Positions 1 through 64,000 of a stretch of 64,000 nucleotides of DNA are shown here, in pieces. Within the stretch, counting starts at the first letter, position 1, and each line of letters begins with the position of its first letter. Below the pieces are notes generated by a model. The model had not been told where the DNA came from and did no database searches. It saw only the letters and a program-made list of their open reading frames with translations. The position numbers and the translations under genes were made by a program. The DNA comes from an uncultured Collinsella sp. (GTDB taxonomy: Bacteria > Actinomycetota > Coriobacteriia > Coriobacteriales > Coriobacteriaceae): NCBI GenBank assembly GCA_900541785.1, contig UQKY01000003.1, positions 7,462 to 71,461 of the forward strand. Direction: 5' to 3'.

Positions 1-19
1 TTACCACGCCCTATCATGC

Positions 20-268
20 CTAGAGCGAGAGATTTCTGATCGATGTGACGCAGGAGGCCTCATCCACGCCCGAAACACGAAAGACGACGTTTTCGCCGCA
101 CTCACCATAGAGGGCCATGAGCCCCATGACATCGCGGCCATCCGTGTGGCGGTCGCCGATACTGACTGACACGTCACTACGGTGCTTGGCAATGATGTCA
201 TAGAGCAGCGCAACCGGGCGGGCATGTAATCCCAACGGATCTTTAATCGTCTTTGTAAACTCGACCAT
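20..268 (-). CDS. ptsH: Phosphocarrier protein HPr
   Basis: Translation MVEFTKTIKDPLGLHARPVALLYDII...VMGLMALYG carries the His15 motif GLHARP and the Ser46-region motif MGLM. The ATG at 268 is internal to the longer ORF 20..313. Confidence 0.8.
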   Translation of the reverse strand: MVEFTKTIKDPLGLHARPVALLYDIIAKHRSDVSVSIGDRHTDGRDVMGLMALYGECGENVVFRVSGVDEASCVTSIRNLSL

Positions 269-615
269 GTCCCCTCCCGCGGCATCGCACATTCGGCCGG
301 CAAACCCAGCCACGTGGTAGTTATTGTAGCGTTAGATGCTTGTCGAGAGCCCCTCTGGATACCCCGTGGTCAAAAAGTGGCAAATATGAGTACTGTCACC
401 AATTTAGTAGCAGCAAAATCGAGAGCAAATTGCCTACTTTGAGCGATTCGAAGAGGTTGAAAGCCGTCAAACGCCCTTTAAAGGGGGTTAGATAAATTGA
501 TTTTGAGTCCATTTTTGCTCAAAACCGGCCGATAGATATGGCACTTATTTTGCAACAGTACTCATATTTGGCATTTTTGTCCACAGGGCCCAAAATCCAT
601 GCTCCAAAACACAAA

Positions 616-642
616 AGGAGGGGCCTCGTAAGGCCCCTCCTT
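616..642. terminator. Bidirectional stem-loop between the permease 3' end and the ptsH promoter
   Basis: Hairpin aggaggggcc-tcgta-aggcccctcct lies immediately downstream of the permease stop. Confidence 0.5.
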
Positions 643-689
643 AGGAAGGGGAATCGATTTATTCCACAGCCGTAGATTAATCCTAGCCG

Positions 690-2165
<1,476 letters not shown>

Positions 2166-2306
2166 TCATCTATTAAATGTCATCTAAACCCGTCCGAGCT
2201 GCAAGTGCAAACACGGACGGCGCACCTGCTAAGGGGAATGGGGAAAAGGGAGTCAACAAAGCCATCCCCCTTAACGGCGCGAAGCAAACGTCCAGGCGGA
2301 CGAATA

Positions 2307-2762
2307 CTACTTGTTGGGGAAGGAATAACCTTCGACCGTCACGTGCAGTACCACGACGCGGGGATCCGCGGCATCGGCCACGACACGGTAGGCCTCGTCA
2401 ATTTCGACGACGGCAACGCCGCCGGCGGGAATCGTCACGGTCTCCCCCGCCCCCTCAAAGCGCTCGCGATCATCGATATCGCTGTAGGCGCGGGTGCAGG
2501 TGAGGCCTGCCTTGGGGGCAACCTCGACGGTCAGGTCGCCGTCGAGCGGAGCGAGCACGGCATGGTAGCGACGGTGACCGACCAGGTCGGCGGTTGCGGC
2601 CTCGCGGGCATAGACCCACCAGTACACCAGCGAGTCGCCGATGGAGTACGCCACATCGTGCTGCAGTTCAGAAACGCCGTCGAGCGCCTGGCCGGTACGC
2701 ATCCACTTCTTGACGGACTTCATCTGAGCGTCGAAATCGGCGCGCGAGTTAAAGACATGCAT
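2307..2762 (-). CDS. YhcH/YjgK/YiaL (EbgC-like, beta-galactosidase beta-subunit family) protein
   Basis: 151 aa, consistent in size and composition with the EbgC/TabA family. Its start lies 3 nt after the lacZ stop, and its Shine-Dalgarno sequence AAGGAGG is formed by the last lacZ codons (K-E-A), indicating translational coupling. Confidence 0.6.
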   Translation of the reverse strand: MHVFNSRADFDAQMKSVKKWMRTGQALDGVSELQHDVAYSIGDSLVYWWVYAREAATADLVGHRRYHAVLAPLDGDLTVEVAPKAGLTCTRAYSDIDDRERFEGAGETVTIPAGGVAVVEIDEAYRVVADAADPRVVVLHVTVEGYSFPNK

Positions 2763-2765
2763 GGC

Positions 2766-5789
<3,024 letters not shown>

Positions 5790-5805
5790 TCATCGTAGTG
5801 ATTCT

Positions 5806-5910
5806 TGTGCAACCGGTTGTCCTTATCTTACGGGCGATGCAAAATACTGTGTAACCGGTTGTCCGCTGAACGGTCGATTTGGCCGGGTTAACGGTGCAAC
5901 CGGTTGTACA
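5806..5910. promoter_or_regulatory. Three LacI-type operator-like palindromes in the lacZ/lacI divergent region
   Basis: tgtGCAACCGGTTGTcc at 5806-5822, tgtGTAACCGGTTGTcc at 5848-5864 and ggtGCAACCGGTTGTACa at 5893-5910. All are near-perfect palindromes around the AACCGGTT core and fit the LacI-family TG-AA-CG-TT-CA operator pattern. Confidence 0.5.
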
Positions 5911-6150
5911 ATCGCAACACTTATGTCACCCTGAGTATCGAAACTCAGCACAAGACATCGTTCTTAAGCTCGTAGGCAACCTCCACGCCCGCTGATATCT
6001 CACCCACACGAGACGTATTCGATTTCGGCTTGGTTGCAAAACGACACCGGTCACCGGATATCATGAACGCTGTTCAGGCGCACTATAGTAAGCTGTATCC
6101 GCACTAGCCCGTATCAGTGACAACATCGACCGCATTTTCCAGGAGACGCC

Positions 6151-7167
6151 ATGACACAACCAGTTCGCACCGCACCTACGCTTGCCGAGGTTGCCGCAGC
6201 TGCCGGCGTGTCGCGCTCCACGGCATCGCGCGCCCTCAACGATTCGCCCCGCATTAGCGAGGAAACCAAAAAGCGCGTCCGCGCGGCGGCCAAGGAAGTC
6301 AATTTTGTCCCCAACGCTCGTGGCCGAGCGCTCGCTGTCGGGCGCACGGAAATCATCGCCGTGCTCGTGACCGAGCCTCTGAGTGAACTCTTCAGCGACC
6401 CCACCTATAGCGAGTTTTTGAGCGGCATTACCGAGGAACTGTCGGAGTCGTCCTATCTGCCCGTTATCTTGCAGGCGTCTTCTACGCATGAGCGCAACCG
6501 CGCACGCGAGCACTTTGAGCGCCGCTCGTTCGACGCCGTGATCGACGTCTCTCCCTACAAAGGCAGCGAGCTGCTCGAGGTGCTGCGCGAGCTGGGCGTA
6601 CCCACCGTGTTGTGCGGCCAGCTCGAGGGCCACCCCTATCGCGATGTGTTCTCGACGGTCTACTCTGACGACGAAGAGGGCGGACGCTTTGCGGCACTCG
6701 CCATGAAGGGGCGCGGCCGCAAAGATATCGTCGCCGTGTTGGGACCGCAAGACAACCCCGCTGTTGTCGACCGCCTGCGCGGCTACCGCGCCGTCTTGGG
6801 CGAAGACCTCCCAGACGCAAACGTTATCTATACCGGCTGGAACAGCGGAGACGGCTATCAGGCCATGCACCTGATTCTCGCGCGCAAGATTGCTTTCGAT
6901 GGCGTGCTCTGCGGATCGGACCGTATCGCGGCTGGCGTCATCACCGCACTCAACGAGGCAGGCCTATCCGTTCCTGCGGACGTTTCTGTCGTCGGCTTCG
7001 ACGATCACGAGATTGCGGCGCGCTGCGTCCCCGCGCTCACGACCGTCCGCCAGCCCCTGCGCGAAGAAGGACACATGGCCGCCAACATTGCGCTCGACAT
7101 GATCAAGGGTGCCGAGCCCACCACCTCCGTGATGCACATGCAGCTGATCCAGAGAGACTCGCTATAA
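6151..7167 (+). CDS. LacI-family transcriptional regulator
   Basis: N-terminal HTH TLAEVAAAAGVSRSTASRALND followed by a periplasmic-binding-protein-like sugar-binding fold. Transcribed divergently from the lacZ operon. Confidence 0.9.
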   Translation: MTQPVRTAPTLAEVAAAAGVSRSTASRALNDSPRISEETKKRVRAAAKEVNFVPNARGRALAVGRTEIIAVLVTEPLSELFSDPTYSEFLSGITEELSESSYLPVILQASSTHERNRAREHFERRSFDAVIDVSPYKGSELLEVLRELGVPTVLCGQLEGHPYRDVFSTVYSDDEEGGRFAALAMKGRGRKDIVAVLGPQDNPAVVDRLRGYRAVLGEDLPDANVIYTGWNSGDGYQAMHLILARKIAFDGVLCGSDRIAAGVITALNEAGLSVPADVSVVGFDDHEIAARCVPALTTVRQPLREEGHMAANIALDMIKGAEPTTSVMHMQLIQRDSL

Positions 7168-7169
7168 GA

Positions 7170-7400
7170 AACTGGGGCAGGCTTTCTGCCAGACAGTTGT
7201 TGCGGAAAGCCTGCCCCGTTTTGAGCGCTCATTCTGGGGCACAGTTTCCGTTAGACAGCTCAACCGGAAACTGTGCCCCATTATTTTGCCGAATTCTTGG
7301 TCGCACTTTCCCAGAGGACCCCCCTTGGGAAAGCGCGACCCGTTCTGGACGCAAATTCCGGGTCGTAGTTTCCGCGACGCCCAGTCAACCTATACCCTCG
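7170..7400. repeat. Cluster of three intergenic stem-loops of the GTTTCCG/CGGAAAC family
   Basis: Three stem-loops: ggggcaggctttc...gaaagcctgcccc; ggggcacagtttccg...cggaaactgtgcccc (15-bp stem); cgcactttccca...tgggaaagcgcg. They sit between the convergent lacI and aspS genes. Confidence 0.6.
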
Positions 7401-7472
7401 CAACCTCGGCGTATAAAAAACGAGGGAAGACACACGTCCTTCCCTCGTTGCAAGCAAGATGTAGCCGCTCGC

Positions 7473-9260
7473 CTACATCAGGCGCAGGCTGACGTCCTTG
7501 AGCTGGGCGCCGCTAACGGCACTCGGGGCGCCCGACATAAGGTCGGAGCCGCTGGCCGTCTTGGGAAACGCCATGACGTCGCGGATGGAGTCGGAGCCGG
7601 TGAGCAGCATGCACACGCGGTCCAGGCCCAGAGCAAAACCGCCCATCGGGGGCGCACCAAACTTGAGCGCCTCCATGAGGAAGCCGAACTGAGACTCGGC
7701 GCGCTCCTCGGTAAAGCCCAGGAGCTTGAGCATGGACATCTGCATCTCGGCGTTGTGGATACGCATGCCGCCGCCGCCGGCCTCAAAGCCGTCCATGACA
7801 AAGTCGTAGGTGCACGAACCGGCTGCCAACGGGTCGGCCTCGATCTTGGCGATGTCGGTCTCGGTCGGCAGAGTGAACGGCTGGTGCTCGGCAGCGTAAG
7901 CCTTGCGGTCCTCATCCCAGTGGAACAGCGGGAAGTTGACGACCCACAGGAAGTCGTGGCCCTCGCGCTTGATCTCGAGCGCATTGGCCATGTGAGAACG
8001 CATGCCGCCCAGAATCTCGTCGGAGAGCAGGCGCGGGCCGGCGGCGAACATCACAAGGTCGCCGGGCTCGACGTCCATGCGCTCGCGCAGAGCCGCCATC
8101 TCCTCGTCCGAGAAGAACTTGACGATGGGGCTGTTGATGGAGCCGTCCTCGCGGAAGGCGATCCATGCCAGGCCCTTGGCGCCAAACGTGGAGGCCACGC
8201 CGGCGAGCTTATCGATCTTGGCACGTGCCCAGGCACCGGCGCCCTTGGCGTTGATGGCCTTGACGACGGAGCCCTCCTCGTTTGCGGCAGTCGCAAAGAC
8301 CTTGAACTTGGAGTTGGCAAAGATGTCGGTCAGGTCGACCAGGTGCATGCCATAGCGGGTATCGGGCTTGTCGGAGCCATAGGTGTCCATGGCATCCCAG
8401 TAGTTCATGCGACGCAGCGGCGTGGGCATCTCGACACCCATGCGACCGAAGGCATCGGCAAGAACCTCTTCGAGCGCGCTCATGACATCGTTCTGGTCCA
8501 CGAAGGACATCTCGATATCGACCTGGGTGAACTCGGGCTGACGGTCGGCACGCAGGTCCTCGTCGCGGAAGCACTTGGCAACCTGGTAGTAGCGCTCGAC
8601 GCCACCGACCATGAGCAGCTGCTTCAGAAGCTGCGGGGACTGCGGCAGGGCGTAGAAGTTGCCCGGCTGGATGCGGCTGGGGACGATGAAGTCGCGGGCG
8701 CCCTCGGGCGTGGACTTGAACAGGGAGGGCGTCTCGACCTCCATGAACTCACGGTTGTGCAGCGCCTCGCGAATGGCAAAGGTAAAGTCGGAGCGCAGCT
8801 TGAGGTTGGCCATCATCTCGGGACGACGGAGGTCAAGATAGCGATAGCGTAGACGGGTGTCCTCGCTGGTCTCGATGCCGTCCTCGATCTGGAACGGCGG
8901 GGTGACGGACGTGTTGAGCACCTCGGCGTGGTCGGTCAGGACCTCGATCTCGCCGGTCGCGAGCTTGGTGTTGGTGGTCTCCTCGCCACGAGCGCGCACG
9001 ACGCCGTGAATCTTGATGGGCCACTCGGGACGCATGGTCTCGGCGATCTTAAAGGCATCGCCGTCGGAGTGCTCGGGGTCGAAGGTGAGCTGCGTGATGC
9101 CCTCGCGGTCGCGAAGGTCGCAGAAGATAAGGCCGCCGTGGTCGCGGCGACGGCTCACCCAACCGGTGAGGGTGACCTCTTCGCCCACGTTCTCGAAGCG
9201 AAGCTCGCCGCAGGTACGGGTGTGCATGGAATGCTCGTCAATGGGACGGGTCTGGCTCAT
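7473..9260 (-). CDS. aspS: Aspartyl-tRNA synthetase
   Basis: 595 aa with an N-terminal OB-fold anticodon-binding domain, class II motifs and the GAD insertion. Conserved FRDEDLRADRQPEFTQVD and GGGMRIHN motifs are present. Confidence 0.95.
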   Translation of the reverse strand: MSQTRPIDEHSMHTRTCGELRFENVGEEVTLTGWVSRRRDHGGLIFCDLRDREGITQLTFDPEHSDGDAFKIAETMRPEWPIKIHGVVRARGEETTNTKLATGEIEVLTDHAEVLNTSVTPPFQIEDGIETSEDTRLRYRYLDLRRPEMMANLKLRSDFTFAIREALHNREFMEVETPSLFKSTPEGARDFIVPSRIQPGNFYALPQSPQLLKQLLMVGGVERYYQVAKCFRDEDLRADRQPEFTQVDIEMSFVDQNDVMSALEEVLADAFGRMGVEMPTPLRRMNYWDAMDTYGSDKPDTRYGMHLVDLTDIFANSKFKVFATAANEEGSVVKAINAKGAGAWARAKIDKLAGVASTFGAKGLAWIAFREDGSINSPIVKFFSDEEMAALRERMDVEPGDLVMFAAGPRLLSDEILGGMRSHMANALEIKREGHDFLWVVNFPLFHWDEDRKAYAAEHQPFTLPTETDIAKIEADPLAAGSCTYDFVMDGFEAGGGGMRIHNAEMQMSMLKLLGFTEERAESQFGFLMEALKFGAPPMGGFALGLDRVCMLLTGSDSIRDVMAFPKTASGSDLMSGAPSAVSGAQLKDVSLRLM

Positions 9261-9516
9261 ACCAGTGATCCTCCTTTATGGATCTGTGCCGCCCCGTGTC
9301 GTTCCGGGCGGCGTCGTACAGATTTGCCCAGCCTGCGTAAACCGCGCAGCCGGACATGGCGTTCTATCTTATCGCACCCGCGTCGATGTGCCGCGAAAAA
9401 GTAGCTCTTGCCCAAAGACTTGACGGAGACGCAACAATTGACGCACCGTGGCCGTCGCCCAGGCTTGCGACGTGCGACAATGTGCCCCAATACAACTGCA
9501 CTCGGAAAGGCCCGCC

Positions 9517-10152
9517 ATGACTGCACGCCTCATCGTTATGGATATCGACTCCACGCTCATCAACCAGGAAGTTATCGACCTGTTGGGCGAGGAGGCCGGC
9601 GTAGGCGAGCAAGTGGCGCAGATCACTGAGCGCGCCATGCGCGGCGAGCTCGACTTTAAGCAGGCGCTCGAGGAGCGCGTGGGGCTGCTTGCCGGCTTGG
9701 ACGAGAGTGTGTTCGAGCGCACCTTTGAGCGCGTGACGTTTACCCCCGGCGCGCTGGAGCTTGTGCGCTCGGCGCACAGCAAAGGCTGGAAGGTCGGCGT
9801 GGTAAGCGGTGGCTTCCACGAGGTCGCCGACAAGATCGTGGCTGCCGCGGGCATCGACTTTTGCCTGGCCAATCGTCTGGAGGTCGTGGACGACAAGCTC
9901 ACCGGTAAGCTGGCGGCAGACATTGTGACCAAGGAGTCCAAGCTCATCCAGCTGCTGGACTGGGCAGTTGAGTGCGGCGTCGACATGGCCCACACGGTCG
10001 CTATTGGCGACGGGGCAAACGACATCCCCATGATCCAGGCCGCGGGCACGGGCATCGCGTTTTGTGCCAAGCCCAAGACGCGTAAAGCCGCCCCGTTTAC
10101 CATCGACGAGCGCAACCTGATGCTCGCCATGGACATCATCCTGCGCGACTAG
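9517..10152 (+). CDS. serB: Phosphoserine phosphatase (HAD family)
   Basis: MTARLIVMDIDSTLI contains the DxDST motif, and ...ITERAMRGELDF... is present. The start is set at the internal ATG of ORF 9448..10152. Confidence 0.8.
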   Translation: MTARLIVMDIDSTLINQEVIDLLGEEAGVGEQVAQITERAMRGELDFKQALEERVGLLAGLDESVFERTFERVTFTPGALELVRSAHSKGWKVGVVSGGFHEVADKIVAAAGIDFCLANRLEVVDDKLTGKLAADIVTKESKLIQLLDWAVECGVDMAHTVAIGDGANDIPMIQAAGTGIAFCAKPKTRKAAPFTIDERNLMLAMDIILRD

Positions 10153-10266
10153 CCGATCCGTCTAACAATTGAATCAGTCTGTCCTATAGTTTCCGAACAA
10201 TTTTGTCTTAGTGTTCTGAAACATACCCTTTGAGTGCTAGACTTTGCGCCGTCGAAGGGAACATAT

Positions 10267-11049
10267 ATGGATAAGCGAGATCTTGAGCAGCTGCTGAGCG
10301 ATGTTGCCGGCGGATCAGTCACCCCTGCCGACGCCCTCACGCGCATCCAGACGGCGCCAACCGCCGATCTGGGCTTTGCGCAGCTCGATCTTTCGCGCGG
10401 AGTGCGCCAGGGAGCCGGCGAGGTTGTCTACGGTGCCGGTAAAACCGCCGAGCAAATTGCCGCCATTATCAAAGCATTACTCGATGCAGACCAGGAGCGC
10501 ATCCTGGTCACACGCTTGGATGCCGAAAAAGCCGCGCGCACCGCTGAGCTTCTCGGCAACGACATTGACCTGGGATATGTCCCGGACGCCCAGCTCGCCC
10601 TCGTGGGTGGCAAGCCCTCCCCCACCGGCAACGGACGCATCGTCGTCGCCTGCGCCGGCACGAGCGACCTGCCCGTCGCCGAAGAGGCGGCACTGACGGC
10701 CGAGTTCTACGGCAACGAGGTCGATCGCCTCTACGACGTAGGTGTCGCCGGCCTGCACCGCCTGCTCGCTCATGCCGAGGAACTTGCCCAGGCGCAGGTG
10801 ATCATTGCCGTCGCCGGCATGGAGGGCGCGTTGGCGAGCGTTATCGGCGGCCTGGTGAGCTGTCCGGTCATCGCCGTCCCCACCAGCGTGGGCTATGGCG
10901 CAAGCTTTGGCGGCGTAGCCGCGCTGCTCGCCATGCTCAACTCCTGCGCCAGCGGCGTTTCGGTTGTCAACATCGACAACGGCTTTGGTGCCGCCTACCA
11001 GGCAAGTCTTATCAATCATCTGAGCGCTGGCACGCCCTGCGCCCGTTAA
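10267..11049 (+). CDS. larB: LarB, pyridinium-3,5-biscarboxylic acid mononucleotide synthase (PurE-like)
   Basis: N-terminal LarB-specific region plus a PurE-like fold: VVACAGTSDLPVAEEA...IIAVAGMEGALASVIGGLVSCPVIAVPTSVGYG. Shine-Dalgarno GAAGGGA lies upstream of the ATG at 10267. Confidence 0.8.
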   Translation: MDKRDLEQLLSDVAGGSVTPADALTRIQTAPTADLGFAQLDLSRGVRQGAGEVVYGAGKTAEQIAAIIKALLDADQERILVTRLDAEKAARTAELLGNDIDLGYVPDAQLALVGGKPSPTGNGRIVVACAGTSDLPVAEEAALTAEFYGNEVDRLYDVGVAGLHRLLAHAEELAQAQVIIAVAGMEGALASVIGGLVSCPVIAVPTSVGYGASFGGVAALLAMLNSCASGVSVVNIDNGFGAAYQASLINHLSAGTPCAR

Positions 11050-11059
11050 GGAGCATTCC

Positions 11060-11977
11060 ATGTCCAACCATCAGCACACGCTTATCATCGACGGCACCTC
11101 GGGCATCAGCGGCGACATGACCGTCGCGGCCCTGCTCGACCTGGGCGCCAGCAAGGAGCACCTGCGCGAACAGCTCGCCACGCTGCCGATCGACGGCTTT
11201 GAGATTGCCGTTACACGCGTAAACAAGCATGGCATCGACGCCTGCGACTTTGACGTTCAGCTGGCAGAGGAGCTCGAGAACCATGATCACGACATGGCCT
11301 GGCTCTACGGCAACGAAGCAGCTGGCGAGCACACGCACGAGCATGAGCATCACCATCATGATCATGGCGGACACGAACACGAGCACTGCCACGAGCATGA
11401 CCATGAGGGCCACGGTCATGGCCACGAGGACCATCACCACACCCACCACCATCATCACCGCTCGCTAGCCGACGTCACGGAAATTATCGAGAATTCGCAG
11501 CTAAGCGATGGCGCCAAGCGACGCGCGCTCGCCATCTTTACCGCGCTCGCCGCCGCCGAGGCCAAGGCTCACGGCAAAACGCCCGAGACCGTCATGTTCC
11601 ACGAGGTAGGCGCCATCGATTCCATCGTTGACATCTGTTCAGTCGCCATCTGCCTCGATGACCTGGGTATCGAGGACATCGTGGTCGAGTCGCTCTCCGA
11701 GGGTCACGGCACCATCAACTGTGCCCACGGCCTTATGCCCATCCCGGTGCCCGCCGTCGTCAACCTATGCCAAGCAGGCAATATCGCCCTCACGCCTGCA
11801 CCGGTCGCCGGCGAGCTCGTGACGCCCACGGGCGCCGCCATCGTCACCGCGCTGCGCACGTCCGAGCATCTGCCGGCCTGCTACCGCATCGAGGCCGTCG
11901 GCTACGGCGCCGGTAAGCGCCCCTACGAGGGCTGCTCCGGCACGCTCCGTTGCCTGCTTGTTCACGTGGATGCATAG
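11060..11977 (+). CDS. larC: LarC N-terminal (LarC1-like) nickel-insertion protein with a His-rich segment; C-terminal CTP-binding domain absent
   Basis: DUF111 start MSNHQHTLIIDGTSGISGDMTVAALLDLG, followed by a roughly 45-aa His/Glu-rich metal-binding tract (HTHEHEHHHHDHGGHEHEHCHEHDHEGHGHGHEDHHHTHHHHH). It stops at 305 aa, directly overlapping the TetR gene. Confidence 0.75.
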   Translation: MSNHQHTLIIDGTSGISGDMTVAALLDLGASKEHLREQLATLPIDGFEIAVTRVNKHGIDACDFDVQLAEELENHDHDMAWLYGNEAAGEHTHEHEHHHHDHGGHEHEHCHEHDHEGHGHGHEDHHHTHHHHHRSLADVTEIIENSQLSDGAKRRALAIFTALAAAEAKAHGKTPETVMFHEVGAIDSIVDICSVAICLDDLGIEDIVVESLSEGHGTINCAHGLMPIPVPAVVNLCQAGNIALTPAPVAGELVTPTGAAIVTALRTSEHLPACYRIEAVGYGAGKRPYEGCSGTLRCLLVHVDA

Positions 11978-11979
11978 CC

Positions 11980-12519
11980 ATGGATGCCCGCAAAATCAAA
12001 AGCCGCGCCGCTATTGTCACGGCGTTTTCCGAGCTCCTTCGCGAGGAGGACTACGGCAAGATCACCGTCGGCGACATCATCGCGCGCGCTCACGTAGGCC
12101 GCGCGACATTCTACGGCCTCTTTAAGAGCAAAGACGACCTACTATCCGAGCTCGTGAGCGACATCTGCGCCCACGCCCTCGACGACGATGGCACACCACT
12201 CGACGACCCACTCGTGCAGGTCGAGCATATCCTCAACAATCTCTGGGAGTGTCGCCAGGGCGTTCGAGCGCTGGTAGCCGGCGCCGGCTCACGCGTCTTC
12301 GCCGACTGCCTACGCAAGACCATCATGTCGCGCGCAGCCGAAACCGTCCCTACCGACCCAAACGGCCCCGCCGCCACCATGAATCGCAGCTTCCTACTAC
12401 ACCACATAGCCTCGAGCTTCGTAGGAATGGTCCAATGGTGGGCCTGGCACAACTTCGAAGCCCCAAAAGAGGACGTAGCCAAAGACTACCTATCAGCCAT
12501 AAAACCCCTCTTCACCTAA
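11980..12519 (+). CDS. TetR/AcrR-family transcriptional regulator
   Basis: HTH ITVGDIIARAHVGRATFYGLFKSKDDLL. About 180 aa, mostly helical. Confidence 0.8.
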   Translation: MDARKIKSRAAIVTAFSELLREEDYGKITVGDIIARAHVGRATFYGLFKSKDDLLSELVSDICAHALDDDGTPLDDPLVQVEHILNNLWECRQGVRALVAGAGSRVFADCLRKTIMSRAAETVPTDPNGPAATMNRSFLLHHIASSFVGMVQWWAWHNFEAPKEDVAKDYLSAIKPLFT

Positions 12520-12688
12520 ATAAGTAGCTCATCCCAAAGCATCGCCCCAACCCAGGCCGCCACGCATCCCAAAGTGCCGCTCGCGTTTCAACGCCCCCAA
12601 CAGCAACAAGCCCCTCCCATCCAAATCCAAATTCAGATTTATATGTTGGGTTGCTTGCTCGAGCGCAGCAAAGACCCCGCAGCTGGCC

Positions 12689-12799
12689 GCATGGGGTAAC
12701 TTCCCAGCGCATTCCGCAGGACGCAAAAAGGCTCGCCGCACGAAGTGCGCAGCGAGCCTTTTTGCATGTCCGAGGACGCGCTGGGAAGTTACCCCATGC
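12689..12799. repeat. About 110-bp palindromic repeat element, solo copy
   Basis: Outer 22-bp perfect inverted repeat gcatggggtaacttcccagcgc / gcgctgggaagttaccccatgc encloses a conserved core attccgcaggacgcaaaaaggctcgccgcacgaagtgcgcagcgagcctttttgcatgtccgaggac. The same core occurs at 15734-15852. Confidence 0.7.
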
Positions 12800-12827
12800 G
12801 GCCAGCGGACAACTATGTAGCCTTGGA

Positions 12828-13559
12828 CTAGAACATGCCCAAGAAACCGTGCACAAACAGCGCGGCCAGAGCGGCGCCGACAAACGGCGCGATGCCAGGA
12901 ACAAGCAGGCCATACTTCCAGTTGTTGTCAGCCTTGTTCTTGATCGGCAGCACCTGATAGGCCATGCGAGGACCAAGGTCACGAGCCTGGTTCATGGCGA
13001 AGCCGGTGATGCCGCCCATGCCCATGCCAACGGCCCAAACGATCAGACCGACGCAGATAGCGAGCATCAGAACGTTCTCGCCAGCGCGGCTAGCGGCAGC
13101 AAGGATGGCGCTGATGAACACAAAGGTGCAGATAGCCTCGCAGAAGAAGTTGCGCGCATAGTTCGTGCCCTCGGTGGTGGGGTTGGTCGAGAAGATGTTG
13201 CGCTGGGCAACGGGGTCGATGACACCATCGGAAGCCTTGAACTCATCGGCATACATCAACCACGCGATTACGGCGCCCACAAAGCCGCCGAGCATATCGG
13301 CAACCATGAAGGGGATGCAGCTGCTCCACGGCACCAGGCCGACGATGCACTGGGCAAGCACCATGGCGGGGTTCATGCACACGGCGCCGCCAAAGATAAA
13401 CAGGGCGACCGAGATGCCGAAAGACCAAGTGGTGATGGCAAACATATGACCAGAGCCCTGATACTTGGTGCCCTTGAGCACGGTATCGCAGTGTACACCC
13501 ACGCCAAAGATGATCATGAGGGCCGTTGCGCCGAATTCGCAAAGGAGTTTGGTAAGCAT
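12828..13559 (-). CDS. MIP-family aquaglyceroporin (LarD-like lactic acid/glycerol channel)
   Basis: 243 aa with six TM helices. The first NPA motif (CMNPAMV) is present, and the second motif reads NQARDLGPR. It sits inside the lar cluster where LarD is found in Lactobacillus plantarum. Confidence 0.85.
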   Translation of the reverse strand: MLTKLLCEFGATALMIIFGVGVHCDTVLKGTKYQGSGHMFAITTWSFGISVALFIFGGAVCMNPAMVLAQCIVGLVPWSSCIPFMVADMLGGFVGAVIAWLMYADEFKASDGVIDPVAQRNIFSTNPTTEGTNYARNFFCEAICTFVFISAILAAASRAGENVLMLAICVGLIVWAVGMGMGGITGFAMNQARDLGPRMAYQVLPIKNKADNNWKYGLLVPGIAPFVGAALAALFVHGFLGMF

Positions 13560-13608
13560 AAAACCTTATCTTTCTTGTCGGTTATAAACGATTCGTTTAG
13601 GCCGCACG

Positions 13609-14886
13609 CTAGTGCTGCGCGACGACAACGCCCAGGCCATCGGGAATGACGGCCACCTTGGCGTCAGCACCCTTCATCTCAAAGGCGAGCTTGAGCGCCT
13701 CCTCGATAGTGTTGACCGGCGTCATGTGCATATCCTTGAGCATCTGGTGATCGCACAGGTCGGTGACCATAATCACGGGATGATGTGCCAGGATGCGAGC
13801 GAAAATCTGGCTCGTCCACTGGTCGGGCAGGGTCTCGTCCTTAGGACGATCGATGCAGGCGCGCTCAAACTCCGCCGGGTCGTTGTCGGCGATGTTGTGA
13901 TAGAAGCCCTCGCCGCCGTGACCGTCGGCACAACCGGCGACATCGATAATCACGCCGCCCTCGGGAAGTGTGGCCTCGGCAGCGCACATGCCCTTCACGG
14001 CCTGGTAGATGTTCTGATCGAGCGGGTAGCCGCCGTTGGTGGTGATGGCGATCTCGCACTCGACGGGCTCAACGCCGGCAAGGCTCTTCACGAACTCGCA
14101 GCCAGCCTCGTGTGCCTTGTGAATGTCGCCGGCAAAGGAGCCGATGACCTCGTGCTTGCCGTTGAGCACAACGTTAAGCACAAAGGCAAGGTGAGCCATC
14201 TCGGCAGCGGCAAACATGTCCTCGCTCACGTGGTTGTGGCACAGGTTGCCGGCACGCGAATGAGAATCGTTCACAAACTGACCGTTGTGGTTGTACATGA
14301 TGGTCTTGTAGCTGGCGATGCCAGGCAGGACGGACTTGCGGCTACCAGAGAAACCGGCAAAGAAGTGCGGCTCAATGAAGCCCTCGGCAAGCAGCAGATC
14401 GCAATCGACGGCAATCTTGTTGATGATGCACTCGCCACCAGAAGGCAGGGTGCCGATCTTTTTCATCATGCTGTCGTCAGTCGCGACGTGCATAACGATT
14501 TCCTCGTTGGCAACGATCTCCTCGCCGTACTTGTTGACGAGCTCCTCGTGCGTCGACGGACGATGCATACCCGTAGCAACCAGAATGCGAACGCGCGCTT
14601 CAGGCGCAGCAGAGTGGATGTGATGCAGCAGAATAGGCATCGTCACACGCGAGGGAACGGGACGCGTATGGTCGGAGCTAATGATGACGATATCCTTCTT
14701 GCCAGCACAGAGCTCCTCGAGCGAAGGCGAGCCGTAAGGGTTGGCAAGTGACTCCTCCACCAGCTCTTCCTGCGATTTCGTGGTCTTAAACTCGTTTTGA
14801 TGACCTTCCATCACACCTGCAAAGTTCTTATCCTCGAGCTCCAGATGCAACGTCTTGTGGTCAAACGGCAGTTCACATTCAAACAA
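13609..14886 (-). CDS. larA: LarA, nickel-pincer-dependent lactate racemase (DUF2088 family)
   Basis: Conserved LVATGMHRPSTHEE and ITTNGGYPLDQNIYQAVKGM segments match LarA. The ORF extends to 15123, but the likely start is a TTG at about 14886 with Shine-Dalgarno GGAAGAGGG (start uncertain). Confidence 0.75.
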   Translation of the reverse strand: MFECELPFDHKTLHLELEDKNFAGVMEGHQNEFKTTKSQEELVEESLANPYGSPSLEELCAGKKDIVIISSDHTRPVPSRVTMPILLHHIHSAAPEARVRILVATGMHRPSTHEELVNKYGEEIVANEEIVMHVATDDSMMKKIGTLPSGGECIINKIAVDCDLLLAEGFIEPHFFAGFSGSRKSVLPGIASYKTIMYNHNGQFVNDSHSRAGNLCHNHVSEDMFAAAEMAHLAFVLNVVLNGKHEVIGSFAGDIHKAHEAGCEFVKSLAGVEPVECEIAITTNGGYPLDQNIYQAVKGMCAAEATLPEGGVIIDVAGCADGHGGEGFYHNIADNDPAEFERACIDRPKDETLPDQWTSQIFARILAHHPVIMVTDLCDHQMLKDMHMTPVNTIEEALKLAFEMKGADAKVAVIPDGLGVVVAQH

Positions 14887-15475
14887 TGACGAGCGCCCTC
14901 TTCCTTTCAACTGACACACTAGATAAACCGTTGGAAGGATACGCCGCTCACCGAAAAACACCACCGTCCACCGAGTCATTAACACAACGTTCATATTTGA
15001 CCCACAACAAAACGGCCGCGATCCCAAACGGGACCGCAGCCGCCTGTAAAAGACACAATAGACAGGATGACTTACGCAGCCTCGAGGCAAACATCTACCC
15101 CGAGATGTACGCATGTAAGCCATTTTGCATAAATGCGTTAATATATTGCATAAAATGGTGCATGGATTTCAAACCGTAACAGGGTAGTACCCTCCGGAGC
15201 GTGCATTTTTGCGAGTATTCAGCATCGCGGGATAAGATTTTGGTGTCAAAAGTCTTTCAAAAGGTAGATAGTCCTCATGACTCGTCCCATCTGGATAGCA
15301 TACGGCGAGAAACCAGCCGTATACGGGCATCGCCAAGGCCCAATTGTCGTGCAAAAGCATCAACAAAGGCAGCGAAAGCCGGCTATGGCCTTATGCATCA
15401 ATCTTTGGCTGCTGAAAACTCCGTTTTTTGCACGTCGCCCCAAGCACCACCCTCACCCAGCGGCTGATCCGCCAA

Positions 15476-15870
15476 AGGTCGGACATCGCAGGGCCCGCCA
15501 TTAGTTTACTTTTAGGCACACTCCATAGGACGCAAGAAGCCCTCTCCGCACTCCACATTAGGCGCGAAGCGCACTTTATTTTCATCAGCTTTAATCCCCG
15601 AAGACCGAGGACGAAGGGACCCGATGGGTTTCCCTCTGAATGCATTCCGCAGCACGAAGCCCTTTCCAAGCGCGCGAAGCGCGCCATTATTTCCCCAGCA
15701 AGTAATCCACCGAAGACCGGACATCGTAGGGGCGGCCGTATGTTTTCTTTCCGGCGCATTCCGCAGGACGCAAGAAGCCCTCGCCGCACGAAGTGCGCAG
15801 CGAGGGCTTCTTGCATGTCCGAGGACGCGCCGGAAAGAAAACATACGGCGGCCCCGGACAACGACTACAG
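15476..15870. repeat. Tandem array of three roughly 115-125-bp units of the same palindromic element
   Basis: Unit boundaries ...ccgaa|gaccg(g). Units A (15476-15602) and B (15603-15714) are degenerate; unit C (15715-15856) is an intact hairpin with a 23-bp outer stem ggccgtatgttttctttccggcgc / gcgccggaaagaaaacatacggc. A covarying inner stem gcaagaagccctcg...cgagggcttcttgc is present. Confidence 0.7.
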
Positions 15871-15879
15871 GGCTATCGA

Positions 15880-18705
15880 TTACCCCGTGTTCTGCAAACC
15901 CGCCGAGACGCCGGTCACAGTCGAAAGAATCAGGCTCATGTACTCGGCCTTCTTCTCCTCGGCCATCTCGTCCTGGTTCATACGCACCTCGCGAAGGGCG
16001 CGGACCTGTGCGATGGACAGGGCGTCGACGTAGGGGTTACGCACGCGAACGGCGCAGCCGAGCACGCGGCGGCGCTGCAGCGGCCACTCGTCACCGACGA
16101 TAGCAAGGACCCACTTACGCGTGAGCTGCATCTCGGTGAAGACCTTCTCGGACAGATCCTGCCGATCGCCCAGGTGCAGATACATCTTGGCGATGCGCTG
16201 ATCGGTCTTAGCGATCGACATCTCGATGTTGTCGATAAAGGTGCGGAAGAACGGCCACTCCTGGTAGGCAGCCTTAAGCTGGTCCAGATCGCCAAACTGC
16301 TCGCAGGCGGTACCCAGGCCGTACCAAGCGGCCAGATTGATGCGCGCCTGGCTCCAGCTGAAGATCCACGGAATGGTACGCAGGTCGTCGAGCGACTTGG
16401 CACCCAAGCCGCGCTTGGCGGGACGCGAGCCGATCGGCAGCAAGCCGACCTCGGTCAGCGGCGTCACGGTCGAGAACCACGGTGTAAAGTCCTCGGTGTT
16501 CAGCAGGTCCAGATAGCGCTCGTGGCTTGCGGCGTTGAGCTTCTCGGCCATATCCCAGAACTTCTGCGTGGTCTCGGTGTTGGTCTTCTCGACACTCGGG
16601 GCCGACTGCAAAAGCGTTGCGGCGGCAACGGACTCAACATGGCGCTGAGCCAGCGTGCGGTTGCCGTAACGGGCAAAGATGACCTCGCCCTGCTCGGTGA
16701 GCTTAAAGAAGCAGTTGACCGAACCCTTGGGCTGAGCCAGCACGGCCTTGTTGGCCGGGCCGCCGCCACGGCCCACGGCACCGCCGCGACCGTGCATGAG
16801 CACCAGGTCGATATCGTTCTTCTCTGCCCACTTGGCGATGCGCTCCTGCGCGGAGTGCAGCGCGAGCATGGCCGTGGTAGGACCGGCATCCTTGGAGGAG
16901 TCGGAGTAGCCCAGCATAACCTCCATGCGGCGGTTGGTCTGGGCAAGGCGCTTCTGCACCACGGGCAGCGTGAGCATCTGGTCGAGCACGTCGACGCAGC
17001 CCTCGAGGTCCTCGAGCTGCTCGAACAGCGGGATCACGTCGAGCTCGGGGACATCCTCCTCGTGTGCAAAGGACAGGTGGGCAAGCTCAAAGACGTCGGC
17101 CACATGCTGGGCGCTCTTGGTGAACGAGATGATATAGCGGTGCGCCATCTTCTTGCCGTAGCGCTTTTGGATGGAGCCGATGGCACGGAAGGTGTCGATG
17201 ACCTCGCGCGTCATGGGCTGCAGGTCGCCATGGATACCGTTCTCGTGGATATCCTTGAGGGCGCGGGCATGCACCACGGAGTGCTGACGGAACTCCATCT
17301 CGACCATGTGGAAGCCGAAGGACTCGACCTGCCAGATGATGGTCTGCACCGGACCGTAGGCGGCACGGACGGCACCGCAGGCAGCCAGCGAACGCTGGAC
17401 GACACGCAGGTCATCCAGGAACTCATCGGCGCTGTGATACATCGTGTCGGTGATACGACGCACGGTGGCGTTCAGACGGTCGGCCATGACGAGCATGACG
17501 GCGCGATGCGGCTCGTGCTCGGAGATCAGCTCGGCGCGGGCCGTGTACCGAGGGCTCATCTCGACCTGATGGTTCCACAGGTTAATGAGCTCGGCCGACG
17601 GCTTGCTGTAGGTGGCCTCGAGCGTGAGGTTGCGGCCGATGTGGCGGCACTTGTCCTCGAGCTTGAGCACCATGTGCGTAAAGTACTTGGCGGCGACCTC
17701 ACGGCTCACCTTGGCGGTGACGTTGGGGTTACCGTCGCGGTCGGAACCGATCCAGCTGCCGGGATGGAAGAACGCCGGGCACAGCGGCGGCACAGTACCG
17801 GCCTTGTCGCCCAGCACCCAATCGTCAAAACGACGATAGATAACGGGGATAACGTCGAACAGCGTGTTATCGAAGATGTCGATGATGGTATCGGCTTCCT
17901 CGACCGGCGTGGGCTTCTTGAGCGCGATGGGGCTCGTACGCACCAGGGCGTCGATCTCCTGCAGCATATGGCGCTCGTTCTCCACCAGGTCGGAGCCGCC
18001 CAGACGCGGACGCTCCTCCAGCAGGTTGGAGATACGGCGGATCTTGCCCTCGACGGCCTTACGACGGGCCTCGGTGGGATGTGCGGTAAAGACAGGGTGG
18101 AACTCGAGCTTGTCGAGCAGCTCGTTGGCACCCTCGACACCCAGCTCATTCACCAGCTGGTGATAGGCAACGGTAAGCTCGTTGGCGGGATCGACCTCGG
18201 TATCGGTCGACGCACCGGCCTCGCGCTCGCGCAGCTGCGCCACACGGTAGTTCTCCTCCGACAGGTTTGCCAGATGGAAAAAGCTCGTAAAGGCGCGGAC
18301 AATGACCTGCTGCTTATCGAGCGGCAGGCTGTCGATCAAATCGACGACCTCACGAAATGCCACGGCAGTGGGCTCGTCGGCGGTGGGCACGCCCTGCTCG
18401 TCGACGGCTTCGTCGGCAGCGCAGGTACCGGGGTTGCCGGCATTGACCACAATCTCGGCTGTCAAAATCTTGTCGAACAGGTCCGCGATCTCGGGATCAT
18501 ACTCGCTAAGCACACGGCGCTCCAGGCGCAAGAACAGCGCCAGATTGTCGCGCAGCTCCTCGGGGATCTCGATCTCGGCGAGACGCTCCCTGGACTCGGC
18601 ATTCGAGCCGATTCGGTTAACGAGGCGGTTGACCACGGCAGCGACGCGCGCCGCGGCTTCGGGTACAGACTGGTTGCTTAGGTTCTCAGCCACGTTTCCT
18701 CCCAT
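15880..18705 (-). CDS. ppc: Phosphoenolpyruvate carboxylase
   Basis: 941 aa. Signature motifs FHGRGGAVGRGGGPA and the C-terminal ...IAAWYGLG... region are present. Shine-Dalgarno AGGAGG precedes the ATG. Confidence 0.95.
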   Translation of the reverse strand: MGGNVAENLSNQSVPEAAARVAAVVNRLVNRIGSNAESRERLAEIEIPEELRDNLALFLRLERRVLSEYDPEIADLFDKILTAEIVVNAGNPGTCAADEAVDEQGVPTADEPTAVAFREVVDLIDSLPLDKQQVIVRAFTSFFHLANLSEENYRVAQLREREAGASTDTEVDPANELTVAYHQLVNELGVEGANELLDKLEFHPVFTAHPTEARRKAVEGKIRRISNLLEERPRLGGSDLVENERHMLQEIDALVRTSPIALKKPTPVEEADTIIDIFDNTLFDVIPVIYRRFDDWVLGDKAGTVPPLCPAFFHPGSWIGSDRDGNPNVTAKVSREVAAKYFTHMVLKLEDKCRHIGRNLTLEATYSKPSAELINLWNHQVEMSPRYTARAELISEHEPHRAVMLVMADRLNATVRRITDTMYHSADEFLDDLRVVQRSLAACGAVRAAYGPVQTIIWQVESFGFHMVEMEFRQHSVVHARALKDIHENGIHGDLQPMTREVIDTFRAIGSIQKRYGKKMAHRYIISFTKSAQHVADVFELAHLSFAHEEDVPELDVIPLFEQLEDLEGCVDVLDQMLTLPVVQKRLAQTNRRMEVMLGYSDSSKDAGPTTAMLALHSAQERIAKWAEKNDIDLVLMHGRGGAVGRGGGPANKAVLAQPKGSVNCFFKLTEQGEVIFARYGNRTLAQRHVESVAAATLLQSAPSVEKTNTETTQKFWDMAEKLNAASHERYLDLLNTEDFTPWFSTVTPLTEVGLLPIGSRPAKRGLGAKSLDDLRTIPWIFSWSQARINLAAWYGLGTACEQFGDLDQLKAAYQEWPFFRTFIDNIEMSIAKTDQRIAKMYLHLGDRQDLSEKVFTEMQLTRKWVLAIVGDEWPLQRRRVLGCAVRVRNPYVDALSIAQVRALREVRMNQDEMAEEKKAEYMSLILSTVTGVSAGLQNTG

Positions 18706-18950
18706 TCCTCCTTCTATGCACGTAACATGCGGTATTCATTATAGGCGCTTGAGAAATACTTTCGACACTGATTGCGCTTTACCACACAAAAGTATTTTCT
18801 GCATTGCAAAGGTTTTTGCCCTAAATGGTCGTATTTCTCGGTGGGCGGCATACGTAAACGGGGGCATTCCGCATAAAAGCGAAACACCCCCGTAACAATC
18901 GCTCTCCATGAGCAGGGCACGTTAGCAGGCCCGAAGCTCAAAAAGATGCG

Positions 18951-20270
18951 CTACAGGCGCTCGCGAACCGCCTCGACGACGTTGTCCAGATCGGCGAGCA
19001 CCTCGTCATGGCTCTGCATGTCGCGCACTTTGACCTTGCCGGCGGCAAGCTCGTCGCCACCCAGGACCAAGATGAGCTTGGCGCCTACCTTATCGGCTTG
19101 CTTAAACTGGGCCTTGAGCGAACGACCCTGATAGTCGGCCTCGGTCACGATACCTGCGGCGCGAAGCTCCTGCGTAATGGCAAAGACGTTCTGACGCAGC
19201 TCCTTGCCGGCGTTGGCGACATAGACGCACGGGGCCTCATCGGCACCCAAATCGCTGCCAAAGGCCTGCAGGGCCAGCAGGGCGCGCTCAAAACCGACAG
19301 CAAAGCCGACGCCCGCCGTGGGCTTGCCACCCTCGAGCTCGACCAGGCCATCGTAGCGGCCGCCGCCGCCGATGGAGCCGACGCCGGCGCCAGGGGCCTC
19401 GACCTCAAAGACAGTACGGGTGTAGTAGTCCAGGCCGCGCACCAAGGTGGGATCCTCGACATACTCGATACCGGCGGCATCCAGATAGCGCTTGACCTGC
19501 TCGTAGTGCTCGCAGCACTCATCGCACAGGTTGTCACCCATCAGCGGAGCCTCGGCCATGATCTCGCGGCAGTGGTCGTTCTTGCAGTCGAAGGCACGCA
19601 GCGGGTTGAGCTCGGCGCGCTCGCGGCACTCATCGCACATCTCGTCGGCGTGATCGAGGATGAACTGTTTAACCTGCTCGCGATAGGCCGGACGGCATTG
19701 GGCATCGCCCATCGAGTTAATGAGCAGACGGAGCTTGGAAAGATCGAAGCCCAGGCGCTTGTAGAACTCCATGAGCATGATGATGCACTCGGCGTCTGCC
19801 GCCGGATCGGGAGCGCCAAGCCACTCGATGCCCACCTGGTGAAACTGGCGCAGACGACCCTTCTGGGGACGCTCGCCACGGAACATGGCCTCGGCATAAT
19901 AGGCCTTAAACGGCGTGGAGCCCTGGGGCACCAGGTTGTTCTCCACGACGGCGCGCACCACGCCGGCCGTGCCCTCGGGACGAAGGGCCAGGCGCTGCTT
20001 GGGCTTAAGCTTGGTATCGGTGCCTTCGGTAAAGACGCGCTCCAGGTTGGCACCGCTAAACACGCGGAACATCTCCTTGCGAACGACGTCGGTCGACTGG
20101 CCGATACCGTGGACAAACACGTCCACCTGCTCGATCGCGGGCGTCTCGATGGGCTTAAAGCCAAACGGCTCGAACACGCCGGCCGCAATCTGCTGCATCT
20201 TTTGCCAGGCGCGCATCTCGGCGCCGATAAGGTCGCGGGTTCCCTCCGCCTTCTGTGCCTGCATGGGCAA
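18951..20270 (-). CDS. hisS: Histidyl-tRNA synthetase
   Basis: 439 aa. Class II motifs are present, including RLALRPEGTAGVVRA and the C-terminal anticodon-binding domain. Confidence 0.95.
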   Translation of the reverse strand: MPMQAQKAEGTRDLIGAEMRAWQKMQQIAAGVFEPFGFKPIETPAIEQVDVFVHGIGQSTDVVRKEMFRVFSGANLERVFTEGTDTKLKPKQRLALRPEGTAGVVRAVVENNLVPQGSTPFKAYYAEAMFRGERPQKGRLRQFHQVGIEWLGAPDPAADAECIIMLMEFYKRLGFDLSKLRLLINSMGDAQCRPAYREQVKQFILDHADEMCDECRERAELNPLRAFDCKNDHCREIMAEAPLMGDNLCDECCEHYEQVKRYLDAAGIEYVEDPTLVRGLDYYTRTVFEVEAPGAGVGSIGGGGRYDGLVELEGGKPTAGVGFAVGFERALLALQAFGSDLGADEAPCVYVANAGKELRQNVFAITQELRAAGIVTEADYQGRSLKAQFKQADKVGAKLILVLGGDELAAGKVKVRDMQSHDEVLADLDNVVEAVRERL

Positions 20271-20322
20271 ACACCTTTCTTTTGTATCGCGTCATAGGTA
20301 GTGGACATTATACGGCACAAAG

Positions 20323-20458
20323 CAGCAACGCGGCGGCGCGTCTGACCGAACGAGGGTATGGGGGCTCGTTCGGCCAGACGCGCCGCCGCTGTTTGTGATC
20401 CGTTTTCCTCCGTCCCCTTCGGATCACGTGATCTGTTGGGGACGGAGGAAAACGGATC
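20323..20458. repeat. Two long perfect palindromes in the hisS upstream region
   Basis: gcggcggcgcgtctgaccgaacgag / ctcgttcggccagacgcgccgccgc (about 25-bp stem), then gatccgttttcctccgtcccc / ggggacggaggaaaacggatc (21-bp stem) whose loop contains the palindrome ggatcacgtgatc. Confidence 0.7.
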
Positions 20459-20562
20459 ATTTCGTAGGCCCGCCTTGGAAACCGAATGATGGTACGAGCA
20501 TCCATTCGGCTTCCAGGGCAGCCACGGGCAGAACGGGGCGAACGGAAAAGAGCGACGGGCGT

Positions 20563-20787
20563 CTACTCCCCCGCCACGCTCGCGCGCAGCTTGGCGGCGA
20601 TGGGCTCGGATGCCAGCAGGAACACGAGCATGACCGCGGAGCACGCCAGGCACACAATCCAGGTGCTCGCAAAGGAGCCCGTGGCATCGAACAGCACGCC
20701 CGAGACGATGGCGCCGGTAGTGCCCAAGATTGCCTTGAAAGACAAGGGCATAGGCCTTATGGCCATGCCCGCAGGCTTGAAAGGCAA
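20563..20787 (-). pseudogene. Possible C-terminal remnant of an MFS transporter gene
   Basis: The 74-aa ORF ...GAIVSGVLFDATGSFASTWIVCLACSAVMLVFLLASEPIAAKL resembles the last TM helix and tail of MFS transporters (G-x-L-x-D-x-x-G-S motif). No upstream part of the gene exists, because the M20 peptidase gene ends at 20797. Confidence 0.3.
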
Positions 20788-20796
20788 GGTTGGGCA

Positions 20797-22146
20797 CTAC
20801 CGCTGGTCGGCGATATAGCCCAAAGCGACTGCCGCATAAGCCGCGGCGCCGAGCGGCAGCTCGGCATCGCTAAAGCGTGCCTTGGGATGGTGCTGAGCAA
20901 AATGCTCGTCCGTATCAGTCACGGCAGCGCCCACGGTAAAGTACGCACTCGGGATCTCGCTCGAGATCAACGCGAAGTCCTCGCTCGCCATGGCGTGGAA
21001 CAGTGGCAAGAAGGCGGACTTGGGCAGCACCGCGCCCACGTAGCCAAGCGACGCCTGCGTCATGTCGTCATCGAGTACGAGCGGGGGAACATCCGAGAGC
21101 GTCTCGATAGTCGCCGGCGTACGATAGGTCGTGGCCACGCCTTTGACGACCTCCGCGATGCGGGTCTTGAGGTGCTCCATGAGCTCGACGTCGAAGCCAC
21201 GCAGCGTTCCCTCGAGCACACAAGTGTCGGGGATGACATTTGCGGCCTGACCGCCGGCGAACTTGCCAACGGTCAGTGCGACCTCCTTGGCCGCCGGCAC
21301 TTCGCGAGCGATGAGCTCCTGAAGCGCCAGGTGCACATGGACGCCGGCCGTGATGGGGTCGATGCAGATCTCGGGGCTCGAGCCATGGCCGCCCTTGCCC
21401 TGCAGCGTGATGCGAAAACCGTACACGCCCGAGAGCGCCGGGCTGCCGTAGAGCACCAGGCCAAGCGGCGACTGGCTATTGACATGCATAGCAAAGGCGA
21501 CCTGAGGACGCGGGTTCTGCAGCAGACCGTCGGCGATGGCGGCGCGGGCACCCTCAAAGGTCTCCTCGCCCGGCTGGAACAGCAGTTTGACGGTTGCATT
21601 GGCGTCGATAAGCTCGGCCTCGCGGGCCTTGAGCAGGCGTGCCGCACCAAGCAGCGCCGTCGCGTGCATATCGTGACCGCAAGCATGCATGCAGCCGTTC
21701 GTAGAGGCGAAAGGCTCGCCGGATTCTTCGGCAACGGGCAAGGCATCCATGTCGCCACGCAGCATGATGACCGTACCGGCCTGTTCGTCCGTGCAGACGC
21801 CATTGCCCTGGGCCGCGGCGGCACCGACGCCGACAAGGCCCACAACACAGGAACCATCGACGAGCGTGGCAAATGGGATGTCCATCTCGGTCAGGCGCGC
21901 TTGAATATACGCAGAGGTCTGCGGGAGGCTATTACCCAGCTCGGGCATCTGGTGTAAATCGTGTCGCCACGCAGCGAGCTCGTCTGCAAAAGCCTGAGCT
22001 TCTGCAACAAGACCGTCACCGATAGCGGCCTGCGCCGCCGCGGTGGCCTTGGGCGCTGATTGCGGTTGAAGATCGGACAAAGCTGGTGCCATAGATGCCC
22101 TCCAGTATCGTTTTTGCAGCAAGCACTTTGATAGCATAAAGTGCAA
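20797..22146 (-). CDS. M20D-family amidohydrolase (N-acyl-L-amino acid amidohydrolase/hippurate hydrolase-like)
   Basis: Metal-binding motifs ...MHACGHDMHATALLGAA... and ...LLFQPGEE...; the size is typical for this family. Confidence 0.8.
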   Translation of the reverse strand: MHFMLSKCLLQKRYWRASMAPALSDLQPQSAPKATAAAQAAIGDGLVAEAQAFADELAAWRHDLHQMPELGNSLPQTSAYIQARLTEMDIPFATLVDGSCVVGLVGVGAAAAQGNGVCTDEQAGTVIMLRGDMDALPVAEESGEPFASTNGCMHACGHDMHATALLGAARLLKAREAELIDANATVKLLFQPGEETFEGARAAIADGLLQNPRPQVAFAMHVNSQSPLGLVLYGSPALSGVYGFRITLQGKGGHGSSPEICIDPITAGVHVHLALQELIAREVPAAKEVALTVGKFAGGQAANVIPDTCVLEGTLRGFDVELMEHLKTRIAEVVKGVATTYRTPATIETLSDVPPLVLDDDMTQASLGYVGAVLPKSAFLPLFHAMASEDFALISSEIPSAYFTVGAAVTDTDEHFAQHHPKARFSDAELPLGAAAYAAVALGYIADQR

Positions 22147-22208
22147 GGTACTACTTTAAGGGCGAGGCATAAAAAATGCCGCCCCGGGAGGGCGGCGCAA
22201 CAAGTTGT

Positions 22209-23192
22209 TTACAATTGCGGGCGCGGCTTTCGACGCAAAAAATCGAAGTGAGTCTCGCTCAAGATAATCGACAGGAAGATGAGCGCGAAGCCGGCGAGCA
22301 GGCGCGAGGTGAGCGCCTCCCCCATCAGCAGCACCGAGAACAGCACACCCGAAGGCGACTCCATCGAAAGGAGCAGCGAGCCCGTCGAGGCCGGGACATG
22401 CGCCAGGCCGACGTTTTGGATGAGCAGAGCCGCGCATGTGCAGCCCACCGAGAGAAACGCCATCGCACTGATAAAGCTCGGCGTCCACACGGACAGAGGC
22501 GCTTGGGTCTCGAATAGCAGCGACGTTGCCAGGCTCAGCACGCCGTTGCCCACAAACATCCAAAACGTGATGACGTTGATGTCCATTTTGCGACCGTACT
22601 TGGCAGTCACCGCCATCTGGATGGCGAAAAAAGCCGCACCCGCCAGCGTAATGACGTCACCAATGTTGAATTCAACGCTATCGAGTGCGACGAGGCCAAT
22701 GCCCGCTAGGCACAGCAGCGCGGCACCCAAGTTGTAGCGCGTGAGCTTTTCGCCGCTCAGGAAATAGCTCGCAAACGGCACAAGGATGCAATACGTGCCC
22801 GTCAAAAAAGCATTCTTGCCCGCCGTAGTATGTGCCAGACCGACCGTCTGCAACGCATAGGCCGCCCACATGAGCACGCCCATACTCAGGCCAACGATCA
22901 GGTTGCGAGCGTTGAGGTGCGCGATGATGCGCTTGTGGAAGACGACAAACATGACCAACGCTGCGGGCAGAAAGCGTACATAGAGCAGTTCAAACACCGG
23001 AATGGTGCCGAGTGCGTCCTTCATAGTGGTAAAGGAGTAGCCCCAGATGACCGCCACCGAAAGGAGCAGAACCTTCCAGAACAGCGGCGAGCGAGCGCCG
23101 GCGCCGCGGGAGGTGCCGCCCGCGCCCAGGTCCTCGCGAGCAACAGGGCTATCGGGCAAGTTTTCGATTTCGTTGGCAGCGTATTGGGCCAT
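22209..23192 (-). CDS. EamA/DMT-family transporter
   Basis: 327 aa with ten TM segments and a duplicated EamA-like organisation. Confidence 0.8.
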   Translation of the reverse strand: MAQYAANEIENLPDSPVAREDLGAGGTSRGAGARSPLFWKVLLLSVAVIWGYSFTTMKDALGTIPVFELLYVRFLPAALVMFVVFHKRIIAHLNARNLIVGLSMGVLMWAAYALQTVGLAHTTAGKNAFLTGTYCILVPFASYFLSGEKLTRYNLGAALLCLAGIGLVALDSVEFNIGDVITLAGAAFFAIQMAVTAKYGRKMDINVITFWMFVGNGVLSLATSLLFETQAPLSVWTPSFISAMAFLSVGCTCAALLIQNVGLAHVPASTGSLLLSMESPSGVLFSVLLMGEALTSRLLAGFALIFLSIILSETHFDFLRRKPRPQL

Positions 23193-23392
23193 GGAACATC
23201 CTCACACTCAAACTGGGCGTGGTGTCCGCACGCGTATGGCTGCGTGCCGCCTCATGGTCAAATAAAAACGGGGCGCACCGGACCCCCGGCACGCCCCGCT
23301 ACTGTATCAACAACCAAGCGGCACACGCAATTCACTACGCTAAAGCATCGGCAGAGCACACCTCGATGTTCCGGTAACGCCACGCTGTTGCG

Positions 23393-25582
23393 CTAGATTA
23401 ATTTAGTACTCTCCAGCTTTTCGATGATCCAGTCGTTGGCTTTGATGACCGGGCGGCGGAAGACGACGCCCAGGGCCAGCGACGGAATCAGATAGCTCGC
23501 CAGAATGCCCAACTCAACCCAGTACTCCATATGGTAGGCACCGGCCATGGCGGCGTGCATGGCGTTGATGCCGTGGGTAAACGGCAGGAACGGGTAGATC
23601 GCCTGGAACACGGGGCCGGTCATCTCGATGGGGAACGTACCGCCCGAACCGCCGACCTGCATGACCAGCAGCACGACGGCGAGGGCCTTACCGATATCTC
23701 CAAACGATACCGTAAGCGTGTAGACGATATTGGAGAACACGAGGCTCGCGACCCAGCCGGCAAGCACAAACTGCAGGGGGTTGTCGCACTGAATGCCAAA
23801 GAACAGGATGTCGCCCGCACACACGAGCGTTGCCTGCAGCAGAGCCAGACCGCCAAAGAACAGGTAACGACCCAGATAGATCTCGTGCAGGCGTACGGGG
23901 ATGAGCTCGTTGATAAGCTCATCGTCAACCGAGACCTTCATCATGGCCGCTAGTACGATCGAGCCGACCCATAGCGACAGAATCGTGTAGAACGGCGCCA
24001 TGGCCGAACCGTAGTTGCGGATTGGATAGACCGGCTTACGGTCGAGTGCGACAGGGCCGGAAAGCGACACGGCCAGACCCTCGGGATCATTGCCGATCAT
24101 CGTCTTGATCGTAGCGAGGTCATCCGACATCAAGGCGCCGTCGAGCTCGTCCTTAAACGCACTGATCTTGTCCGACGCCTCACCCAGCTGATCGGAAGCC
24201 TTGTTGACCAGCTTTGCAGCCTTGGAGAGACCCTTTGCCAGCGAACCGGATGCGTCGGTCAGGCCGGCAACAGCACTATCCAGGTCGCCCGAGATACCCT
24301 TGAGCGAATCCAAAACGCCCGAAATAGTCTTCTTGAGCTCCTTGGCCTTGACCGAGAACATAGAGTCGTAGTCAATCTTGGCGCCCGAGATACCAGCCTT
24401 GGCATCCGCGATTGCCTGATCGACCTCGGCACGCGATTTGTTAACCTCTGTCATACTCTTCGTGAGCGACGTCGCGATATTCGTCAGCTCATTGGCATTG
24501 TTGCGGTACTCCGTCGCGGTTTTGTCAAGCTCAGCAGCCGCGTCCTCAAGCCCTGCCTTGAGCTTATCGTTACTCACCTGGCCAGCAAGACTGCGGAGCT
24601 TATCGGCCGTAGCATCAATCTCGTCGGCACGTGTATTGAGCGACGCTGCGCCATCGTTGAGCTGAGACACCGTAAGATCGACATGCTGGTTTGCAGCGTC
24701 GAATGCCTTTGCGAGCTCGGTAGAAACGTTATCGAACGAACCCGCGCTCCCATCAATAGCGGCATCAATCGCATCGCTGGCAGACTTGAGCGCCTGCTCG
24801 GAATCGGCAATACCGCTCTCGGCATGCTGCATGAGCTGCTTCACCGACTCCTCGGTCGATCCGGACTGCTTGAGCATACCGCCCGCCGACGTCAGCGAAT
24901 CGGACGTGGAGCTCAAAATGCCCGCAAGCGACGTTGCGCTAGCCTGAATGTCCTGCAAGTCCTGGACCGAATCGCCGAGTGTCGAGGACAGGTTGGCGAT
25001 AAAGTTGCTCACTTGGTCGGTGCTCATGTAATCGAGCAGGCTGGACACCGTCTTAAGACCGATGCTCGTAATGGTCTCGGTAAAAGTTTCGTTAACCTGG
25101 CTCTGAACGGCGCTCGAACCCTTCTCGGTCACGATCTGCGCAATGGCGTTGGCCTTCTGGTTCTCGTAAAACTCGATATCGGCGTGTTTCACGTCGGTCG
25201 AGAAAAGCGTCATCATGTCAGCGCTAAACGTTTTGGGGATAACGACGGCAGCATAGTACGCGCCCGACTTAACGCCCTCGATAGCCTTTTCGCGATTGTT
25301 GAGCACAACCCAATCGAAGCTCTCGTTGCCGCGTAGGGTGGCGGTCACGTTTTCGCCCACGTTAACCTCGACGGGGATCAAATCGCTCTCGTAACCCTCA
25401 TCGGTGTTGACCACGGCGATCTTAAGATTGCCGGTGTTGCCGTACGGATCCCAGCTGCCGGCGATGTTAAACCACGCGTACAGACACGGTACGATAATGA
25501 GGCCCATCACGACAACCAAGCCGATCACGGAGCGAGACACGTTTTGGACATCGCGCTTAAACAGATGCAGGATGTTCTTCAT
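23393..25582 (-). CDS. YhgE/Pip domain membrane protein (paralog 2)
   Basis: N-terminal TM followed by the YhgE/Pip N-domain (CLYAWFNIAGSWDPYGNTGNLKIAVVNTDEG...AAVVIPKTFSADMM). A long Ala/Ser/Thr-rich helical ectodomain is followed by a C-terminal polytopic YhgE/Pip domain. The ATG abuts the TAA of the upstream paralog. Confidence 0.8.
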   Translation of the reverse strand: MKNILHLFKRDVQNVSRSVIGLVVVMGLIIVPCLYAWFNIAGSWDPYGNTGNLKIAVVNTDEGYESDLIPVEVNVGENVTATLRGNESFDWVVLNNREKAIEGVKSGAYYAAVVIPKTFSADMMTLFSTDVKHADIEFYENQKANAIAQIVTEKGSSAVQSQVNETFTETITSIGLKTVSSLLDYMSTDQVSNFIANLSSTLGDSVQDLQDIQASATSLAGILSSTSDSLTSAGGMLKQSGSTEESVKQLMQHAESGIADSEQALKSASDAIDAAIDGSAGSFDNVSTELAKAFDAANQHVDLTVSQLNDGAASLNTRADEIDATADKLRSLAGQVSNDKLKAGLEDAAAELDKTATEYRNNANELTNIATSLTKSMTEVNKSRAEVDQAIADAKAGISGAKIDYDSMFSVKAKELKKTISGVLDSLKGISGDLDSAVAGLTDASGSLAKGLSKAAKLVNKASDQLGEASDKISAFKDELDGALMSDDLATIKTMIGNDPEGLAVSLSGPVALDRKPVYPIRNYGSAMAPFYTILSLWVGSIVLAAMMKVSVDDELINELIPVRLHEIYLGRYLFFGGLALLQATLVCAGDILFFGIQCDNPLQFVLAGWVASLVFSNIVYTLTVSFGDIGKALAVVLLVMQVGGSGGTFPIEMTGPVFQAIYPFLPFTHGINAMHAAMAGAYHMEYWVELGILASYLIPSLALGVVFRRPVIKANDWIIEKLESTKLI

Positions 25583-28363
25583 TTATGCCTCACCTCCTTT
25601 GGAGTGCTTGCCAAGCGGGGTGGTATCTCCATCATTTGTGGCTGTGCTGTCGCTGCCCTGAGATTTATGGTGCGAGCCTATATGCGGCAAGCGGCCCGTG
25701 GACTGATCGCCACCCTTGGCATCACGCTCGCTGGCGTTGAGGCCAAACATGTGGCGGGCGGCAGGAATGGCGGCCGTGTGTTCGCGCATCTCGCGACGCA
25801 GGTCCTCATCCGAAAGCGCCGAGATGCGCATCTGGGTATTGAGGCTCGCGCGGATATATTCGATATTGATAAGCCAGCCGCAGATGGCAATAACCGAGAT
25901 GATCCAAATGACAAGCAGGATGATCTTGCCGTTATTGTCGATATCGAGAACCGTCGACAGGACAAAGAGCAGGACCTGAACGCCCACCACGGCGGCAAAA
26001 CCGCCCTTGATGTAGTACGGGTAGCGATGTTCAAAGGCGACCGCATGATCGAGCAGTTCGCGACGGTACGAATCGGAATCGAGCATGACACGCATGGCCG
26101 TGCGCAGCGAGTAGCGCTGGCGCGGCAGGTCGTTGGACTCGCAAATCATCATACCGGTCGTGGAAAGCTGTTTATCAAAGAGCAGGTTAAGGTTGAGCAG
26201 CAGCGGACGCAGCTGCAGGCCGATAAAGAGCGCCACGATCAAGAACACACCCAGAATGCACAGGTTAAACAGGTAGTTGAACGAATACATGCCGCCGACC
26301 GTCTCGCGCAGCAGATTGATGCCGTAGGTAAAGGGCAGCAGCGGGTGCAGCCACTGGAAGAAGCCGGGCATCATCTCGATGGGGTACATGCCCGACGAAC
26401 CCGGGATCTGCACGATGACAAGAATGACGCCGATTGCCTTGCCGATATGCTTAAACGTGGTGGACAGCGCATAGATGATATTGACGTAGGTGAACGAAAT
26501 GGCGATGCCGCCCAGCACGAACAGCAGCGGACTGACGCACTGCACGCCAATCACCAGATCACCTACCGTAACGATGATGGCCTGCAACGCGCCCAGGATC
26601 ACCAGGAGCAACCAGCGGCCAAAGTAGCCCTGACGCGCGGTAAAGCTGCCAACGCCTTCGCGATCGACCTCGAGCTTGTAAATGGCGATGAGCACGTAGC
26701 CGCCCACCCAAAGCGCCAGATTGGTGTAGAAAGGAGCAATGCCCGAGCCGAAGCTCTTAACCGGATAGATCGACTTGGAGGTCAGCTCGACCGGAGATGC
26801 CATGAAGTCAGCAACGTCATCGACGTCGACGCCCATCAGGTCGGCCAGCTCGCCCATGGACTCGGAGGTCTGTAGCGCCGCGATGTCGTTGGCGGCGGTT
26901 GCGAGCTTGTCCTGGACCTTGGCAAGCGAGGAATCGGTCTGGGACAGCGTGGTCTTGGCCTGACCGAGCGTAGCGTTGAGTTGCGAAAGTGTACCGCGCG
27001 CACTTGCAATAGTAGGCGTGAGGCCAGACACGATTCCCGTCAGATCACCCGAGACGGCGGCAAATGAATCAAGCGCGCTCGAGGCCTTCGGCAGCGCGTT
27101 TTGACCCAGGTCCGTCTGGGCCTGGCCAAGGTTGGTCGCACCGGTCTGGATTGCGTTATTGATAGCGTCGCTGGCACCCGAGACAGCCGCGGCGTCATTC
27201 GCCATGGCGCTCGACTGTGCAGACAGACCGTCCTTGATGCTCTGAAGCTTTTCATTCTGCTTGCGGAGCAAATCGATGGTCGATACAATGCGCGCGTCAA
27301 TTTCCTTGGAACCTGTCGACGTGTCATTGACGAGAATTTCCAAGTGCCCGATAACGGCCTTATTGTGGTCGATCGTCGCTTGGAGAGACTCGAGCGAGTT
27401 GTCGATGCGGGTGGTCGTAGATGTGATCGTGCCCGTCAGCTTGCCAATCGCAGCGTTCGCGGAGGCTGACGTCTTGGTGAGCGCAAGGCTGCCTTCCGAG
27501 AGCGCCTTGGAGAGCGAGGCGACAGAGTTACCCGCCGTGGCGCGAGCCTCGCCCAGCAGGTCGTTGCCCTGGGAGATCGCCTGCGTCAGCGACGGCGCCT
27601 GACCCTGCAGACCGGCAAGTGCTGCATCTGCCGAGGCAATGGAACCACTCGTCTTATCGATGGCGGCATTCATGTCGTCAATCGAATCGCGCACTTCGCC
27701 CAACGTATCAGAAGCCTCTGATACCGAACCGGCCAACGAATCCTGAGCCTGGGTTGCCTTGTCCTTTAAATCGACTCCGGCATCCTTGGCAATGCTGGCA
27801 ACGGTCTCGCCCACCGTGGAGACAAATTCCGAGTTGATCTGCTCCTCGATGGTGCTTGCGCCGGTGTCGGTAACCTTGGGCGCAATAGCGCTCTTCTTCT
27901 CATTGACGTAGTACGTAAGCTTGGGCTGATGGTAGTTGCCGTCGAGCATCGAAACCAGGTTATCCGAGAAGTTCTTGGGGATTACGATGGCCGCATAGTA
28001 CTCACCGCTCTCGACGCCCTCCTTGGCATCGGCCGCCGAGTCAACGAAGGTCCAGCCCAGCTGATCGTTCTCCTTGAGTTGATCGACGACCTGGTCGCCC
28101 GCGTTGAGCTCGCCCACCAAGTCGTTTTGGGTGCCCCGATCGTTGTTGGCGATGGCAATCTTGATACCCTGGGTGTTTCCGTACGGATCCCAGTTAGCCA
28201 CGATGTTGTACCAGGCATACAGCGAGGGAATAACGCACACGCCAAGGGTAACCACCAAGGCGACGGGGTTCACGAGCAGTCGCTTAATGTCGCGCTTAAA
28301 TATCGCAAAGGACACCTTTGCATTGGATAGTTTGCTGCCGAGACTCACGCTTGGGCCATCCAT
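25583..28363 (-). CDS. YhgE/Pip domain membrane protein (paralog 1) with about 200-aa C-terminal extension
   Basis: Same architecture as paralog 2 (SLYAWYNIVANWDPYGNTQGIKIAIANNDRG...AAIVIPKNFSDNL). It carries an extra C-terminal region with two further predicted TM helices and a charged tail rich in Ser/Gly/His/Lys. Confidence 0.8.
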   Translation of the reverse strand: MDGPSVSLGSKLSNAKVSFAIFKRDIKRLLVNPVALVVTLGVCVIPSLYAWYNIVANWDPYGNTQGIKIAIANNDRGTQNDLVGELNAGDQVVDQLKENDQLGWTFVDSAADAKEGVESGEYYAAIVIPKNFSDNLVSMLDGNYHQPKLTYYVNEKKSAIAPKVTDTGASTIEEQINSEFVSTVGETVASIAKDAGVDLKDKATQAQDSLAGSVSEASDTLGEVRDSIDDMNAAIDKTSGSIASADAALAGLQGQAPSLTQAISQGNDLLGEARATAGNSVASLSKALSEGSLALTKTSASANAAIGKLTGTITSTTTRIDNSLESLQATIDHNKAVIGHLEILVNDTSTGSKEIDARIVSTIDLLRKQNEKLQSIKDGLSAQSSAMANDAAAVSGASDAINNAIQTGATNLGQAQTDLGQNALPKASSALDSFAAVSGDLTGIVSGLTPTIASARGTLSQLNATLGQAKTTLSQTDSSLAKVQDKLATAANDIAALQTSESMGELADLMGVDVDDVADFMASPVELTSKSIYPVKSFGSGIAPFYTNLALWVGGYVLIAIYKLEVDREGVGSFTARQGYFGRWLLLVILGALQAIIVTVGDLVIGVQCVSPLLFVLGGIAISFTYVNIIYALSTTFKHIGKAIGVILVIVQIPGSSGMYPIEMMPGFFQWLHPLLPFTYGINLLRETVGGMYSFNYLFNLCILGVFLIVALFIGLQLRPLLLNLNLLFDKQLSTTGMMICESNDLPRQRYSLRTAMRVMLDSDSYRRELLDHAVAFEHRYPYYIKGGFAAVVGVQVLLFVLSTVLDIDNNGKIILLVIWIISVIAICGWLINIEYIRASLNTQMRISALSDEDLRREMREHTAAIPAARHMFGLNASERDAKGGDQSTGRLPHIGSHHKSQGSDSTATNDGDTTPLGKHSKGGEA

Positions 28364-28677
28364 CCTGTCGTTGAATCAAATCGTACTATCGACAACCATT
28401 GTACGTAGGCGCTTTAGCGTCTCAGAGCACAATGGTATTGAGTTTTGCGGGTAGCAATATACTACGAAGACGAATTAACGTACAGTTGTACAGTATCTTT
28501 AATTTCAGCATGTCACAAAACCACAACCCGCACAAATTAGCAATTCAAATAGCATCGGGGACGTTCTTAAACGACTAGTCAAACAAAAACGCCCCCAATG
28601 ACTACTTAGGACCACGGCAACGTCGATGTTTTGGCAATGCCAGCGAGCGGGCGCCAGAGCGAACAAATTGGCATGAA

Positions 28678-28722
28678 AAGAGGACGGCATAGACCTTCTG
28701 GTCATGCCGTCCTCTTTGAATG
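28678..28722 (-). terminator. Rho-independent terminator of htpG
   Basis: On the minus strand, aagaggacggcat-gaccagaaggtct-atgccgtcctctt is followed by a T-run. It is nested inside a second 15-bp inverted repeat (cgggcgccagagcga / tcgctctggcgcccg). Confidence 0.65.
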
Positions 28723-28838
28723 ACAAGTTGTCGCTCTGGCGCCCGCGCAGCGTCGACTGGTCCGCCGTTCGTTAGAACGGCGGAACTGAGGGCAGCGTCG
28801 AGCCGTTACGCGGTTCGTAAAACCGCGTAACTACCTAA

Positions 28839-30863
28839 CTACATCAAGTTGCAAACAGCCGCCGCGAAGGCCACGGGGTCCTCGGGCAAAATGCCCTCGA
28901 CCAGCAGGGCCTGGTCATAGAGCAGACCGGAGTACTGCTTGATCTTGTCGGTATCGCCCGCCTTCTGAGCAGCGACGAGCTTGGCAAAGACCGGGTGCTT
29001 GGCGTTGAGCTCGAGCACGCGCTGGCTCTTGGGCATACCGTCGGGCGCGCCCTCGGGGCCCTTCTGGAGCACCTTCTCCATCTCGAGCGAAAGCGGACCC
29101 TCGGTGGTGATGCACGCGGGAGCATCGGTCAGACGCGCAGAGACGGCAACCTTCTCGACCTTGTCGCCGAGCGCCTCCTTCATGGCGTTAAAGAGGTCCT
29201 CGTTCTCCTTGGTGGCGTCCTCGGCCTCCTTCTTCTCGTCCTCGGTCGCCAGGTCAAGATCACCGGTCGCGACGTTCTTGAGCTCCAGGTGACGATCCTC
29301 AACCTCGGGCTCGGCACCATCGGCCACGGCCTTCTCGGCAGCCTCGCGGGCAGCATCGTCCTCGTAGATCTTGGGCATATCGGCAGCCACGTACTCACGC
29401 ATGGCCTGGAACGTGAACTCATCCACATCCTGCGTCAGCAGCAGCACGTCATAGCCGCGGTCGAGTACGCCCTTTACCACGGGCATCTTGGCCAAGCGCT
29501 CACGCGAGTCGCCGGCGGCGTAGTAGATGGCCTTCTGATCCTCGGGCATACCCTTGGCATACTCGGCCAGGGTAATCATCTTCTGCTCCTTGGCAGACCA
29601 GAACAGCAGCAAGTCGGCGAGTTCGTCGGCCTTCATGCCGTAGCTCGAGTAGATACCGTACTTAAGGCCGCGACCAAAGTTCTCAAAGAACTTCTCATAG
29701 GCCTCGCGGTCGTTGTCACGCATATCCTCAAGGTCGGCGGTGATCTTCTTCTCGACACGCTTGGCAATGGCCTTGAGCTGACGGTTCTGCTGCAGCGTCT
29801 CGCGCGAGATGTTAAGCGACACGTCGGCAGAATCCACGACGCCGCGGACAAAGTTGTAGTAGTCGGGCAGCAGGTCGTCGCACTTCTCCATGATCAGGAC
29901 GTTGGAGCTGTAAAGCGACAGGCCCTTCTCGTAGTCCTTGCTATACAGATCGAACGGCGCGCGTCCCGGCACAAACAGCAGGGCGTCATACTCGAGCGTG
30001 CCCTCGGCGTGGAAGCTGATGGTGCGCGCAGGATCGTCAAAGTCGTGGAACGTGGACTTGTAGAACTCGTCATAGTCCTTCTGCTCGACATCGGAGCTGT
30101 GCTTCTTCCAGATCGGCGTCATGGAGTTGACGGTCTCGAGCTCCTGGTAGTCCTCGTACTCGGGCTTGTAATCGTCGCCGGCGTCCTCGGGCTTGGGTTT
30201 CTGGCGGCTCTTGGACACCATCATCTGAATCGGGTAGCGCACATAGTTGCTGTACTGCTGAATCAAGCTCTTGAGGCCCCACTCGGTCAGGAAGCGATCG
30301 TAGGTCTCGGCCTCTCCGTCGGCATCGAGCTTCTCGTTCTCGCGCAGCGTCAGGATGACATCGGTGCCGTGCTCGGCGCGCTCGCCGTCTTCGATGGTGT
30401 AACCCTCAAGACCGTCGGATTCCCACACATGGGCGACATCCTCGCCATAGGCGCGGCTGACGACCTTCACATGGCTGGCGACCATAAAAGCCGAGTAGAA
30501 GCCCACGCCAAACTGACCGATGATGTCGACATCCGAACCCTGCTGCTCGGCGTTCTCGGTCTTAAACTCCTCGGAGCCGGAATGGGCGATGGTGCCCAGA
30601 TTGCGCTCGAGCTCCTCGGCGGTCATGCCAATGCCGTTATCCGAGATGGTAATGGTGCGGGCGTCTTTATCAAAGGAAACGCGAATAGCCAGGTCGCCCT
30701 GGTCGATCTTGACGCTCGGATCCTGCAGGCTCTTAAAGTTGAGCTTGTCGACGGCGTCGCTCGCGTTAGAGATAAGCTCGCGCAGGAAGATTTCCTTATT
30801 GGTGTAGATGGAGTTGATCATGAGGTCGAGCAGTTTTTTGCTCTCGGTCTTAAATTGACGCAT
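28839..30863 (-). CDS. htpG: Chaperone HtpG (Hsp90)
   Basis: 674 aa. N-terminal ATPase signature ...ELISNASDAVDKL... (Bergerat fold) and C-terminal dimerisation domain. Confidence 0.95.
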   Translation of the reverse strand: MRQFKTESKKLLDLMINSIYTNKEIFLRELISNASDAVDKLNFKSLQDPSVKIDQGDLAIRVSFDKDARTITISDNGIGMTAEELERNLGTIAHSGSEEFKTENAEQQGSDVDIIGQFGVGFYSAFMVASHVKVVSRAYGEDVAHVWESDGLEGYTIEDGERAEHGTDVILTLRENEKLDADGEAETYDRFLTEWGLKSLIQQYSNYVRYPIQMMVSKSRQKPKPEDAGDDYKPEYEDYQELETVNSMTPIWKKHSSDVEQKDYDEFYKSTFHDFDDPARTISFHAEGTLEYDALLFVPGRAPFDLYSKDYEKGLSLYSSNVLIMEKCDDLLPDYYNFVRGVVDSADVSLNISRETLQQNRQLKAIAKRVEKKITADLEDMRDNDREAYEKFFENFGRGLKYGIYSSYGMKADELADLLLFWSAKEQKMITLAEYAKGMPEDQKAIYYAAGDSRERLAKMPVVKGVLDRGYDVLLLTQDVDEFTFQAMREYVAADMPKIYEDDAAREAAEKAVADGAEPEVEDRHLELKNVATGDLDLATEDEKKEAEDATKENEDLFNAMKEALGDKVEKVAVSARLTDAPACITTEGPLSLEMEKVLQKGPEGAPDGMPKSQRVLELNAKHPVFAKLVAAQKAGDTDKIKQYSGLLYDQALLVEGILPEDPVAFAAAVCNLM

Positions 30864-31065
30864 GTGCAGTCCTTTCGCGCTACCCCCGTCCGCAAAAACG
30901 GCCCGGTCGCCCGAGCCGAATCGCAGACCTGCTATGTTCAGACTTAGATTTTATAACCCATTAGCGCGCATATATACATACGGAATCGAAAATCTGTATG
31001 TCTAAGCGCTCCGATGCGCCAATTGCCAAGGAGTGTCCCCAGCTGCCGGCAGAAAAGAAACGTCC

Positions 31066-31584
31066 CTATCTGCCATCTACGCGCTTGGCCATCCAGACAT
31101 GGGGCTGGCCCTCGTCTTCGTAATCTACCGGGGCAATTTGCGTGTAGCCCGCCTTTGCATAGAGCGGCAGCACGTATTCCTGCGCATGCAGCTTAATAAG
31201 CTTAGCGCCGGCATCGCGTGCACACGAAGCACTGGCCTCGACGATCGCACCCGCCAGTCCGCGACGACGCATAGCCGGCAGCACGGCGACGCGCCCCATA
31301 ATGTAGGTCTCCCCCGCCGCAACGCCTTCGTCCATGTCGCATGCCGGCAACACCGGGGCCTCTGCGTCAGCCACGCGCTCAAGCTCTTCGGGAAACACGC
31401 GCGAGCAACCGGCAAGCTCGCCGTCTACATAGAGCGTCACATGAATGCAGTTCGGATCCTCGTCGATAGCGTCGAACTCATTCTCGTAGCCCTGCTCGTC
31501 CATAAAAACGACGCGGCGCACCAACGCCGCGTCATCAAAGCATCCTGTCTTAAGTTGGATATCCATGGCTGCCCTTTCATTCAA
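31066..31584 (-). CDS. GNAT-family N-acetyltransferase
   Basis: Acetyl-CoA binding motif RRRGLAGAIVEASASCARDAGAKLIKLHAQ. About 170 aa. Confidence 0.7.
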   Translation of the reverse strand: MNERAAMDIQLKTGCFDDAALVRRVVFMDEQGYENEFDAIDEDPNCIHVTLYVDGELAGCSRVFPEELERVADAEAPVLPACDMDEGVAAGETYIMGRVAVLPAMRRRGLAGAIVEASASCARDAGAKLIKLHAQEYVLPLYAKAGYTQIAPVDYEDEGQPHVWMAKRVDGR

Positions 31585-31605
31585 TGCGAACGTTAGGGAC
31601 CGATT

Positions 31606-32256
31606 TTAGCGAAAATGAGCTCCGCGCACGCTAAACTTCGCACGAGCCTTCGCCAGGCAGTCGTAATGACCCACGTTATGGGCATCGCTCGCGATGAAGC
31701 TGTACAGGTTCTGATCGAACAGGCGCTGTGCCGGCTTTTTCTCGCGACCAAAGCGACCGCCAGCAATAAAGTCCGCCGAAGCCTGCAGTTTGCAGCCCAT
31801 ATCGACCAGGCGCTCCGCCACGCTTACATCCTTTTGAACCGCACGATAGCGCTCAGGATGAGCGATGATCACCTGGTAGCCACGGCACTGCAAATCGTAA
31901 ATCGTGTTCTCGTACTCTCTAAACGCATACGCATCGGCATGCGTCGAAAGCTCGAGCAGAAACTCGTTGGTTCCATCGAAATGCAAGTGCTCCGCGGCAT
32001 CGATACCAAGCTCAACGAGCTTTCGATGGTTGACCTCGAAGCCCATCTGGAGCGGAAAACCGTCAGCGTTATCACGCAGCAGCTCAAAGGCATCCCACAT
32101 CTTGTCGTAATCAAAATAGGGATCACGGCAGTGAGGAGTGCAAACGATTCTGGTTACACCGGCCCGCTTGGCAGCCTCGAGCATCGCCAAGCTCTCATCG
32201 AGATCGGCGGCGCCGTCATCTACACCCGGCAAGATATGGCAATGAATGTCACGCAT
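31606..32256 (-). CDS. PHP-family protein-tyrosine phosphatase (CpsB/YwqE/Wzh-like)
   Basis: N-terminal MRDIHCHILPGVDDGA matches the CpsB signature MIDIHCHILPGIDDG. Metal-binding His and Asp residues are distributed as in CpsB. Confidence 0.8.
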   Translation of the reverse strand: MRDIHCHILPGVDDGAADLDESLAMLEAAKRAGVTRIVCTPHCRDPYFDYDKMWDAFELLRDNADGFPLQMGFEVNHRKLVELGIDAAEHLHFDGTNEFLLELSTHADAYAFREYENTIYDLQCRGYQVIIAHPERYRAVQKDVSVAERLVDMGCKLQASADFIAGGRFGREKKPAQRLFDQNLYSFIASDAHNVGHYDCLAKARAKFSVRGAHFR

Positions 32257-32273
32257 AGGTCAGCCTTAATCAA

Positions 32274-33011
32274 CTAAACGTTTGCTCGGTTGGTGAAGAT
32301 GCCCTTTTTGGAAGTCCCCTGATCGTCGGAGCCCTTCTTCACCTTCTTACCGTCCTTGGTGTAGTAGGAGTAGTAGTACTCGCTGGTCTCGGTCTCGCAG
32401 TAGTTCATAACGGTACCGATGAGCTTGACCTTTTCGGACTTCTTAAGCTGGCCGATAGCGTTGAGTGCCTCCTCGCGCTTGGTGAAGTCCTCGCGCACCA
32501 CGAACAGCGTGCCGTCGGTCAGACTTGCGATCTCGGCAGCATCGATGAAGGTGCCTACCGGAGGAGCGTCGAAGATGACGTACTGGAACTTGGCAGACAG
32601 TGCCTTTACCAGCTTGGCAAAGCGGTGAGAGACGATGATGTCGGCAGGATTGGGAATATGCGGCTCGGCATCGAGGAAGTAGAAGTTCTTCTGACCCGTC
32701 TCGACAATTGCCTGGTCAATGGAGATCTGCTCGGAAAGGACCGCATAGAGTCCTCCGCGCGAACGAACGCCGAGCATATCGGAAAGGGACCTGCGGCGCA
32801 TATCGGCCTCGACCAGGAGCACGGACTTGCCGCTCGTGGCGATAGCCTGGGCAAGGTTGATGGAAACCGTAGACTTGCCCTCGTTGGGAATCGAGGACGT
32901 GACGGTAATGGTGCGAATGGGGTCGTCCACGCTCGCAAAGCGGATGTTGGCCAGAAGGGTCTTGGCGGCATTCTGTACAACGAGCTTATCGGTGTTCTTT
33001 GCCTTAGCCAT
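32274..33011 (-). CDS. BY-kinase cytoplasmic ATPase (CpsD/YwqD/Wze-like tyrosine kinase)
   Basis: Walker A TVTSSIPNEGKSTVSINLA, Walker A'/B ...VLLVEADMRR..., and a C-terminal Tyr-rich tail (SEYYYSYYTKDGKK). Confidence 0.85.
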   Translation of the reverse strand: MAKAKNTDKLVVQNAAKTLLANIRFASVDDPIRTITVTSSIPNEGKSTVSINLAQAIATSGKSVLLVEADMRRRSLSDMLGVRSRGGLYAVLSEQISIDQAIVETGQKNFYFLDAEPHIPNPADIIVSHRFAKLVKALSAKFQYVIFDAPPVGTFIDAAEIASLTDGTLFVVREDFTKREEALNAIGQLKKSEKVKLIGTVMNYCETETSEYYYSYYTKDGKKVKKGSDDQGTSKKGIFTNRANV

Positions 33012-33013
33012 GC

Positions 33014-33670
33014 CTATTTACCACCTTTCATAGCCGGAATTCGGCCAACAACGGGAATGCCCAGGAGCTCTTCCGCCTCTTCGGCACCGCGGATGCGGGT
33101 ATTGAGCATGTCTGCCAAAACGACATAGGCGACTGCGATAAAGATACCGGCGAGGAACGCGACGGCAATATACAGCGTGCGCTTGGGGCCGCTGGGGGCT
33201 TCGGGGGTCTTAGCCTCGTCGATAACGTTGATGCTCTGGGCAGCGCCGACGTTCTGAGCGACCGTACTCACCGAGCTAGCTATGGCCTTTGCGACCTCAG
33301 CCGTCTCCTTGGCATCGGTGCCGGTAACCGAAAGCGTAATGACACGCGTGGTGGTCTCGGAGGAAACAGACACCTTGTAGTCATCCAGATCGGTGAGGCC
33401 CAGTTCCTTGGCGGCGCCGCTCTTAACGCTATCGCTATCCAGCAGCGTGGCGATATCGTTGGAAAGCATCTGGCTCGCCGAGAGATCGTTGTAGCTCATC
33501 TGGCCGCTATCGTCGGTCTTGGCGAGAATGTACATGCTCGTCGTCGCGGTATAGGTGTTGTCCATCGCGGCGAAGGACACGATACCCATGGCGATCGCGC
33601 AGACCACCGGAAGGGTGATGACCAGCTTGAGGTGCTTCTTCAGCAGCTGGAACAGTTCGAGAAGGGTCAT
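33014..33670 (-). CDS. Polysaccharide co-polymerase transmembrane activator (CpsC/YwqC/Wzd-like)
   Basis: 218 aa with two TM segments flanking an extracellular loop. The C-terminal cytoplasmic tail ...RIRGAEEAEELLGIPVVGRIPAMK is typical of BY-kinase modulators. Confidence 0.8.
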   Translation of the reverse strand: MTLLELFQLLKKHLKLVITLPVVCAIAMGIVSFAAMDNTYTATTSMYILAKTDDSGQMSYNDLSASQMLSNDIATLLDSDSVKSGAAKELGLTDLDDYKVSVSSETTTRVITLSVTGTDAKETAEVAKAIASSVSTVAQNVGAAQSINVIDEAKTPEAPSGPKRTLYIAVAFLAGIFIAVAYVVLADMLNTRIRGAEEAEELLGIPVVGRIPAMKGGK

Positions 33671-33865
33671 GCAGCTTGCCTTTCATTTCCCCAGTTCGGA
33701 TTGACAAAACTGTCCGTATGTTATCGCATCTTTTTACCGAGACCAAACTCTATACATAAGAAACAGGCTCTCCTGTAAAAATGTCGGAAGCAATCGTAAA
33801 ATTGCACAACAACGCCGCACCCGAAAGTCAAATGCGGCGTCTGCATCAATACCTATGTTGTATCG

Positions 33866-35290
33866 CTATGCGAATGGCTCGTCCTGCTGTATGGGAAACG
33901 TCACCGTAATGGTGGTTCCCACGCCCAACTCGCTCGACAGATCGAGCGTGGCGTGATGATACAGGGCCGCATGCTTGACAATGGCAAGCCCCAGACCGGT
34001 TCCGCCGCGCGCCTTGGACCTACTCTTGTCCACGCGATAGAACCGCTCAAATACCTTGCCCTGTTCTTCAGGCGCGATACCGATTCCCGTGTCGGCGACC
34101 GCAAGGAACGGATGGCCTTCGTCGTTGGTGCCGCACTGCAGCGTAACCGTACCGCCGGGTCGATTGTAGCGGATGGCGTTGCTTGCCAGATTATAGATGA
34201 GCTCGTCAATCAAGCGCGACACGCCCTCGATGACCACAGGCTTGGTCTCATGACTTATCGTCACATTCGCCTGACGGGCGACCTGTTCAAGACGCTGCTC
34301 AACCGCGTAGATGGCACGCGAGAGCTCAATAGGCTCCGTGGACCCAATGGGCACCGCCTCGCCCTCAGTTGCACGCTCGGCCTCGTCCAAGTTAGACAGC
34401 GTAAGGATGTCGTTGACAAGCGCTGCCAAGCGGCCCGCCTCACGATAGATGCGACCGCCAAAGTTGCGCAGGTCGTCCTCGCCCTCGACCATGCCGTTTG
34501 CGATGAGCTCGGCATAGCCCGAAATCGCCGTAAGCGGCGTCTTGAGCTCATGGGTGATATTCGCCGTGAACTCGCGGCGCATACGATCGTTGTCCGCCAG
34601 CACCGCCATTTGGCGCTTGAGTTCCTGGCGCTGCGACTCGATACGCTCAAGCATGGGGACCATCTCGGCATAGGCGTGCTCATAGCTACGGCGTGGGTGG
34701 TCCAAATCCACCTCTTGCAACGGCGCGATGATGGCACGGGACTCGCGGCGCGCCATAAAAAACGAGAGTACCGCACCCGCTGCTGCGATAAGCAGCATCG
34801 GCGCCACCATCGACAGCAAAATCGCCGCAACGCCAGGCTGGGCCTGCGCCAAGCGGACAACCTGGCCGTTATCAAGGGCGACGGCGCGATACAGCATAAT
34901 CTCGTCGAGCGTAGAGCTTGCGCGCTCCGCGGAACCCGAACCATTCTCAAAGGCCTCGATGACCTCGGGGCGATCGCCGTGGTTGGGCAGTGTGGAAGGC
35001 GACGCCTCGTTGTCGTAGGCAACCGATCCATCCTTGTTAATCAGCGTGATGCGCAAGTCCTCGCGATCGAGGCTACGCAAGAACGGGATGAGCTCCTGCT
35101 GCTCGTCGAGGGCGGCAGCAATGAGCTCGGTTTCCTGTGCCAGATTGGCACTCGTGGCATCCGCCAAGGTGTTTTGCACAAAGAACGCACCCAGCACCGT
35201 AAACGCCACGATAACCGCCATGGCGCAGACAAAGATCGTCACAAAAACGCGGTGCGACAGCGTATGTTTTCCCTGGGGGGCGAAGACCAC
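33866..35290 (-). CDS. Sensor histidine kinase (PhoR/SenX3-like)
   Basis: Two N-terminal TM helices, H-box ITHELKTPLTAISGYAELI, N/G boxes ...NAIRYNRPGG...DTGIGI...GGTGLGLAIVKH. Confidence 0.85.
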   Translation of the reverse strand: MVFAPQGKHTLSHRVFVTIFVCAMAVIVAFTVLGAFFVQNTLADATSANLAQETELIAAALDEQQELIPFLRSLDREDLRITLINKDGSVAYDNEASPSTLPNHGDRPEVIEAFENGSGSAERASSTLDEIMLYRAVALDNGQVVRLAQAQPGVAAILLSMVAPMLLIAAAGAVLSFFMARRESRAIIAPLQEVDLDHPRRSYEHAYAEMVPMLERIESQRQELKRQMAVLADNDRMRREFTANITHELKTPLTAISGYAELIANGMVEGEDDLRNFGGRIYREAGRLAALVNDILTLSNLDEAERATEGEAVPIGSTEPIELSRAIYAVEQRLEQVARQANVTISHETKPVVIEGVSRLIDELIYNLASNAIRYNRPGGTVTLQCGTNDEGHPFLAVADTGIGIAPEEQGKVFERFYRVDKSRSKARGGTGLGLAIVKHAALYHHATLDLSSELGVGTTITVTFPIQQDEPFA

Positions 35291-35293
35291 GGG

Positions 35294-36022
35294 TTACTCC
35301 TCCGATGCAGTGGCCGCGGTGTCGTCACCTTCGGCACCATCACCGGCAGAAGGCTCGGCCAAGCGGTAGCCCACGCCGCGCACGGTCTCGATGGCGCTGG
35401 CATGCTCGCCCAGTTTTTGGCGAAGCGTCTGCACGTGCACGTCAACGGTGCGCGAACCGCCGTCGAAGTCCCAGCCCCACACGCTCTGCAGCAACGACTC
35501 GCGGGTAAAAACCACGCCGGGCTTGCGCATGAGGTACTCGAGCAGGTCGAACTCGCGCAGGGTGAGCTTAAGCGGCTCGCCGGCAACGGTCACCTCGCGA
35601 TGGCTGGGCGAGAGCACGATGTCGCCCACGCTGAGCACATCGCTCGCCTGCTTGACCATGCCGCCGCGACGCAGCAGTGCGCGGCAGCGGCTCGCAAGCT
35701 CCATGAGCGAAAACGGCTTAGTCAGGTAATCGTCGGCACCGCCATCGAGCGCCATCACCTTGTCGAGCTCGGTATCCTTGGCGGTAAGCATCATGATGGG
35801 CACCGTCGCCGTCAGGCGATCGGCACGCAGTCGACGCATAATCGCCAAGCCATCGGTATCGGGCAGCATGATGTCGAGCAGGACGGCATCGGGTACCCGT
35901 CGCGCCACGGCAGCCTTAAACTCACCGTCGCACGAAAAGCCTTCGGCCTCAATCCCCTGCTTGCGCAGCGCATAGACCGTCAAATCCCTGATGTTGTCAT
36001 CGTCCTCGACGTAATAGATCAT
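35294..36022 (-). CDS. OmpR/PhoB-family response regulator
   Basis: Receiver domain (MIYYVEDDDNIRDL...DIMLPDTDG...) plus a winged-helix DNA-binding domain. The start is set at the internal ATG. Confidence 0.85.
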   Translation of the reverse strand: MIYYVEDDDNIRDLTVYALRKQGIEAEGFSCDGEFKAAVARRVPDAVLLDIMLPDTDGLAIMRRLRADRLTATVPIMMLTAKDTELDKVMALDGGADDYLTKPFSLMELASRCRALLRRGGMVKQASDVLSVGDIVLSPSHREVTVAGEPLKLTLREFDLLEYLMRKPGVVFTRESLLQSVWGWDFDGGSRTVDVHVQTLRQKLGEHASAIETVRGVGYRLAEPSAGDGAEGDDTAATASEE

Positions 36023-36086
36023 GTTGAACCCCTTTGCGGCCGGCATGACCGCATCTTAACCCTAAAGGTACCTTTACTAGATGGTA

Positions 36087-36977
36087 TCAGCCAAAACGCC
36101 CCGTCAAATAATCCGCCGTGCGCGGATCGGTCGGATTCTTGAAGAGTTGCGCGGTGGGCGCGTGCTCCACCAGCTCACCCAGCAAAAAGAATGCGACCGA
36201 ATCGGAGATACGCGCCGCCTGCTGCATATTGTGCGTAACGACCACGAGCGTGCAGGTCTCTTTGAGCTCACAGGCCAGCTGCTCCACCACCAGCGTCGAC
36301 ACAGGGTCGAGTGCCGAGGTCGGCTCGTCCATCAGCAGAATGTCGGGCTGCACGGCCAGCGCGCGGGCGATGCACAGACGCTGCTGCTGGCCGCCCGAAA
36401 GACCCAGACCCGACTCTTTGAGCTTGTCCTTGACCTCATCCCATAGCGCAGCGCGACGAAGGGAGTCCTCGACCAGCTCGTCGAGCACGACGCGGTCGCG
36501 CACACCCATACCGCGCGGCCCATAGGCGACGTTGTCGTAGATGCTCATGGGAAACGGGTTGGGGCGCTGGAACACCATGCCCACGCGCTGGCGCAAACGG
36601 CAGATGTCGTAATCGCCCAGGATATCTTGACCATCGAGCGCAATCTTGCCCTCGATACGGCAATCCTTGATGCCGTCGTTCATGCGGTTAAAGCAGCGCA
36701 GCAACGTGGACTTTCCGCAGCCCGAAGGCCCGATAAATGAGGTGATCTGCTTGTCGCGGATCTTGATATTCACGTCCTTGAGCGCATGATGGTCGCCATA
36801 GAACAGGTCGAGGCCCTCGACGTCGATGCGCGTCGGCGAGGCGGCAAGATCCTCTGCCGTGGGGCGAGTCGCATCCCCAACCTCGCGCTCGTGCGCGGCC
36901 TCGGCCTGCGCTTCCATGAGTTCTTCAAGCTCCGTGGGCTCCACAGCCGCAGCAGCCGTCATACCGCATACCTCCAC
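36087..36977 (-). CDS. pstB: Phosphate ABC transporter ATP-binding protein PstB-like (orphan)
   Basis: PstB signatures [19 protein letters not shown] and [16 protein letters not shown]. No pstS/C/A or phoU is adjacent. Confidence 0.75.
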
Positions 36978-37065
36978 ATCGATATCAATTCAGCAGTATC
37001 GATAGTAGAAATCGCGGCTCATATGCACGTGAGCGCATTGTCAAGTGTTTGTAAGGGCACGCTGG

Positions 37066-38310
37066 CTATGCGGCGGGCAGCTCGATGGTGAATATCGTGT
37101 GTTCGGGCGTCGATTCACATGCAACGGTACCGCCGTGTGCCGCGATGATCTCCTTGGCAATAGCAAGGCCCAGACCGGCACCACCGCGATTGGTCGCACG
37201 CGCCGCATCCAGGCGATAGAACTTCTCAAAGATCACCTTGAGCTTAGCCGCAGGGATAGGATCGCCCTGATTGATAAAGCGAACGCGCACGCCGCCATCG
37301 TCTTGGCGCCCGGCCTCAATCGTGATAGTCGAGCCCTCATAGCTATAGGCGACGGCGTTTTTCATGATGTTGTTGAACACGCGAGCCATCTTGTCGCCAT
37401 CCACGAGCACCGTCAGGTCCTCGTGGATATCAACTTGGGCTTCCTTATGCTGCTCGTTGAGGATGGGATAGAACTCGTCAGCCACCTGAGCCAGCAGCAA
37501 CCCCAGATCAACATAGCCGCGCGTGAGCACGATATCGTGGAAGTCAAAGCGTGTGATATCGAAGAACTCTTCGATGAGTGCATCGAGCCGGTGCGCCTTG
37601 TCGAGAGCCACGCCCGTAAAGTGCGCACGTTGCTCAACCGGCAGCTCAGGAGCCTCTTGCAGCAGCGAAAGATAGCCCACCACACTGGCAAGCGGGGTGC
37701 GTAGGTCATGTGCCAAGTACGTGACCAGATCATCCTTGCGATGCGACTCGTCACGCAAGGCCTGTTGCACCTTGCGCTCACGGTCACGCACGCGGTTAAG
37801 GGCGCCCTCGACCTCCAAGAAGTCGCCGTCGATGTTGTCCCAGGTGTCGGGGTGATCGATCAGGCGATCTTGAATACGAGCGGCCAGCACACAATCGGCA
37901 TGCTGCTCGCCCTGTTCGTAGCCCTGGTAGTACAGGGCGCGGCCACACAAGAACAGCACGCACGCGGCAAGCGCCAGCACAAAGCCAAGCATGTTGAATA
38001 CAAAGCCGGCATCGAACAGCACCGGCCCTTCGATGCCGCCGAGCGCCATGGCGCCAATCGCCAACGTCATGGCCCACGCGGCGCCGCCAATCACCATGCA
38101 GCGGCGCACGATCTCAAATCGATCGATCAGCAAAAAGCCGGCAAGCAGCACCGTCAAGATTCCGGCGATGTTGTCGATGCCAATCAGCAGCAGGCTCAGC
38201 AAAAAGAGCAGCACCGTTGCAAGCGCGCGGTTGTCGACGACCGACCTCACGTATTCAAAGAGCCGATCGGGTACCTCGAATGCCTGCCTATCGTCTTTTG
38301 TCATATCCAC
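37066..38310 (-). CDS. Sensor histidine kinase (VanS/ResE-like)
   Basis: Multiple N-terminal TM helices, H-box LAHDLRTPLASVVGYLSLL, and an ATP-binding domain ...GGAGLGLAIAKEII... Confidence 0.85.
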   Translation of the reverse strand: MDMTKDDRQAFEVPDRLFEYVRSVVDNRALATVLLFLLSLLLIGIDNIAGILTVLLAGFLLIDRFEIVRRCMVIGGAAWAMTLAIGAMALGGIEGPVLFDAGFVFNMLGFVLALAACVLFLCGRALYYQGYEQGEQHADCVLAARIQDRLIDHPDTWDNIDGDFLEVEGALNRVRDRERKVQQALRDESHRKDDLVTYLAHDLRTPLASVVGYLSLLQEAPELPVEQRAHFTGVALDKAHRLDALIEEFFDITRFDFHDIVLTRGYVDLGLLLAQVADEFYPILNEQHKEAQVDIHEDLTVLVDGDKMARVFNNIMKNAVAYSYEGSTITIEAGRQDDGGVRVRFINQGDPIPAAKLKVIFEKFYRLDAARATNRGGAGLGLAIAKEIIAAHGGTVACESTPEHTIFTIELPAA

Positions 38311-38329
38311 TTCCCCACCATCAAAGGCG

Positions 38330-39025
38330 CTATTCGATGATGTAGCCGACGCCCCAGACGTTTTTGATAAAGCGTGGCTTTTGTGCGTCGTCGCCGATTT
38401 TTTCGCGCAAGTGGCGAATGTGCACCATCACCGTATTGTTGGAGCCGGGCATAAAATCCTCGCTCCACACCGCGCGGAACAGGTCCTCCACGGCCACCAC
38501 GCTGCCGCGATGCTCGACCAGATACAGCAAGATTGAATACTCGGTGGGTGTGAGGCGTACCGGTGCACCGTCCACCGTCACGGAACGAGCGTCGCGGTTG
38601 ATCTCCAAGCCGTCGAGCTGAATGGTCGGCGACTCGGCCGCCTGTGCACGGCTACCGTAGCTGGTGTAGCGGCGAAGCTGAGCGTGCACGCGCGCGATGA
38701 GCTCCAGCGGACGGAACGGCTTAACCACGTAATCGTCCGCGCCAAGCGAAAGGCCCCCGATCTTGTCTTGCTGGGCATCGCGCGCCGTCAGCATGATCAC
38801 GGGATAGGTATGGCTGGAACGGATCGTACGCAGCAGCTCAAACCCATCGATATCGGGCAGCATGACATCTAGCAGCGCCAAATCGAACTCCTGCTCCAAA
38901 ATCGCCTTGGCAGCATCGGCCCCGCTATAGGCAATCTGGACATCAAAGCCCTCTTTTGTAAGGTAGATGCCAACCAAGTCGGCGATGGCCTTTTCGTCAT
39001 CAACTACCAGTATGCGCTCGTTCAT
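38330..39025 (-). CDS. OmpR-family response regulator (VanR-like)
   Basis: MNERILVVDDEKAIADLV...LDVMLPDIDGFELL..., followed by a winged-helix domain. Confidence 0.9.
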   Translation of the reverse strand: MNERILVVDDEKAIADLVGIYLTKEGFDVQIAYSGADAAKAILEQEFDLALLDVMLPDIDGFELLRTIRSSHTYPVIMLTARDAQQDKIGGLSLGADDYVVKPFRPLELIARVHAQLRRYTSYGSRAQAAESPTIQLDGLEINRDARSVTVDGAPVRLTPTEYSILLYLVEHRGSVVAVEDLFRAVWSEDFMPGSNNTVMVHIRHLREKIGDDAQKPRFIKNVWGVGYIIE

Positions 39026-39153
39026 GCGTGCTCCTCTCGCGCTCCATTATGCCTGAGGCGACGCACGCCACACACAACAAGCGTGGGTGATTAAGTCGGT
39101 CTTAAGCACCCTTGTGCCCGTTCGAACGCGGATGTGGGCCACGCACGCACGCG

Positions 39154-40563
39154 ATGATCGCCGACGCCGGCAAACGATATACTCTAGTTTCAGAAGAGAC
39201 CATCCCGTCGAAAGCGAAATCTGTGAAGTCCCTCACCTCTTTTGCAAAGCGCTCAGCCCAGCTTGCCGCCGGCTTTGTCTGCGCTATCGCCCTTGCCGCT
39301 GGCGCGCCCACCGTCGCCGGCGCCCAAGTGCTCACGACCGACAATGTTTGCGGCAAAACCGCCGATGCGCGCGGCATCACGGCCGAAAACCTGCCCGATA
39401 TCGATGCGACCAATGCCCTCGTCATGGGCAAAGACGGTACCGTCTACTATGGGCGCGGCGCCGATGAGCAGGTCAAAATCGCCTCGATCACCAAGGTCAT
39501 GACCGCAATCCTAACCGTCGAGAATTGCAAGATGGACGAGAAGGTCACGGTGAGCAACGCCGCAGCCACCGTGGGTAATTCGACCGCCGGCTTGCTCGAA
39601 GGCGACGAGCTTACCGTGGAGCAGGCACTACGCGGTCTGATGATTCCCTCGGGCAACGACGCCGCCATCGTGCTCGCCGAATATGTGGGCAAGAAGATCG
39701 ACCCCAAGACCAAAGACGCCGAGGCCACATTTGTGAAGGCCATGAACGAGCGCGCTAAGAAGCTCGGCTGTACCGGTACGCTTTTTGAAAACCCGCATGG
39801 TCTGGACTTTGATGAGTGGGCTGGCAATATGCACTCAACCGCACACGACGTAGCGCTGATGATGCAGGAGGCCATGAAAAACGACACGATCCGCGAGGTC
39901 GTAGCGAGCGAGGATTCCTGGATCGAGGTCACGGGCGCCGACGGCACCGACCATTCGCATTCCATGGACACGCATAACTATTTGCTGGGCCAAGATGGCA
40001 ACATCGGCGGCAAGACCGGCACCACCGACGACGCGGGCTATTGCTTTACGAGCGCCTACAACCGCGACGGCGACGAGATCTACACCGTTATTTTGAACTC
40101 CACCACCACCGATCAGCGCTTTACCGATACCGCCACCCTTGCCAACTGGTACTACGGTCACGAGGTGACGGTCGCAATCGCCAACACGCAAGAAAAGACC
40201 GCCAACGGCAACCCGCTTATGGCGCGCATTAGTCAAACCGACTGGACGGATAAGACAATCGACGCCACGCTCGCCGATCCCACGGCGCAAGCGACCGTGT
40301 TTTCCCTTGCCGGCGAGGTGACCGAAAAGGTTAGCTACGACGATCTTTCGGGCACGGTGCATGTGGGCGACAAGGTGGGCAGCGTTACACTCAAGCAGGA
40401 CGGCACCAAGATCGCCGTCATGGACCTGGTTGCCGACGAGGAAGGCGCAGGGCCGAATCCCATTGAATGGCTGCTCGTGAAGCTCGATCGCTTGGGCCGC
40501 CGCATCGACAACCGCCCGCTCACAGCCGAGAGCGAGACCGTAGCCAAGGCGCCCAAGGCGTAG
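39154..40563 (+). CDS. Serine-type D-Ala-D-Ala carboxypeptidase (peptidase S11, PBP5/DacF-like)
   Basis: Signal peptide, then active-site SxxK (ASITKVMTA), SGN (IPSGNDAA) and KTG (GGKTGTT) motifs. The exact start is uncertain (ATG at 39154, or upstream at 39112). Confidence 0.75.
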   Translation: MIADAGKRYTLVSEETIPSKAKSVKSLTSFAKRSAQLAAGFVCAIALAAGAPTVAGAQVLTTDNVCGKTADARGITAENLPDIDATNALVMGKDGTVYYGRGADEQVKIASITKVMTAILTVENCKMDEKVTVSNAAATVGNSTAGLLEGDELTVEQALRGLMIPSGNDAAIVLAEYVGKKIDPKTKDAEATFVKAMNERAKKLGCTGTLFENPHGLDFDEWAGNMHSTAHDVALMMQEAMKNDTIREVVASEDSWIEVTGADGTDHSHSMDTHNYLLGQDGNIGGKTGTTDDAGYCFTSAYNRDGDEIYTVILNSTTTDQRFTDTATLANWYYGHEVTVAIANTQEKTANGNPLMARISQTDWTDKTIDATLADPTAQATVFSLAGEVTEKVSYDDLSGTVHVGDKVGSVTLKQDGTKIAVMDLVADEEGAGPNPIEWLLVKLDRLGRRIDNRPLTAESETVAKAPKA

Positions 40564-40591
40564 GGCCGGAGCGATATCACATCGAACCAAA

Positions 40592-40622
40592 TGAGGCGTC
40601 CAACGGGGCGCCTCAATTTTGA
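40592..40622 (+). terminator. Terminator of the carboxypeptidase gene
   Basis: gaggcgtccaacggggcgcctc hairpin followed by aatttt. Confidence 0.5.
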
Positions 40623-40694
40623 GGGTTCGAATCCCCAGCCTCCTTTCTCCGCACAAAAAAGGGCCCCAAATGGGACCCTTCTTCAAATTCGTAC

Positions 40695-40785
40695 TGGCGG
40701 AGAGCTGGGGATTCGAACCCCAGATGCCCTTTTGGGGCATACTCGCTTAGCAGGCGAGCACCTTCGGCCTCTCGGTCAGCTCTCC
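40695..40785 (-). tRNA. tRNA-Ser (anticodon GCT)
   Basis: Reverse complement GGAGAGCTGACCGAGAGGCCGAAGGTGCTCGCCTGCTAAGCGAGTATGCCCCAAAAGGGCATCTGGGGTTCGAATCCCCAGCTCTCCGCCA: 7-bp acceptor, long variable arm, anticodon loop CTGCTAA, encoded CCA. A terminator hairpin gggtcccatttggggccc plus T6 follows on the minus strand. Confidence 0.85.
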
Positions 40786-40877
40786 GTAACAGCCGTTCTA
40801 TAGTAACCAAACAGCCAAGGATGGGCAAGAGGAAATTTTCTAATTGCCTAGCATCCTTTCCTCATTGGAAGCTTCGC

Positions 40878-43319
40878 CTACCCCAGCGAGCGGTTGAGGG
40901 AGCCGAGCTCGTCGTTGCCCATGGTGCGCCACATTTGGAAGATGCAACCGCGTGCCAGGAAAAAGAAGCCGTTGTCGACCAGTTGAACAGCGGCATCTGC
41001 CAGCTGATTCGTCACGGCGGACACTGGCGGCAGCTCGAGTCCAGCCTTGCGAATGGTCTCGACCGCTTCCTCGAACGTCGGAGGCTCGCTGACGCCCATC
41101 TCGTTCATAAGGCCCTGCATTTCTTCCAGCGCGCTGCTGCCCGACTCCTCGCCACGTGGCACCAGACGGTAACAAGCCAGCGCAAGGTCGAGCTGATCGC
41201 AATTCCAATAGGCAAACGCCAGGCGATAGAACAGGTAGCCGATTGCAGAGCGATCGCTGGCAATACGTAGGCCGTGGCGCGCCACCTCGATAATCTCGTC
41301 AAAGCGCTCCAGACGCGCAAGAACGTTGATGAGCGCAAAGTGCGATTGCATGGACGAGCGCGCCAGATCGTAAAGATGGCGCACCTCGGGCAGCGCTCGT
41401 TCAAAGTCCTCTTGCTCGACGTAAAAGCTGCAGATCTCGTGTTGGGCAAAGTACAGCGCATCGGGCGCACGAAGGATTCGCACAGAGCGGTCTTCTTCCA
41501 ACACCGGTAGCACCATGCGCACCAGCTGGTTATCGCAAAACTGCGTTTGAACCGGGCCCGTCGCCAAAAGCTCGGCAACGGCGCACTTAGCCTCCAACTC
41601 CTCAACAAGACGGGAAAAGCCTTCAAAAGCACCTGTACGGTCGACTTTTGCCTGCTCGCGCAATTCAACAACACGGGCCACGTATGGGTCGTCGTCCTCT
41701 TCCATGACCTCCAACTCGTCAGCCGTATCGGCAAGCAGCAAATCGCGCAGCGCCGGCGGAAGCGTGCGATGGTCATCACGCGGACGAGCATGAACCTCCG
41801 CAGGTTCAATCGTCTCCGGAGCAGTTGACTCATACGCCTCAAGTACACGCTTGCACGGCATATCGTCCATGTCCATGCTCTCAAGATCCTTGGCGACAGG
41901 CACGCAATCGGCCAGATAGGCCGCGCGCCCAAAGAAATACGTTGCGACAACGCGCTCGCCCTGCTCACTGTCGGGAGCAGCAATCTGCACATAGCAGCGC
42001 GTGATGCAGGTGCCCGCGGCAAAACACGCTGCCGCAAGCGTGAGTGCCACGCGCGCATCGTGCTCCGCGGCCCAGATCGCGCGCGTGTCCTCGTCCAGCT
42101 CGCGCCAGGCGTCATCCTGAGCGTCGTATTCACGTTGCGGCATGGCATCAACGACAGACTGCCCAAACCGAACGAGCATAATCCCCTCGGCAACGTTTGC
42201 CCGATAGGTATAGTCGAGCCGCGTGACCACGTTGAGCGCCTCAACGATTCGCGCAAAACGGGTGCGCACGTCCCACTCGCCGCCCGGCTGGCAAGCCACC
42301 GTACCCGGCTTGCCCCACGGGTTATCGCTCGAAGCCGTATCGAGCAGTCGGGGAACATCGTTGGTCGTCTTGGCGATATGCCACGCATCAAAGAGCGCGC
42401 AGCCCTCAAGGCTCGGCGAGGATGCCGCAGGGACCAATCCGGCCCCGATGCGCTCAAGGATGCCGGAGAGGCGGTTGAGACGGCACTCGATGGCAAGCAG
42501 CATGTCAATCTCGTCCTGGTCCAACAGGCTACGATCAAAATTGAGATAGAAAATCTTTGAGCGATCAATGCGAGCCAGGCTCATCTCGGACTTGGCAGCG
42601 ATGGTGCGCAGGCGGGGCAAGTCAATTTCGCTCATAAGGGCGGCCGCATAACGCTCGATACCGCTCGGATTCTCGGCATGGTCAACGCGGTAGAGCAGCG
42701 TCTCGATAGCATCGGGGAGCGGTGCCGTGTTAAAGCCCAAAAACACCTCGACCGGCTCGGGCAACTTTACGAGCTTGATCTTGTCGACAACGTTTTGCAT
42801 ACCCTCGTCGAGTCCGCCGGCGTCCGCCGTGTTCACAATAGCGCTTTCGGAGTTGGCAAATATCACGTAGCGCAAGAACATCGAGGCCATGAACTCGCCG
42901 TAAGGAAGGGCGCGGGTCGAATTCCATGTCTCGTGGTCGGACTGCTCGCGCATGGGGCCTTCGGGAGAGCCGGCAGTTTGCGCACACGCGCGCATTGCAC
43001 CGTTGGCTTCCCTTACCATAATCTCACCAATACTGGAATCCGACTCGTCAAGGACCAGTTCCATGTCGGGATCGTTGGGCAGCGGAGCCTCGCTGACGGG
43101 GCGGTCCACCTTGTACACCTCACCCGAAACGCTTACGTAGCCCAAAAGCGACACATGACTTTTGCCAACGAATTCGACGACATAACAAGATTCAAGCTGA
43201 TCCTCGCCAAAGAGTTTCCAGACCACGCCATATGAGCGTCCCGCAGGCTGCTCGGGCATCGCCGGAAAGCGCTTCTTGGGATCGAGAAACCTGAGCTTGT
43301 ATGTCGGACGCTCTGCCAC
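40878..43319 (-). CDS. Large uncharacterised cytoplasmic protein with C-terminal TPR-like repeats
   Basis: 813 aa with a GTG start. No recognisable catalytic motifs and no TM segments. The C-terminal roughly 200 aa contain helical repeat units (LYDLARSSMQSHFALINVLARLERFDEIIEVARHGL..., AIGYLFYRLAFAYWNCDQLDLALACYRL). Confidence 0.55.
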   Translation of the reverse strand: MAERPTYKLRFLDPKKRFPAMPEQPAGRSYGVVWKLFGEDQLESCYVVEFVGKSHVSLLGYVSVSGEVYKVDRPVSEAPLPNDPDMELVLDESDSSIGEIMVREANGAMRACAQTAGSPEGPMREQSDHETWNSTRALPYGEFMASMFLRYVIFANSESAIVNTADAGGLDEGMQNVVDKIKLVKLPEPVEVFLGFNTAPLPDAIETLLYRVDHAENPSGIERYAAALMSEIDLPRLRTIAAKSEMSLARIDRSKIFYLNFDRSLLDQDEIDMLLAIECRLNRLSGILERIGAGLVPAASSPSLEGCALFDAWHIAKTTNDVPRLLDTASSDNPWGKPGTVACQPGGEWDVRTRFARIVEALNVVTRLDYTYRANVAEGIMLVRFGQSVVDAMPQREYDAQDDAWRELDEDTRAIWAAEHDARVALTLAAACFAAGTCITRCYVQIAAPDSEQGERVVATYFFGRAAYLADCVPVAKDLESMDMDDMPCKRVLEAYESTAPETIEPAEVHARPRDDHRTLPPALRDLLLADTADELEVMEEDDDPYVARVVELREQAKVDRTGAFEGFSRLVEELEAKCAVAELLATGPVQTQFCDNQLVRMVLPVLEEDRSVRILRAPDALYFAQHEICSFYVEQEDFERALPEVRHLYDLARSSMQSHFALINVLARLERFDEIIEVARHGLRIASDRSAIGYLFYRLAFAYWNCDQLDLALACYRLVPRGEESGSSALEEMQGLMNEMGVSEPPTFEEAVETIRKAGLELPPVSAVTNQLADAAVQLVDNGFFFLARGCIFQMWRTMGNDELGSLNRSLG

Positions 43320-43504
43320 GAAGTATCACCCTGATCGGTCGCTTGAAGAAGGAGTGGTCGCGAATAAGTCGCGACATCTACTCGGAATCTTACACGAGTC
43401 GACAGGAAATCGTCCGCTTCACGCTCGCGCCTCGACCGAGGTTCGAATCCATGCAGCGGCGACATAAAAGAAAAGCCCCCGTTGCCGGGAGCTTTAATCT
43501 CAAA

Positions 43505-43581
43505 TGGTGCGGCGTATAGGATTCGAACCTATGACGTTCTGATTCGTAGTCAGACCCTCTATCCAGCTGAGGTAACGCCGC
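43505..43581 (-). tRNA. tRNA-Arg (anticodon ACG)
   Basis: Reverse complement GCGGCGTTACCTCAGCTGGATAGAGGGTCTGACTACGAATCAGAACGTCATAGGTTCGAATCCTATACGCCGCACCA: a 77-nt cloverleaf with anticodon loop CTACGAA and encoded CCA. Confidence 0.85.
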
Positions 43582-43658
43582 AGCGCAAGACATATAAAAC
43601 CACTTTAGCTTATTGGAGTCAAGCACAATCTCAAACTTTTTTGTGGAACGCAGTTTTG

Positions 43659-44036
43659 TCATGCTGCTCCGCATATACCGCTGTTCCCCGTACGATCGAT
43701 TGGCTTTTCGATCACGTCAAACTTGGCATCAAGTTCCCTCAGGAGCGATCTCACCCGCTGGGCACAATCATAATCGGCAAACGAGATGCTCAGCATGCGC
43801 GCGACCTGGTTGGAAGTCCCAACTCCGTAGAACTGCTCAAGCGCCACAAGCCCCTCGTGCGTCACAAAGGTCTCGACCACATGCGGCGACTCCTCAAAGC
43901 ACCATTGTGTCAACGGACCCTCACTCGTCTGCCGCACCACCAAACCACCCATACCGGATGGCTCACACGTAACTAGTAGGTGCTCCCCACCTTCATCGCT
44001 CTCAAACAAAACCACCCGATCATCAAACAGCTCCAT
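43659..44036 (-). CDS. Hypothetical protein (125 aa)
   Basis: ORF in the gap between tRNA-Arg and serS. Acidic, with no recognisable motifs. Confidence 0.35.
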   Translation of the reverse strand: MELFDDRVVLFESDEGGEHLLVTCEPSGMGGLVVRQTSEGPLTQWCFEESPHVVETFVTHEGLVALEQFYGVGTSNQVARMLSISFADYDCAQRVRSLLRELDAKFDVIEKPIDRTGNSGICGAA

Positions 44037-44163
44037 CGCGTCCCCTTTCTCTCGCTCTTATTTAGCAAAAGCATAGCAGGTAGATGGCTGTATACAGAAC
44101 AGTTGTTCGTGTGTTTTCTATTGAGTTGTCCGCACGGCATGGTATGGACCTGCGCACGAAATA

Positions 44164-44185
44164 GGGCGCCCCCGAAGGAGCGCCC
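44164..44185 (-). terminator. Terminator of serS
   Basis: gggcgctcc-ttcg-ggggcgccc hairpin on the minus strand, followed by a T-rich tract. Confidence 0.55.
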
Positions 44186-44209
44186 TTGCATATCCCCTAT
44201 GCAGCCAAC

Positions 44210-45493
44210 TTACGCGACCGGCTCGATCTTCTCGAGACCACCCATGTAAGGACGCAGGACCTCGGGAATCGTGATGGTGCCGTCGGCGTTCTGGTAGTTC
44301 TCCAGAATGGCGGCCATGGTGCGGCCGGCCGGCAGGCCGGAACCGTTGAGCGTGTGCAGGTAGCGCGAACCCTTGAAGTTCTCGGGGTCGCGGTACTTGA
44401 TGTTGGCGCGGCGGGCCTGGAAGTCGCCGCAGTTGGAGCAGGAGCTGATCTCCTTGTAGGCGTTGTAGCTCGGCAGCCAGACCTCGACGTCGTAGGTCTG
44501 ACGGGCAGAGAAGCCCAAGTCGCCGGTGCACAGGCTAATCACGCGATACGGAAGGCCCAGCTGCTGCAGCAGGTACTCGGCCTCGGCGGTCATGCTCTCG
44601 AGCTCCTCGTCGGACTCCTCCGGCTTAGCGAACTTGACCATCTCGACCTTGTCGAACTCGTGCTGACGGATGATGCCGCGGGTGTCGCGACCGGCGGAAC
44701 CGGCCTCCTCGCGGAAGCAGGGGGTGAAGGCGGTGTAGCGGCGCGGCAGGGTGTCGGCGTCGAGGACCTCGCCGGCGTGCAGGTTGGTGAGCACGACCTC
44801 GGCGGTGGGGATCAGGAAGTTGTCGCCCGAGACGTGGTAGGCGTCGTCCTCGAACTTGGGCAGCTGACCCGTGCCAAACATGGTCTGACGCTTGACGACG
44901 ATGGGCGGCCACCACTCCTTAAAACCACGGCTGGTGTGCGTATCGAGGAAGAAGTTGATGAGGGCGCGCTCCAGGCGGGCGCCGGCGCCACCGAGAACGG
45001 TAAAACGGCTGCCGGAGAGCTTGTTGCCGCGCTCGAAGTCGAGGATGTCCAGATCGGTGCCCAGATCCCAATGCGGCTTAAAGTCGAAGTCGAACTCGCG
45101 CGGGGTGCCCCAACGACGGCGCTCAATATTCTCGTCCTCGTCCTTGCCGTACGGCGTGGCCTCGCAAGGAATGTTGGGCAGGTGAGCCATGAAGTCGTAC
45201 TGCTCCTGCTCGAGAGCAGTACGGCGCTCGGCCAGACCGTCAATCTTCTCGTTGACGGCGCGCACGGCCTCCTTGGCGGCCTCGGCCTCGTCCTTCTTGC
45301 TCTCCTTCATCAGGGCGCCGATCTTCTTGGACTCGGCGTTGCGCGTAGCCTGGAGCTCCTCGACCTCGGTGATGACGGCACGGCGCTCGTCGTCGAGCTC
45401 AAAGAACTTCTCGCGATCCCAAGACGTCTGGCGGTTAGCCATGGCGACATCGATGGCATCGGGGTTCTCGCGAACAAACTTGATATCAAGCAT
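44210..45493 (-). CDS. serS: Seryl-tRNA synthetase
   Basis: N-terminal coiled-coil [21 protein letters not shown]..., then class II core motifs ...[22 protein letters not shown]... and ...[18 protein letters not shown]. Confidence 0.9.
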
Positions 45494-45602
45494 TAGATCC
45501 TCCGGCGATATACATTCCATTTAGGTTGCAACCTTGTACATGTATGGGCAAGTATATACTTATGAGCGTTTACGACCCAACTCAACTACGCAAGAAGGCA
45601 CC

Positions 45603-45779
45603 CAATGGACGCAGTTTTTTCCTTTTTGTTTGGCACCCGCACCGGTTTTGCCATCCTTTTCGCCGGCGGCATCCTGTTATTTGCGATTCTTGCCTTTGTA
45701 ATGGAGAAGCGTACCCATAAGATGTACGTCGACCGCGGACCCAAGTCCGAGGATGAGGAAGACAGCTTCTGGGACTAAC
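45603..45779 (+). CDS. Small predicted membrane protein (58 aa)
   Basis: Translation MDAVFSFLFGTRTGFAILFAGGILLFAILAFVMEKRTHKMYVDRGPKSEDEEDSFWD: one TM helix plus an acidic tail. Shine-Dalgarno AAGAAGG upstream. Followed by a strong bidirectional terminator agcgccccgcaactgg...ccagttgcggggcgct. Confidence 0.3.
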
Positions 45780-45937
45780 CTGCCAAAAAGGGACAGGTTT
45801 ATTTTGGTCTGTTTTATCTGGGCAAACGCAAGCGCCCCGCAACTGGAATTGAGCCAGTTGCGGGGCGCTTTTCGCTAAAAGGACAAAACCGCAGAAAACA
45901 CCTGCCAAAAATAAACCCGTCCTTTTTTTGGTCGGTT

Positions 45938-46708
45938 TTACTGGAGAGTTGCGTCGATTGCCTTGACCAGGGCGCTGCGCATGCCAGCGTCCTCGAGCGC
46001 AACGACGCCCTTGATGGTGGCACCACCGGGCGAGCATACGGCATCCTTCATCGCCGCAGGATGCTGGCCAGTTGCAAGCTGCAGCTTTGCCGTACCTAGC
46101 ACCATCTGGCTCACAATGCGATAGGCATCGGCACGCGGGATACCGTGCTTGACCGCCGCATCGCCCAGGGCCTCGATTGCCATGGCGACAAATGCCGGAG
46201 CGCAACCACCCACCGTGCCGCCCACAAACAGCAGGCTCGTATCGAGCTCGACCACCGCACCGAGTTTGCCAAGCAGATCAAGCACCACGGCGCTCTGCTC
46301 ATCACTAAGCGTGGAAGCCTTCTCGCAAGCGATGACGCCCTCGCCCACCGAAACCGGTGTGTTGGGCACCGTCGAGATATGCGCGACGCCCGGCAGGACC
46401 TGCTCCCACTTGGCACTGTCCCAGGTCCAGGCAACCGACAGAACGACCTTTTTGGCAAGAGCATCCTTGAGCGGGGCGAATACCTTCTCGATCATGTACG
46501 GTTTGACCGCAGCGACCACGATATCGGATGCGGCGACAACCTCGGCGGCATCGTGGCAGGCGACCATGCCGCGCGCCTCGCAGCGCTCAACCAGTGCGTC
46601 GTAGCGACCCGCGCAGGCGCACATGTCGCTCGCAGCTACACCGGCAGCGATCCAGCCATCGGCCATAGCGCTCGCCATATTGCCAAAACCGACAAATCCA
46701 ATCTTCAT
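45938..46708 (-). CDS. proC: Pyrroline-5-carboxylate reductase
   Basis: MKIGFVGFGNMASAMADG is the NADP-binding Rossmann motif, and the C-terminal ProC dimerisation domain ...SPGGATIKGV... is present. Confidence 0.85.
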   Translation of the reverse strand: MKIGFVGFGNMASAMADGWIAAGVAASDMCACAGRYDALVERCEARGMVACHDAAEVVAASDIVVAAVKPYMIEKVFAPLKDALAKKVVLSVAWTWDSAKWEQVLPGVAHISTVPNTPVSVGEGVIACEKASTLSDEQSAVVLDLLGKLGAVVELDTSLLFVGGTVGGCAPAFVAMAIEALGDAAVKHGIPRADAYRIVSQMVLGTAKLQLATGQHPAAMKDAVCSPGGATIKGVVALEDAGMRSALVKAIDATLQ

Positions 46709-46781
46709 ATCTCATAGTCCTCTCAGACACGCTCTTCAAAACGAAAGCTATTGTCCCACGCCATTGTTTCGTATTGCCGAC

Positions 46782-47252
46782 CTATTTGTGATACGGCTCG
46801 CCACGGCTGATCTTGCAGGCGCGGTAGATTTGCTCCAGCAGCACCACGCGCGCCAAGTTATGCGGCAAGGTAATGCGTCCAAAGCTGAGCATCTCGTCGG
46901 CGCGGGCGCGCACCTCATCGCTCACGCCGTCCGAACCGCCAATCACAAAGGCGATGTCGCTGCTGCCTCGCAGCATAAGATCGTCGAGCCTCGCCGAGAG
47001 CTCCTCACTCGAACGCTCCTTGCCCTCGATAGCCAGCAGGATCACATGCGCTCGAGACGGCAATGCAGCAAGAATTGCCGCCCCCTCCTTGTCGCGCGCG
47101 GCATCCACGCCGCCCGCCTTAGCCGGGTCGATATCGGCCACCTCGCGGATATCCACCTTGGCATAGGCGCCTAGGCGCTTGGTGTACTCAGCGCACGCGT
47201 CCTTCCAAAAGCGCCCCTTGAGCTTACCGACGCAAACGACGGTGTATTTCAC
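46782..47252 (-). CDS. rlmH: 23S rRNA (pseudouridine1915-N3)-methyltransferase RlmH
   Basis: 156 aa SPOUT fold; ...KLKGRFWKDACAEYTKRLGAYAKVDIREV... and ...AFVIGGSDGVSDEV... Confidence 0.85.
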   Translation of the reverse strand: MKYTVVCVGKLKGRFWKDACAEYTKRLGAYAKVDIREVADIDPAKAGGVDAARDKEGAAILAALPSRAHVILLAIEGKERSSEELSARLDDLMLRGSSDIAFVIGGSDGVSDEVRARADEMLSFGRITLPHNLARVVLLEQIYRACKISRGEPYHK

Positions 47253-47258
47253 GCGCGT

Positions 47259-48218
47259 CTACTCCTTCGAATCGTTTTGAACTTTGCCGGCGGTCAGCAT
47301 CTGCTCGAACATAGAGGCCGACTGCGAGAAGTCGCTCGGCAGCACGACCGTCGAGGTTTTACCCGTGCGAGCAAACTCCGTCATCATCTCGGACCACTGC
47401 GTAAACATGAACAGTTGGTTGGCCTCGTCATTGCCGACACCCGTCTCCTGGATGATCTCGAGCGAATCTTTGATACCCAGTGCGATGGCCTTGCGCTGGT
47501 TGGCGATGCCCTCGCCCGCCTTTTCCATAGCCTCGGCCTCGGCGGTCGCCTCGGTGACGCGCTTGATGCGGTCGGCCTCGGCGAGCTCCTGTGCCGCAGC
47601 GCGCTTGCGCTGGGCGGCGTTGATGTCGTTCATGGAGTTCTCGACCTCGGTCGGCAGTGCGATTTTGGTGATGAGCGTCGACACGAGGGTGAAGCCGTAG
47701 GCGGCCATCTGCTCGGAAACGGTAGCGTTGACATCCTTGGCGATGTCATCCTTCTTGGCAAAGACCTCGTCGAGTGTGTAGACGGGAATCGAAGAGCGCA
47801 GGGCGTCGGTGATGAAGTCACGCATCTGGTCGACGGGCTCCTGCAGCATGTAGTAGCTCTTGTAGATACCCGAATCTGCCGGGCCGGCGCCCATGTCATA
47901 GCTCACGTGGTACTGAGCAGAGACCTCAAGGCCGATGGTCACGTTGTCCTGGGTCTTAACGTCGATGCCAAAACCGTTTTTCATGGTGCGCAGACTCACC
48001 GTGGCGGCTTTGCGGTCAATCACGGGCACCTTCATGTGGAAGCCCGCGTTGACGATGCGGTTAAACTTGCCCAGACGCTCGATGATCACGGCATGCTGCT
48101 GTTCAACGACATAGCAGGCGTTGGGAAGCAGTAACAACAAAATGATGATGGGAATCAAAAGGCTGGTAAGGGCGGCGATGATACCGGACAACAGCATGGT
48201 CTCTCCTCTGATAGGCAC
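47259..48218 (-). CDS. SPFH/band-7 (stomatin/flotillin-like) membrane protein
   Basis: N-terminal TM followed by an SPFH domain ...VVEQQHAVIIERLGKFNRIVNAGFHMKVPVIDR... and a C-terminal coiled-coil. Confidence 0.8.
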   Translation of the reverse strand: MPIRGETMLLSGIIAALTSLLIPIIILLLLLPNACYVVEQQHAVIIERLGKFNRIVNAGFHMKVPVIDRKAATVSLRTMKNGFGIDVKTQDNVTIGLEVSAQYHVSYDMGAGPADSGIYKSYYMLQEPVDQMRDFITDALRSSIPVYTLDEVFAKKDDIAKDVNATVSEQMAAYGFTLVSTLITKIALPTEVENSMNDINAAQRKRAAAQELAEADRIKRVTEATAEAEAMEKAGEGIANQRKAIALGIKDSLEIIQETGVGNDEANQLFMFTQWSEMMTEFARTGKTSTVVLPSDFSQSASMFEQMLTAGKVQNDSKE

Positions 48219-48268
48219 ACGTTGGCACTAGGATACCCGCACGAAGCAGCAACGTGACATCAACAAGA

Positions 48269-48337
48269 GGCCCATAACAAAAAGCTCCCATTGCTGGGAG
48301 CTCTTTCAATCAATGGTGCGGGCGAAAGGACGTCCGC
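48269..48337. repeat. Partial duplicate of the tRNA-Leu 3' end plus its terminator
   Basis: ggcccataacaaaaagctcccattgctgggagctctttcaatcaatggtgcgggcgaaaggac is about 94% identical to 48455-48520, which holds the real tRNA-Leu 3' end and terminator. Confidence 0.7.
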
Positions 48338-48462
48338 GTATCCGCTTCGCGGATCCGCACCGGCTTCGGCCGCCTGCCGGCGTCCTCGCCAGCTCGCTAA
48401 AAACGCTCCGCGTTTTCTTTACGCTCGCTCCTTCACAGGTTCAAGTCCCTGTGATGGGCCCA

Positions 48463-48500
48463 TAACAAAAAAGCTCCCATTGCTGGGAGCTCTTTCATTT
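48463..48500 (-). terminator. Terminator of tRNA-Leu
   Basis: gagctcccagcaatgggagc hairpin followed by T6 on the minus strand. Confidence 0.6.
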
Positions 48501-48503
48501 AAT

Positions 48504-48589
48504 GGTGCGGGCGAAAGGACTTGAACCTTCATGGGGTTGCCCCCATACGGACCTGAACCGTACGCGTCTGCCAATTCCGCCACGCCCGC
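48504..48589 (-). tRNA. tRNA-Leu (anticodon CAG)
   Basis: Reverse complement GCGGGCGTGGCGGAATTGGCAGACGCGTACGGTTCAGGTCCGTATGGGGGCAACCCCATGAAGGTTCAAGTCCTTTCGCCCGCACCA: long variable arm, anticodon loop TTCAGGT, encoded CCA. Confidence 0.85.
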
Positions 48590-48632
48590 GTGCAGGAATT
48601 AGAATAACGGAGCGCCACCACGAACGCAAGAA

Positions 48633-49550
48633 CTATTTTTGAAAAAGTTTGCAGGCATTCTCCCAAGCGGCTTGCACGATTGTTTCGGCGTCCTCACCCG
48701 TGCGATCAACACGGTCGTTGACCAGCGTGTTTGCCGTAATGGAGATCATTGCGGGCTCGCATTCAAGACCGCGGATGGGCTCCGGAGCCATATACGGGCA
48801 ATCCGTCTCGAACAAAATTCGATCGAGTGGAGTTGCCGCAAATGCCTCGCGCACATCGTCGTTGCGCTTAAAGGTGGCCGCACCGCCATAGGCGATATAG
48901 CAGCCCAAATCCACAAAGCGCTCCATCGTGGCGCGGTCCTCGCCAAAACAGTGCAGCACACAACCAGCCTGGGGCACACCCACCTCGCGCAGTACGTTGT
49001 ACGCATCAACGTGCGAGGTGCGCTCCCCATCCGAGTCCTCGTGACGCAGGTGCAGCTCCACCGGCACATTGCGGCGCACGGCAAGCTCGAGCTGGCGCGC
49101 CATGCAATCAATCTGCACGTTATGGGGTGCCGGCGCGATATCGTCGTCATAGTCCATGTGGTAGTCCAGGCCGATTTCGCCAATACCGGCGCATAAGGGG
49201 TCATCAAGTGCCGCAACGACCTGTGCATGAACGTCGTCGGTATAGTCCGGCGCGCCATACGGATGCACGCCGGCAAGATACTTGATCTGCGGGATATCCT
49301 GCATCGGAAGAATCTCGCGCACCAGCCAGTCGCTATAGTCCGCCACGCTGCGCTTGTCAGCAATGGGGTCGAACATCGTCACCAACAGGTCGACGCCCGC
49401 GGCTTTGGCGCGCACGAGCGTCTCGGGCACATCCTTGCCCCAAAACGAAAGCAGATGTGCATGCGTGTCGGCAAGCGGCGCCAAGGGCACGGGACAAGCA
49501 ACCGTCTTCTTTTTCTTGGTAAACGTCACGCGTTCGGCATTAGGCGTCAT
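48633..49550 (-). CDS. TatD-family metal-dependent hydrolase
   Basis: ...LADTHAHL... metal-binding start and a TIM-barrel; typical metG-tatD-ksgA neighbourhood. Confidence 0.8.
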   Translation of the reverse strand: MTPNAERVTFTKKKKTVACPVPLAPLADTHAHLLSFWGKDVPETLVRAKAAGVDLLVTMFDPIADKRSVADYSDWLVREILPMQDIPQIKYLAGVHPYGAPDYTDDVHAQVVAALDDPLCAGIGEIGLDYHMDYDDDIAPAPHNVQIDCMARQLELAVRRNVPVELHLRHEDSDGERTSHVDAYNVLREVGVPQAGCVLHCFGEDRATMERFVDLGCYIAYGGAATFKRNDDVREAFAATPLDRILFETDCPYMAPEPIRGLECEPAMISITANTLVNDRVDRTGEDAETIVQAAWENACKLFQK

Positions 49551-50400
49551 GGATTAGCTCCCGGGCCAGACGGACAAAGTCGGCAACATCGAGCGTCTCG
49601 GCGCGCGTGGTGGGTGCGATACCGCAAACCTCAAAAGCGGCATCGAGCACGTCCTTGGCAAAACCGTTGGCACTCATGGAATTGCGGATGGTCTTGCGAC
49701 GCTGAGCAAATGCAGCATCAATCACGCGGGCCACAAATTCGCGATCGAGTCCTTCGGGCACCACGCCGTCAACACGGTCGATACGCACGACGGCCGAGTC
49801 CACGTGCGGCGCCGGCATAAAGCAACGCGGCGGCACCTCAAAGCGACCCGTCACCTGCGCGTACAGGCCGAGCTTTGCCGTATAGCCGCCATAGGTCTTG
49901 TTGCCCGGCGCTGCGGCAATGCGATCGGCAACCTCCTTTTGCACCATGACGACGGCACGCTTGAGCGCCGGCATCGTCTGGAAAAATTGCAAAATGATCG
50001 TCGCCGCCACGTTATAGGGCAGGTTCGCGACAAATACCGTGGGCTCGCCGCCGGCAGCCTGCTCAATCTGCTCCGGGCCCACCTTAAGCGCGTCGCCCAT
50101 GATAAAGTGGAAGTTGGCGTAGTCGGCGGCGTGAGCATCGAGCACCGGCTCGAGCTCGGGATCTGCCTCAATCGACGTGACGCACGCCGCTTCCTGCAGC
50201 AACGCAAGTGTCAACGTACCGCAACCCGGACCCACCTCGAGTACGCGCTCGTCACCTGCAAGCTCGGAAAGCTCGCAGATACGCTCGATCACATGATTGT
50301 CGATTAGAAAGTTCTGGCCCAGGCGATGCTTAGTCGCAAGGCCAAACTCCTCTAGCAGCTCCCTGGTGGCCGTGGGGTTTGCCAAAGGCGAAGTTGTCAT
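49540..50400 (-). CDS. rsmA: 16S rRNA (adenine1518/1519-N6)-dimethyltransferase
   Basis: ...HRLGQNFLIDNHVIERI...VLEVGPGCGTLTLAL... SAM-binding motif. Confidence 0.9.
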   Translation of the reverse strand: MTTSPLANPTATRELLEEFGLATKHRLGQNFLIDNHVIERICELSELAGDERVLEVGPGCGTLTLALLQEAACVTSIEADPELEPVLDAHAADYANFHFIMGDALKVGPEQIEQAAGGEPTVFVANLPYNVAATIILQFFQTMPALKRAVVMVQKEVADRIAAAPGNKTYGGYTAKLGLYAQVTGRFEVPPRCFMPAPHVDSAVVRIDRVDGVVPEGLDREFVARVIDAAFAQRRKTIRNSMSANGFAKDVLDAAFEVCGIAPTTRAETLDVADFVRLARELIHDA

Positions 50401-50510
50401 GGTTGCCTCCTTAGCATGATGGCGGCGTCTTGAAACAAAAGGGCATGGACCGTGGCGGCCATGCCCTTACAGCTAAACAGCAAATTGCCGATATGGCGCT
50501 CGCGCGGTCT

Positions 50511-52112
50511 CTACGCCAGACGCGGGAACAGCGGATCGCCCTTCTCGACGGGCTGACCACCAGCAAGCAGGCCCCAAGCGCAAATGCCCTTGAGGTCGTC
50601 GCTCGCGGCCTCGTCCTCGCAGGACAGGCGGCGCAGAGCCTCGGCAGAAGTCTGGGGCATGAGCGGCATCAGCAGGTGAGCGGCAATGCGGATGGCCTCG
50701 AGCAGGTTGTAGATCACAAACGCCAGCTCGTCAGCCTTGGCCTCGTCCTTGGCAAGTGCCCAAGGCTCGGAGTCCTCGATGTAGTGGTTGGCGGCGTGGA
50801 TGAGCTCCATGACCTCGTCCTTGGCTCCACCGTAATCGAGCACGTCCATCTTGGCCATGTAGCGCTCGACCAAACCGTCGGCAATCTTTGCCAGCGGGTT
50901 ATCGAACGCATCGAACGATGCGGGCTTGGCGGGCGCGCAACCGTCAAAATACTTGCCGCTCATGTTGAGCGAACGCGAGATGAGGTTGCCCCAGCTGTTG
51001 GCCAGGTCGGCGTTGTAGACCTGCTCCATGCGGTCGAAGCTGATGGCACCGTCAGTGCCAGGGACGACGTCGGTCATAAAGTAGTAGCGATAGCCCTCGA
51101 CGCCCAGCATGTCGATAACGTCCTGCGGAGCGATGGCGTTGCCGCGGCTCTTGGACATCTTCTCGGCCTTGCCGGTCTCGGCATTGCGCACGGTCAGGAA
51201 GCCGTGGGCAAAGACGTGCTCGGGCAGGGCCTCGCCGATGGCCATGAGCATGGCGGGCCAAATGACGCAGTGGAAGCGGATGATGTCCTTACCCACGATG
51301 TGGAACTGCGCGGGCCAGCGATAGGCCAGCTCGGCACGCGCCTCGTCGGTGTCGACACCGTAGCCGACGGCCGTCATATAGTTGAGCAGCGCATCGAACC
51401 ACACGTAGGTCACGTGGCCCTCGTCAAACGGGACCTGAATGCCCCAGTCAAAGCTCGTGCGGCTCACGGAAAGGTCGTTAAGGCCGCCCTCGACAAAGCT
51501 GCGCACCTCGTTCATGCGGAACGCAGGCTCGACAAAGTCGGGGTGCTCGTCGTAAAGCTTGAGCAGCTTGTCCTGGAAGGCGGAAAGCTTAAAGAAGTAG
51601 GACTCCTCCTGCACGCGCTCAAGCGGACGGTGGCAGTCGGGGCACAGGTGCTGGCCGACGCTACCGTACTCCTCGTCGCCCTTCTGGACCTGCGTATCGG
51701 TGAAGTAGGTCTCGTCAGGCACGCAATACCAGCCGTCGTAGCTGCCCTTATACAGGTAACCGGACTCCTTCATGCGCTCCCACAGGTACTGCACGGCATG
51801 ATGCTGGCGCGGCTCGGTGGTGCGGATGAAGTCATCGTTGGAAATCTCGAGCTTGCTCCAAAGCTCCTTGAAGTGCGGAGCCTGGCTGTCGGTCCACTCC
51901 TGCGGCGTCATGCCATGCTTGGCTGCGGCCTCGGCGACCTTCTCGCCGTGCTCGTCCATGCCGGTCAGGAACTTAACGTTGTAGCCAGCGGAGCGGCGAT
52001 AGCGAGCCTGAACGTCGGCGATGATGGTGGAATAAGCCGTGCCCAGGTGCGGATCGGCGTTGACGTAGTAGATGGGCGTCGTGATAAAGAACGAAGGCTT
52101 GCTTTGATCCAT
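50511..52112 (-). CDS. metG: Methionyl-tRNA synthetase (short form without C-terminal tRNA-binding domain)
   Basis: HIGH-region PIYYVNADPHLGTAYSTI, KMSKS motif, a zinc knuckle CPDCHRP, and the anticodon-binding helical domain. Confidence 0.95.
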   Translation of the reverse strand: MDQSKPSFFITTPIYYVNADPHLGTAYSTIIADVQARYRRSAGYNVKFLTGMDEHGEKVAEAAAKHGMTPQEWTDSQAPHFKELWSKLEISNDDFIRTTEPRQHHAVQYLWERMKESGYLYKGSYDGWYCVPDETYFTDTQVQKGDEEYGSVGQHLCPDCHRPLERVQEESYFFKLSAFQDKLLKLYDEHPDFVEPAFRMNEVRSFVEGGLNDLSVSRTSFDWGIQVPFDEGHVTYVWFDALLNYMTAVGYGVDTDEARAELAYRWPAQFHIVGKDIIRFHCVIWPAMLMAIGEALPEHVFAHGFLTVRNAETGKAEKMSKSRGNAIAPQDVIDMLGVEGYRYYFMTDVVPGTDGAISFDRMEQVYNADLANSWGNLISRSLNMSGKYFDGCAPAKPASFDAFDNPLAKIADGLVERYMAKMDVLDYGGAKDEVMELIHAANHYIEDSEPWALAKDEAKADELAFVIYNLLEAIRIAAHLLMPLMPQTSAEALRRLSCEDEAASDDLKGICAWGLLAGGQPVEKGDPLFPRLA

Positions 52113-52181
52113 GGGGTTTGTCCTCCAGAAAAACGTTGCATACAGGGGATGATTCTAGCGCAAGGGCTGGATATCCTCCAT

Positions 52182-53060
52182 CTATTGCATATCGAGCACC
52201 ATGGCATAGACATCGCGCTTGCGGCGCGAATACTTCTGAGACAGGCGCTTGGCCACCGCAGAGGCGGGCTCCCCCTCCTCGAGCGCGGCGCGGATATCCT
52301 CGCGCAGGGCCTCGTCGGGATCCGCTGCCGCGGCGCCAACCGGTACGATGCCAGCCTCCTCGTCCTCACTCGGCGGCGCGATGACCAGCGCAATCTCGCC
52401 CTTTACCTCGCCGCGAGCACGCAGCTCCTCGGCGAGCTGGGCAGCGGGCCCGCGCAAGACCTCCTCGTGCAGCTTGGTGAGTTCGCGGCAGACGGCAACC
52501 TCACGCTGGGGAAAGACCTCCGCCACGGCCTCGAGCGTCGCCACGATGCGATGTGGAGACTCGTAGAAGATGAGCGCGCCGGGTACTACGGCAAGGCGCT
52601 GCAAACGGCGCACGCGGTCGCCGTGCTTTCGGTCCAAAAAGCCCTCGAAGAAAAAATGCTCGCAGGGAATGCCGGACGAAACGAGCGCCGTGACGCAAGC
52701 AGAGGGCCCGGGAATAACTTCTACGGGCACATCGGCCTCACGCGCTGCCTCGACCAGCACCTGGCCGGGGTCGGACACACTCGGCATGCCGGCGTCCGAG
52801 GCAAAGGCGAGGGTCTCCCCCGCCAGCAGGCGGTCGACCAGGCCGGCGGCGCGACTGGCGATCACATTCTCGTCGCAACGGACAAGCGGCTTGGAAATGC
52901 CCAGGTGCATCAGCAGCTTTGACGTCACACGCGTGTCTTCGCAGCAAATGGCATCGGCGGCGGCAAAGGCCTCGCCAACGCGCGGGGACAGGTCGCCCAG
53001 GTTGCCGATGGGCGTGCCGACCACATAGAGTTTGCCCGTATGGGCGCTGTTTTGCGTCAT
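52182..53060 (-). CDS. rsmI: 16S rRNA (cytidine1402-2'-O)-methyltransferase
   Basis: Tetrapyrrole-methylase-like fold. LYVVGTPIGNLGDLSPRVGEAFAAADAICCEDTR matches the RsmI N-terminus. Confidence 0.85.
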   Translation of the reverse strand: MTQNSAHTGKLYVVGTPIGNLGDLSPRVGEAFAAADAICCEDTRVTSKLLMHLGISKPLVRCDENVIASRAAGLVDRLLAGETLAFASDAGMPSVSDPGQVLVEAAREADVPVEVIPGPSACVTALVSSGIPCEHFFFEGFLDRKHGDRVRRLQRLAVVPGALIFYESPHRIVATLEAVAEVFPQREVAVCRELTKLHEEVLRGPAAQLAEELRARGEVKGEIALVIAPPSEDEEAGIVPVGAAAADPDEALREDIRAALEEGEPASAVAKRLSQKYSRRKRDVYAMVLDMQ

Positions 53061-53066
53061 ATCAAC

Positions 53067-54128
53067 CTATTCAATCATGCCGCGCTCGAGCGTACCGAGT
53101 GCCGCGCGGGCGTCCCATGCTGCAATACGCTTCTCGGTCTTCCACGTTTGGAAGAACCAGCCAGCCGCCGGCGCAAACGATGCCAACTGGTTGGCGATGA
53201 ACACGCGCTCGTAGGCATTGCGGCCCTCGGGCGTAACCGACGAGTTGGCGAAGATCGCCGCGCCCGACCATTCGCCCACCAAAACGGGGAACCCAGTTGC
53301 GACCGCCTCTTTGAGCTCACGCTTGTTGCGCGAAATCGCCGTCGTCAGACCGCGCGGGCTCGTGATGTCGAGCGCATACTCGTCGCGGTAATGGTACAGG
53401 TGAAGGTCCATGTAGACGTTCTTGTACTTGGCACCGCGCATAAAGTGCTTCCACTCGCCAGGGTGTCCCGAAGAGGAAAAGACGACGATCTTGTCCTCGG
53501 GCATATGCGAACGAACGAGCTCGTACGCGTCACGATAGAAGTTGCGCAGGTAGTGCGCCGGAATGCCATCCGTCATGGTAAAGAGGCTCTTGCGTACGCT
53601 CATCTGCGGCGTATCCAACAGCTCGATGCCCAGCAGGCTCTCGGCCTCACCATAGCGATCGGCCAGGCGCTCGAGCACATCGAGCGCAACGTGACGGCCG
53701 TTGGTGGACGAATGCCACTCGGCAACAGCCTCCGGAGTGGTGGGCGAATCGTTGGAATCGCCCTGACCGCCGGGTACAGTCGCCAGATCGAGCAGTACGC
53801 GGATGTTGTACTTGTCGGCCCACTCAATAGCACGGTCGATATAATCGACAACCGAGATGTAGGAAGCGTCGGACTCCTGCGAGCCAAAGGCATACCACGG
53901 CACCGGCAGGCGCACGGCGTTGAGACCGATCTGCGCCATACGGCGAAAATCGTCCTCACTCACAAACGTCTCGTAATGGCGACGCATGCGCTCGTTATAG
54001 GCAGCGGTGCCCATGGCCTCCTGCAGCTCGGCTGCATTGGATGCTCCGGTCGCTGCATAGAGCGACGGGGTCACCCAGGGCTCGGGAATAAACCAGCCAG
54101 AGAGATTAACGCCGAGAATCCTCTCCAT
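53067..54128 (-). CDS. Glycoside hydrolase family 5 protein (exo-beta-1,3-glucanase/cellulase-like), no signal peptide
   Basis: LGVNLSGWF...GLNAVRLPVPW...IRVLLDLATVPGGQ...LLGIELLDTPQ...VLVGEWSG pattern. The GH5 catalytic Glu residues are in NEP-like and GEW contexts. The start is set at the ATG at 54128 with Shine-Dalgarno AAGGGGG. Confidence 0.7.
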   Translation of the reverse strand: MERILGVNLSGWFIPEPWVTPSLYAATGASNAAELQEAMGTAAYNERMRRHYETFVSEDDFRRMAQIGLNAVRLPVPWYAFGSQESDASYISVVDYIDRAIEWADKYNIRVLLDLATVPGGQGDSNDSPTTPEAVAEWHSSTNGRHVALDVLERLADRYGEAESLLGIELLDTPQMSVRKSLFTMTDGIPAHYLRNFYRDAYELVRSHMPEDKIVVFSSSGHPGEWKHFMRGAKYKNVYMDLHLYHYRDEYALDITSPRGLTTAISRNKRELKEAVATGFPVLVGEWSGAAIFANSSVTPEGRNAYERVFIANQLASFAPAAGWFFQTWKTEKRIAAWDARAALGTLERGMIE

Positions 54129-54490
54129 CACGGCCCCCTTCGAATCGCGCAGGTCGAACCTGCATCGCATTGCATAGGAAAAGTATCGTTTTGAGTATAC
54201 CCGCGCGTGCGGACAGGCGACCGAACGGTCTACAAAGTGGCGCAAAAGTGGGAGGAATGTCCGGGCAGACGAAACCCGAGATGCACACGCCAAGATGCAC
54301 ACGTGCGCCGGAAGTAGGCGGCCGAAAAGCGCGCCCCGTTTTTTCGCAAGAGACTGGGATGCGTTTTCCGCTGGCAGGCCCAACCGGAAAGCGCATCCCG
54401 CAATTCCGCGAAATTCCGGGATGCAGTTTCCGCAGGAGCTCTCGGTAAAAGAAAAAGGACCCCTTTGCAGAGGTCCTAGTCAATTCAAGG

Positions 54491-54563
<73 letters not shown>

Positions 54564-54732
54564 ATTTGAGGTGTGCCTTGTTTCAAGGCTTGATTAGTAT
54601 AACCAAGGACACGCTCCGGTCAACCGAGAATTTTAAAAAAGTTTTTGAGCGCGACATCGGCCACAATCTCGCTCCTATAGAACGGCACATCAGAAGCATC
54701 AACCGGCAGAAAGAAGTTTTCGCTCCACCTTC

Positions 54733-55113
54733 TCATGCCGGCACGCGTTGGAGAGCAGGGGGCGAAACAATGATTGAAGGGCGCTCGAGTGCCGCCCAGG
54801 CGCCGGGACAGGAACACATACGCCAAGGACGTACGTTTTCGTAGCGCTCGAGGACGTTGCCGCTACGGTCGATAAAGGCGATGTCGATGGGATAGGCCAT
54901 AAAGCAGGTGTGAACCGAGGAGCAGCGCGGAAACGCCATGACAAGCGGCAGTCCGCTGGCGGCAATCGGCCGCCGTCCCAGCATGCCGCGCAGACGCACG
55001 GTAAACGACTCCGCCACCACAAACTCGGCCGGCGTCCAGCCCAACCTGTTGAGCGCCCGTGCGTAGGCGATATAGGACGAGACCGCGGTCACATGACCAC
55101 CCCCGGACGCCAT
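54733..55113 (-). CDS. DUF192 (COG1430)-like small protein at the 3' end of the Tad operon
   Basis: 126 aa. ...RGMLGRRPIAASGLPLVMAFPRCSSVHTCFMAYPIDIAFIDRSGNVL... resembles DUF192. It overlaps the preceding TadE-like gene. Confidence 0.45.
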   Translation of the reverse strand: MASGGGHVTAVSSYIAYARALNRLGWTPAEFVVAESFTVRLRGMLGRRPIAASGLPLVMAFPRCSSVHTCFMAYPIDIAFIDRSGNVLERYENVRPWRMCSCPGAWAALERPSIIVSPPALQRVPA

Positions 55114-55565
55114 GGATCGACCGTCACCGCGCGTTCATGCGCGAGCATCGCCGGCGCCCCCAGGGAAACGCCGGCGATGCTCAGCGAACTCGGCCACGGC
55201 TCGTAGTGCATGGTGCAGGTATAGGTCCTAAACGTGCCAGAAAGAGAGAGCAGGCCGCCATCCGATGACGCCGTGCCCTGCTCGCTCGAGACCTCGACCT
55301 GTAGGTCATATCCCTCCATGGCATCCTGAATCTGAGCTTGAACGGTCGCGGAAGCGTCAATGGAACTCTCGTCACCCTCCCCGCCCGGCGCCACAGCGTG
55401 CGCCAGCACGATGTCGGGCACCACGCGGTCGAAGCGCGCGGCCGCGCCGGCAAAGATCATGACGTTGTACGTGATGAGAGCCAGCACGAGCAGGACAGGC
55501 GTGACCACGGCCATCTCGACCGTCGCCTGGGCATACTCCTCGCGCAAGCCCGAACGAATGCCCAT
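55089..55565 (-). CDS. TadE/TadF-like pseudopilin
   Basis: MGIRSGLREEYAQATVEMAVVTPVLLVLALITY is the TadE N-terminal motif (A-x-x-V-E-x-A). The start codon overlaps the stop of the upstream gene. Confidence 0.65.
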   Translation of the reverse strand: MGIRSGLREEYAQATVEMAVVTPVLLVLALITYNVMIFAGAAARFDRVVPDIVLAHAVAPGGEGDESSIDASATVQAQIQDAMEGYDLQVEVSSEQGTASSDGGLLSLSGTFRTYTCTMHYEPWPSSLSIAGVSLGAPAMLAHERAVTVDPWRPGVVM

Positions 55566-57625
55566 TACGACCCACCGCCAAAAGCCCCCACCAGCGTGGC
55601 AACATCGACAGTGAGCGGGATGGAGCCGCCGCCGGGCAGCGGGATCTCCGCAAGCGTGAACACCGCGCCGCTGATGGTGCGCTCGACGTGATACTCCAAT
55701 GCCTCGCAAAGTGCCTTGGGGTCAGTCACGCCCAAGGGGATTTTTCGCAGGGTATCTTGAGTTTTGGAGATGCCCGCGATATCGGACCCCGGACTTTTGA
55801 TGACATTGGCGGTATCGGTCAGCACCGGTTTTCGCAGGCGCAAATCGCACGGTTCGAGTCCCAGCGCCGCCACGGAGGACGAGACGGTGTCACCGAGCCA
55901 GGACGCGATGGAGCCCAACGCGCCGCTACTCCCTCCCAAGCCACCGATCAGCTCTCCCATAAGCTCGTCGGCCGCACCCTGGATGTCTCCGTACCCCACA
56001 AGCAGGCGGCCCCAAACATCCATAACGCCGTCGAGCACGCCGGCAACGCCGCCCGAACGCTCCTCCAGTGTCGAGAAAAACCGCGAGAGAACGTTATTTT
56101 GTGCCGTCGCATCATCGGGCGCGAGCACTGCAGCAGAAATTGCACCACGATCGCCAAGCTCAACTGCCGTGTTAAACGAAGAGTTGAGCTTATCGGGACT
56201 GGAGATGGCGCCCGAGACCGCAAAGGCGACCACGCCGTTGCGACCGGGCGGGGCGATGCGCGGGCGCTCGCCCGAAAGCTCTTTGATGGCGGTATCGAAC
56301 GCATTGCCCGCACGGTCGGCTTCGTCCTCGGTCTGACGCTCGAGCTCAAGCTCCTTGTTACGACAGTCGACGTAGTCCTCCAGGGCGTCTTTAAACTTGT
56401 CAAAGTGATACTCGAAGCCGTTTTCGATAGAGGTTGAAGGCGCCGCAACAGCACCAAGCGACGAAACGCCAAAATGGCATTTGCTGCATTTATCTTGTCC
56501 ATCGTAATCGGCAACCGAAGCAAATCCGCTCGGCGTTCCTTTCTTATAGTTAGGGCAGGTCGTCCCGTAATGCAGATACGCCTTGCCATCGTTCATGCTC
56601 GTCGGCCACACCGCATCGGTATAGAGTTCCGTCGCCCGAACCTCATCAGAGTTGCGCGGCAGCAACGGAATATAGGAGGAAACCCTGTCTCCGTTCTCGG
56701 TTATATATGCCCGATCGACCTCCGCGCTCGCATAGGTATAAAACGCCTTACGCGCCGCAGACTCTGCCTTCATCTCGACACTCGAGCCTTGGGGCTTCTC
56801 GTTTGCCAGACGCCGATGGTAGTAGGCCTTCGCACGATCGAGCGCCACTTGCGGTTCCCACGTAACGCTCGAAGCGTAATGCGGATTTTGAACACCGGAG
56901 AGATCCGTTAGGCTTTTTGCGCGCTCCCACATACACGAACAGCTGCCGACCGAACCTTTATCCGACCCGCCACAGTCCGCTAGCCAGGTGCGCTCTTTGG
57001 CCTTCGCCGTCTCCTCCGATGCTTTTTGTAGCTCCTCGGCCGCGCGTTCCAGATCTTCCGACGCATCTTTAATGGCATCGGTCGAGATTTCGGATCCTTC
57101 GAGCGCAACGAAATCCGACTCGGATGTCCTGGGCACGGCAAGCGCCGTACCGGTATAGGTCACGCCGTCGGTATCCTGCGCCGATACTGCCTGCATGGCG
57201 CGCGCGGCAACCAGATACGGCAAGGCGGTCTCGATCTTTTGCAATCCCTTTGACGCGCTTTTGGCAAACTTGTTGCGTGTTTTAATGATCTTGGTCCCCG
57301 TGTCGATGATATCGCTGCCAACGACCTCGGCGCCCGGAATGAGGATGGCGACCAAGCCGGTGCCGATCGTGGCAAACCCCGCCAGGCCCAAACTCAAAAT
57401 GCTCGCATCCACCACCGTGGCGGCCGTGTGATAGGACGACACCACGTTGGCGCCCGCCAGTGCACCGCTATCGGCCGCCACCTGGGTGTCTCCGGCGCGC
57501 GACATGCTCCATATCGCCGCGGTCGACGAAAACAGCAGCGTAAGCACCACCAGAATGACAACCGCAGAGGAGAGCGTGGTATAGGCGCCGTCTTCGATAA
57601 ACAAGTCGATACCGGCACGGCCCAT
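55565..57625 (-). CDS. Large TadG-like pilus-associated protein
   Basis: 686 aa. N-terminal MGRAGIDLFIEDGAYTTLSSAVVILVVLTLLF is a TadE/TadG-type signal-anchor. Followed by a large secreted domain that is Cys-containing and Ala/Ser/Gly-rich. Confidence 0.55.
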   Translation of the reverse strand: MGRAGIDLFIEDGAYTTLSSAVVILVVLTLLFSSTAAIWSMSRAGDTQVAADSGALAGANVVSSYHTAATVVDASILSLGLAGFATIGTGLVAILIPGAEVVGSDIIDTGTKIIKTRNKFAKSASKGLQKIETALPYLVAARAMQAVSAQDTDGVTYTGTALAVPRTSESDFVALEGSEISTDAIKDASEDLERAAEELQKASEETAKAKERTWLADCGGSDKGSVGSCSCMWERAKSLTDLSGVQNPHYASSVTWEPQVALDRAKAYYHRRLANEKPQGSSVEMKAESAARKAFYTYASAEVDRAYITENGDRVSSYIPLLPRNSDEVRATELYTDAVWPTSMNDGKAYLHYGTTCPNYKKGTPSGFASVADYDGQDKCSKCHFGVSSLGAVAAPSTSIENGFEYHFDKFKDALEDYVDCRNKELELERQTEDEADRAGNAFDTAIKELSGERPRIAPPGRNGVVAFAVSGAISSPDKLNSSFNTAVELGDRGAISAAVLAPDDATAQNNVLSRFFSTLEERSGGVAGVLDGVMDVWGRLLVGYGDIQGAADELMGELIGGLGGSSGALGSIASWLGDTVSSSVAALGLEPCDLRLRKPVLTDTANVIKSPGSDIAGISKTQDTLRKIPLGVTDPKALCEALEYHVERTISGAVFTLAEIPLPGGGSIPLTVDVATLVGAFGGGS

Positions 57626-57701
57626 AAAGCCGCCCCGCTTGCGGCGAGTGCCTGGTCGACGGCGGGCCGCAAGCCCTTGCGTCACCCGCAGCAGGCAGCG
57701 C

Positions 57702-58214
57702 CTAATCCCATGCAGCAATCCATGAATCATAATCTCCCTCCAGCCATTCGGGACGCGATCGATACGAGACGTCGACCTTGAGCTCGACATAGCCGCCCTC
57801 GCCCGCACTGCCCATGGCCTGCACAAATGCACCGATCACGGGCAGCGGCTTAACCTCTCCGGCAACAGACACGGACGAAACGCCGCCGGCACCGGCCCGC
57901 CCCAACTCGATATCCCACGACAGCGGCCCGCCGGCATGAAAAATCGAGACGTTGGGCACCGCGGCAAGCCTGCGGCGAGTGAACTCCTTAAGGTCATCGT
58001 CGTCCTCCACCGTCGTCGTGGTCATAAGCCGTGCGGTCTCGGCGGCAGCGGACTCCATGACCGCACGCGTATAGAGCAGGCATACCGGCTGCAACGCGAG
58101 CAAGATAAGCGTCAAAAACGTCGGCAGCAAAAAGGCGGCCTCGACCGTAGACTGCGCCCGATCCTCGCACGCGATATCAATACAGAGCGATGTCCTTGGC
58201 ACCCGTCGCGGCAT
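57702..58214 (-). CDS. TadE-like pseudopilin
   Basis: ...EDRAQSTVEAAFLLPTFLTLILLALQPVCLLYTRAVM is a TadE-type N-terminus. The start is ATG 58214 or GTG 58202, slightly overlapping flp. Confidence 0.6.
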   Translation of the reverse strand: MPRRVPRTSLCIDIACEDRAQSTVEAAFLLPTFLTLILLALQPVCLLYTRAVMESAAAETARLMTTTTVEDDDDLKEFTRRRLAAVPNVSIFHAGGPLSWDIELGRAGAGGVSSVSVAGEVKPLPVIGAFVQAMGSAGEGGYVELKVDVSYRSRPEWLEGDYDSWIAAWD

Positions 58215-58395
58215 CGATAACCGACGATGGGGCGACGCCATGAGACGCCGCCCGCTCGGCCAGGGCCGCCAAGCGCCCATCGGTGCCAGCGCGCCAAAGC
58301 CCCGCAATCGCCAGCACAATCGACAACAGCGCCACGGTGACGATGGCGTATTCGACGGTCGACTGAGCAGATTCCTCACGCAGGACATCATGCAT
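58177..58395 (-). CDS. flp: Flp-family type IVb pilin (72 aa)
   Basis: MHDVLREESAQSTVEYAIVTVALLSIVLAIAGLW: a Flp prepilin leader plus the cleavage motif (A/G)-x-x-x-EY and a hydrophobic helix. A strong Shine-Dalgarno AAAGGAGGGG sits 7 nt upstream. Confidence 0.7.
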   Translation of the reverse strand: MHDVLREESAQSTVEYAIVTVALLSIVLAIAGLWRAGTDGRLAALAERAASHGVAPSSVIDAATGAKDIALY

Positions 58396-58396
58396 T

Positions 58397-58960
58397 TCAC
58401 GACCCCTCCTTTGACTCCGTTGTTTGCGGAACCAGACGCACGGCACGCAGGCGGCACGAGGCATCGCCGGCATCCGCGGCAACCGTCACCATGTCGACCC
58501 AGCCTCGCCCATCGCGCACGATGGCGCCCCATACGTTGCCCTTAATATCGAGATAGCCGCTCAGGGCGAGTTGGGCCGTGGGCACCTCGCGGTAGGCGCG
58601 CAACAGGTCTGCCGCCGCCTCGGTCATCGGCCGGTCCTCGGACCATGCGAGTCGAACCGCGATCGCGTTGTCTGCAGACGGCTCCGTCGCGCTGGCGGCC
58701 CGCTCGTCGAGCGCCTGCAAAAAGGTCCGAGCCGTGACAGCGGCATTCTGACCGCCCGTATCTTGCGCGCCTTCCACTTGTGACACCGCCGCCGAGCCCG
58801 ATTCCAAATCGGCAGTAGCGCCTGGACGCTGCTGCCGCGCAACACCCAGCCCCCAAAACGCCACCGCTATTGCCACGAGCAAACAGACGAGCACCAGCGG
58901 CGAACCAACAGGCCGCCTGCCTCCTACAGGCTGTTGATGCCGTCTTTGATCGCGTTCCAT
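58397..58960 (-). CDS. Tad-locus membrane-anchored protein of unknown function
   Basis: 187 aa with a single N-terminal TM (LVLVCLLVAIAVAFWGLGVA) and then a soluble domain. It lies between the two flp genes. The start may be downstream of 58960. Confidence 0.4.
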   Translation of the reverse strand: MERDQRRHQQPVGGRRPVGSPLVLVCLLVAIAVAFWGLGVARQQRPGATADLESGSAAVSQVEGAQDTGGQNAAVTARTFLQALDERAASATEPSADNAIAVRLAWSEDRPMTEAAADLLRAYREVPTAQLALSGYLDIKGNVWGAIVRDGRGWVDMVTVAADAGDASCRLRAVRLVPQTTESKEGS

Positions 58961-59157
58961 AGTTCTTCGACTTTGCTCTTAAACGCGACGATGGCGATAA
59001 TCGCGATCACTACGAGCACGCCGACCAAGATGGCGTATTCGGTAGTGCCCTGCGCGCTCTCCTCCCGCAACAGCGCCTTGGCACGCTGGCGAGCGCGGAT
59101 TGCCCGGCAAAAAGCCCAGCTCCAAGCCTTGCCGGCAATGTCGGTCATCGTGTTCAT
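58924..59157 (-). CDS. flp: Flp-family type IVb pilin (second copy)
   Basis: ...ALLREESAQGTTEYAILVGVLVVIAIIAIVAFKSKVEELWNAIKDGINSL: Flp leader, G/TTEY motif, and a hydrophobic helix. Confidence 0.7.
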   Translation of the reverse strand: MNTMTDIAGKAWSWAFCRAIRARQRAKALLREESAQGTTEYAILVGVLVVIAIIAIVAFKSKVEELWNAIKDGINSL

Positions 59158-59167
59158 GTATTCCTCC

Positions 59168-59809
59168 CTACATCATCCCGCCTGCTCCCAGCAGCGGGCC
59201 CAATATGGACAGAAGCAACGCCGGCAAGATGAGCGTGCCGGTGGGAATCAGCAACTTGACCGGTGCGCGCTCGATCTCGCGCTCGACTGCGGCGCGATGG
59301 GCCGCACGGATCTCGCGACTTTGAGCAGCCAGCGTCTCGGCCAGCGGAGCGCCCAGGGCAAGCGCCTGCCCCACCGTGATGACAAAGGTCTCGAGCGCCC
59401 TCACGTCCAAATCACGCGCGGCAGCCAACAGCTCGGCCTCGCGCGTCCCCACGCCCACCTGCCACGCCATGCAGGCTCGCTCAAGACGGACGGCCAGCGC
59501 CGACCGACGATTGGCACAGAAAATCTCGAGCGCCGCGTCAAACGAAAGGCCGGCAGAAAGCCCCAGGCGCACCACATCGATCATCTCGGACACCTCACCG
59601 AGCGACACCTGTGCCGGGCCGCCCGTCCCAATCGCGCCCTTCATTCGCGCGGTCAGGACATCAATCACCGAACAGCCCGCAGCAATGACCAGTACCGCCT
59701 CACGTTTGCATGCCTCTGCAATCTTGCGAGTATCCGCACGCTCCAAACCTGTCGCGGCAAATACGCTCAGGGCACACAGACAAGCCGAGACCCCGACCAG
59801 GGCGTTCAT
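59168..59809 (-). CDS. tadC: TadC-like (T2SS-F family) inner-membrane platform protein
   Basis: 214 aa from the internal ATG (MNALVGVSAC...), which forms an ATGA overlap with tadB. T2SSF-domain helices are present. Confidence 0.7.
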   Translation of the reverse strand: MNALVGVSACLCALSVFAATGLERADTRKIAEACKREAVLVIAAGCSVIDVLTARMKGAIGTGGPAQVSLGEVSEMIDVVRLGLSAGLSFDAALEIFCANRRSALAVRLERACMAWQVGVGTREAELLAAARDLDVRALETFVITVGQALALGAPLAETLAAQSREIRAAHRAAVEREIERAPVKLLIPTGTLILPALLLSILGPLLGAGGMM

Positions 59810-60732
59810 AGCTCCACCCGCATAATGCGCCGGATAACTACCAGGGCAACGACGTTGAGGGCAAGTCCCAGCACCACGGCGCCCGCACCAGCCGGCGTCG
59901 CAAGACCGCGGCGAAAGTCTGCCGAAAGCAAAGCAAGTACCGCGCACATGCCCGCCGGCATCGCCGCGACCATGTGTGCCGACATACGCGCCTGTGACGT
60001 CTTAACGTCCAGACGGCGTTTGAGCTCAATGCGCTCACCCACCATGCTCGACGCCTCGGACAGCAAGCCGGCAAGCGGGGCCCCGGTACGCTGCGATACT
60101 TTGAGCGCCAAGGTGACAAGCGAAAGGCCGGGGGCATCGATGCGAACGAGTAGGTCATCGAGTGCGTCGGTCGCCGAGACACCGCAATCGATTGCCGCCG
60201 CCACCCGCAAAAACTCGGTATGCACCGGCTCTTGCGCATGGGCGCCCACAAAGTGCATGCCCTGTGCCAGCGAATGCCCCGAGGCAAGCGACATGGATAA
60301 CGCTGTGAATGCCTCGGGCATGGCCTCTTCTACATCATGCTGTTCGCGTCGGCGATCTAAGGTGTCACGTGCGGCACCCACGCCAAACGGCGCCACCAGT
60401 CCCAAGACAAAGCCGATGGGCGACAACGACGCAACGGTCAGCAAAACGCTGCAGATACCGCTCGACAACAGCAGAAATGCCAGACGAGCCGCGTTGTCCT
60501 CAATAGCAAGCCCAAGGCGATCTGCGGGAATCAGCGACGCCCACGAGCGGGCAATCTTTGTCAGCAGGTCGTTTTCCGCCAACTCACGCGGCAGTTTCTC
60601 CGCCATCGATTCGAGCGTCTGGCGCGCCAACTCCGCCGGCGGCACCCGCGGCACACGAGGCTCTGCCCCACACGCCGTCGCGGCAGAAAGCCCCGCCAAA
60701 CCCCCTACGACGAGGGGCATAGCGATCTCCAT
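59806..60732 (-). CDS. tadB: TadB-like (T2SS-F family) inner-membrane platform protein
   Basis: 308 aa with N- and C-terminal TM helices flanking a cytoplasmic T2SSF domain. Confidence 0.75.
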   Translation of the reverse strand: MEIAMPLVVGGLAGLSAATACGAEPRVPRVPPAELARQTLESMAEKLPRELAENDLLTKIARSWASLIPADRLGLAIEDNAARLAFLLLSSGICSVLLTVASLSPIGFVLGLVAPFGVGAARDTLDRRREQHDVEEAMPEAFTALSMSLASGHSLAQGMHFVGAHAQEPVHTEFLRVAAAIDCGVSATDALDDLLVRIDAPGLSLVTLALKVSQRTGAPLAGLLSEASSMVGERIELKRRLDVKTSQARMSAHMVAAMPAGMCAVLALLSADFRRGLATPAGAGAVVLGLALNVVALVVIRRIMRVEL

Positions 60733-62033
60733 TCGTCCACCTCCTCTTGCGTGAGCGTTCCCGACCGCAAGCCCTCTGCAATAAACGGCGGCTCGCGGTC
60801 GAGCGTCCAGGTGCGTTCGGCGGCATCGAAAGTCACGTAGCGTTCGAGCTCAACACCGCCCGACGCGCCGCGGCGAACCCCCGAATATGAGGCCACAAAG
60901 CGCCTGCCATCTGCATGACGCTCGGACATCACGATGCCGTCGAGCGCCATGGCGATCTGCTCTTCGATAAGCTCACTCGGCAAATCGATGCCGTAGCGCG
61001 CAAGCAGCGTCAGGCGAACCACGGTCTCCTGCTCGGTACCCGCATGGAGCGTGGTGAGCGAGCCGTCGTGGCCCGTGTTCATGGCCTGCAGCATGTCGCA
61101 GCACTCGGCACCGCGCACCTCGCCCACGACGATGCGGTCGGGGCGCATACGTAGAGCATTGGTCACCAGGTCGCGAATCGTCACCGCACCCTCGCCCTCG
61201 ATTGACGCCTCACGCGCTTCCAGACGAACAACGTGTGGGTGATGTGCAAACTTGAGCTCGGCGGAATCCTCGATCGTCACGATGCGCTCGCCGGTGGAAA
61301 TCTCGCACGACAGCGCGTTGAGCAGCGTGGTCTTGCCCGACCCCGTGCCTCCCGCAACCGCCAAGTCCTGCCGCAACGACACCGCGCACGACAGCAGCTG
61401 CGCATACCAAAGCGGCAGTGACCCCAACCCCACAAGCTCGTCCAACGAACAGATACGGTCCGAGAACTTACGGATGGTGAGGATTGGCCCGTCGAGCGCC
61501 ACGGGTGGAATCACCGCGTTGACGCGATAACCCGTCTTGAGGCGGGCATTGACGATGGGGCTACGCTCGTCGATACGACGGCCGAGCGGCGAGATGATGC
61601 GGTCGATGAGCACACGGATCTGCTCGTCGTCCTCAAACGCGTGCTCGATGGGATACAAAACGCCACTGCGCTCAAAAAAGGCAGAGCGGCAGCCGTTGAT
61701 CATGATTTCGGTAACGGTGTCGTCCTCGATGAGCGGCTGCAGCGGCCCCAGGCCCACCACGTCATCTAGGATCTCGTCGATGATGGTCTCACGCTCAGGC
61801 GTCGCCAAGTCGGTCGGCTCTTCCACGTTGAGCGCCGCTTCCACCGCCGGACGCAGCTCAGAGCGGGCAAGGGCAGGGTCGACGTAGGCGCCGATGCGCG
61901 CCACCTCGTCGTAGCCCATGCGGTCCATCACCGCACGCTTGGTGCGGCGTTTAACGGCACGGCGGCGTCCCGCATCAACGGGGGCAGCCGCGGTGGCCGC
62001 GCCAGCGGCTTTAATCCGCGTCTGCAGACTCAT
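60705..62033 (-). CDS. tadA: TadA/CpaF secretion ATPase
   Basis: Walker [18 protein letters not shown]; the Asp/His boxes ...[10 protein letters not shown]...HVVRLEAR... and ...[14 protein letters not shown]... are typical of CpaF/VirB11-like ATPases. Confidence 0.9.
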
Positions 62034-63679
62034 CGCGAATCACCCTCACGCGACCAGGGAAGACGGATGCGCGGGCGCTCGGTGCGGGTCGCGCGGTCAG
62101 CGACCATATCGCTCCAAGGACCGACGGCGCAGCCCAGCTCCACGAGCATCTCGCGCGTGGCCTCGCGCACGCTGGTCGCAAAAGCGCTCGTCTGACCCAC
62201 TGCCTCGTCGGCGCGACCGAATGCCATGAGCGCGGCCAAGTCCTGACCGCCATCGGCAATGCGGATCTTGGAGCTCAGTGCGCAGGCAATCTCGAAGCGC
62301 ATAGCGACGTCCTCGTCGGCGCCGCGCGCACCAAACCGGTTGAACACGGCGCTCATGCGCGTGCGTGGCACGCCCACGCGGCTCGCCAGCTCAATGACGC
62401 GCGAAGCGGATGTCGCGGACGATACCGCCGCATCGCCTACGACCAGGCAACGGTCGCTCGCCGCCACCGCGGCGGCCACGGCATCGCCCCAAAAGACCGA
62501 GGTGTCGACAAAGACCACGTCGGATTCGCGACGCAAAACATCGAGCAATAGCTCCACCGGACGTGCCATGAGCTCGGCGTTCTCGGGGGCCGCGACAGGT
62601 CCCCAGAGCGTGATGCCCGGGGCGACGCGCATCGATGCGGCCACGATATCCGGCTCGGCAAGTGCGCCCGCCGCCGAAGGCTCGATAAGCGTCGCCATAT
62701 CGTGCGGGGCATCGACACCCAGCAGATCGTATAGGTTTCCAAACATAAGGTCCAAGTCGAGCACAGCGGCACGCAAACCCAACAGCGACGCCGCATGCGC
62801 CATGGTGGCAACGATCGTCGACTTGCCGCAACCGCCCGAACCCGAGACGGCGCAGACGACCGGCGCCCGACGCGACGGAATCGAAGCGTCCGCCGACGGC
62901 GCGGGGGCTGACGGTGCAGGAACCGGCGACACGGACGCGGGCGATAACATCCCCGTCTCCCCCGCCGCAGTCACGCGCTGAGCCCAAGCCGGCATGTCAG
63001 GCTGCCCGGGCTGCGGTTCCGAAGCCAAAGACGCAGCGGCACACGGCTCGCCAGCCCCGGCAAAACCCTCGACCTCGTCGAGCTCATCGGCCAGATTTAC
63101 GCCGTGCACGTATCCCATATCTTCAGCCAGAACGTCATCGCCATACGGTACCGGCCTTCCAGCGTCATCGTATGCAAGGGGGTCCCGGGGGCGCCGACCA
63201 TGCTCGGCTTCCGCTTTTCCATATTCATCAACACGCGGGCCTCTTGTAGCGCGAGGCGCCCCGGGTTCCCTATCAACAAAAGCATCGGGCTCAATCGTCA
63301 TGCGCCGATCGGAATCAACCGTTCCCTCGCCCGTGCGCCCGTTGCCGCACAAACTGTGCGCAGCGATGACCTCGGTCGCCCCCGCGCGAAACAGCCCTTC
63401 GATATCCGACGGGTCGAGCGTCTCGATCAACACGACGACGCGACTCACACGGCCCTCGGCCGTCAGGCGTGCAACGGTCTTCCGCACGTCTTCGGTATCG
63501 AACAGAGATGCCGCGATGATGGCGGCACCGCGGCGCGAGGGAAACGCCCGCGCCATGGATACCAGCCCGTCCAGATCCCCCACGCGAAGCACCTGTGCGC
63601 CCACATCGCGACCCTCGACTTCCTGCTGTAGCAGCCCGTAATCGCCGCACGCGCAGCACGCAAGCCAGATCGCCTTCAT
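62030..63679 (-). CDS. tadZ: TadZ/CpaE-like pilus-assembly protein (receiver-like N-domain plus ParA/MinD-type ATPase)
   Basis: The N-terminal roughly 130 aa resemble a CheY-like fold. This is followed by a Pro/Ala-rich low-complexity linker (PVPAPSAPAPSADASIPS), then a deviant Walker A CAVSGSGGCGKSTIVATMA. Start at MKAIW (63679), forming an ATGA overlap with the upstream gene. Confidence 0.7.
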   Translation of the reverse strand: MKAIWLACCACGDYGLLQQEVEGRDVGAQVLRVGDLDGLVSMARAFPSRRGAAIIAASLFDTEDVRKTVARLTAEGRVSRVVVLIETLDPSDIEGLFRAGATEVIAAHSLCGNGRTGEGTVDSDRRMTIEPDAFVDREPGAPRATRGPRVDEYGKAEAEHGRRPRDPLAYDDAGRPVPYGDDVLAEDMGYVHGVNLADELDEVEGFAGAGEPCAAASLASEPQPGQPDMPAWAQRVTAAGETGMLSPASVSPVPAPSAPAPSADASIPSRRAPVVCAVSGSGGCGKSTIVATMAHAASLLGLRAAVLDLDLMFGNLYDLLGVDAPHDMATLIEPSAAGALAEPDIVAASMRVAPGITLWGPVAAPENAELMARPVELLLDVLRRESDVVFVDTSVFWGDAVAAAVAASDRCLVVGDAAVSSATSASRVIELASRVGVPRTRMSAVFNRFGARGADEDVAMRFEIACALSSKIRIADGGQDLAALMAFGRADEAVGQTSAFATSVREATREMLVELGCAVGPWSDMVADRATRTERPRIRLPWSREGDSR

Positions 63680-64000
63680 CACTCGTCGCCTCCGCTCTTT
63701 TTGCCGCGCGCCGTGGCGGGAATCGTCAAGCTGACCGTTCCCTTTCCCGAGGCTCCCAGCAATTCCTTGACATCTTCGGGGTCTGCCGCCAGCGTCACCC
63801 ACTCGATCTTGCCTTCACGCGTGGTGCCGGCATCTTCGCTGGTATCGATCACGTACGCGCCGCACAAACGATCGGTCACGCCATCTTTTTGCACGTACAC
63901 ATCCACATAGCTGCCCACGCCCGTGGCGCCGCCGACCGAGTGCTCGGCATCGACCGCCACCGAAACGGCAACCTTGCCTTTAGGCACCTCGAGCTTGTGG
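63679..64000 (-). CDS. CpaB/RcpC-like protein, C-terminal part (gene continues beyond the window)
   Basis: The C-terminal beta-rich region ...VSVAVDAEHSVGG...GKIEWVTLAADPEDV...GTVSLTIPA is compatible with a CpaB C-terminal domain. It is truncated by the window edge. Confidence 0.35.
   Translation of the reverse strand, partial: HKLEVPKGKVAVSVAVDAEHSVGGATGVGSYVDVYVQKDGVTDRLCGAYVIDTSEDAGTTREGKIEWVTLAADPEDVKELLGASGKGTVSLTIPATARGKKSGGDE

Follow-up and report, generated by a model that had tools for sequence, protein, structure and literature searches.

A conserved nickel-dependent lactate racemase locus of human-gut Collinsella without larE and without the CTP-binding domain of LarC

The window analysed here, a 64-kb stretch of Collinsella DNA, carries at positions 10267-14886 five genes of a lar cluster, namely larB, a larC gene reduced to its LarC1 domain, and tetR on the forward strand, and larD and larA on the reverse strand. 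Two of the four canonical lar functions (LarA, LarB, LarC and LarE) are missing from this locus. The identity of all five genes was established with curated Pfam and NCBIfam models. The gene order AspRS, HAD, larB, larC1, tetR, larD, larA, PEPC, in which the locus is flanked by a HAD hydrolase gene and a PEP carboxylase gene, is common to all 86 other Collinsella contigs examined (a set of 6 plus 80), and the protein clusters of the lar genes comprise from 13,891 to 26,068 members.

The first gene, larB (10267..11049, forward strand), encodes a 260-aa protein of the AIRC fold, the NaAD C5-carboxylase/hydrolase, which scores 288 bits with the LarB equivalog model NF033503 (cut-off 175) and just 30 bits with the PurE model. 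The sequence-only reading had correctly recognized larB as present and intact, but had started it at GTG 10234, whereas the start is most likely ATG 10267. A candidate sigma-70-like promoter, CTAACA-17-TATAGT at 10162..10190 of the forward strand, lies in the 114-bp spacer between the HAD gene and larB; it is a consensus match only, and a weak one, because a single match was observed with 2.2 expected.

At the opposite end of the locus, larA (13609..14886, reverse strand) encodes a nickel-pincer-dependent lactate racemase of 425 aa with the Lar_N and LarA_C domains (PF09861, PF21113). Translation starts at TTG 14886, in accord with the end coordinate proposed earlier; the purine-rich sequence GGAAGAGGG preceding this codon is read as a putative ribosome-binding site, and the 456-aa larA gene call of other contigs is a 5' over-extension. 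Both catalytic histidines, the cofactor-binding lysine and the nickel-ligand histidine are conserved in the Collinsella proteins. In the alignment, the motifs of His108, His174, Lys184 and His200 of the canonical enzyme (numbering of PMC11770544) contain invariant residues, which in the LarA of the L. plantarum plasmid are H101, H170, K180 and H196. The adjacent larD gene (12828..13559, reverse strand) encodes an aquaglyceroporin-type D/L-lactic acid channel of 243 aa, a MIP-family protein that passes the LarD equivalog model NF043012 (419 bits, cut-off 390).

It had been suggested that an orphan LarA could act on another substrate, and the LarA superfamily does include many specificities (PMC7583248, PMC11770544). 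However, the larA product reaches 602 bits with the lactate racemase equivalog NF033504 (cut-off 460) and only 340 bits with the malate racemase model (cut-off 500), other LarAH models scoring lower, and its gene is paired with that of an equivalog-level lactic acid channel. A different 2-hydroxyacid racemase or epimerase, with LarB and LarC1 in some other role, is thus quite improbable.

The larC gene (11060..11977, forward strand) encodes a 305-aa protein that consists of the domain for nickel binding and insertion and lacks CTP-binding LarC2, confirming that LarC, in full length a CTP-dependent nickel-pincer cyclometallase, is truncated to its N-terminal part. The protein covers only positions 1-234 of the 375 positions of PF01969 (E 1e-81) and scores 195 bits with the NCBIfam model nickel_LarC1 (cut-off 90), whereas neither the LarC2 model NF052512 nor positions 235-375 of PF01969 gave a match in it. 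Alignment with full-length LarC, in which it pairs with residues 4-280 of the 435 residues of the C. butyricum protein, places its end in the inter-domain linker. The C-terminus of about 12 residues, of the ...LRCLLVxxDA type, is common to 116 of 120 homologues among the matches listed. The His/Glu-rich tract that had been assigned to the C-terminal end lies instead inside LarC1, at residues 90-133 (11327..11458, forward strand; read from the sequence). It is the most variable segment of LarC1, differing in length between strains, and the main source of the 280-333 aa length range across Collinsella.

Examination of the LarC1 residues that mutagenesis has shown to be needed in Moorella thermoacetica LarC (PMC13510736) revealed both a His cluster and a conserved acidic pocket. 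Every critical residue checked is conserved: equivalents of D15, R71, E104, E119, D124, D128, E187, H53, H70, H108, H118 and H160 are retained. The His-patch residues H72 and H116 are changed to Ser and Met. In 81 Collinsella sequences, little or no variation is seen at the corresponding positions D19, R134, E167, E182, D187, D191, E252, H57, H133, H171, H181 and H223. Aligned to the LarC1 domain of M. thermoacetica (cryo-EM structures 12bi-12bl; PMC13510736) with an E-value of 1e-36, the Collinsella protein keeps the residues of the acidic pocket and, of the seven His-patch residues in the alignment, five. The M. thermoacetica protein is, however, a single chain, in which a LarC2 hexamer core organizes two LarC1 trimers, whereas the Collinsella protein stops within the linker.

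In L. plantarum a programmed frameshift connects the larC1 and larC2 reading frames (PMC13510736), and a LarC2 domain could be hidden here in the same manner or by read-through. This is practically excluded: the larC1 stop codon TAG (11975-11977) is followed after 2 nt by the ATG of tetR at 11980, so that TetR is encoded where the continuation would lie, and no frame of the window has similarity to LarC2. The best tblastn match to the LarC2 region of a full-length LarC with 70% identity has an E-value of 0.09 and falls inside the aspS region. The tetR gene therefore abuts larC1 and, contrary to the sequence-only reading, does not overlap its end.

The tetR gene (11980..12519, forward strand), translationally coupled to larC1, encodes a TetR-family regulator of 179 aa (PF00440) whose match to TetR_C_8 is below threshold (22 bits, cut-off 26.1). 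Its presence had been considered unusual. However, a homologous tetR with 50-67% protein identity directly follows larC in all 14 closest Coriobacteriia relatives mapped (L009-L022) and in five further loci with complete clusters (L095, L097, L179-L181). Since the larC-tetR order is common to related Coriobacteriia, TetR is the native regulator of the lar clusters of this clade.

Between the convergent ends of tetR and larD lies a 125-bp palindromic element (12682..12806), a probable bidirectional terminator, with 58-nt arms of 83% complementarity and a folding energy of -109.7 kcal/mol (z -15.5). A second copy (15729..15855; 59-nt arms, 81% complementary) separates the region upstream of larA from the end of the PEP carboxylase gene. 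The two copies have an 18-mer core in common, which has three matches in the window (0.1 expected) and occurs at the same position as the first copy in many Collinsella loci.

LarE, an ATP-dependent sulfur insertase, is in most cases encoded together with larB and larC. The absence of larE from the window, noted previously, was confirmed by several searches. When LarC and LarE of C. butyricum and L. plantarum served as tblastn queries over the 64 kb, only noise resulted; the PP-loop motif SGGxDS is absent from all six frames; and Pfam scans of about 40 other ORFs in the window were negative for PP-loop ATPases, the Ni_insertion domain and cysteine desulfurases. Likewise, the flanks of the 86 other Collinsella contigs (sequenced up to 7-10 kb, often less) gave no match to LarE or LarC2, and no PP-loop ATPase passing TIGR00268 was found in these flanks or in the window. 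One genome per GTDB species was scanned with the LarC2 domain taken from the closest full-length LarC; matches came from Olsenella, Parolsenella, Atopobium-labelled and uncultured Coriobacteriaceae genomes and from one Collinsella-labelled genome only, where larE and a full-length larC sit at a different locus. The 129 proteins obtained when this domain was used in a protein search all belong to clusters of at most 70 members. Among the 120 matches listed for the LarE of relatives, with identity down to 45-47%, there was no abundant cluster, the largest of those listed (714 and 448 members) bearing Paratractidigestivibacter faecalis names. Relatives'-type larE and larC2 were thus not found elsewhere in Collinsella by these searches of GTDB species genomes and protein clusters, to which more distant or fused copies are invisible.

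Comparison of gene order in related Coriobacteriia revealed the arrangement larE-larB-larC-tetR, with a full-length larC, in Paratractidigestivibacter, Olsenella and Parolsenella, in several cases with larD-larA alongside. In P. faecalis and other Atopobiaceae and Coriobacteriaceae (L021, L095, L179-L182) the genes have the same order and orientation as in Collinsella, larD and larA being convergent to larB, larC and tetR, and the identity of the products to those of the window is about 90% for LarA, about 92% for LarD, 68-74% for LarB, 62-66% for LarC1 and 65% for TetR. These relatives differ from Collinsella in having larE directly upstream of larB, a LarC of 464-547 aa with the LarC2 domain included, and an adjoining Opp/Nik-type ABC transporter, absent from the Collinsella locus. 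We infer from these comparisons that the Collinsella locus derives from such a Coriobacteriia cluster but lacks its larE and roughly 490 bp at the 3' end of larC. The ancestor would have had a larE-larB-larC-tetR / larD-larA cluster, from which larE and the part of larC coding for the linker and for CTP-binding LarC2 were presumably lost.

Such losses could indicate a degenerating pathway, as the sequence-only reading had proposed, since the locus lacks two of the four functions canonical for cofactor synthesis. Among the Collinsella loci holding the complete gene, however, the reading frames are intact in nearly every case: 80/80 for LarC1, 39/39 for LarA (residues 25-456 of the longer call), 44/45 for LarD, 64/66 for LarB and 71/73 for TetR. 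The dN/dS values are 0.099 for larC1, 0.022 for larA, 0.059 for larD, 0.147 (median 0.096) for larB and 0.095 for tetR. This range of 0.02-0.15, at a mean dS of 0.18-0.35, indicates purifying selection on all five genes; the housekeeping neighbours have values of 0.034 (AspRS) and 0.032 (PEPC). Because the layout is kept in 86 of 86 contigs, the frames are intact and under purifying selection, and the critical LarC1 residues, like the catalytic residues generally, are invariant or nearly so, a decaying remnant with non-functional remaining genes is highly improbable and already contradicted by the selection analysis.

LarA, LarB, LarC1 and LarD of L. plantarum belong to the same enzyme families as the Collinsella proteins, and its LarC1 (residues 1-271) is also a separate reading frame with the same domain boundary. 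However, larC2 overlaps larC1 in L. plantarum, whereas the Collinsella locus has no larC2. Similarly, larE accompanies the remaining lar genes in L. plantarum (directly after larC at the plasmid locus), and is lacking at the Collinsella locus. The L. plantarum regulator LarR is of the Crp/Fnr type, whereas the regulator of the Collinsella cluster is of the TetR type. In Garciella nitratireducens (L185) LarC is encoded by two genes in an adjacent larB-larC1-larC2 set, in contrast to Collinsella, where no larC2 partner gene was found by the searches described above. On a 51%-GC Firmicute contig (L183/L184), larC2 and larE form a stand-alone pair, with neither larB nor larC1 in the 5 kb around it. 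LarC1 and LarC2 thus occur as separate polypeptides, and split lar loci exist.

In keeping with one option of the sequence-only reading, we give about an even chance, the highest among the readings considered, to the supply of sulfur insertion and CTP-dependent activation in trans, by genes outside the window, which would most likely form a larC2/larE-type module not of the relatives' type. The unlinked module of L183/L184 shows that such modules are known in other bacteria and supports in-trans supply. Counted against it are the Collinsella LarC2 and LarE searches, which found no trans-acting genes, and the effect of altering the covalent LarC1-LarC2 linker of M. thermoacetica LarC, which cuts activity to <10% (PMC13510736).

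Alternatively, Collinsella may have no LarE or LarC2 at all and reach a nickel-pincer cofactor by a modified or abbreviated pathway. Thiolation would then fall to a non-orthologous sulfurtransferase, and stand-alone LarC1 would insert nickel with no activation by CTP, for example on an AMP-keeping dinucleotide intermediate. In agreement with this, the searches above found no relatives'-type larE or larC2 in Collinsella, yet purifying selection acts on LarB, LarC1 and LarA; in a further lineage of Coriobacteriia, LarB is fused to LarC1 and no LarC2 lies within 10 kb. The AMP-bearing analogue P2TAD is converted to cofactor by L. plantarum LarC (PMC13510736), and a nickel-pincer adenine dinucleotide cofactor has been reported (cited in PMC13524815). 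However, no Collinsella-specific changes of LarB were found at positions near-invariant in 19 relatives, giving no sign of loss of the hydrolase step; the searches would miss distant or fused homologues; and LarA is so similar to that of Paratractidigestivibacter, which has a full canonical lar set, that the same cofactor is expected. Moreover, no LarE-independent route is known. We regard such a route as doubtful, and consider it equally doubtful that the C. aerofaciens group makes an active nickel-pincer lactate racemase with LarB and stand-alone LarC1 alone, nickel being inserted in the absence of LarC2 (for instance into an intermediate retaining its adenylyl group) and sulfur by an enzyme with no relation to LarE.

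Finally, Collinsella could scavenge cofactor that neighbouring gut bacteria release, either finished or as a thiolated intermediate, many members of this dense anaerobic community having complete lar sets (e.g. in gut metagenome contigs). This is improbable: both LarB and LarC1 are conserved, and neither would be needed if the finished cofactor were imported; no transporter for such nucleotides is known, nor is one seen in the locus; and the cofactor is labile.

With in-trans supply, the Collinsella aerofaciens group would have here its functional lactate racemase locus, associated with TetR. Following the published pathway, LarB would convert NaAD to pyridinium-3,5-biscarboxylic acid mononucleotide, the sulfur insertase would turn this into the bis-thiocarboxylate, and nickel bound on the His cluster of LarC1 would be inserted in the acidic pocket. 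LarA with the resulting nickel-pincer cofactor would interconvert D- and L-lactate, which would pass through LarD, and TetR would control the locus. A common human-gut Collinsella thus has a well conserved nickel-dependent lactate racemase cluster, yet one without larE and the CTP-binding half of larC, and therefore the sulfur-insertion and CTP-binding steps are either encoded elsewhere in the genome or carried out by another route.

Listing of open reading frames combined with curated family models identified five genes in the lar locus of the window: larB (10267-11049, plus strand; NF033503, 288 bits, cut-off 175), a short larC of 305 aa (11060-11977, plus) that matches the LarC1 model only, a TetR-family gene (11980-12519, plus), and, on the minus strand, larD (12828-13559; NF043012, 419 bits, cut-off 390) and larA (13609-14886; NF033504, 602 bits, cut-off 460). 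The sequence-only reading had tetR overlapping the end of larC. In fact the two genes abut, the tetR ATG at 11980 beginning 2 nt after the larC1 stop codon TAG (11975-11977), and they are probably translationally coupled. On other contigs larA is called as a protein of 456 aa, with 31 additional codons at the 5' end (window 14887-14979, minus strand). In 10 of the 39 related loci this extension is frame-shifted relative to the remainder of the gene, which is 98-99% identical, and the true start is TTG 14886, preceded by the purine-rich GGAAGAGGG, a putative ribosome-binding site. By alignment, LarA retains both catalytic histidines, the cofactor lysine and the nickel-ligand histidine.

The short LarC covers only positions 1-234 of the 375 in the Pfam Ni_insertion profile, matches the NCBIfam LarC1 model, and leaves the separate LarC2 model unmatched. 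Its alignment with C. butyricum LarC covers residues 4-280 of 435, and it can also be aligned with LarC1 of the structurally solved M. thermoacetica enzyme. The latter has a 13-residue linker between LarC1 and LarC2 (PMC13510736), and the alignment places the Collinsella terminus within this linker, in agreement with the earlier claim that the protein ends after LarC1 and lacks LarC2. The His-rich tract, previously put at the end of LarC, is internal (LarC1 residues 90-133). Among the homologues listed, Collinsella LarC1 proteins are 280-333 aa long and vary mainly in this tract, and 116 of the 120 closest LarC homologues listed share a C-terminus of about 12 residues (…LRCLLVxxDA and close variants). 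An assembly artefact or strain-specific truncation was rejected, as this end recurs in those 116 proteins and the same stop in 80 of 80 metagenome loci. Four longer homologues (P0001, P0010, P0054 and P0098) were considered as possible LarC2-bearing forms, and turned out to be either read-throughs into tetR after a frameshift or proteins with the His-rich segment internally duplicated; P0001 (386 aa) has an 81-residue internal duplication spanning the tract, which could be genuine or an artefact of assembly.

The acidic pocket (D15, R71, E104, E119, D124, D128 and E187, Moorella numbering) and five histidines (53, 70, 108, 118 and 160) are invariant or near-invariant in 81 Collinsella LarC1 sequences, and substitution of these residues impaired the Moorella enzyme (PMC13510736). 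Two Collinsella-specific changes in LarC1, D69A and H72L, occur at positions near-invariant in 19 relatives; LarB has none at positions near-invariant among 19 relatives.

Outside larB and larC1, tblastn of the C. butyricum and L. plantarum LarC and LarE proteins against the window produced chance-level matches only, and the LarC2 part of P0122, the closest full-length LarC (70% identical over LarC1), found its best match in an unrelated gene (E-value 0.09). No frame of the window contains the SGGxDS PP-loop motif, and Pfam scans of about 40 other window ORFs detected no PP-loop ATPase, Ni_insertion domain or cysteine desulfurase, so that the reported absence of larE from the window holds by all three approaches. 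A LarC2 reached by programmed frameshift, or encoded in an unannotated ORF after larC1, was likewise rejected, since tetR follows at once and LarC2 similarity is found in no frame.

The NCBI-sourced LarC1 homologues bear Collinsella names. An identical LarC1 protein is present on contigs as long as 734 kb, and six contigs with this protein carry the genes for AspRS, a HAD hydrolase, larB, larC1, tetR, larD, larA and PEP carboxylase. A metagenome scan yielded 80 further loci (85-96% protein identity) with the same gene order to the contig limits and no match to LarE or LarC2 in their sequenced flanks (at most 7 kb, often much less). Counting only loci that hold the whole gene, and taking a single uninterrupted match as intact, LarC1 is uninterrupted in 80/80 loci, LarB in 64/66, TetR in 71/73, LarD in 44/45 and LarA residues 25-456 in 39/39, which bears out the view of larB and larA as intact. 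Pairwise Nei-Gojobori dN/dS (mean dS 0.14-0.35 over all eight genes) is 0.022 for LarA, 0.059 for LarD, 0.095 for TetR, 0.099 for LarC1 and 0.147 for LarB (median 0.096); the neighbouring AspRS, HAD and PEP carboxylase genes have 0.034, 0.054 and 0.032, respectively. The intact genes, low dN/dS and conserved functional residues demonstrate that the locus is kept by selection and is not decaying, contrary to the suggestion of a degenerating pathway. This lar locus, reduced yet under selection, is characteristic of a highly abundant genus of the gut; we found no published work on lar genes in Collinsella.

The LarC2 domain of P0122 was scanned against one genome per GTDB species by a translated search, which sees fusions and reports a sequence only where one of six 8-residue peptides is matched exactly. 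The best matches were in Olsenella uli, Parolsenella, an Atopobium-labelled genome and uncultured Coriobacteriaceae, as well as in some evidently mislabelled bins and one Collinsella-labelled genome. All 14 of the closest relatives mapped (one a 2-kb fragment only) carry, to the contig limits, larE, larB, a full-length larC with LarC1 and LarC2 in one frame, and tetR. In the comparison loci L021, L095 and L179-L182, Paratractidigestivibacter by source names, larE-larB-larC-tetR is followed by convergent larD and larA, and an Opp/Nik-type ABC transporter flanks the cluster in L095 and L179-L182; another lineage has larA, larD, larE, larB and full-length larC consecutively. Since tetR follows larC in all 14 mapped relatives, it is a native member of the lar cluster of this clade, and not the unusual regulator that it was first taken for. 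The Collinsella locus thus corresponds to the relatives' cluster minus larE (~740 bp) and the coding sequence for the linker and LarC2 (~490 bp, compared with L095), and lies in a different gene neighbourhood. The LarE of L021 (2698-3402) and its homologues in L095 and L179-L182 are short (about 200-250 aa); this type barely passes TIGR00268 (154 bits, cut-off 150). It has the motifs SGGVDS, CYYC and SYAC, its three cysteines suggesting an iron-sulfur rather than a sacrificial enzyme.

Compared with the Paratractidigestivibacter loci, LarA and LarD of the window are ~90% and ~92% identical, whereas LarB, LarC1 and TetR are 62-74% identical. Because synonymous divergence is similar for all genes (0.75-1.6, near saturation), this contrast mostly reflects different constraint, and a separate horizontal origin of larD-larA and larB-larC1-tetR (90% versus 65% identity) was rejected on the same ground, though not firmly.

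The converging transcription units meet at a near-perfect palindromic element of ~125 bp (12682-12806), a second copy of which (15729-15855) completes a pair bracketing larD-larA; weaker related stretches lie at 15532-15564 and 15642-15659. With arms of 58-59 nt and a folding energy of about -110 kcal/mol (z about -15), the element probably terminates both units and could represent either a bidirectional terminator or a small mobile element. Its 18-mer core recurs between tetR and larD in many other Collinsella loci, four of them with two copies, and the element was not seen in the loci from relatives. Neither of the two upstream regions contains a short palindrome that could serve as a shared TetR operator, and a riboswitch in the lar locus was rejected for want of an Rfam match there. 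The Rfam scan of the window recovered only three tRNAs and an aspS leader (RF02930, 77.6 bits; 9272-9355, minus strand) upstream of the aspartyl-tRNA synthetase gene. Elsewhere in the window, adjacent large membrane proteins of 729 and 930 aa with ABC-2 and DUF3533 domains (23396-28375, minus) resemble YhgE/Pip-type proteins. Three long ORFs have no Pfam match: 40881-43325 (minus, 815 aa), 55568-57835 (minus, 756 aa) and 58784-60751 (plus, 656 aa), the last two adjoining Tad-pilus-type genes at 57705-63814 (TadE-like, CpaF-type ATPase, ParA/CpaE-like protein).

That homologues undetectable in these searches supply both missing activities from another part of the genome is in our judgement an even chance. 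GTDB contains hundreds of Collinsella species, and the scan found a single Collinsella-labelled genome with larE and full-length larC, at a different locus. Queried with the P0122 LarC2 domain, the protein collection gave 129 proteins, and their clusters have 70 members at most; the lar-gene clusters of Collinsella have 13,891, 18,356 and 26,068 members, the largest being a 90%-identity cluster that mixes 260-aa LarB with 305-aa LarC1 and overstates the count of either. All 129 matches are at most 251 aa long and P0122 itself is missing, from which we infer length filtering, so that fusions would escape this search. With the relatives' LarE as query, the best 120 of 7,783 matches reach down to about 45-47% identity, bar one partial match at 87%; two LarE clusters at 94-95% among these 120 bear Paratractidigestivibacter faecalis names, and for most of the rest the source is not named. 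The LarE-like proteins P0459 (54%) and P0466 (49%) come from other Coriobacteriia, which carry MerR-larE-larB-larC clusters of their own; these families were assigned outside Collinsella because a FeoB fragment in comparison locus L089 is only 55% identical to Collinsella FeoB, and GC content and context also differ. Most high-GC candidates for a stand-alone LarC2 are fragments of full-length LarC, and one, P0279, is part of a larC gene that has been disrupted, in an unrelated metagenome-assembled genome. Taken together, the GTDB scan and the LarC2 and LarE searches make a relocated larE or larC2 of the relatives' type appear unlikely in Collinsella; a distant, xenologous or fused one is possible.

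Split lar systems do exist. In Garciella nitratireducens, larB, larC1 (278 aa) and larC2 (149 aa) are adjacent separate genes. In two contigs of a 51%-GC Firmicute (L183/L184, 5001-6388), a stand-alone larC2 (181 aa; NF052512, 152 bits) is followed after 2 nt by larE (279 aa; TIGR00268, 271 bits), the pair being flanked by ribonucleotide reductase and DHFR genes. Neither larB nor larC1 occurs within 5 kb, which makes the pair a mirror image of the Collinsella larB-larC1 locus. Against easy trans-complementation of LarC1 by LarC2 counts the Moorella enzyme, the activity of which fell below 10% once the covalent linker was altered (PMC13510736). A second natural LarC without LarC2 occurs in another Coriobacteriia lineage (L092, 10658-12007; also L093 and L094) as a 449-aa fusion of LarB with the LarC1 core (NF033503, 277 bits; nickel_LarC1, 137 bits), with no LarC2 within 10 kb; it adjoins a short LarE (214 aa), a MerR regulator and a 382-aa protein without family match.

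Following the published pathway (PMC13510736, PMC11796402, PMC13524815), LarB would carboxylate NaAD and release AMP, a sulfur insertase would make the bis-thiocarboxylate, and LarC1 would insert nickel; LarA would racemise lactate, LarD conduct it, and TetR regulate the locus. Alternatively, and rather improbably in our view, larE and LarC2 are truly absent and cofactor synthesis follows a non-canonical course. LarC2 would be dispensable if synthesis passed through an adenylylated intermediate; L. plantarum LarC converts an adenylylated analogue (PMC13510736), and a report of the cofactor in adenine-dinucleotide form is cited in PMC13524815. The probability that is left is shared by scavenging, another substrate for LarA, and loss of function. 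The initial observation of a cluster without larE and LarC2 stands, and its interpretation is supported in part.

In a very abundant human-gut genus, LarA, LarB and LarC1 have remained under strong selection long after the cluster lost larE and LarC2, and this locus bears on the balance of D- and L-lactate in the gut. According to current understanding, synthesis of the nickel-pincer cofactor requires LarE and the two halves of LarC. If the missing genes lie elsewhere, Collinsella would provide another split lar system and show that LarC1 and LarC2 can function as two proteins with distant genes. Should larE and LarC2 be absent altogether, the locus would point to an unknown sulfur insertase and CTP-independent nickel insertion, and would offer a natural minimal system for studying carbon-nickel bond formation.

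Follow-up and report, generated by a model that had tools for sequence, protein, structure and literature searches.

The window analyzed here is a 64,000-nt stretch of DNA from an uncultured Collinsella sp. (GCA_900541785.1, contig UQKY01000003.1, positions 7,462-71,461, forward strand). The part of interest comprises three minus-strand genes, i.e., ppc, larA and a larD-like gene, and two copies (A and B) of a long inverted repeat, one after larD and the other after ppc:

12675..12681, minus strand: conserved 3' flank of copy A, CUGCGGG in RNA sense, directly after the stem
12682..12806, minus strand: copy A, full hairpin of ~125 nt, an inverted repeat that begins 21 nt past the larD stop codon
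12709..12726, minus strand: 3' core half of copy A, RNA sense UUGCGUCCUGCGGAAUGC, exact match, invariant alignment columns
12762..12779, minus strand: 5' core half of copy A, RNA sense GCGUCCUCGGACAUGCAA, exact match
12807..12813, minus strand: 5' flank of copy A, GUUGUCC in RNA sense, directly before the stem, columns at least 90% conserved in alignment A1
12828..13559, minus strand: larD-like MIP-family channel gene (Pfam PF00230, E 1.8e-28), with copy A after its 3' end
13609..14886, minus strand: larA, lactate racemase (Pfam Lar_N and LarA_C), likely start the TTG at 14884-14886
15492..15606, minus strand: class B2 half unit, consisting of a linker (15575-15606), a mini hairpin (15562-15574) and a 3'-arm remnant (15492-15551)
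15616..15718, minus strand: class B3 half unit, consisting of a linker (15685-15718), the mini hairpin GCGCGC-UUCG-GCGCGC (15670-15684) and a 3'-arm remnant (15616-15667), with no 5' arm
15729..15855, minus strand: copy B, allelic class B1, full hairpin, an inverted repeat that begins 24 nt past the ppc stop codon
15756..15773, minus strand: 3' core half of copy B, exact match in RNA sense
15811..15828, minus strand: 5' core half of copy B, exact match in RNA sense
15880..18705, minus strand: ppc, PEP carboxylase (Pfam PF00311, E 1e-218), with copy B after its 3' end

The start codon of larA was placed from conserved sequence. Copy A lies between larD (-) and a convergent TetR gene (+), and the two copies are 3 kb apart in direct orientation, as the initial annotation had described. 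Open reading frames that overlap the element or the spacer (12512-12982, 15391-15861, 15201-15467 and 14886-15179) returned no Pfam match, and the spacer itself is indeed AT-rich, with a G+C content of 49% at 15000-15399 compared to ~61% nearby. The entire lar cluster (~9350-15878) is lineage-specific; one junction lies directly behind the ppc stop codon, 24 nt ahead of copy B.

Both hairpins were recovered at the two loci where a common core had been reported. The arms of copy A (12682-12739 and 12749-12806) measure 58 nt, are 83% complementary and are separated by 9 nt, while those of copy B (15729-15787 and 15797-15855) measure 59 nt, are 81% complementary and are likewise separated by 9 nt. 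Folding of either strand yields -108 to -116 kcal/mol (z = -14 to -15), a value equaled by none of 200 shuffles, with -115.7 kcal/mol (z -15.2) for the minus strand of copy A and -115.0 kcal/mol (z -14.0) for copy B. The core halves GCATTCCGCAGGACGCAA and TTGCATGTCCGAGGACGC have exact matches solely at copies A and B in the 64-kb window, where ~0.1 would be expected by chance. Within the core, an asymmetric internal loop places 5' CGUCCUCG opposite 3' CUGCGGA, accompanied by fixed bulges and G·U pairs; the apex is capped by UUCG, and each arm contains a short near-palindrome (GTCCTCGGAC and TCCGCAGGA). The heptamer GUUGUCC that precedes copy A is identical ahead of copy B.

The inner stems of copies A and B differ through compensatory changes, in line with the initial annotation. 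The outer stems were said to be different, perfectly palindromic sequences: they do differ between the copies, but they are only nearly perfect palindromes and are homologous, with 64-76% identity in register. The proposal that the core had inserted into pre-existing hairpins is rejected because the copies all have homologous outer stems; the other suggestion, i.e., that the outer stems co-evolve, is borne out by compensatory changes at orthologous sites.

The region next to copy B had been described as three tandem units of ~120 bp. Tandem duplication did take place, but the array consists of one full hairpin and only two 3'-half units (hairpin parts at 15616-15684 and 15492-15574), which both keep, in RNA sense, an apex-like mini hairpin and the 3' arm only. 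Tandem Repeats Finder reported no repeat at 15300-15950, and the tandem structure is deduced from pairwise repeats and from the alleles of other genomes. The class B3 arm remnant carries the core variant CUUCGUGCUGCGGAAUGC; in 24 other genomes the same arm belongs to a full hairpin behind ppc, and the class B2 arm, whose core is decayed in the half unit (CUAUGG replaces CUGCGG), is part of a full hairpin in 21 other genomes. The beginning of the B2 linker shares homology with the unique flank sequence at 15450-15480. The order seen here, B1F B3h B2h (F, full hairpin; h, half unit), was found in six loci, and at least 12 distinct arrangements of full and half units occur after ppc, this region being structurally unstable and variable by strain. 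The half units are by-products of tandem duplication of a segment bounded by the hairpin apex and a point ~40 nt beyond the hairpin, and the variable array may help to type Collinsella strains.

A search for exact matches to an 18-mer of the 3' core half returned 120 matches from ~115 Collinsella genomes. Many of these sequences derive from metagenome-assembled genomes, in which palindromes are prone to assembly errors; an inverted core in L055 may be such an artifact. The initial annotation had allowed that the core might be confined to the two loci and lack covariation support, whereas both further copies and covariation were found. All 120 matches fall at four fixed sites, namely after larD, after ppc, after a class-IV aminotransferase gene (L007) and after an Fe-alcohol dehydrogenase (Fe-ADH) gene (L064). 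Every copy begins 12-24 nt past a stop codon and has one orientation relative to that gene (4/4 sites), an agreement in orientation with a chance probability of ~1 in 8, and CUGCG or CUACG stands right behind the stem at 4/4 sites. The exact matches and a covariance-model scan agree on two copies in the window, and we infer three or four copies per genome. Of the loci that include the end of ppc, 56/56 have a full copy; the clade yielded no empty site, and viral contigs returned 0 matches. The family thus far appears restricted to the Collinsella aerofaciens group. Sequences downstream of the copies share weak similarity (z ~3-5).

Covariation across the family upholds the earlier suggestion of selection on the hairpin. 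Among 64 distinct copies, the stem comprises 55 pairs with 98.7% of cells paired, both sides having changed in 27/55 pairs, and none of the covariation measures for these copies was reached in 500 shuffles (0/500). Sliding the 3' partners by 1-3 columns causes paired cells to fall to 39-46%. Across 106 distinct copies, at least two Watson-Crick pair types occur at 34/51 pairs. Class B3 extends this pattern into the core, where GGAC/GUCC is replaced by GCAC/GUGC and GCAA/UUGC by GAAG/CUUC, and where the mismatch and bulges keep their positions, with one bulge base changed.

The two strands are not equivalent. Standard pairs account for 98.8% of cells on the minus strand versus 93.8% on the plus strand, the minus strand folds better by 6-7 kcal/mol, and the covariance model scores copy A at 185 bits on the minus strand versus 95 bits on the plus strand (copy B scores 149.5 bits). 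G·U cells number 303 versus 38 A·C cells, or 33 versus 18 when each pair type per position is counted once, and two G·U pairs are invariant in 64/64 copies, with a third in 63/64. The G·U pattern points to the minus, gene-sense strand as the RNA strand.

Outer stem and core evolve at very different rates, the p-distance being 0.117 for the outer stem, 0.119 for larD third-codon positions and 0.009 for the core. Such drift of a stem at the neutral rate is faster than usual for functional RNA helices. Because the 18-mer search pattern lies in the 3' core half, the collection inflates the apparent conservation of that half; the 5' core half, which lies outside the pattern, is identical in 80/87 copies at the larD site.

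In outgroups (ppc 78-87% identical, or aminotransferase 87%) no copy is present, and the covariance model detected no distant copy in four outgroup loci. These outgroups carry hairpins of ~10-20 bp at the same positions, which are ordinary terminators, two of them followed by a T-run; the Collinsella hairpins are equivalent in position to outgroup terminators. This, together with the post-stop placement and single orientation, supports the giant terminator or structured RNA that was among the possibilities initially listed. Stable G+C-rich hairpins do lie 21 and 24 nt past the larD and ppc stops, respectively, as in a canonical terminator. No U-run follows the hairpins at larD, ppc and the aminotransferase gene, the tails in the window reading CUGCGGGGUCUUUG and CUACGAUGUCCGG, and a U-rich tail is found only at the copy after the Fe-ADH gene. 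A consensus terminator scan called neither hairpin of the window. Canonical intrinsic termination is consequently unproven, given the three sites without a U-tract and the lack of a terminator-scan call.

We consider it probable that these hairpins form a lineage-specific family of giant terminators or 3'-end protective RNA elements, each an extended hairpin of ~125-140 nt. Each hairpin would be transcribed, from the window minus strand, as the 3' end of the mRNA of the upstream gene, and would take the place of the ordinary terminator hairpin that related lineages keep at that position. Its most likely role would be that of a terminator or 3'-end barrier for the ppc, larA-larD, class-IV aminotransferase and Fe-alcohol dehydrogenase transcripts. 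The transcription of the element, its activity in termination or stabilization, and any binding factor are what we infer from sequence. Long stems of this kind need only pair, and the outer stems accordingly drift at about the synonymous rate while remaining complementary. The internal loop and the UUCG apex are nearly constant, as might be expected of a site recognized by a protein or by an RNase specific for double strands, e.g., RNase III, and the core is probably such a site. It is conceivable, if rather doubtful, that the loop CGUCCUCG/CUGCGGA serves as a docking or cleavage site for an RNA-binding protein or RNase III, which would co-regulate ppc, larA-larD, the branched-chain aminotransferase and the Fe-alcohol dehydrogenase post-transcriptionally from their 3' ends. 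If true, these genes would constitute a small 3'-UTR regulon of fermentation and anaplerosis genes in an abundant gut actinobacterium.

The family is a tidy case of a known kind of element and involves no new mechanism; its payoff is modest, since it extends a known class and opens none. Collinsella is a common human gut genus whose RNA biology is almost without experimental work. If the terminator or 3'-end reading is right, the genus possesses a 3'-end RNA element not in Rfam that is sharply delimited and covaries strongly. Its frozen asymmetric loop amid drifting paired stems offers a tangible starting point in the search for the factor recognizing it, and the element could serve to test how transcripts are ended or protected in actinobacteria when no U-tract is present. 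Rfam 15 at gathering thresholds gave no match at the hairpins, and its E-value mode returned only sub-threshold generic long hairpins (e.g., MIR898, 43 bits versus a threshold of 75). A full-text literature search for the core, in both orientations and as DNA and RNA, retrieved no matching paper. In the 200 of 408 supplementary files of Fremin & Bhatt 2021 (PMC8040213) that were covered, together with part of the main table, the core sequence has no match, Collinsella is not listed beside larA or a glpF/MIP-type (larD-like) gene, and the term PEPcase does not occur.

Compared to canonical intrinsic terminators, the Collinsella hairpins share a G+C-rich stem a few nucleotides after the stop codon, but that stem has 55 pairs rather than ~5-15, three of the four sites are without a U-tract, and the core sequence is common to unlinked sites. 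A closer parallel is the Tuberculosis Rho-independent terminator motif (TRIT) of Mycobacterium (Gardner et al. 2011, PMC3152330), which is present in 147 copies per genome, was reported to be restricted to Mycobacterium and lies mostly across the coding-sequence end, around -8; its authors proposed a factor that binds the conserved double-stranded motif (PMC3152330). Both are actinobacterial palindromic hairpins that are conserved in sequence and structure, tied to gene termini and devoid of classical terminator architecture. The Collinsella family differs in its three or four inferred sites per genome versus 147, in beginning 12-24 nt past the stop rather than over the coding end, and in being far longer (55 pairs), with an invariant asymmetric internal loop. 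As compared by description, the resemblance appears to be functional and not one of membership, which is denied on the basis of a Collinsella host and four sites as opposed to 147 copies in Mycobacterium only.

ERIC/IRU, Correia (NEMIS) and REP/BIME elements are proteobacterial imperfect palindromes of ~35-150 bp that are co-transcribed with flanking genes, can act as 3'-end stabilizers, terminators or RNase III substrates, and are targets of insertion sequences. These families number tens to hundreds of copies and differ in presence between strains, and several are bounded by terminal repeats and target duplications or have their own transposase. Rfam scans indicate no sequence relationship to the Collinsella hairpins, in which neither high copy number, nor differences in presence between strains, nor target duplications are seen.

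It is unlikely that the family is a palindromic DNA repeat of the REP/MITE/ERIC/Correia type, mobile now or in the past, which spread to a few terminator-proximal sites, persists there as DNA and affects RNA only secondarily. Near-identical cores at four unlinked sites do imply past copying, short motifs (GUCC 5' and CUGCG 3') flank the stems, and the many full and half-unit arrangements after ppc attest to instability. Moreover, an IS3-like element, unrelated to the family, sits exactly within the apical loop of one copy (L099), and palindromic repeats are targeted by insertion sequences (Tobes & Pareja 2006, as cited in PMC8040213). Against this, the same four sites recur throughout the ~115 genomes, no empty site turned up in the clade and viral contigs returned no match. 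Furthermore, no flanking direct repeat is common to the sites, outgroups without the element being too diverged to define insertion boundaries, and a selfish palindrome would need neither the asymmetric core nor the orientation that are conserved. With an inferred three or four copies per genome, no variable site among the 120 matches and no target duplication, the family is not REP/MITE-like, contrary to another of the initial suggestions.

Still less probable is a DNA palindrome without RNA function, whose arms would be kept complementary by hairpin-templated repair and whose core, with its near-palindromes GTCCTCGGAC and TCCGCAGGA, would be a double-stranded DNA binding site. Outer stems that remain complementary at a neutral rate are compatible with this idea, as intrastrand template switching can in principle maintain complementarity without RNA selection, and the breakpoints of the half units fall at the apex, where replication impeded by a DNA hairpin would place them. 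Correction by template switching would, however, leave no bulges, no U·C mismatch and no G·U (A·C) positions, yet all of these are invariant across sites and genomes, and the idea conflicts with the strand bias in G·U over A·C cells and leaves the fixed post-stop position and orientation unexplained.

Finally, it is very improbable that the hairpins are recombination sites, akin to integron attC, that bracket larD-larA as a mobile cassette. The direct repeats do surround larA-larD, the lar cluster is lineage-specific with one junction at the ppc stop beside copy B, and in L048 the outer arms of one copy derive from two different alleles. In that hybrid, both alleles belong to one and the same site, and a MAG chimera may be the cause; two unrelated genes at other genomic locations are also followed by copies. 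The other junction of the island, near 9350, holds no copy according to the covariance-model scan of the window, and, at variance with attC sites, no cassette gain or loss occurs between the copies. Among loci reaching from the ppc stop far enough downstream, 54/54 retain larA-larD between both copies, none showing a deletion; the elements therefore do not mark a rearrangement of larD-larA, as had been supposed, and their bracketing of these genes is incidental. A DNA uptake sequence or parS-like site was dismissed, as copy number and sequence do not fit.

Another long hairpin follows a stop codon at 20703-20821, with a covariance-model score of 20.5 bits and unconvincing homology to the family. 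In favor of the terminator or 3'-end reading, long intergenic hairpins, with arms of 21-32 nt, are common elsewhere in the 64-kb window.

Two long inverted repeats lie among the lar genes and ppc, in the following setting (genes assigned by Pfam):

9448-10152, plus strand, HAD hydrolase
10234-11049, plus strand, larB-like
11060-11977, plus strand, larC-like
11950-12519, plus strand, TetR
12682-12739/12749-12806, hairpin arms of copy A, inverted repeat, 9 nt between arms
12828-13559, minus strand, larD-like MIP channel
13609-14886, minus strand, larA
15729-15787/15797-15855, hairpin arms of copy B, inverted repeat, 9 nt between arms
15880-18705, minus strand, ppc
18951-20270, minus strand, hisS

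Since larD and ppc are both encoded on the minus strand, these coordinates place the two hairpins just 3' of minus-strand genes. Both possess arms of 58-59 nt with ungapped complementarity of 81-83%, and as RNA either strand folds with an energy of -108 to -116 kcal/mol (z -14 to -15; equalled by none of 200 shuffles). Across the 64 kb window, exact matches to the two 18-nt core halves occur at these hairpins only, and the compensatory differences between the inner stems of the two copies, as described in the initial annotation, are borne out by the sequence. The proposal that the core had inserted into pre-existing hairpins is ruled out, because the two window copies have homologous outer stems (64-76% identity when compared in register) and those of orthologous copies at one site are quite different yet internally complementary. 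The hairpins match no Rfam family, and a full-text literature search with the core sequence returned no match. Other intergenic hairpins, with arms of 21-32 nt, are present at 20330-20389, 20396-20459, 20703-20821, 28663-28731, 54385-54432, 7169-7222 and 7235-7280, three of them grouped upstream of hisS; that at 20703-20821 begins directly after a stop codon and scores weakly (20.5 bits) against the covariance model. Long hairpins seem to be characteristic of this genome.

Copies in other genomes were collected by scanning a single genome of each species for exact matches to an 18-mer, which returned at least 120 stretches; the matches listed derive nearly all from Collinsella, mainly the aerofaciens group, with approximately six chance matches in other taxa. 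When sorted by their flanks, the listed matches occupy four genomic places:

Site A, after larD, 21 nt from stop codon to hairpin
Site B, after ppc, 24 nt from stop codon to hairpin
Site C, after a class-IV aminotransferase gene convergent with a LemA gene, 16 nt from the stop codon
Site D, after an Fe-alcohol dehydrogenase (Fe-ADH) gene, 12 nt from the stop codon (one instance, locus L064)

The orientation of the element relative to the upstream gene is identical at all four. Fuzzy searching yielded 159 full copies, and as core variants, i.e., most site-B copies and an independently fetched site-C copy (L125), escape the exact 18-mer, the family is estimated at ~3-4 copies per genome at fixed sites. 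Viral contigs contained no matches. ERIC, Correia and REP elements are co-transcribed palindromes, a manner of working that the Collinsella hairpins would share, whereas those elements are high-copy and mobile; with few copies at fixed sites, a formerly mobile palindromic repeat is an unlikely origin for the present family.

Individual loci show further peculiarities. In L099 (~6735 to the locus end) an IS3-like element sits exactly in the apical loop of the larD-site copy, with end TGAACTGCGCCCC and an ORF starting MAQRRKRYD, the contig ending within the IS. The post-aminotransferase copy of L048 (1165-1321) has non-pairing outer arms, each from a different allele, while a copy at a contig end (L055, 1-91) has its core inverted with respect to its flanks; both could be real recombinants or metagenome-assembly artefacts at the palindrome. 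A weakly shared motif, AAAGATGGTGCGC(GG), occurs 40-135 nt 3' of copies after ppc, the aminotransferase gene and the Fe-ADH gene (L125 ~2735-2760; L064 ~7600-7640, where it coincides with the likely start of the next gene; L027 ~40 nt past the post-ppc copy), with local alignment z ~4-5.

Alignment of 64 distinct copies in the RNA sense (window minus strand) defines a single hairpin of 55 pairs, with standard pairs in 98.7% of cells and changes on both sides in 27 pairs. None of 500 column shuffles matched the observed covariation values, and displacing the 3' partners by 1-3 columns reduced pairing to 39-46%. Covariation also held among 106 distinct copies including the divergent site-B classes, where 34 of 51 pairs exhibit at least two Watson-Crick pair types. 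Counted on the minus strand, 98.8% of cells hold standard pairs, against 93.8% for the plus strand. There are 303 G·U cells and 38 A·C cells (33 and 18 if a pair type is scored a single time per position). Of the G·U pairs, two are invariant and another occurs in 63 of the 64 copies, and the minus strand holds a folding advantage of 6-7 kcal/mol. This bias, together with the fixed orientation after stop codons, an argument based on four sites, points to an RNA in the sense of the upstream gene.

Where the outer stem meets the inner stem, the hairpin is interrupted by an asymmetric internal loop (5' GCGUCCUCGGACAUGCAA versus 3' UUGCGUCCUGCGGAAUGC). Its irregular positions, comprising single bulged A and U residues, an AU bulge and a U·C mismatch, together with a G·U pair, do not vary among the 64 aligned copies. 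For the 3' core half, which served as the search pattern, conservation is biased by the copy collection. The 5' half, outside that pattern, has one and the same sequence in 80 of the 87 copies at site A. In class B3, one of the site-B alleles, core pairs are altered in compensatory fashion (GGAC/GUCC to GCAC/GUGC; GCAA/UUGC to GAAG/CUUC), while CGUCCUCG and CUGCGGA are kept and the mismatch and bulges retain their positions, with one bulge base altered. Short conserved motifs also border the stem, GUCC 5' of it and CUGCG 3' of it.

On this comparative evidence, we consider it fairly probable that these elements constitute a small family of giant RNA hairpins, specific to the lineage and located at transcript 3' ends, which would serve as terminators and/or barriers to 3' exonucleases; no U-tract was found at three of the four sites. 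The stems would require pairing alone, and a protein or double-strand-specific RNase probably recognises the asymmetric core. Hairpin-templated repair at the DNA level might help to maintain arm complementarity, as would suit a palindrome or binding site acting purely in DNA, but under such repair the invariant mismatches and bulges would not be retained, and this alternative appears less likely still than a once-mobile repeat. The closest precedent for a 3'-end hairpin family, compared by description, is the likewise actinobacterial TRIT. This mycobacterial palindromic hairpin is found at gene ends, shows conservation of both sequence and structure, and was suspected by its authors to bind a factor (PMC3152330). 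The motif occurs in 147 copies, overlaps stop codons and, according to that paper, is restricted to Mycobacterium (PMC3152330), whereas the Collinsella hairpins lie 12-24 nt past the stop; the family would extend a known class of element.

Among the 87 site-A copies, the outer stem differs by 0.117, compared to 0.119 for larD third-codon positions, and the core by ~14 times less than the outer stem. Site A comprises at least four allelic classes, divergent from the stop codon onward, which do not track larD divergence: pairs at 0-0.5% third-position divergence may differ in class. The intergenic block is therefore exchanged among strains through recombination.

Three allelic classes (B1, B2 and B3) are distinguished at site B, which always carries one full hairpin 3' of ppc and, after it, none, one or two half units, each composed of a linker, a mini hairpin homologous to the apex (GCGC-UUCG-GCGC) and a 3' arm from another class. 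At least 12 arrangements exist among 56 loci, that of the window (B1 full, B3 half, B2 half) in six. The array of three tandem units initially annotated thus comprises one full hairpin and two half units; Tandem Repeats Finder did not detect it. No orphan 5' arms were observed among the copies examined, and the linker start is homologous to the unique flank after the last unit. The simplest origin would be tandem duplication of a segment from the hairpin apex to ~40 nt past the hairpin, followed by divergence and exchange among strains. Half units yield no fold comparable to the full hairpin, and some are decaying, the window B2 remnant reading CUAUGG instead of CUGCGG. They are restricted to the ppc site. 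Of note, L027, L010 and L012 carry, ~150-350 nt past the ppc stop, degenerate units with mini hairpins (GCGC-UUCG-GCGC) despite a single full copy, as well as a fragment, TTTGGATGGGGC, resembling the start of the class-B3 3' arm, which suggests repeated duplication and decay.

The element is absent from all outgroup ppc loci fetched with flanks (homologues of 78-87% identity). Homology to the window ends exactly at the ppc stop codon, restarting at aspS in two, and ordinary hairpins, one with a T-run, lie downstream. Similarly, an outgroup aminotransferase gene (87% identical) has a canonical terminator (GGUCCC...GGGACC + UUUUUG) at the position of the aerofaciens-group hairpin, so that the giant hairpins occupy positions of normal terminators in relatives. 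Another kind of repeat is found just past ppc in outgroup locus L122 (6827-6950), i.e., ~30-nt short tandem repeats (caggtgcgcgttg...) followed by a T-run terminator.

The hairpins had also been proposed to mark rearrangement of the lar region, which is not borne out: larA-larD between them is lost in none of 54 genomes, and they do not bound the lar cluster. A cassette recombination site is a very improbable reading of the elements. The whole cluster (~9350-15878, HAD hydrolase to larA) is specific to this lineage; related Collinsella have ppc adjoining aspS (L122) or separated from it by an IS110-family transposase gene (L124). The ppc-larA spacer differs in length among genomes: the distance from ppc stop to larD stop falls into a short (2406-2500) and a long (2912-3027) group, with intermediates in some genomes; the window has an extra ~400-500 nt of lower G+C content (~15000-15470, G+C 0.49), whose ORFs have no Pfam match and which are absent from short-spacer genomes. 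At the opposite edge of the cluster, the aspS leader contains an aspS RNA motif (Rfam RF02930, 77.6 bits; 9272-9355, minus strand).
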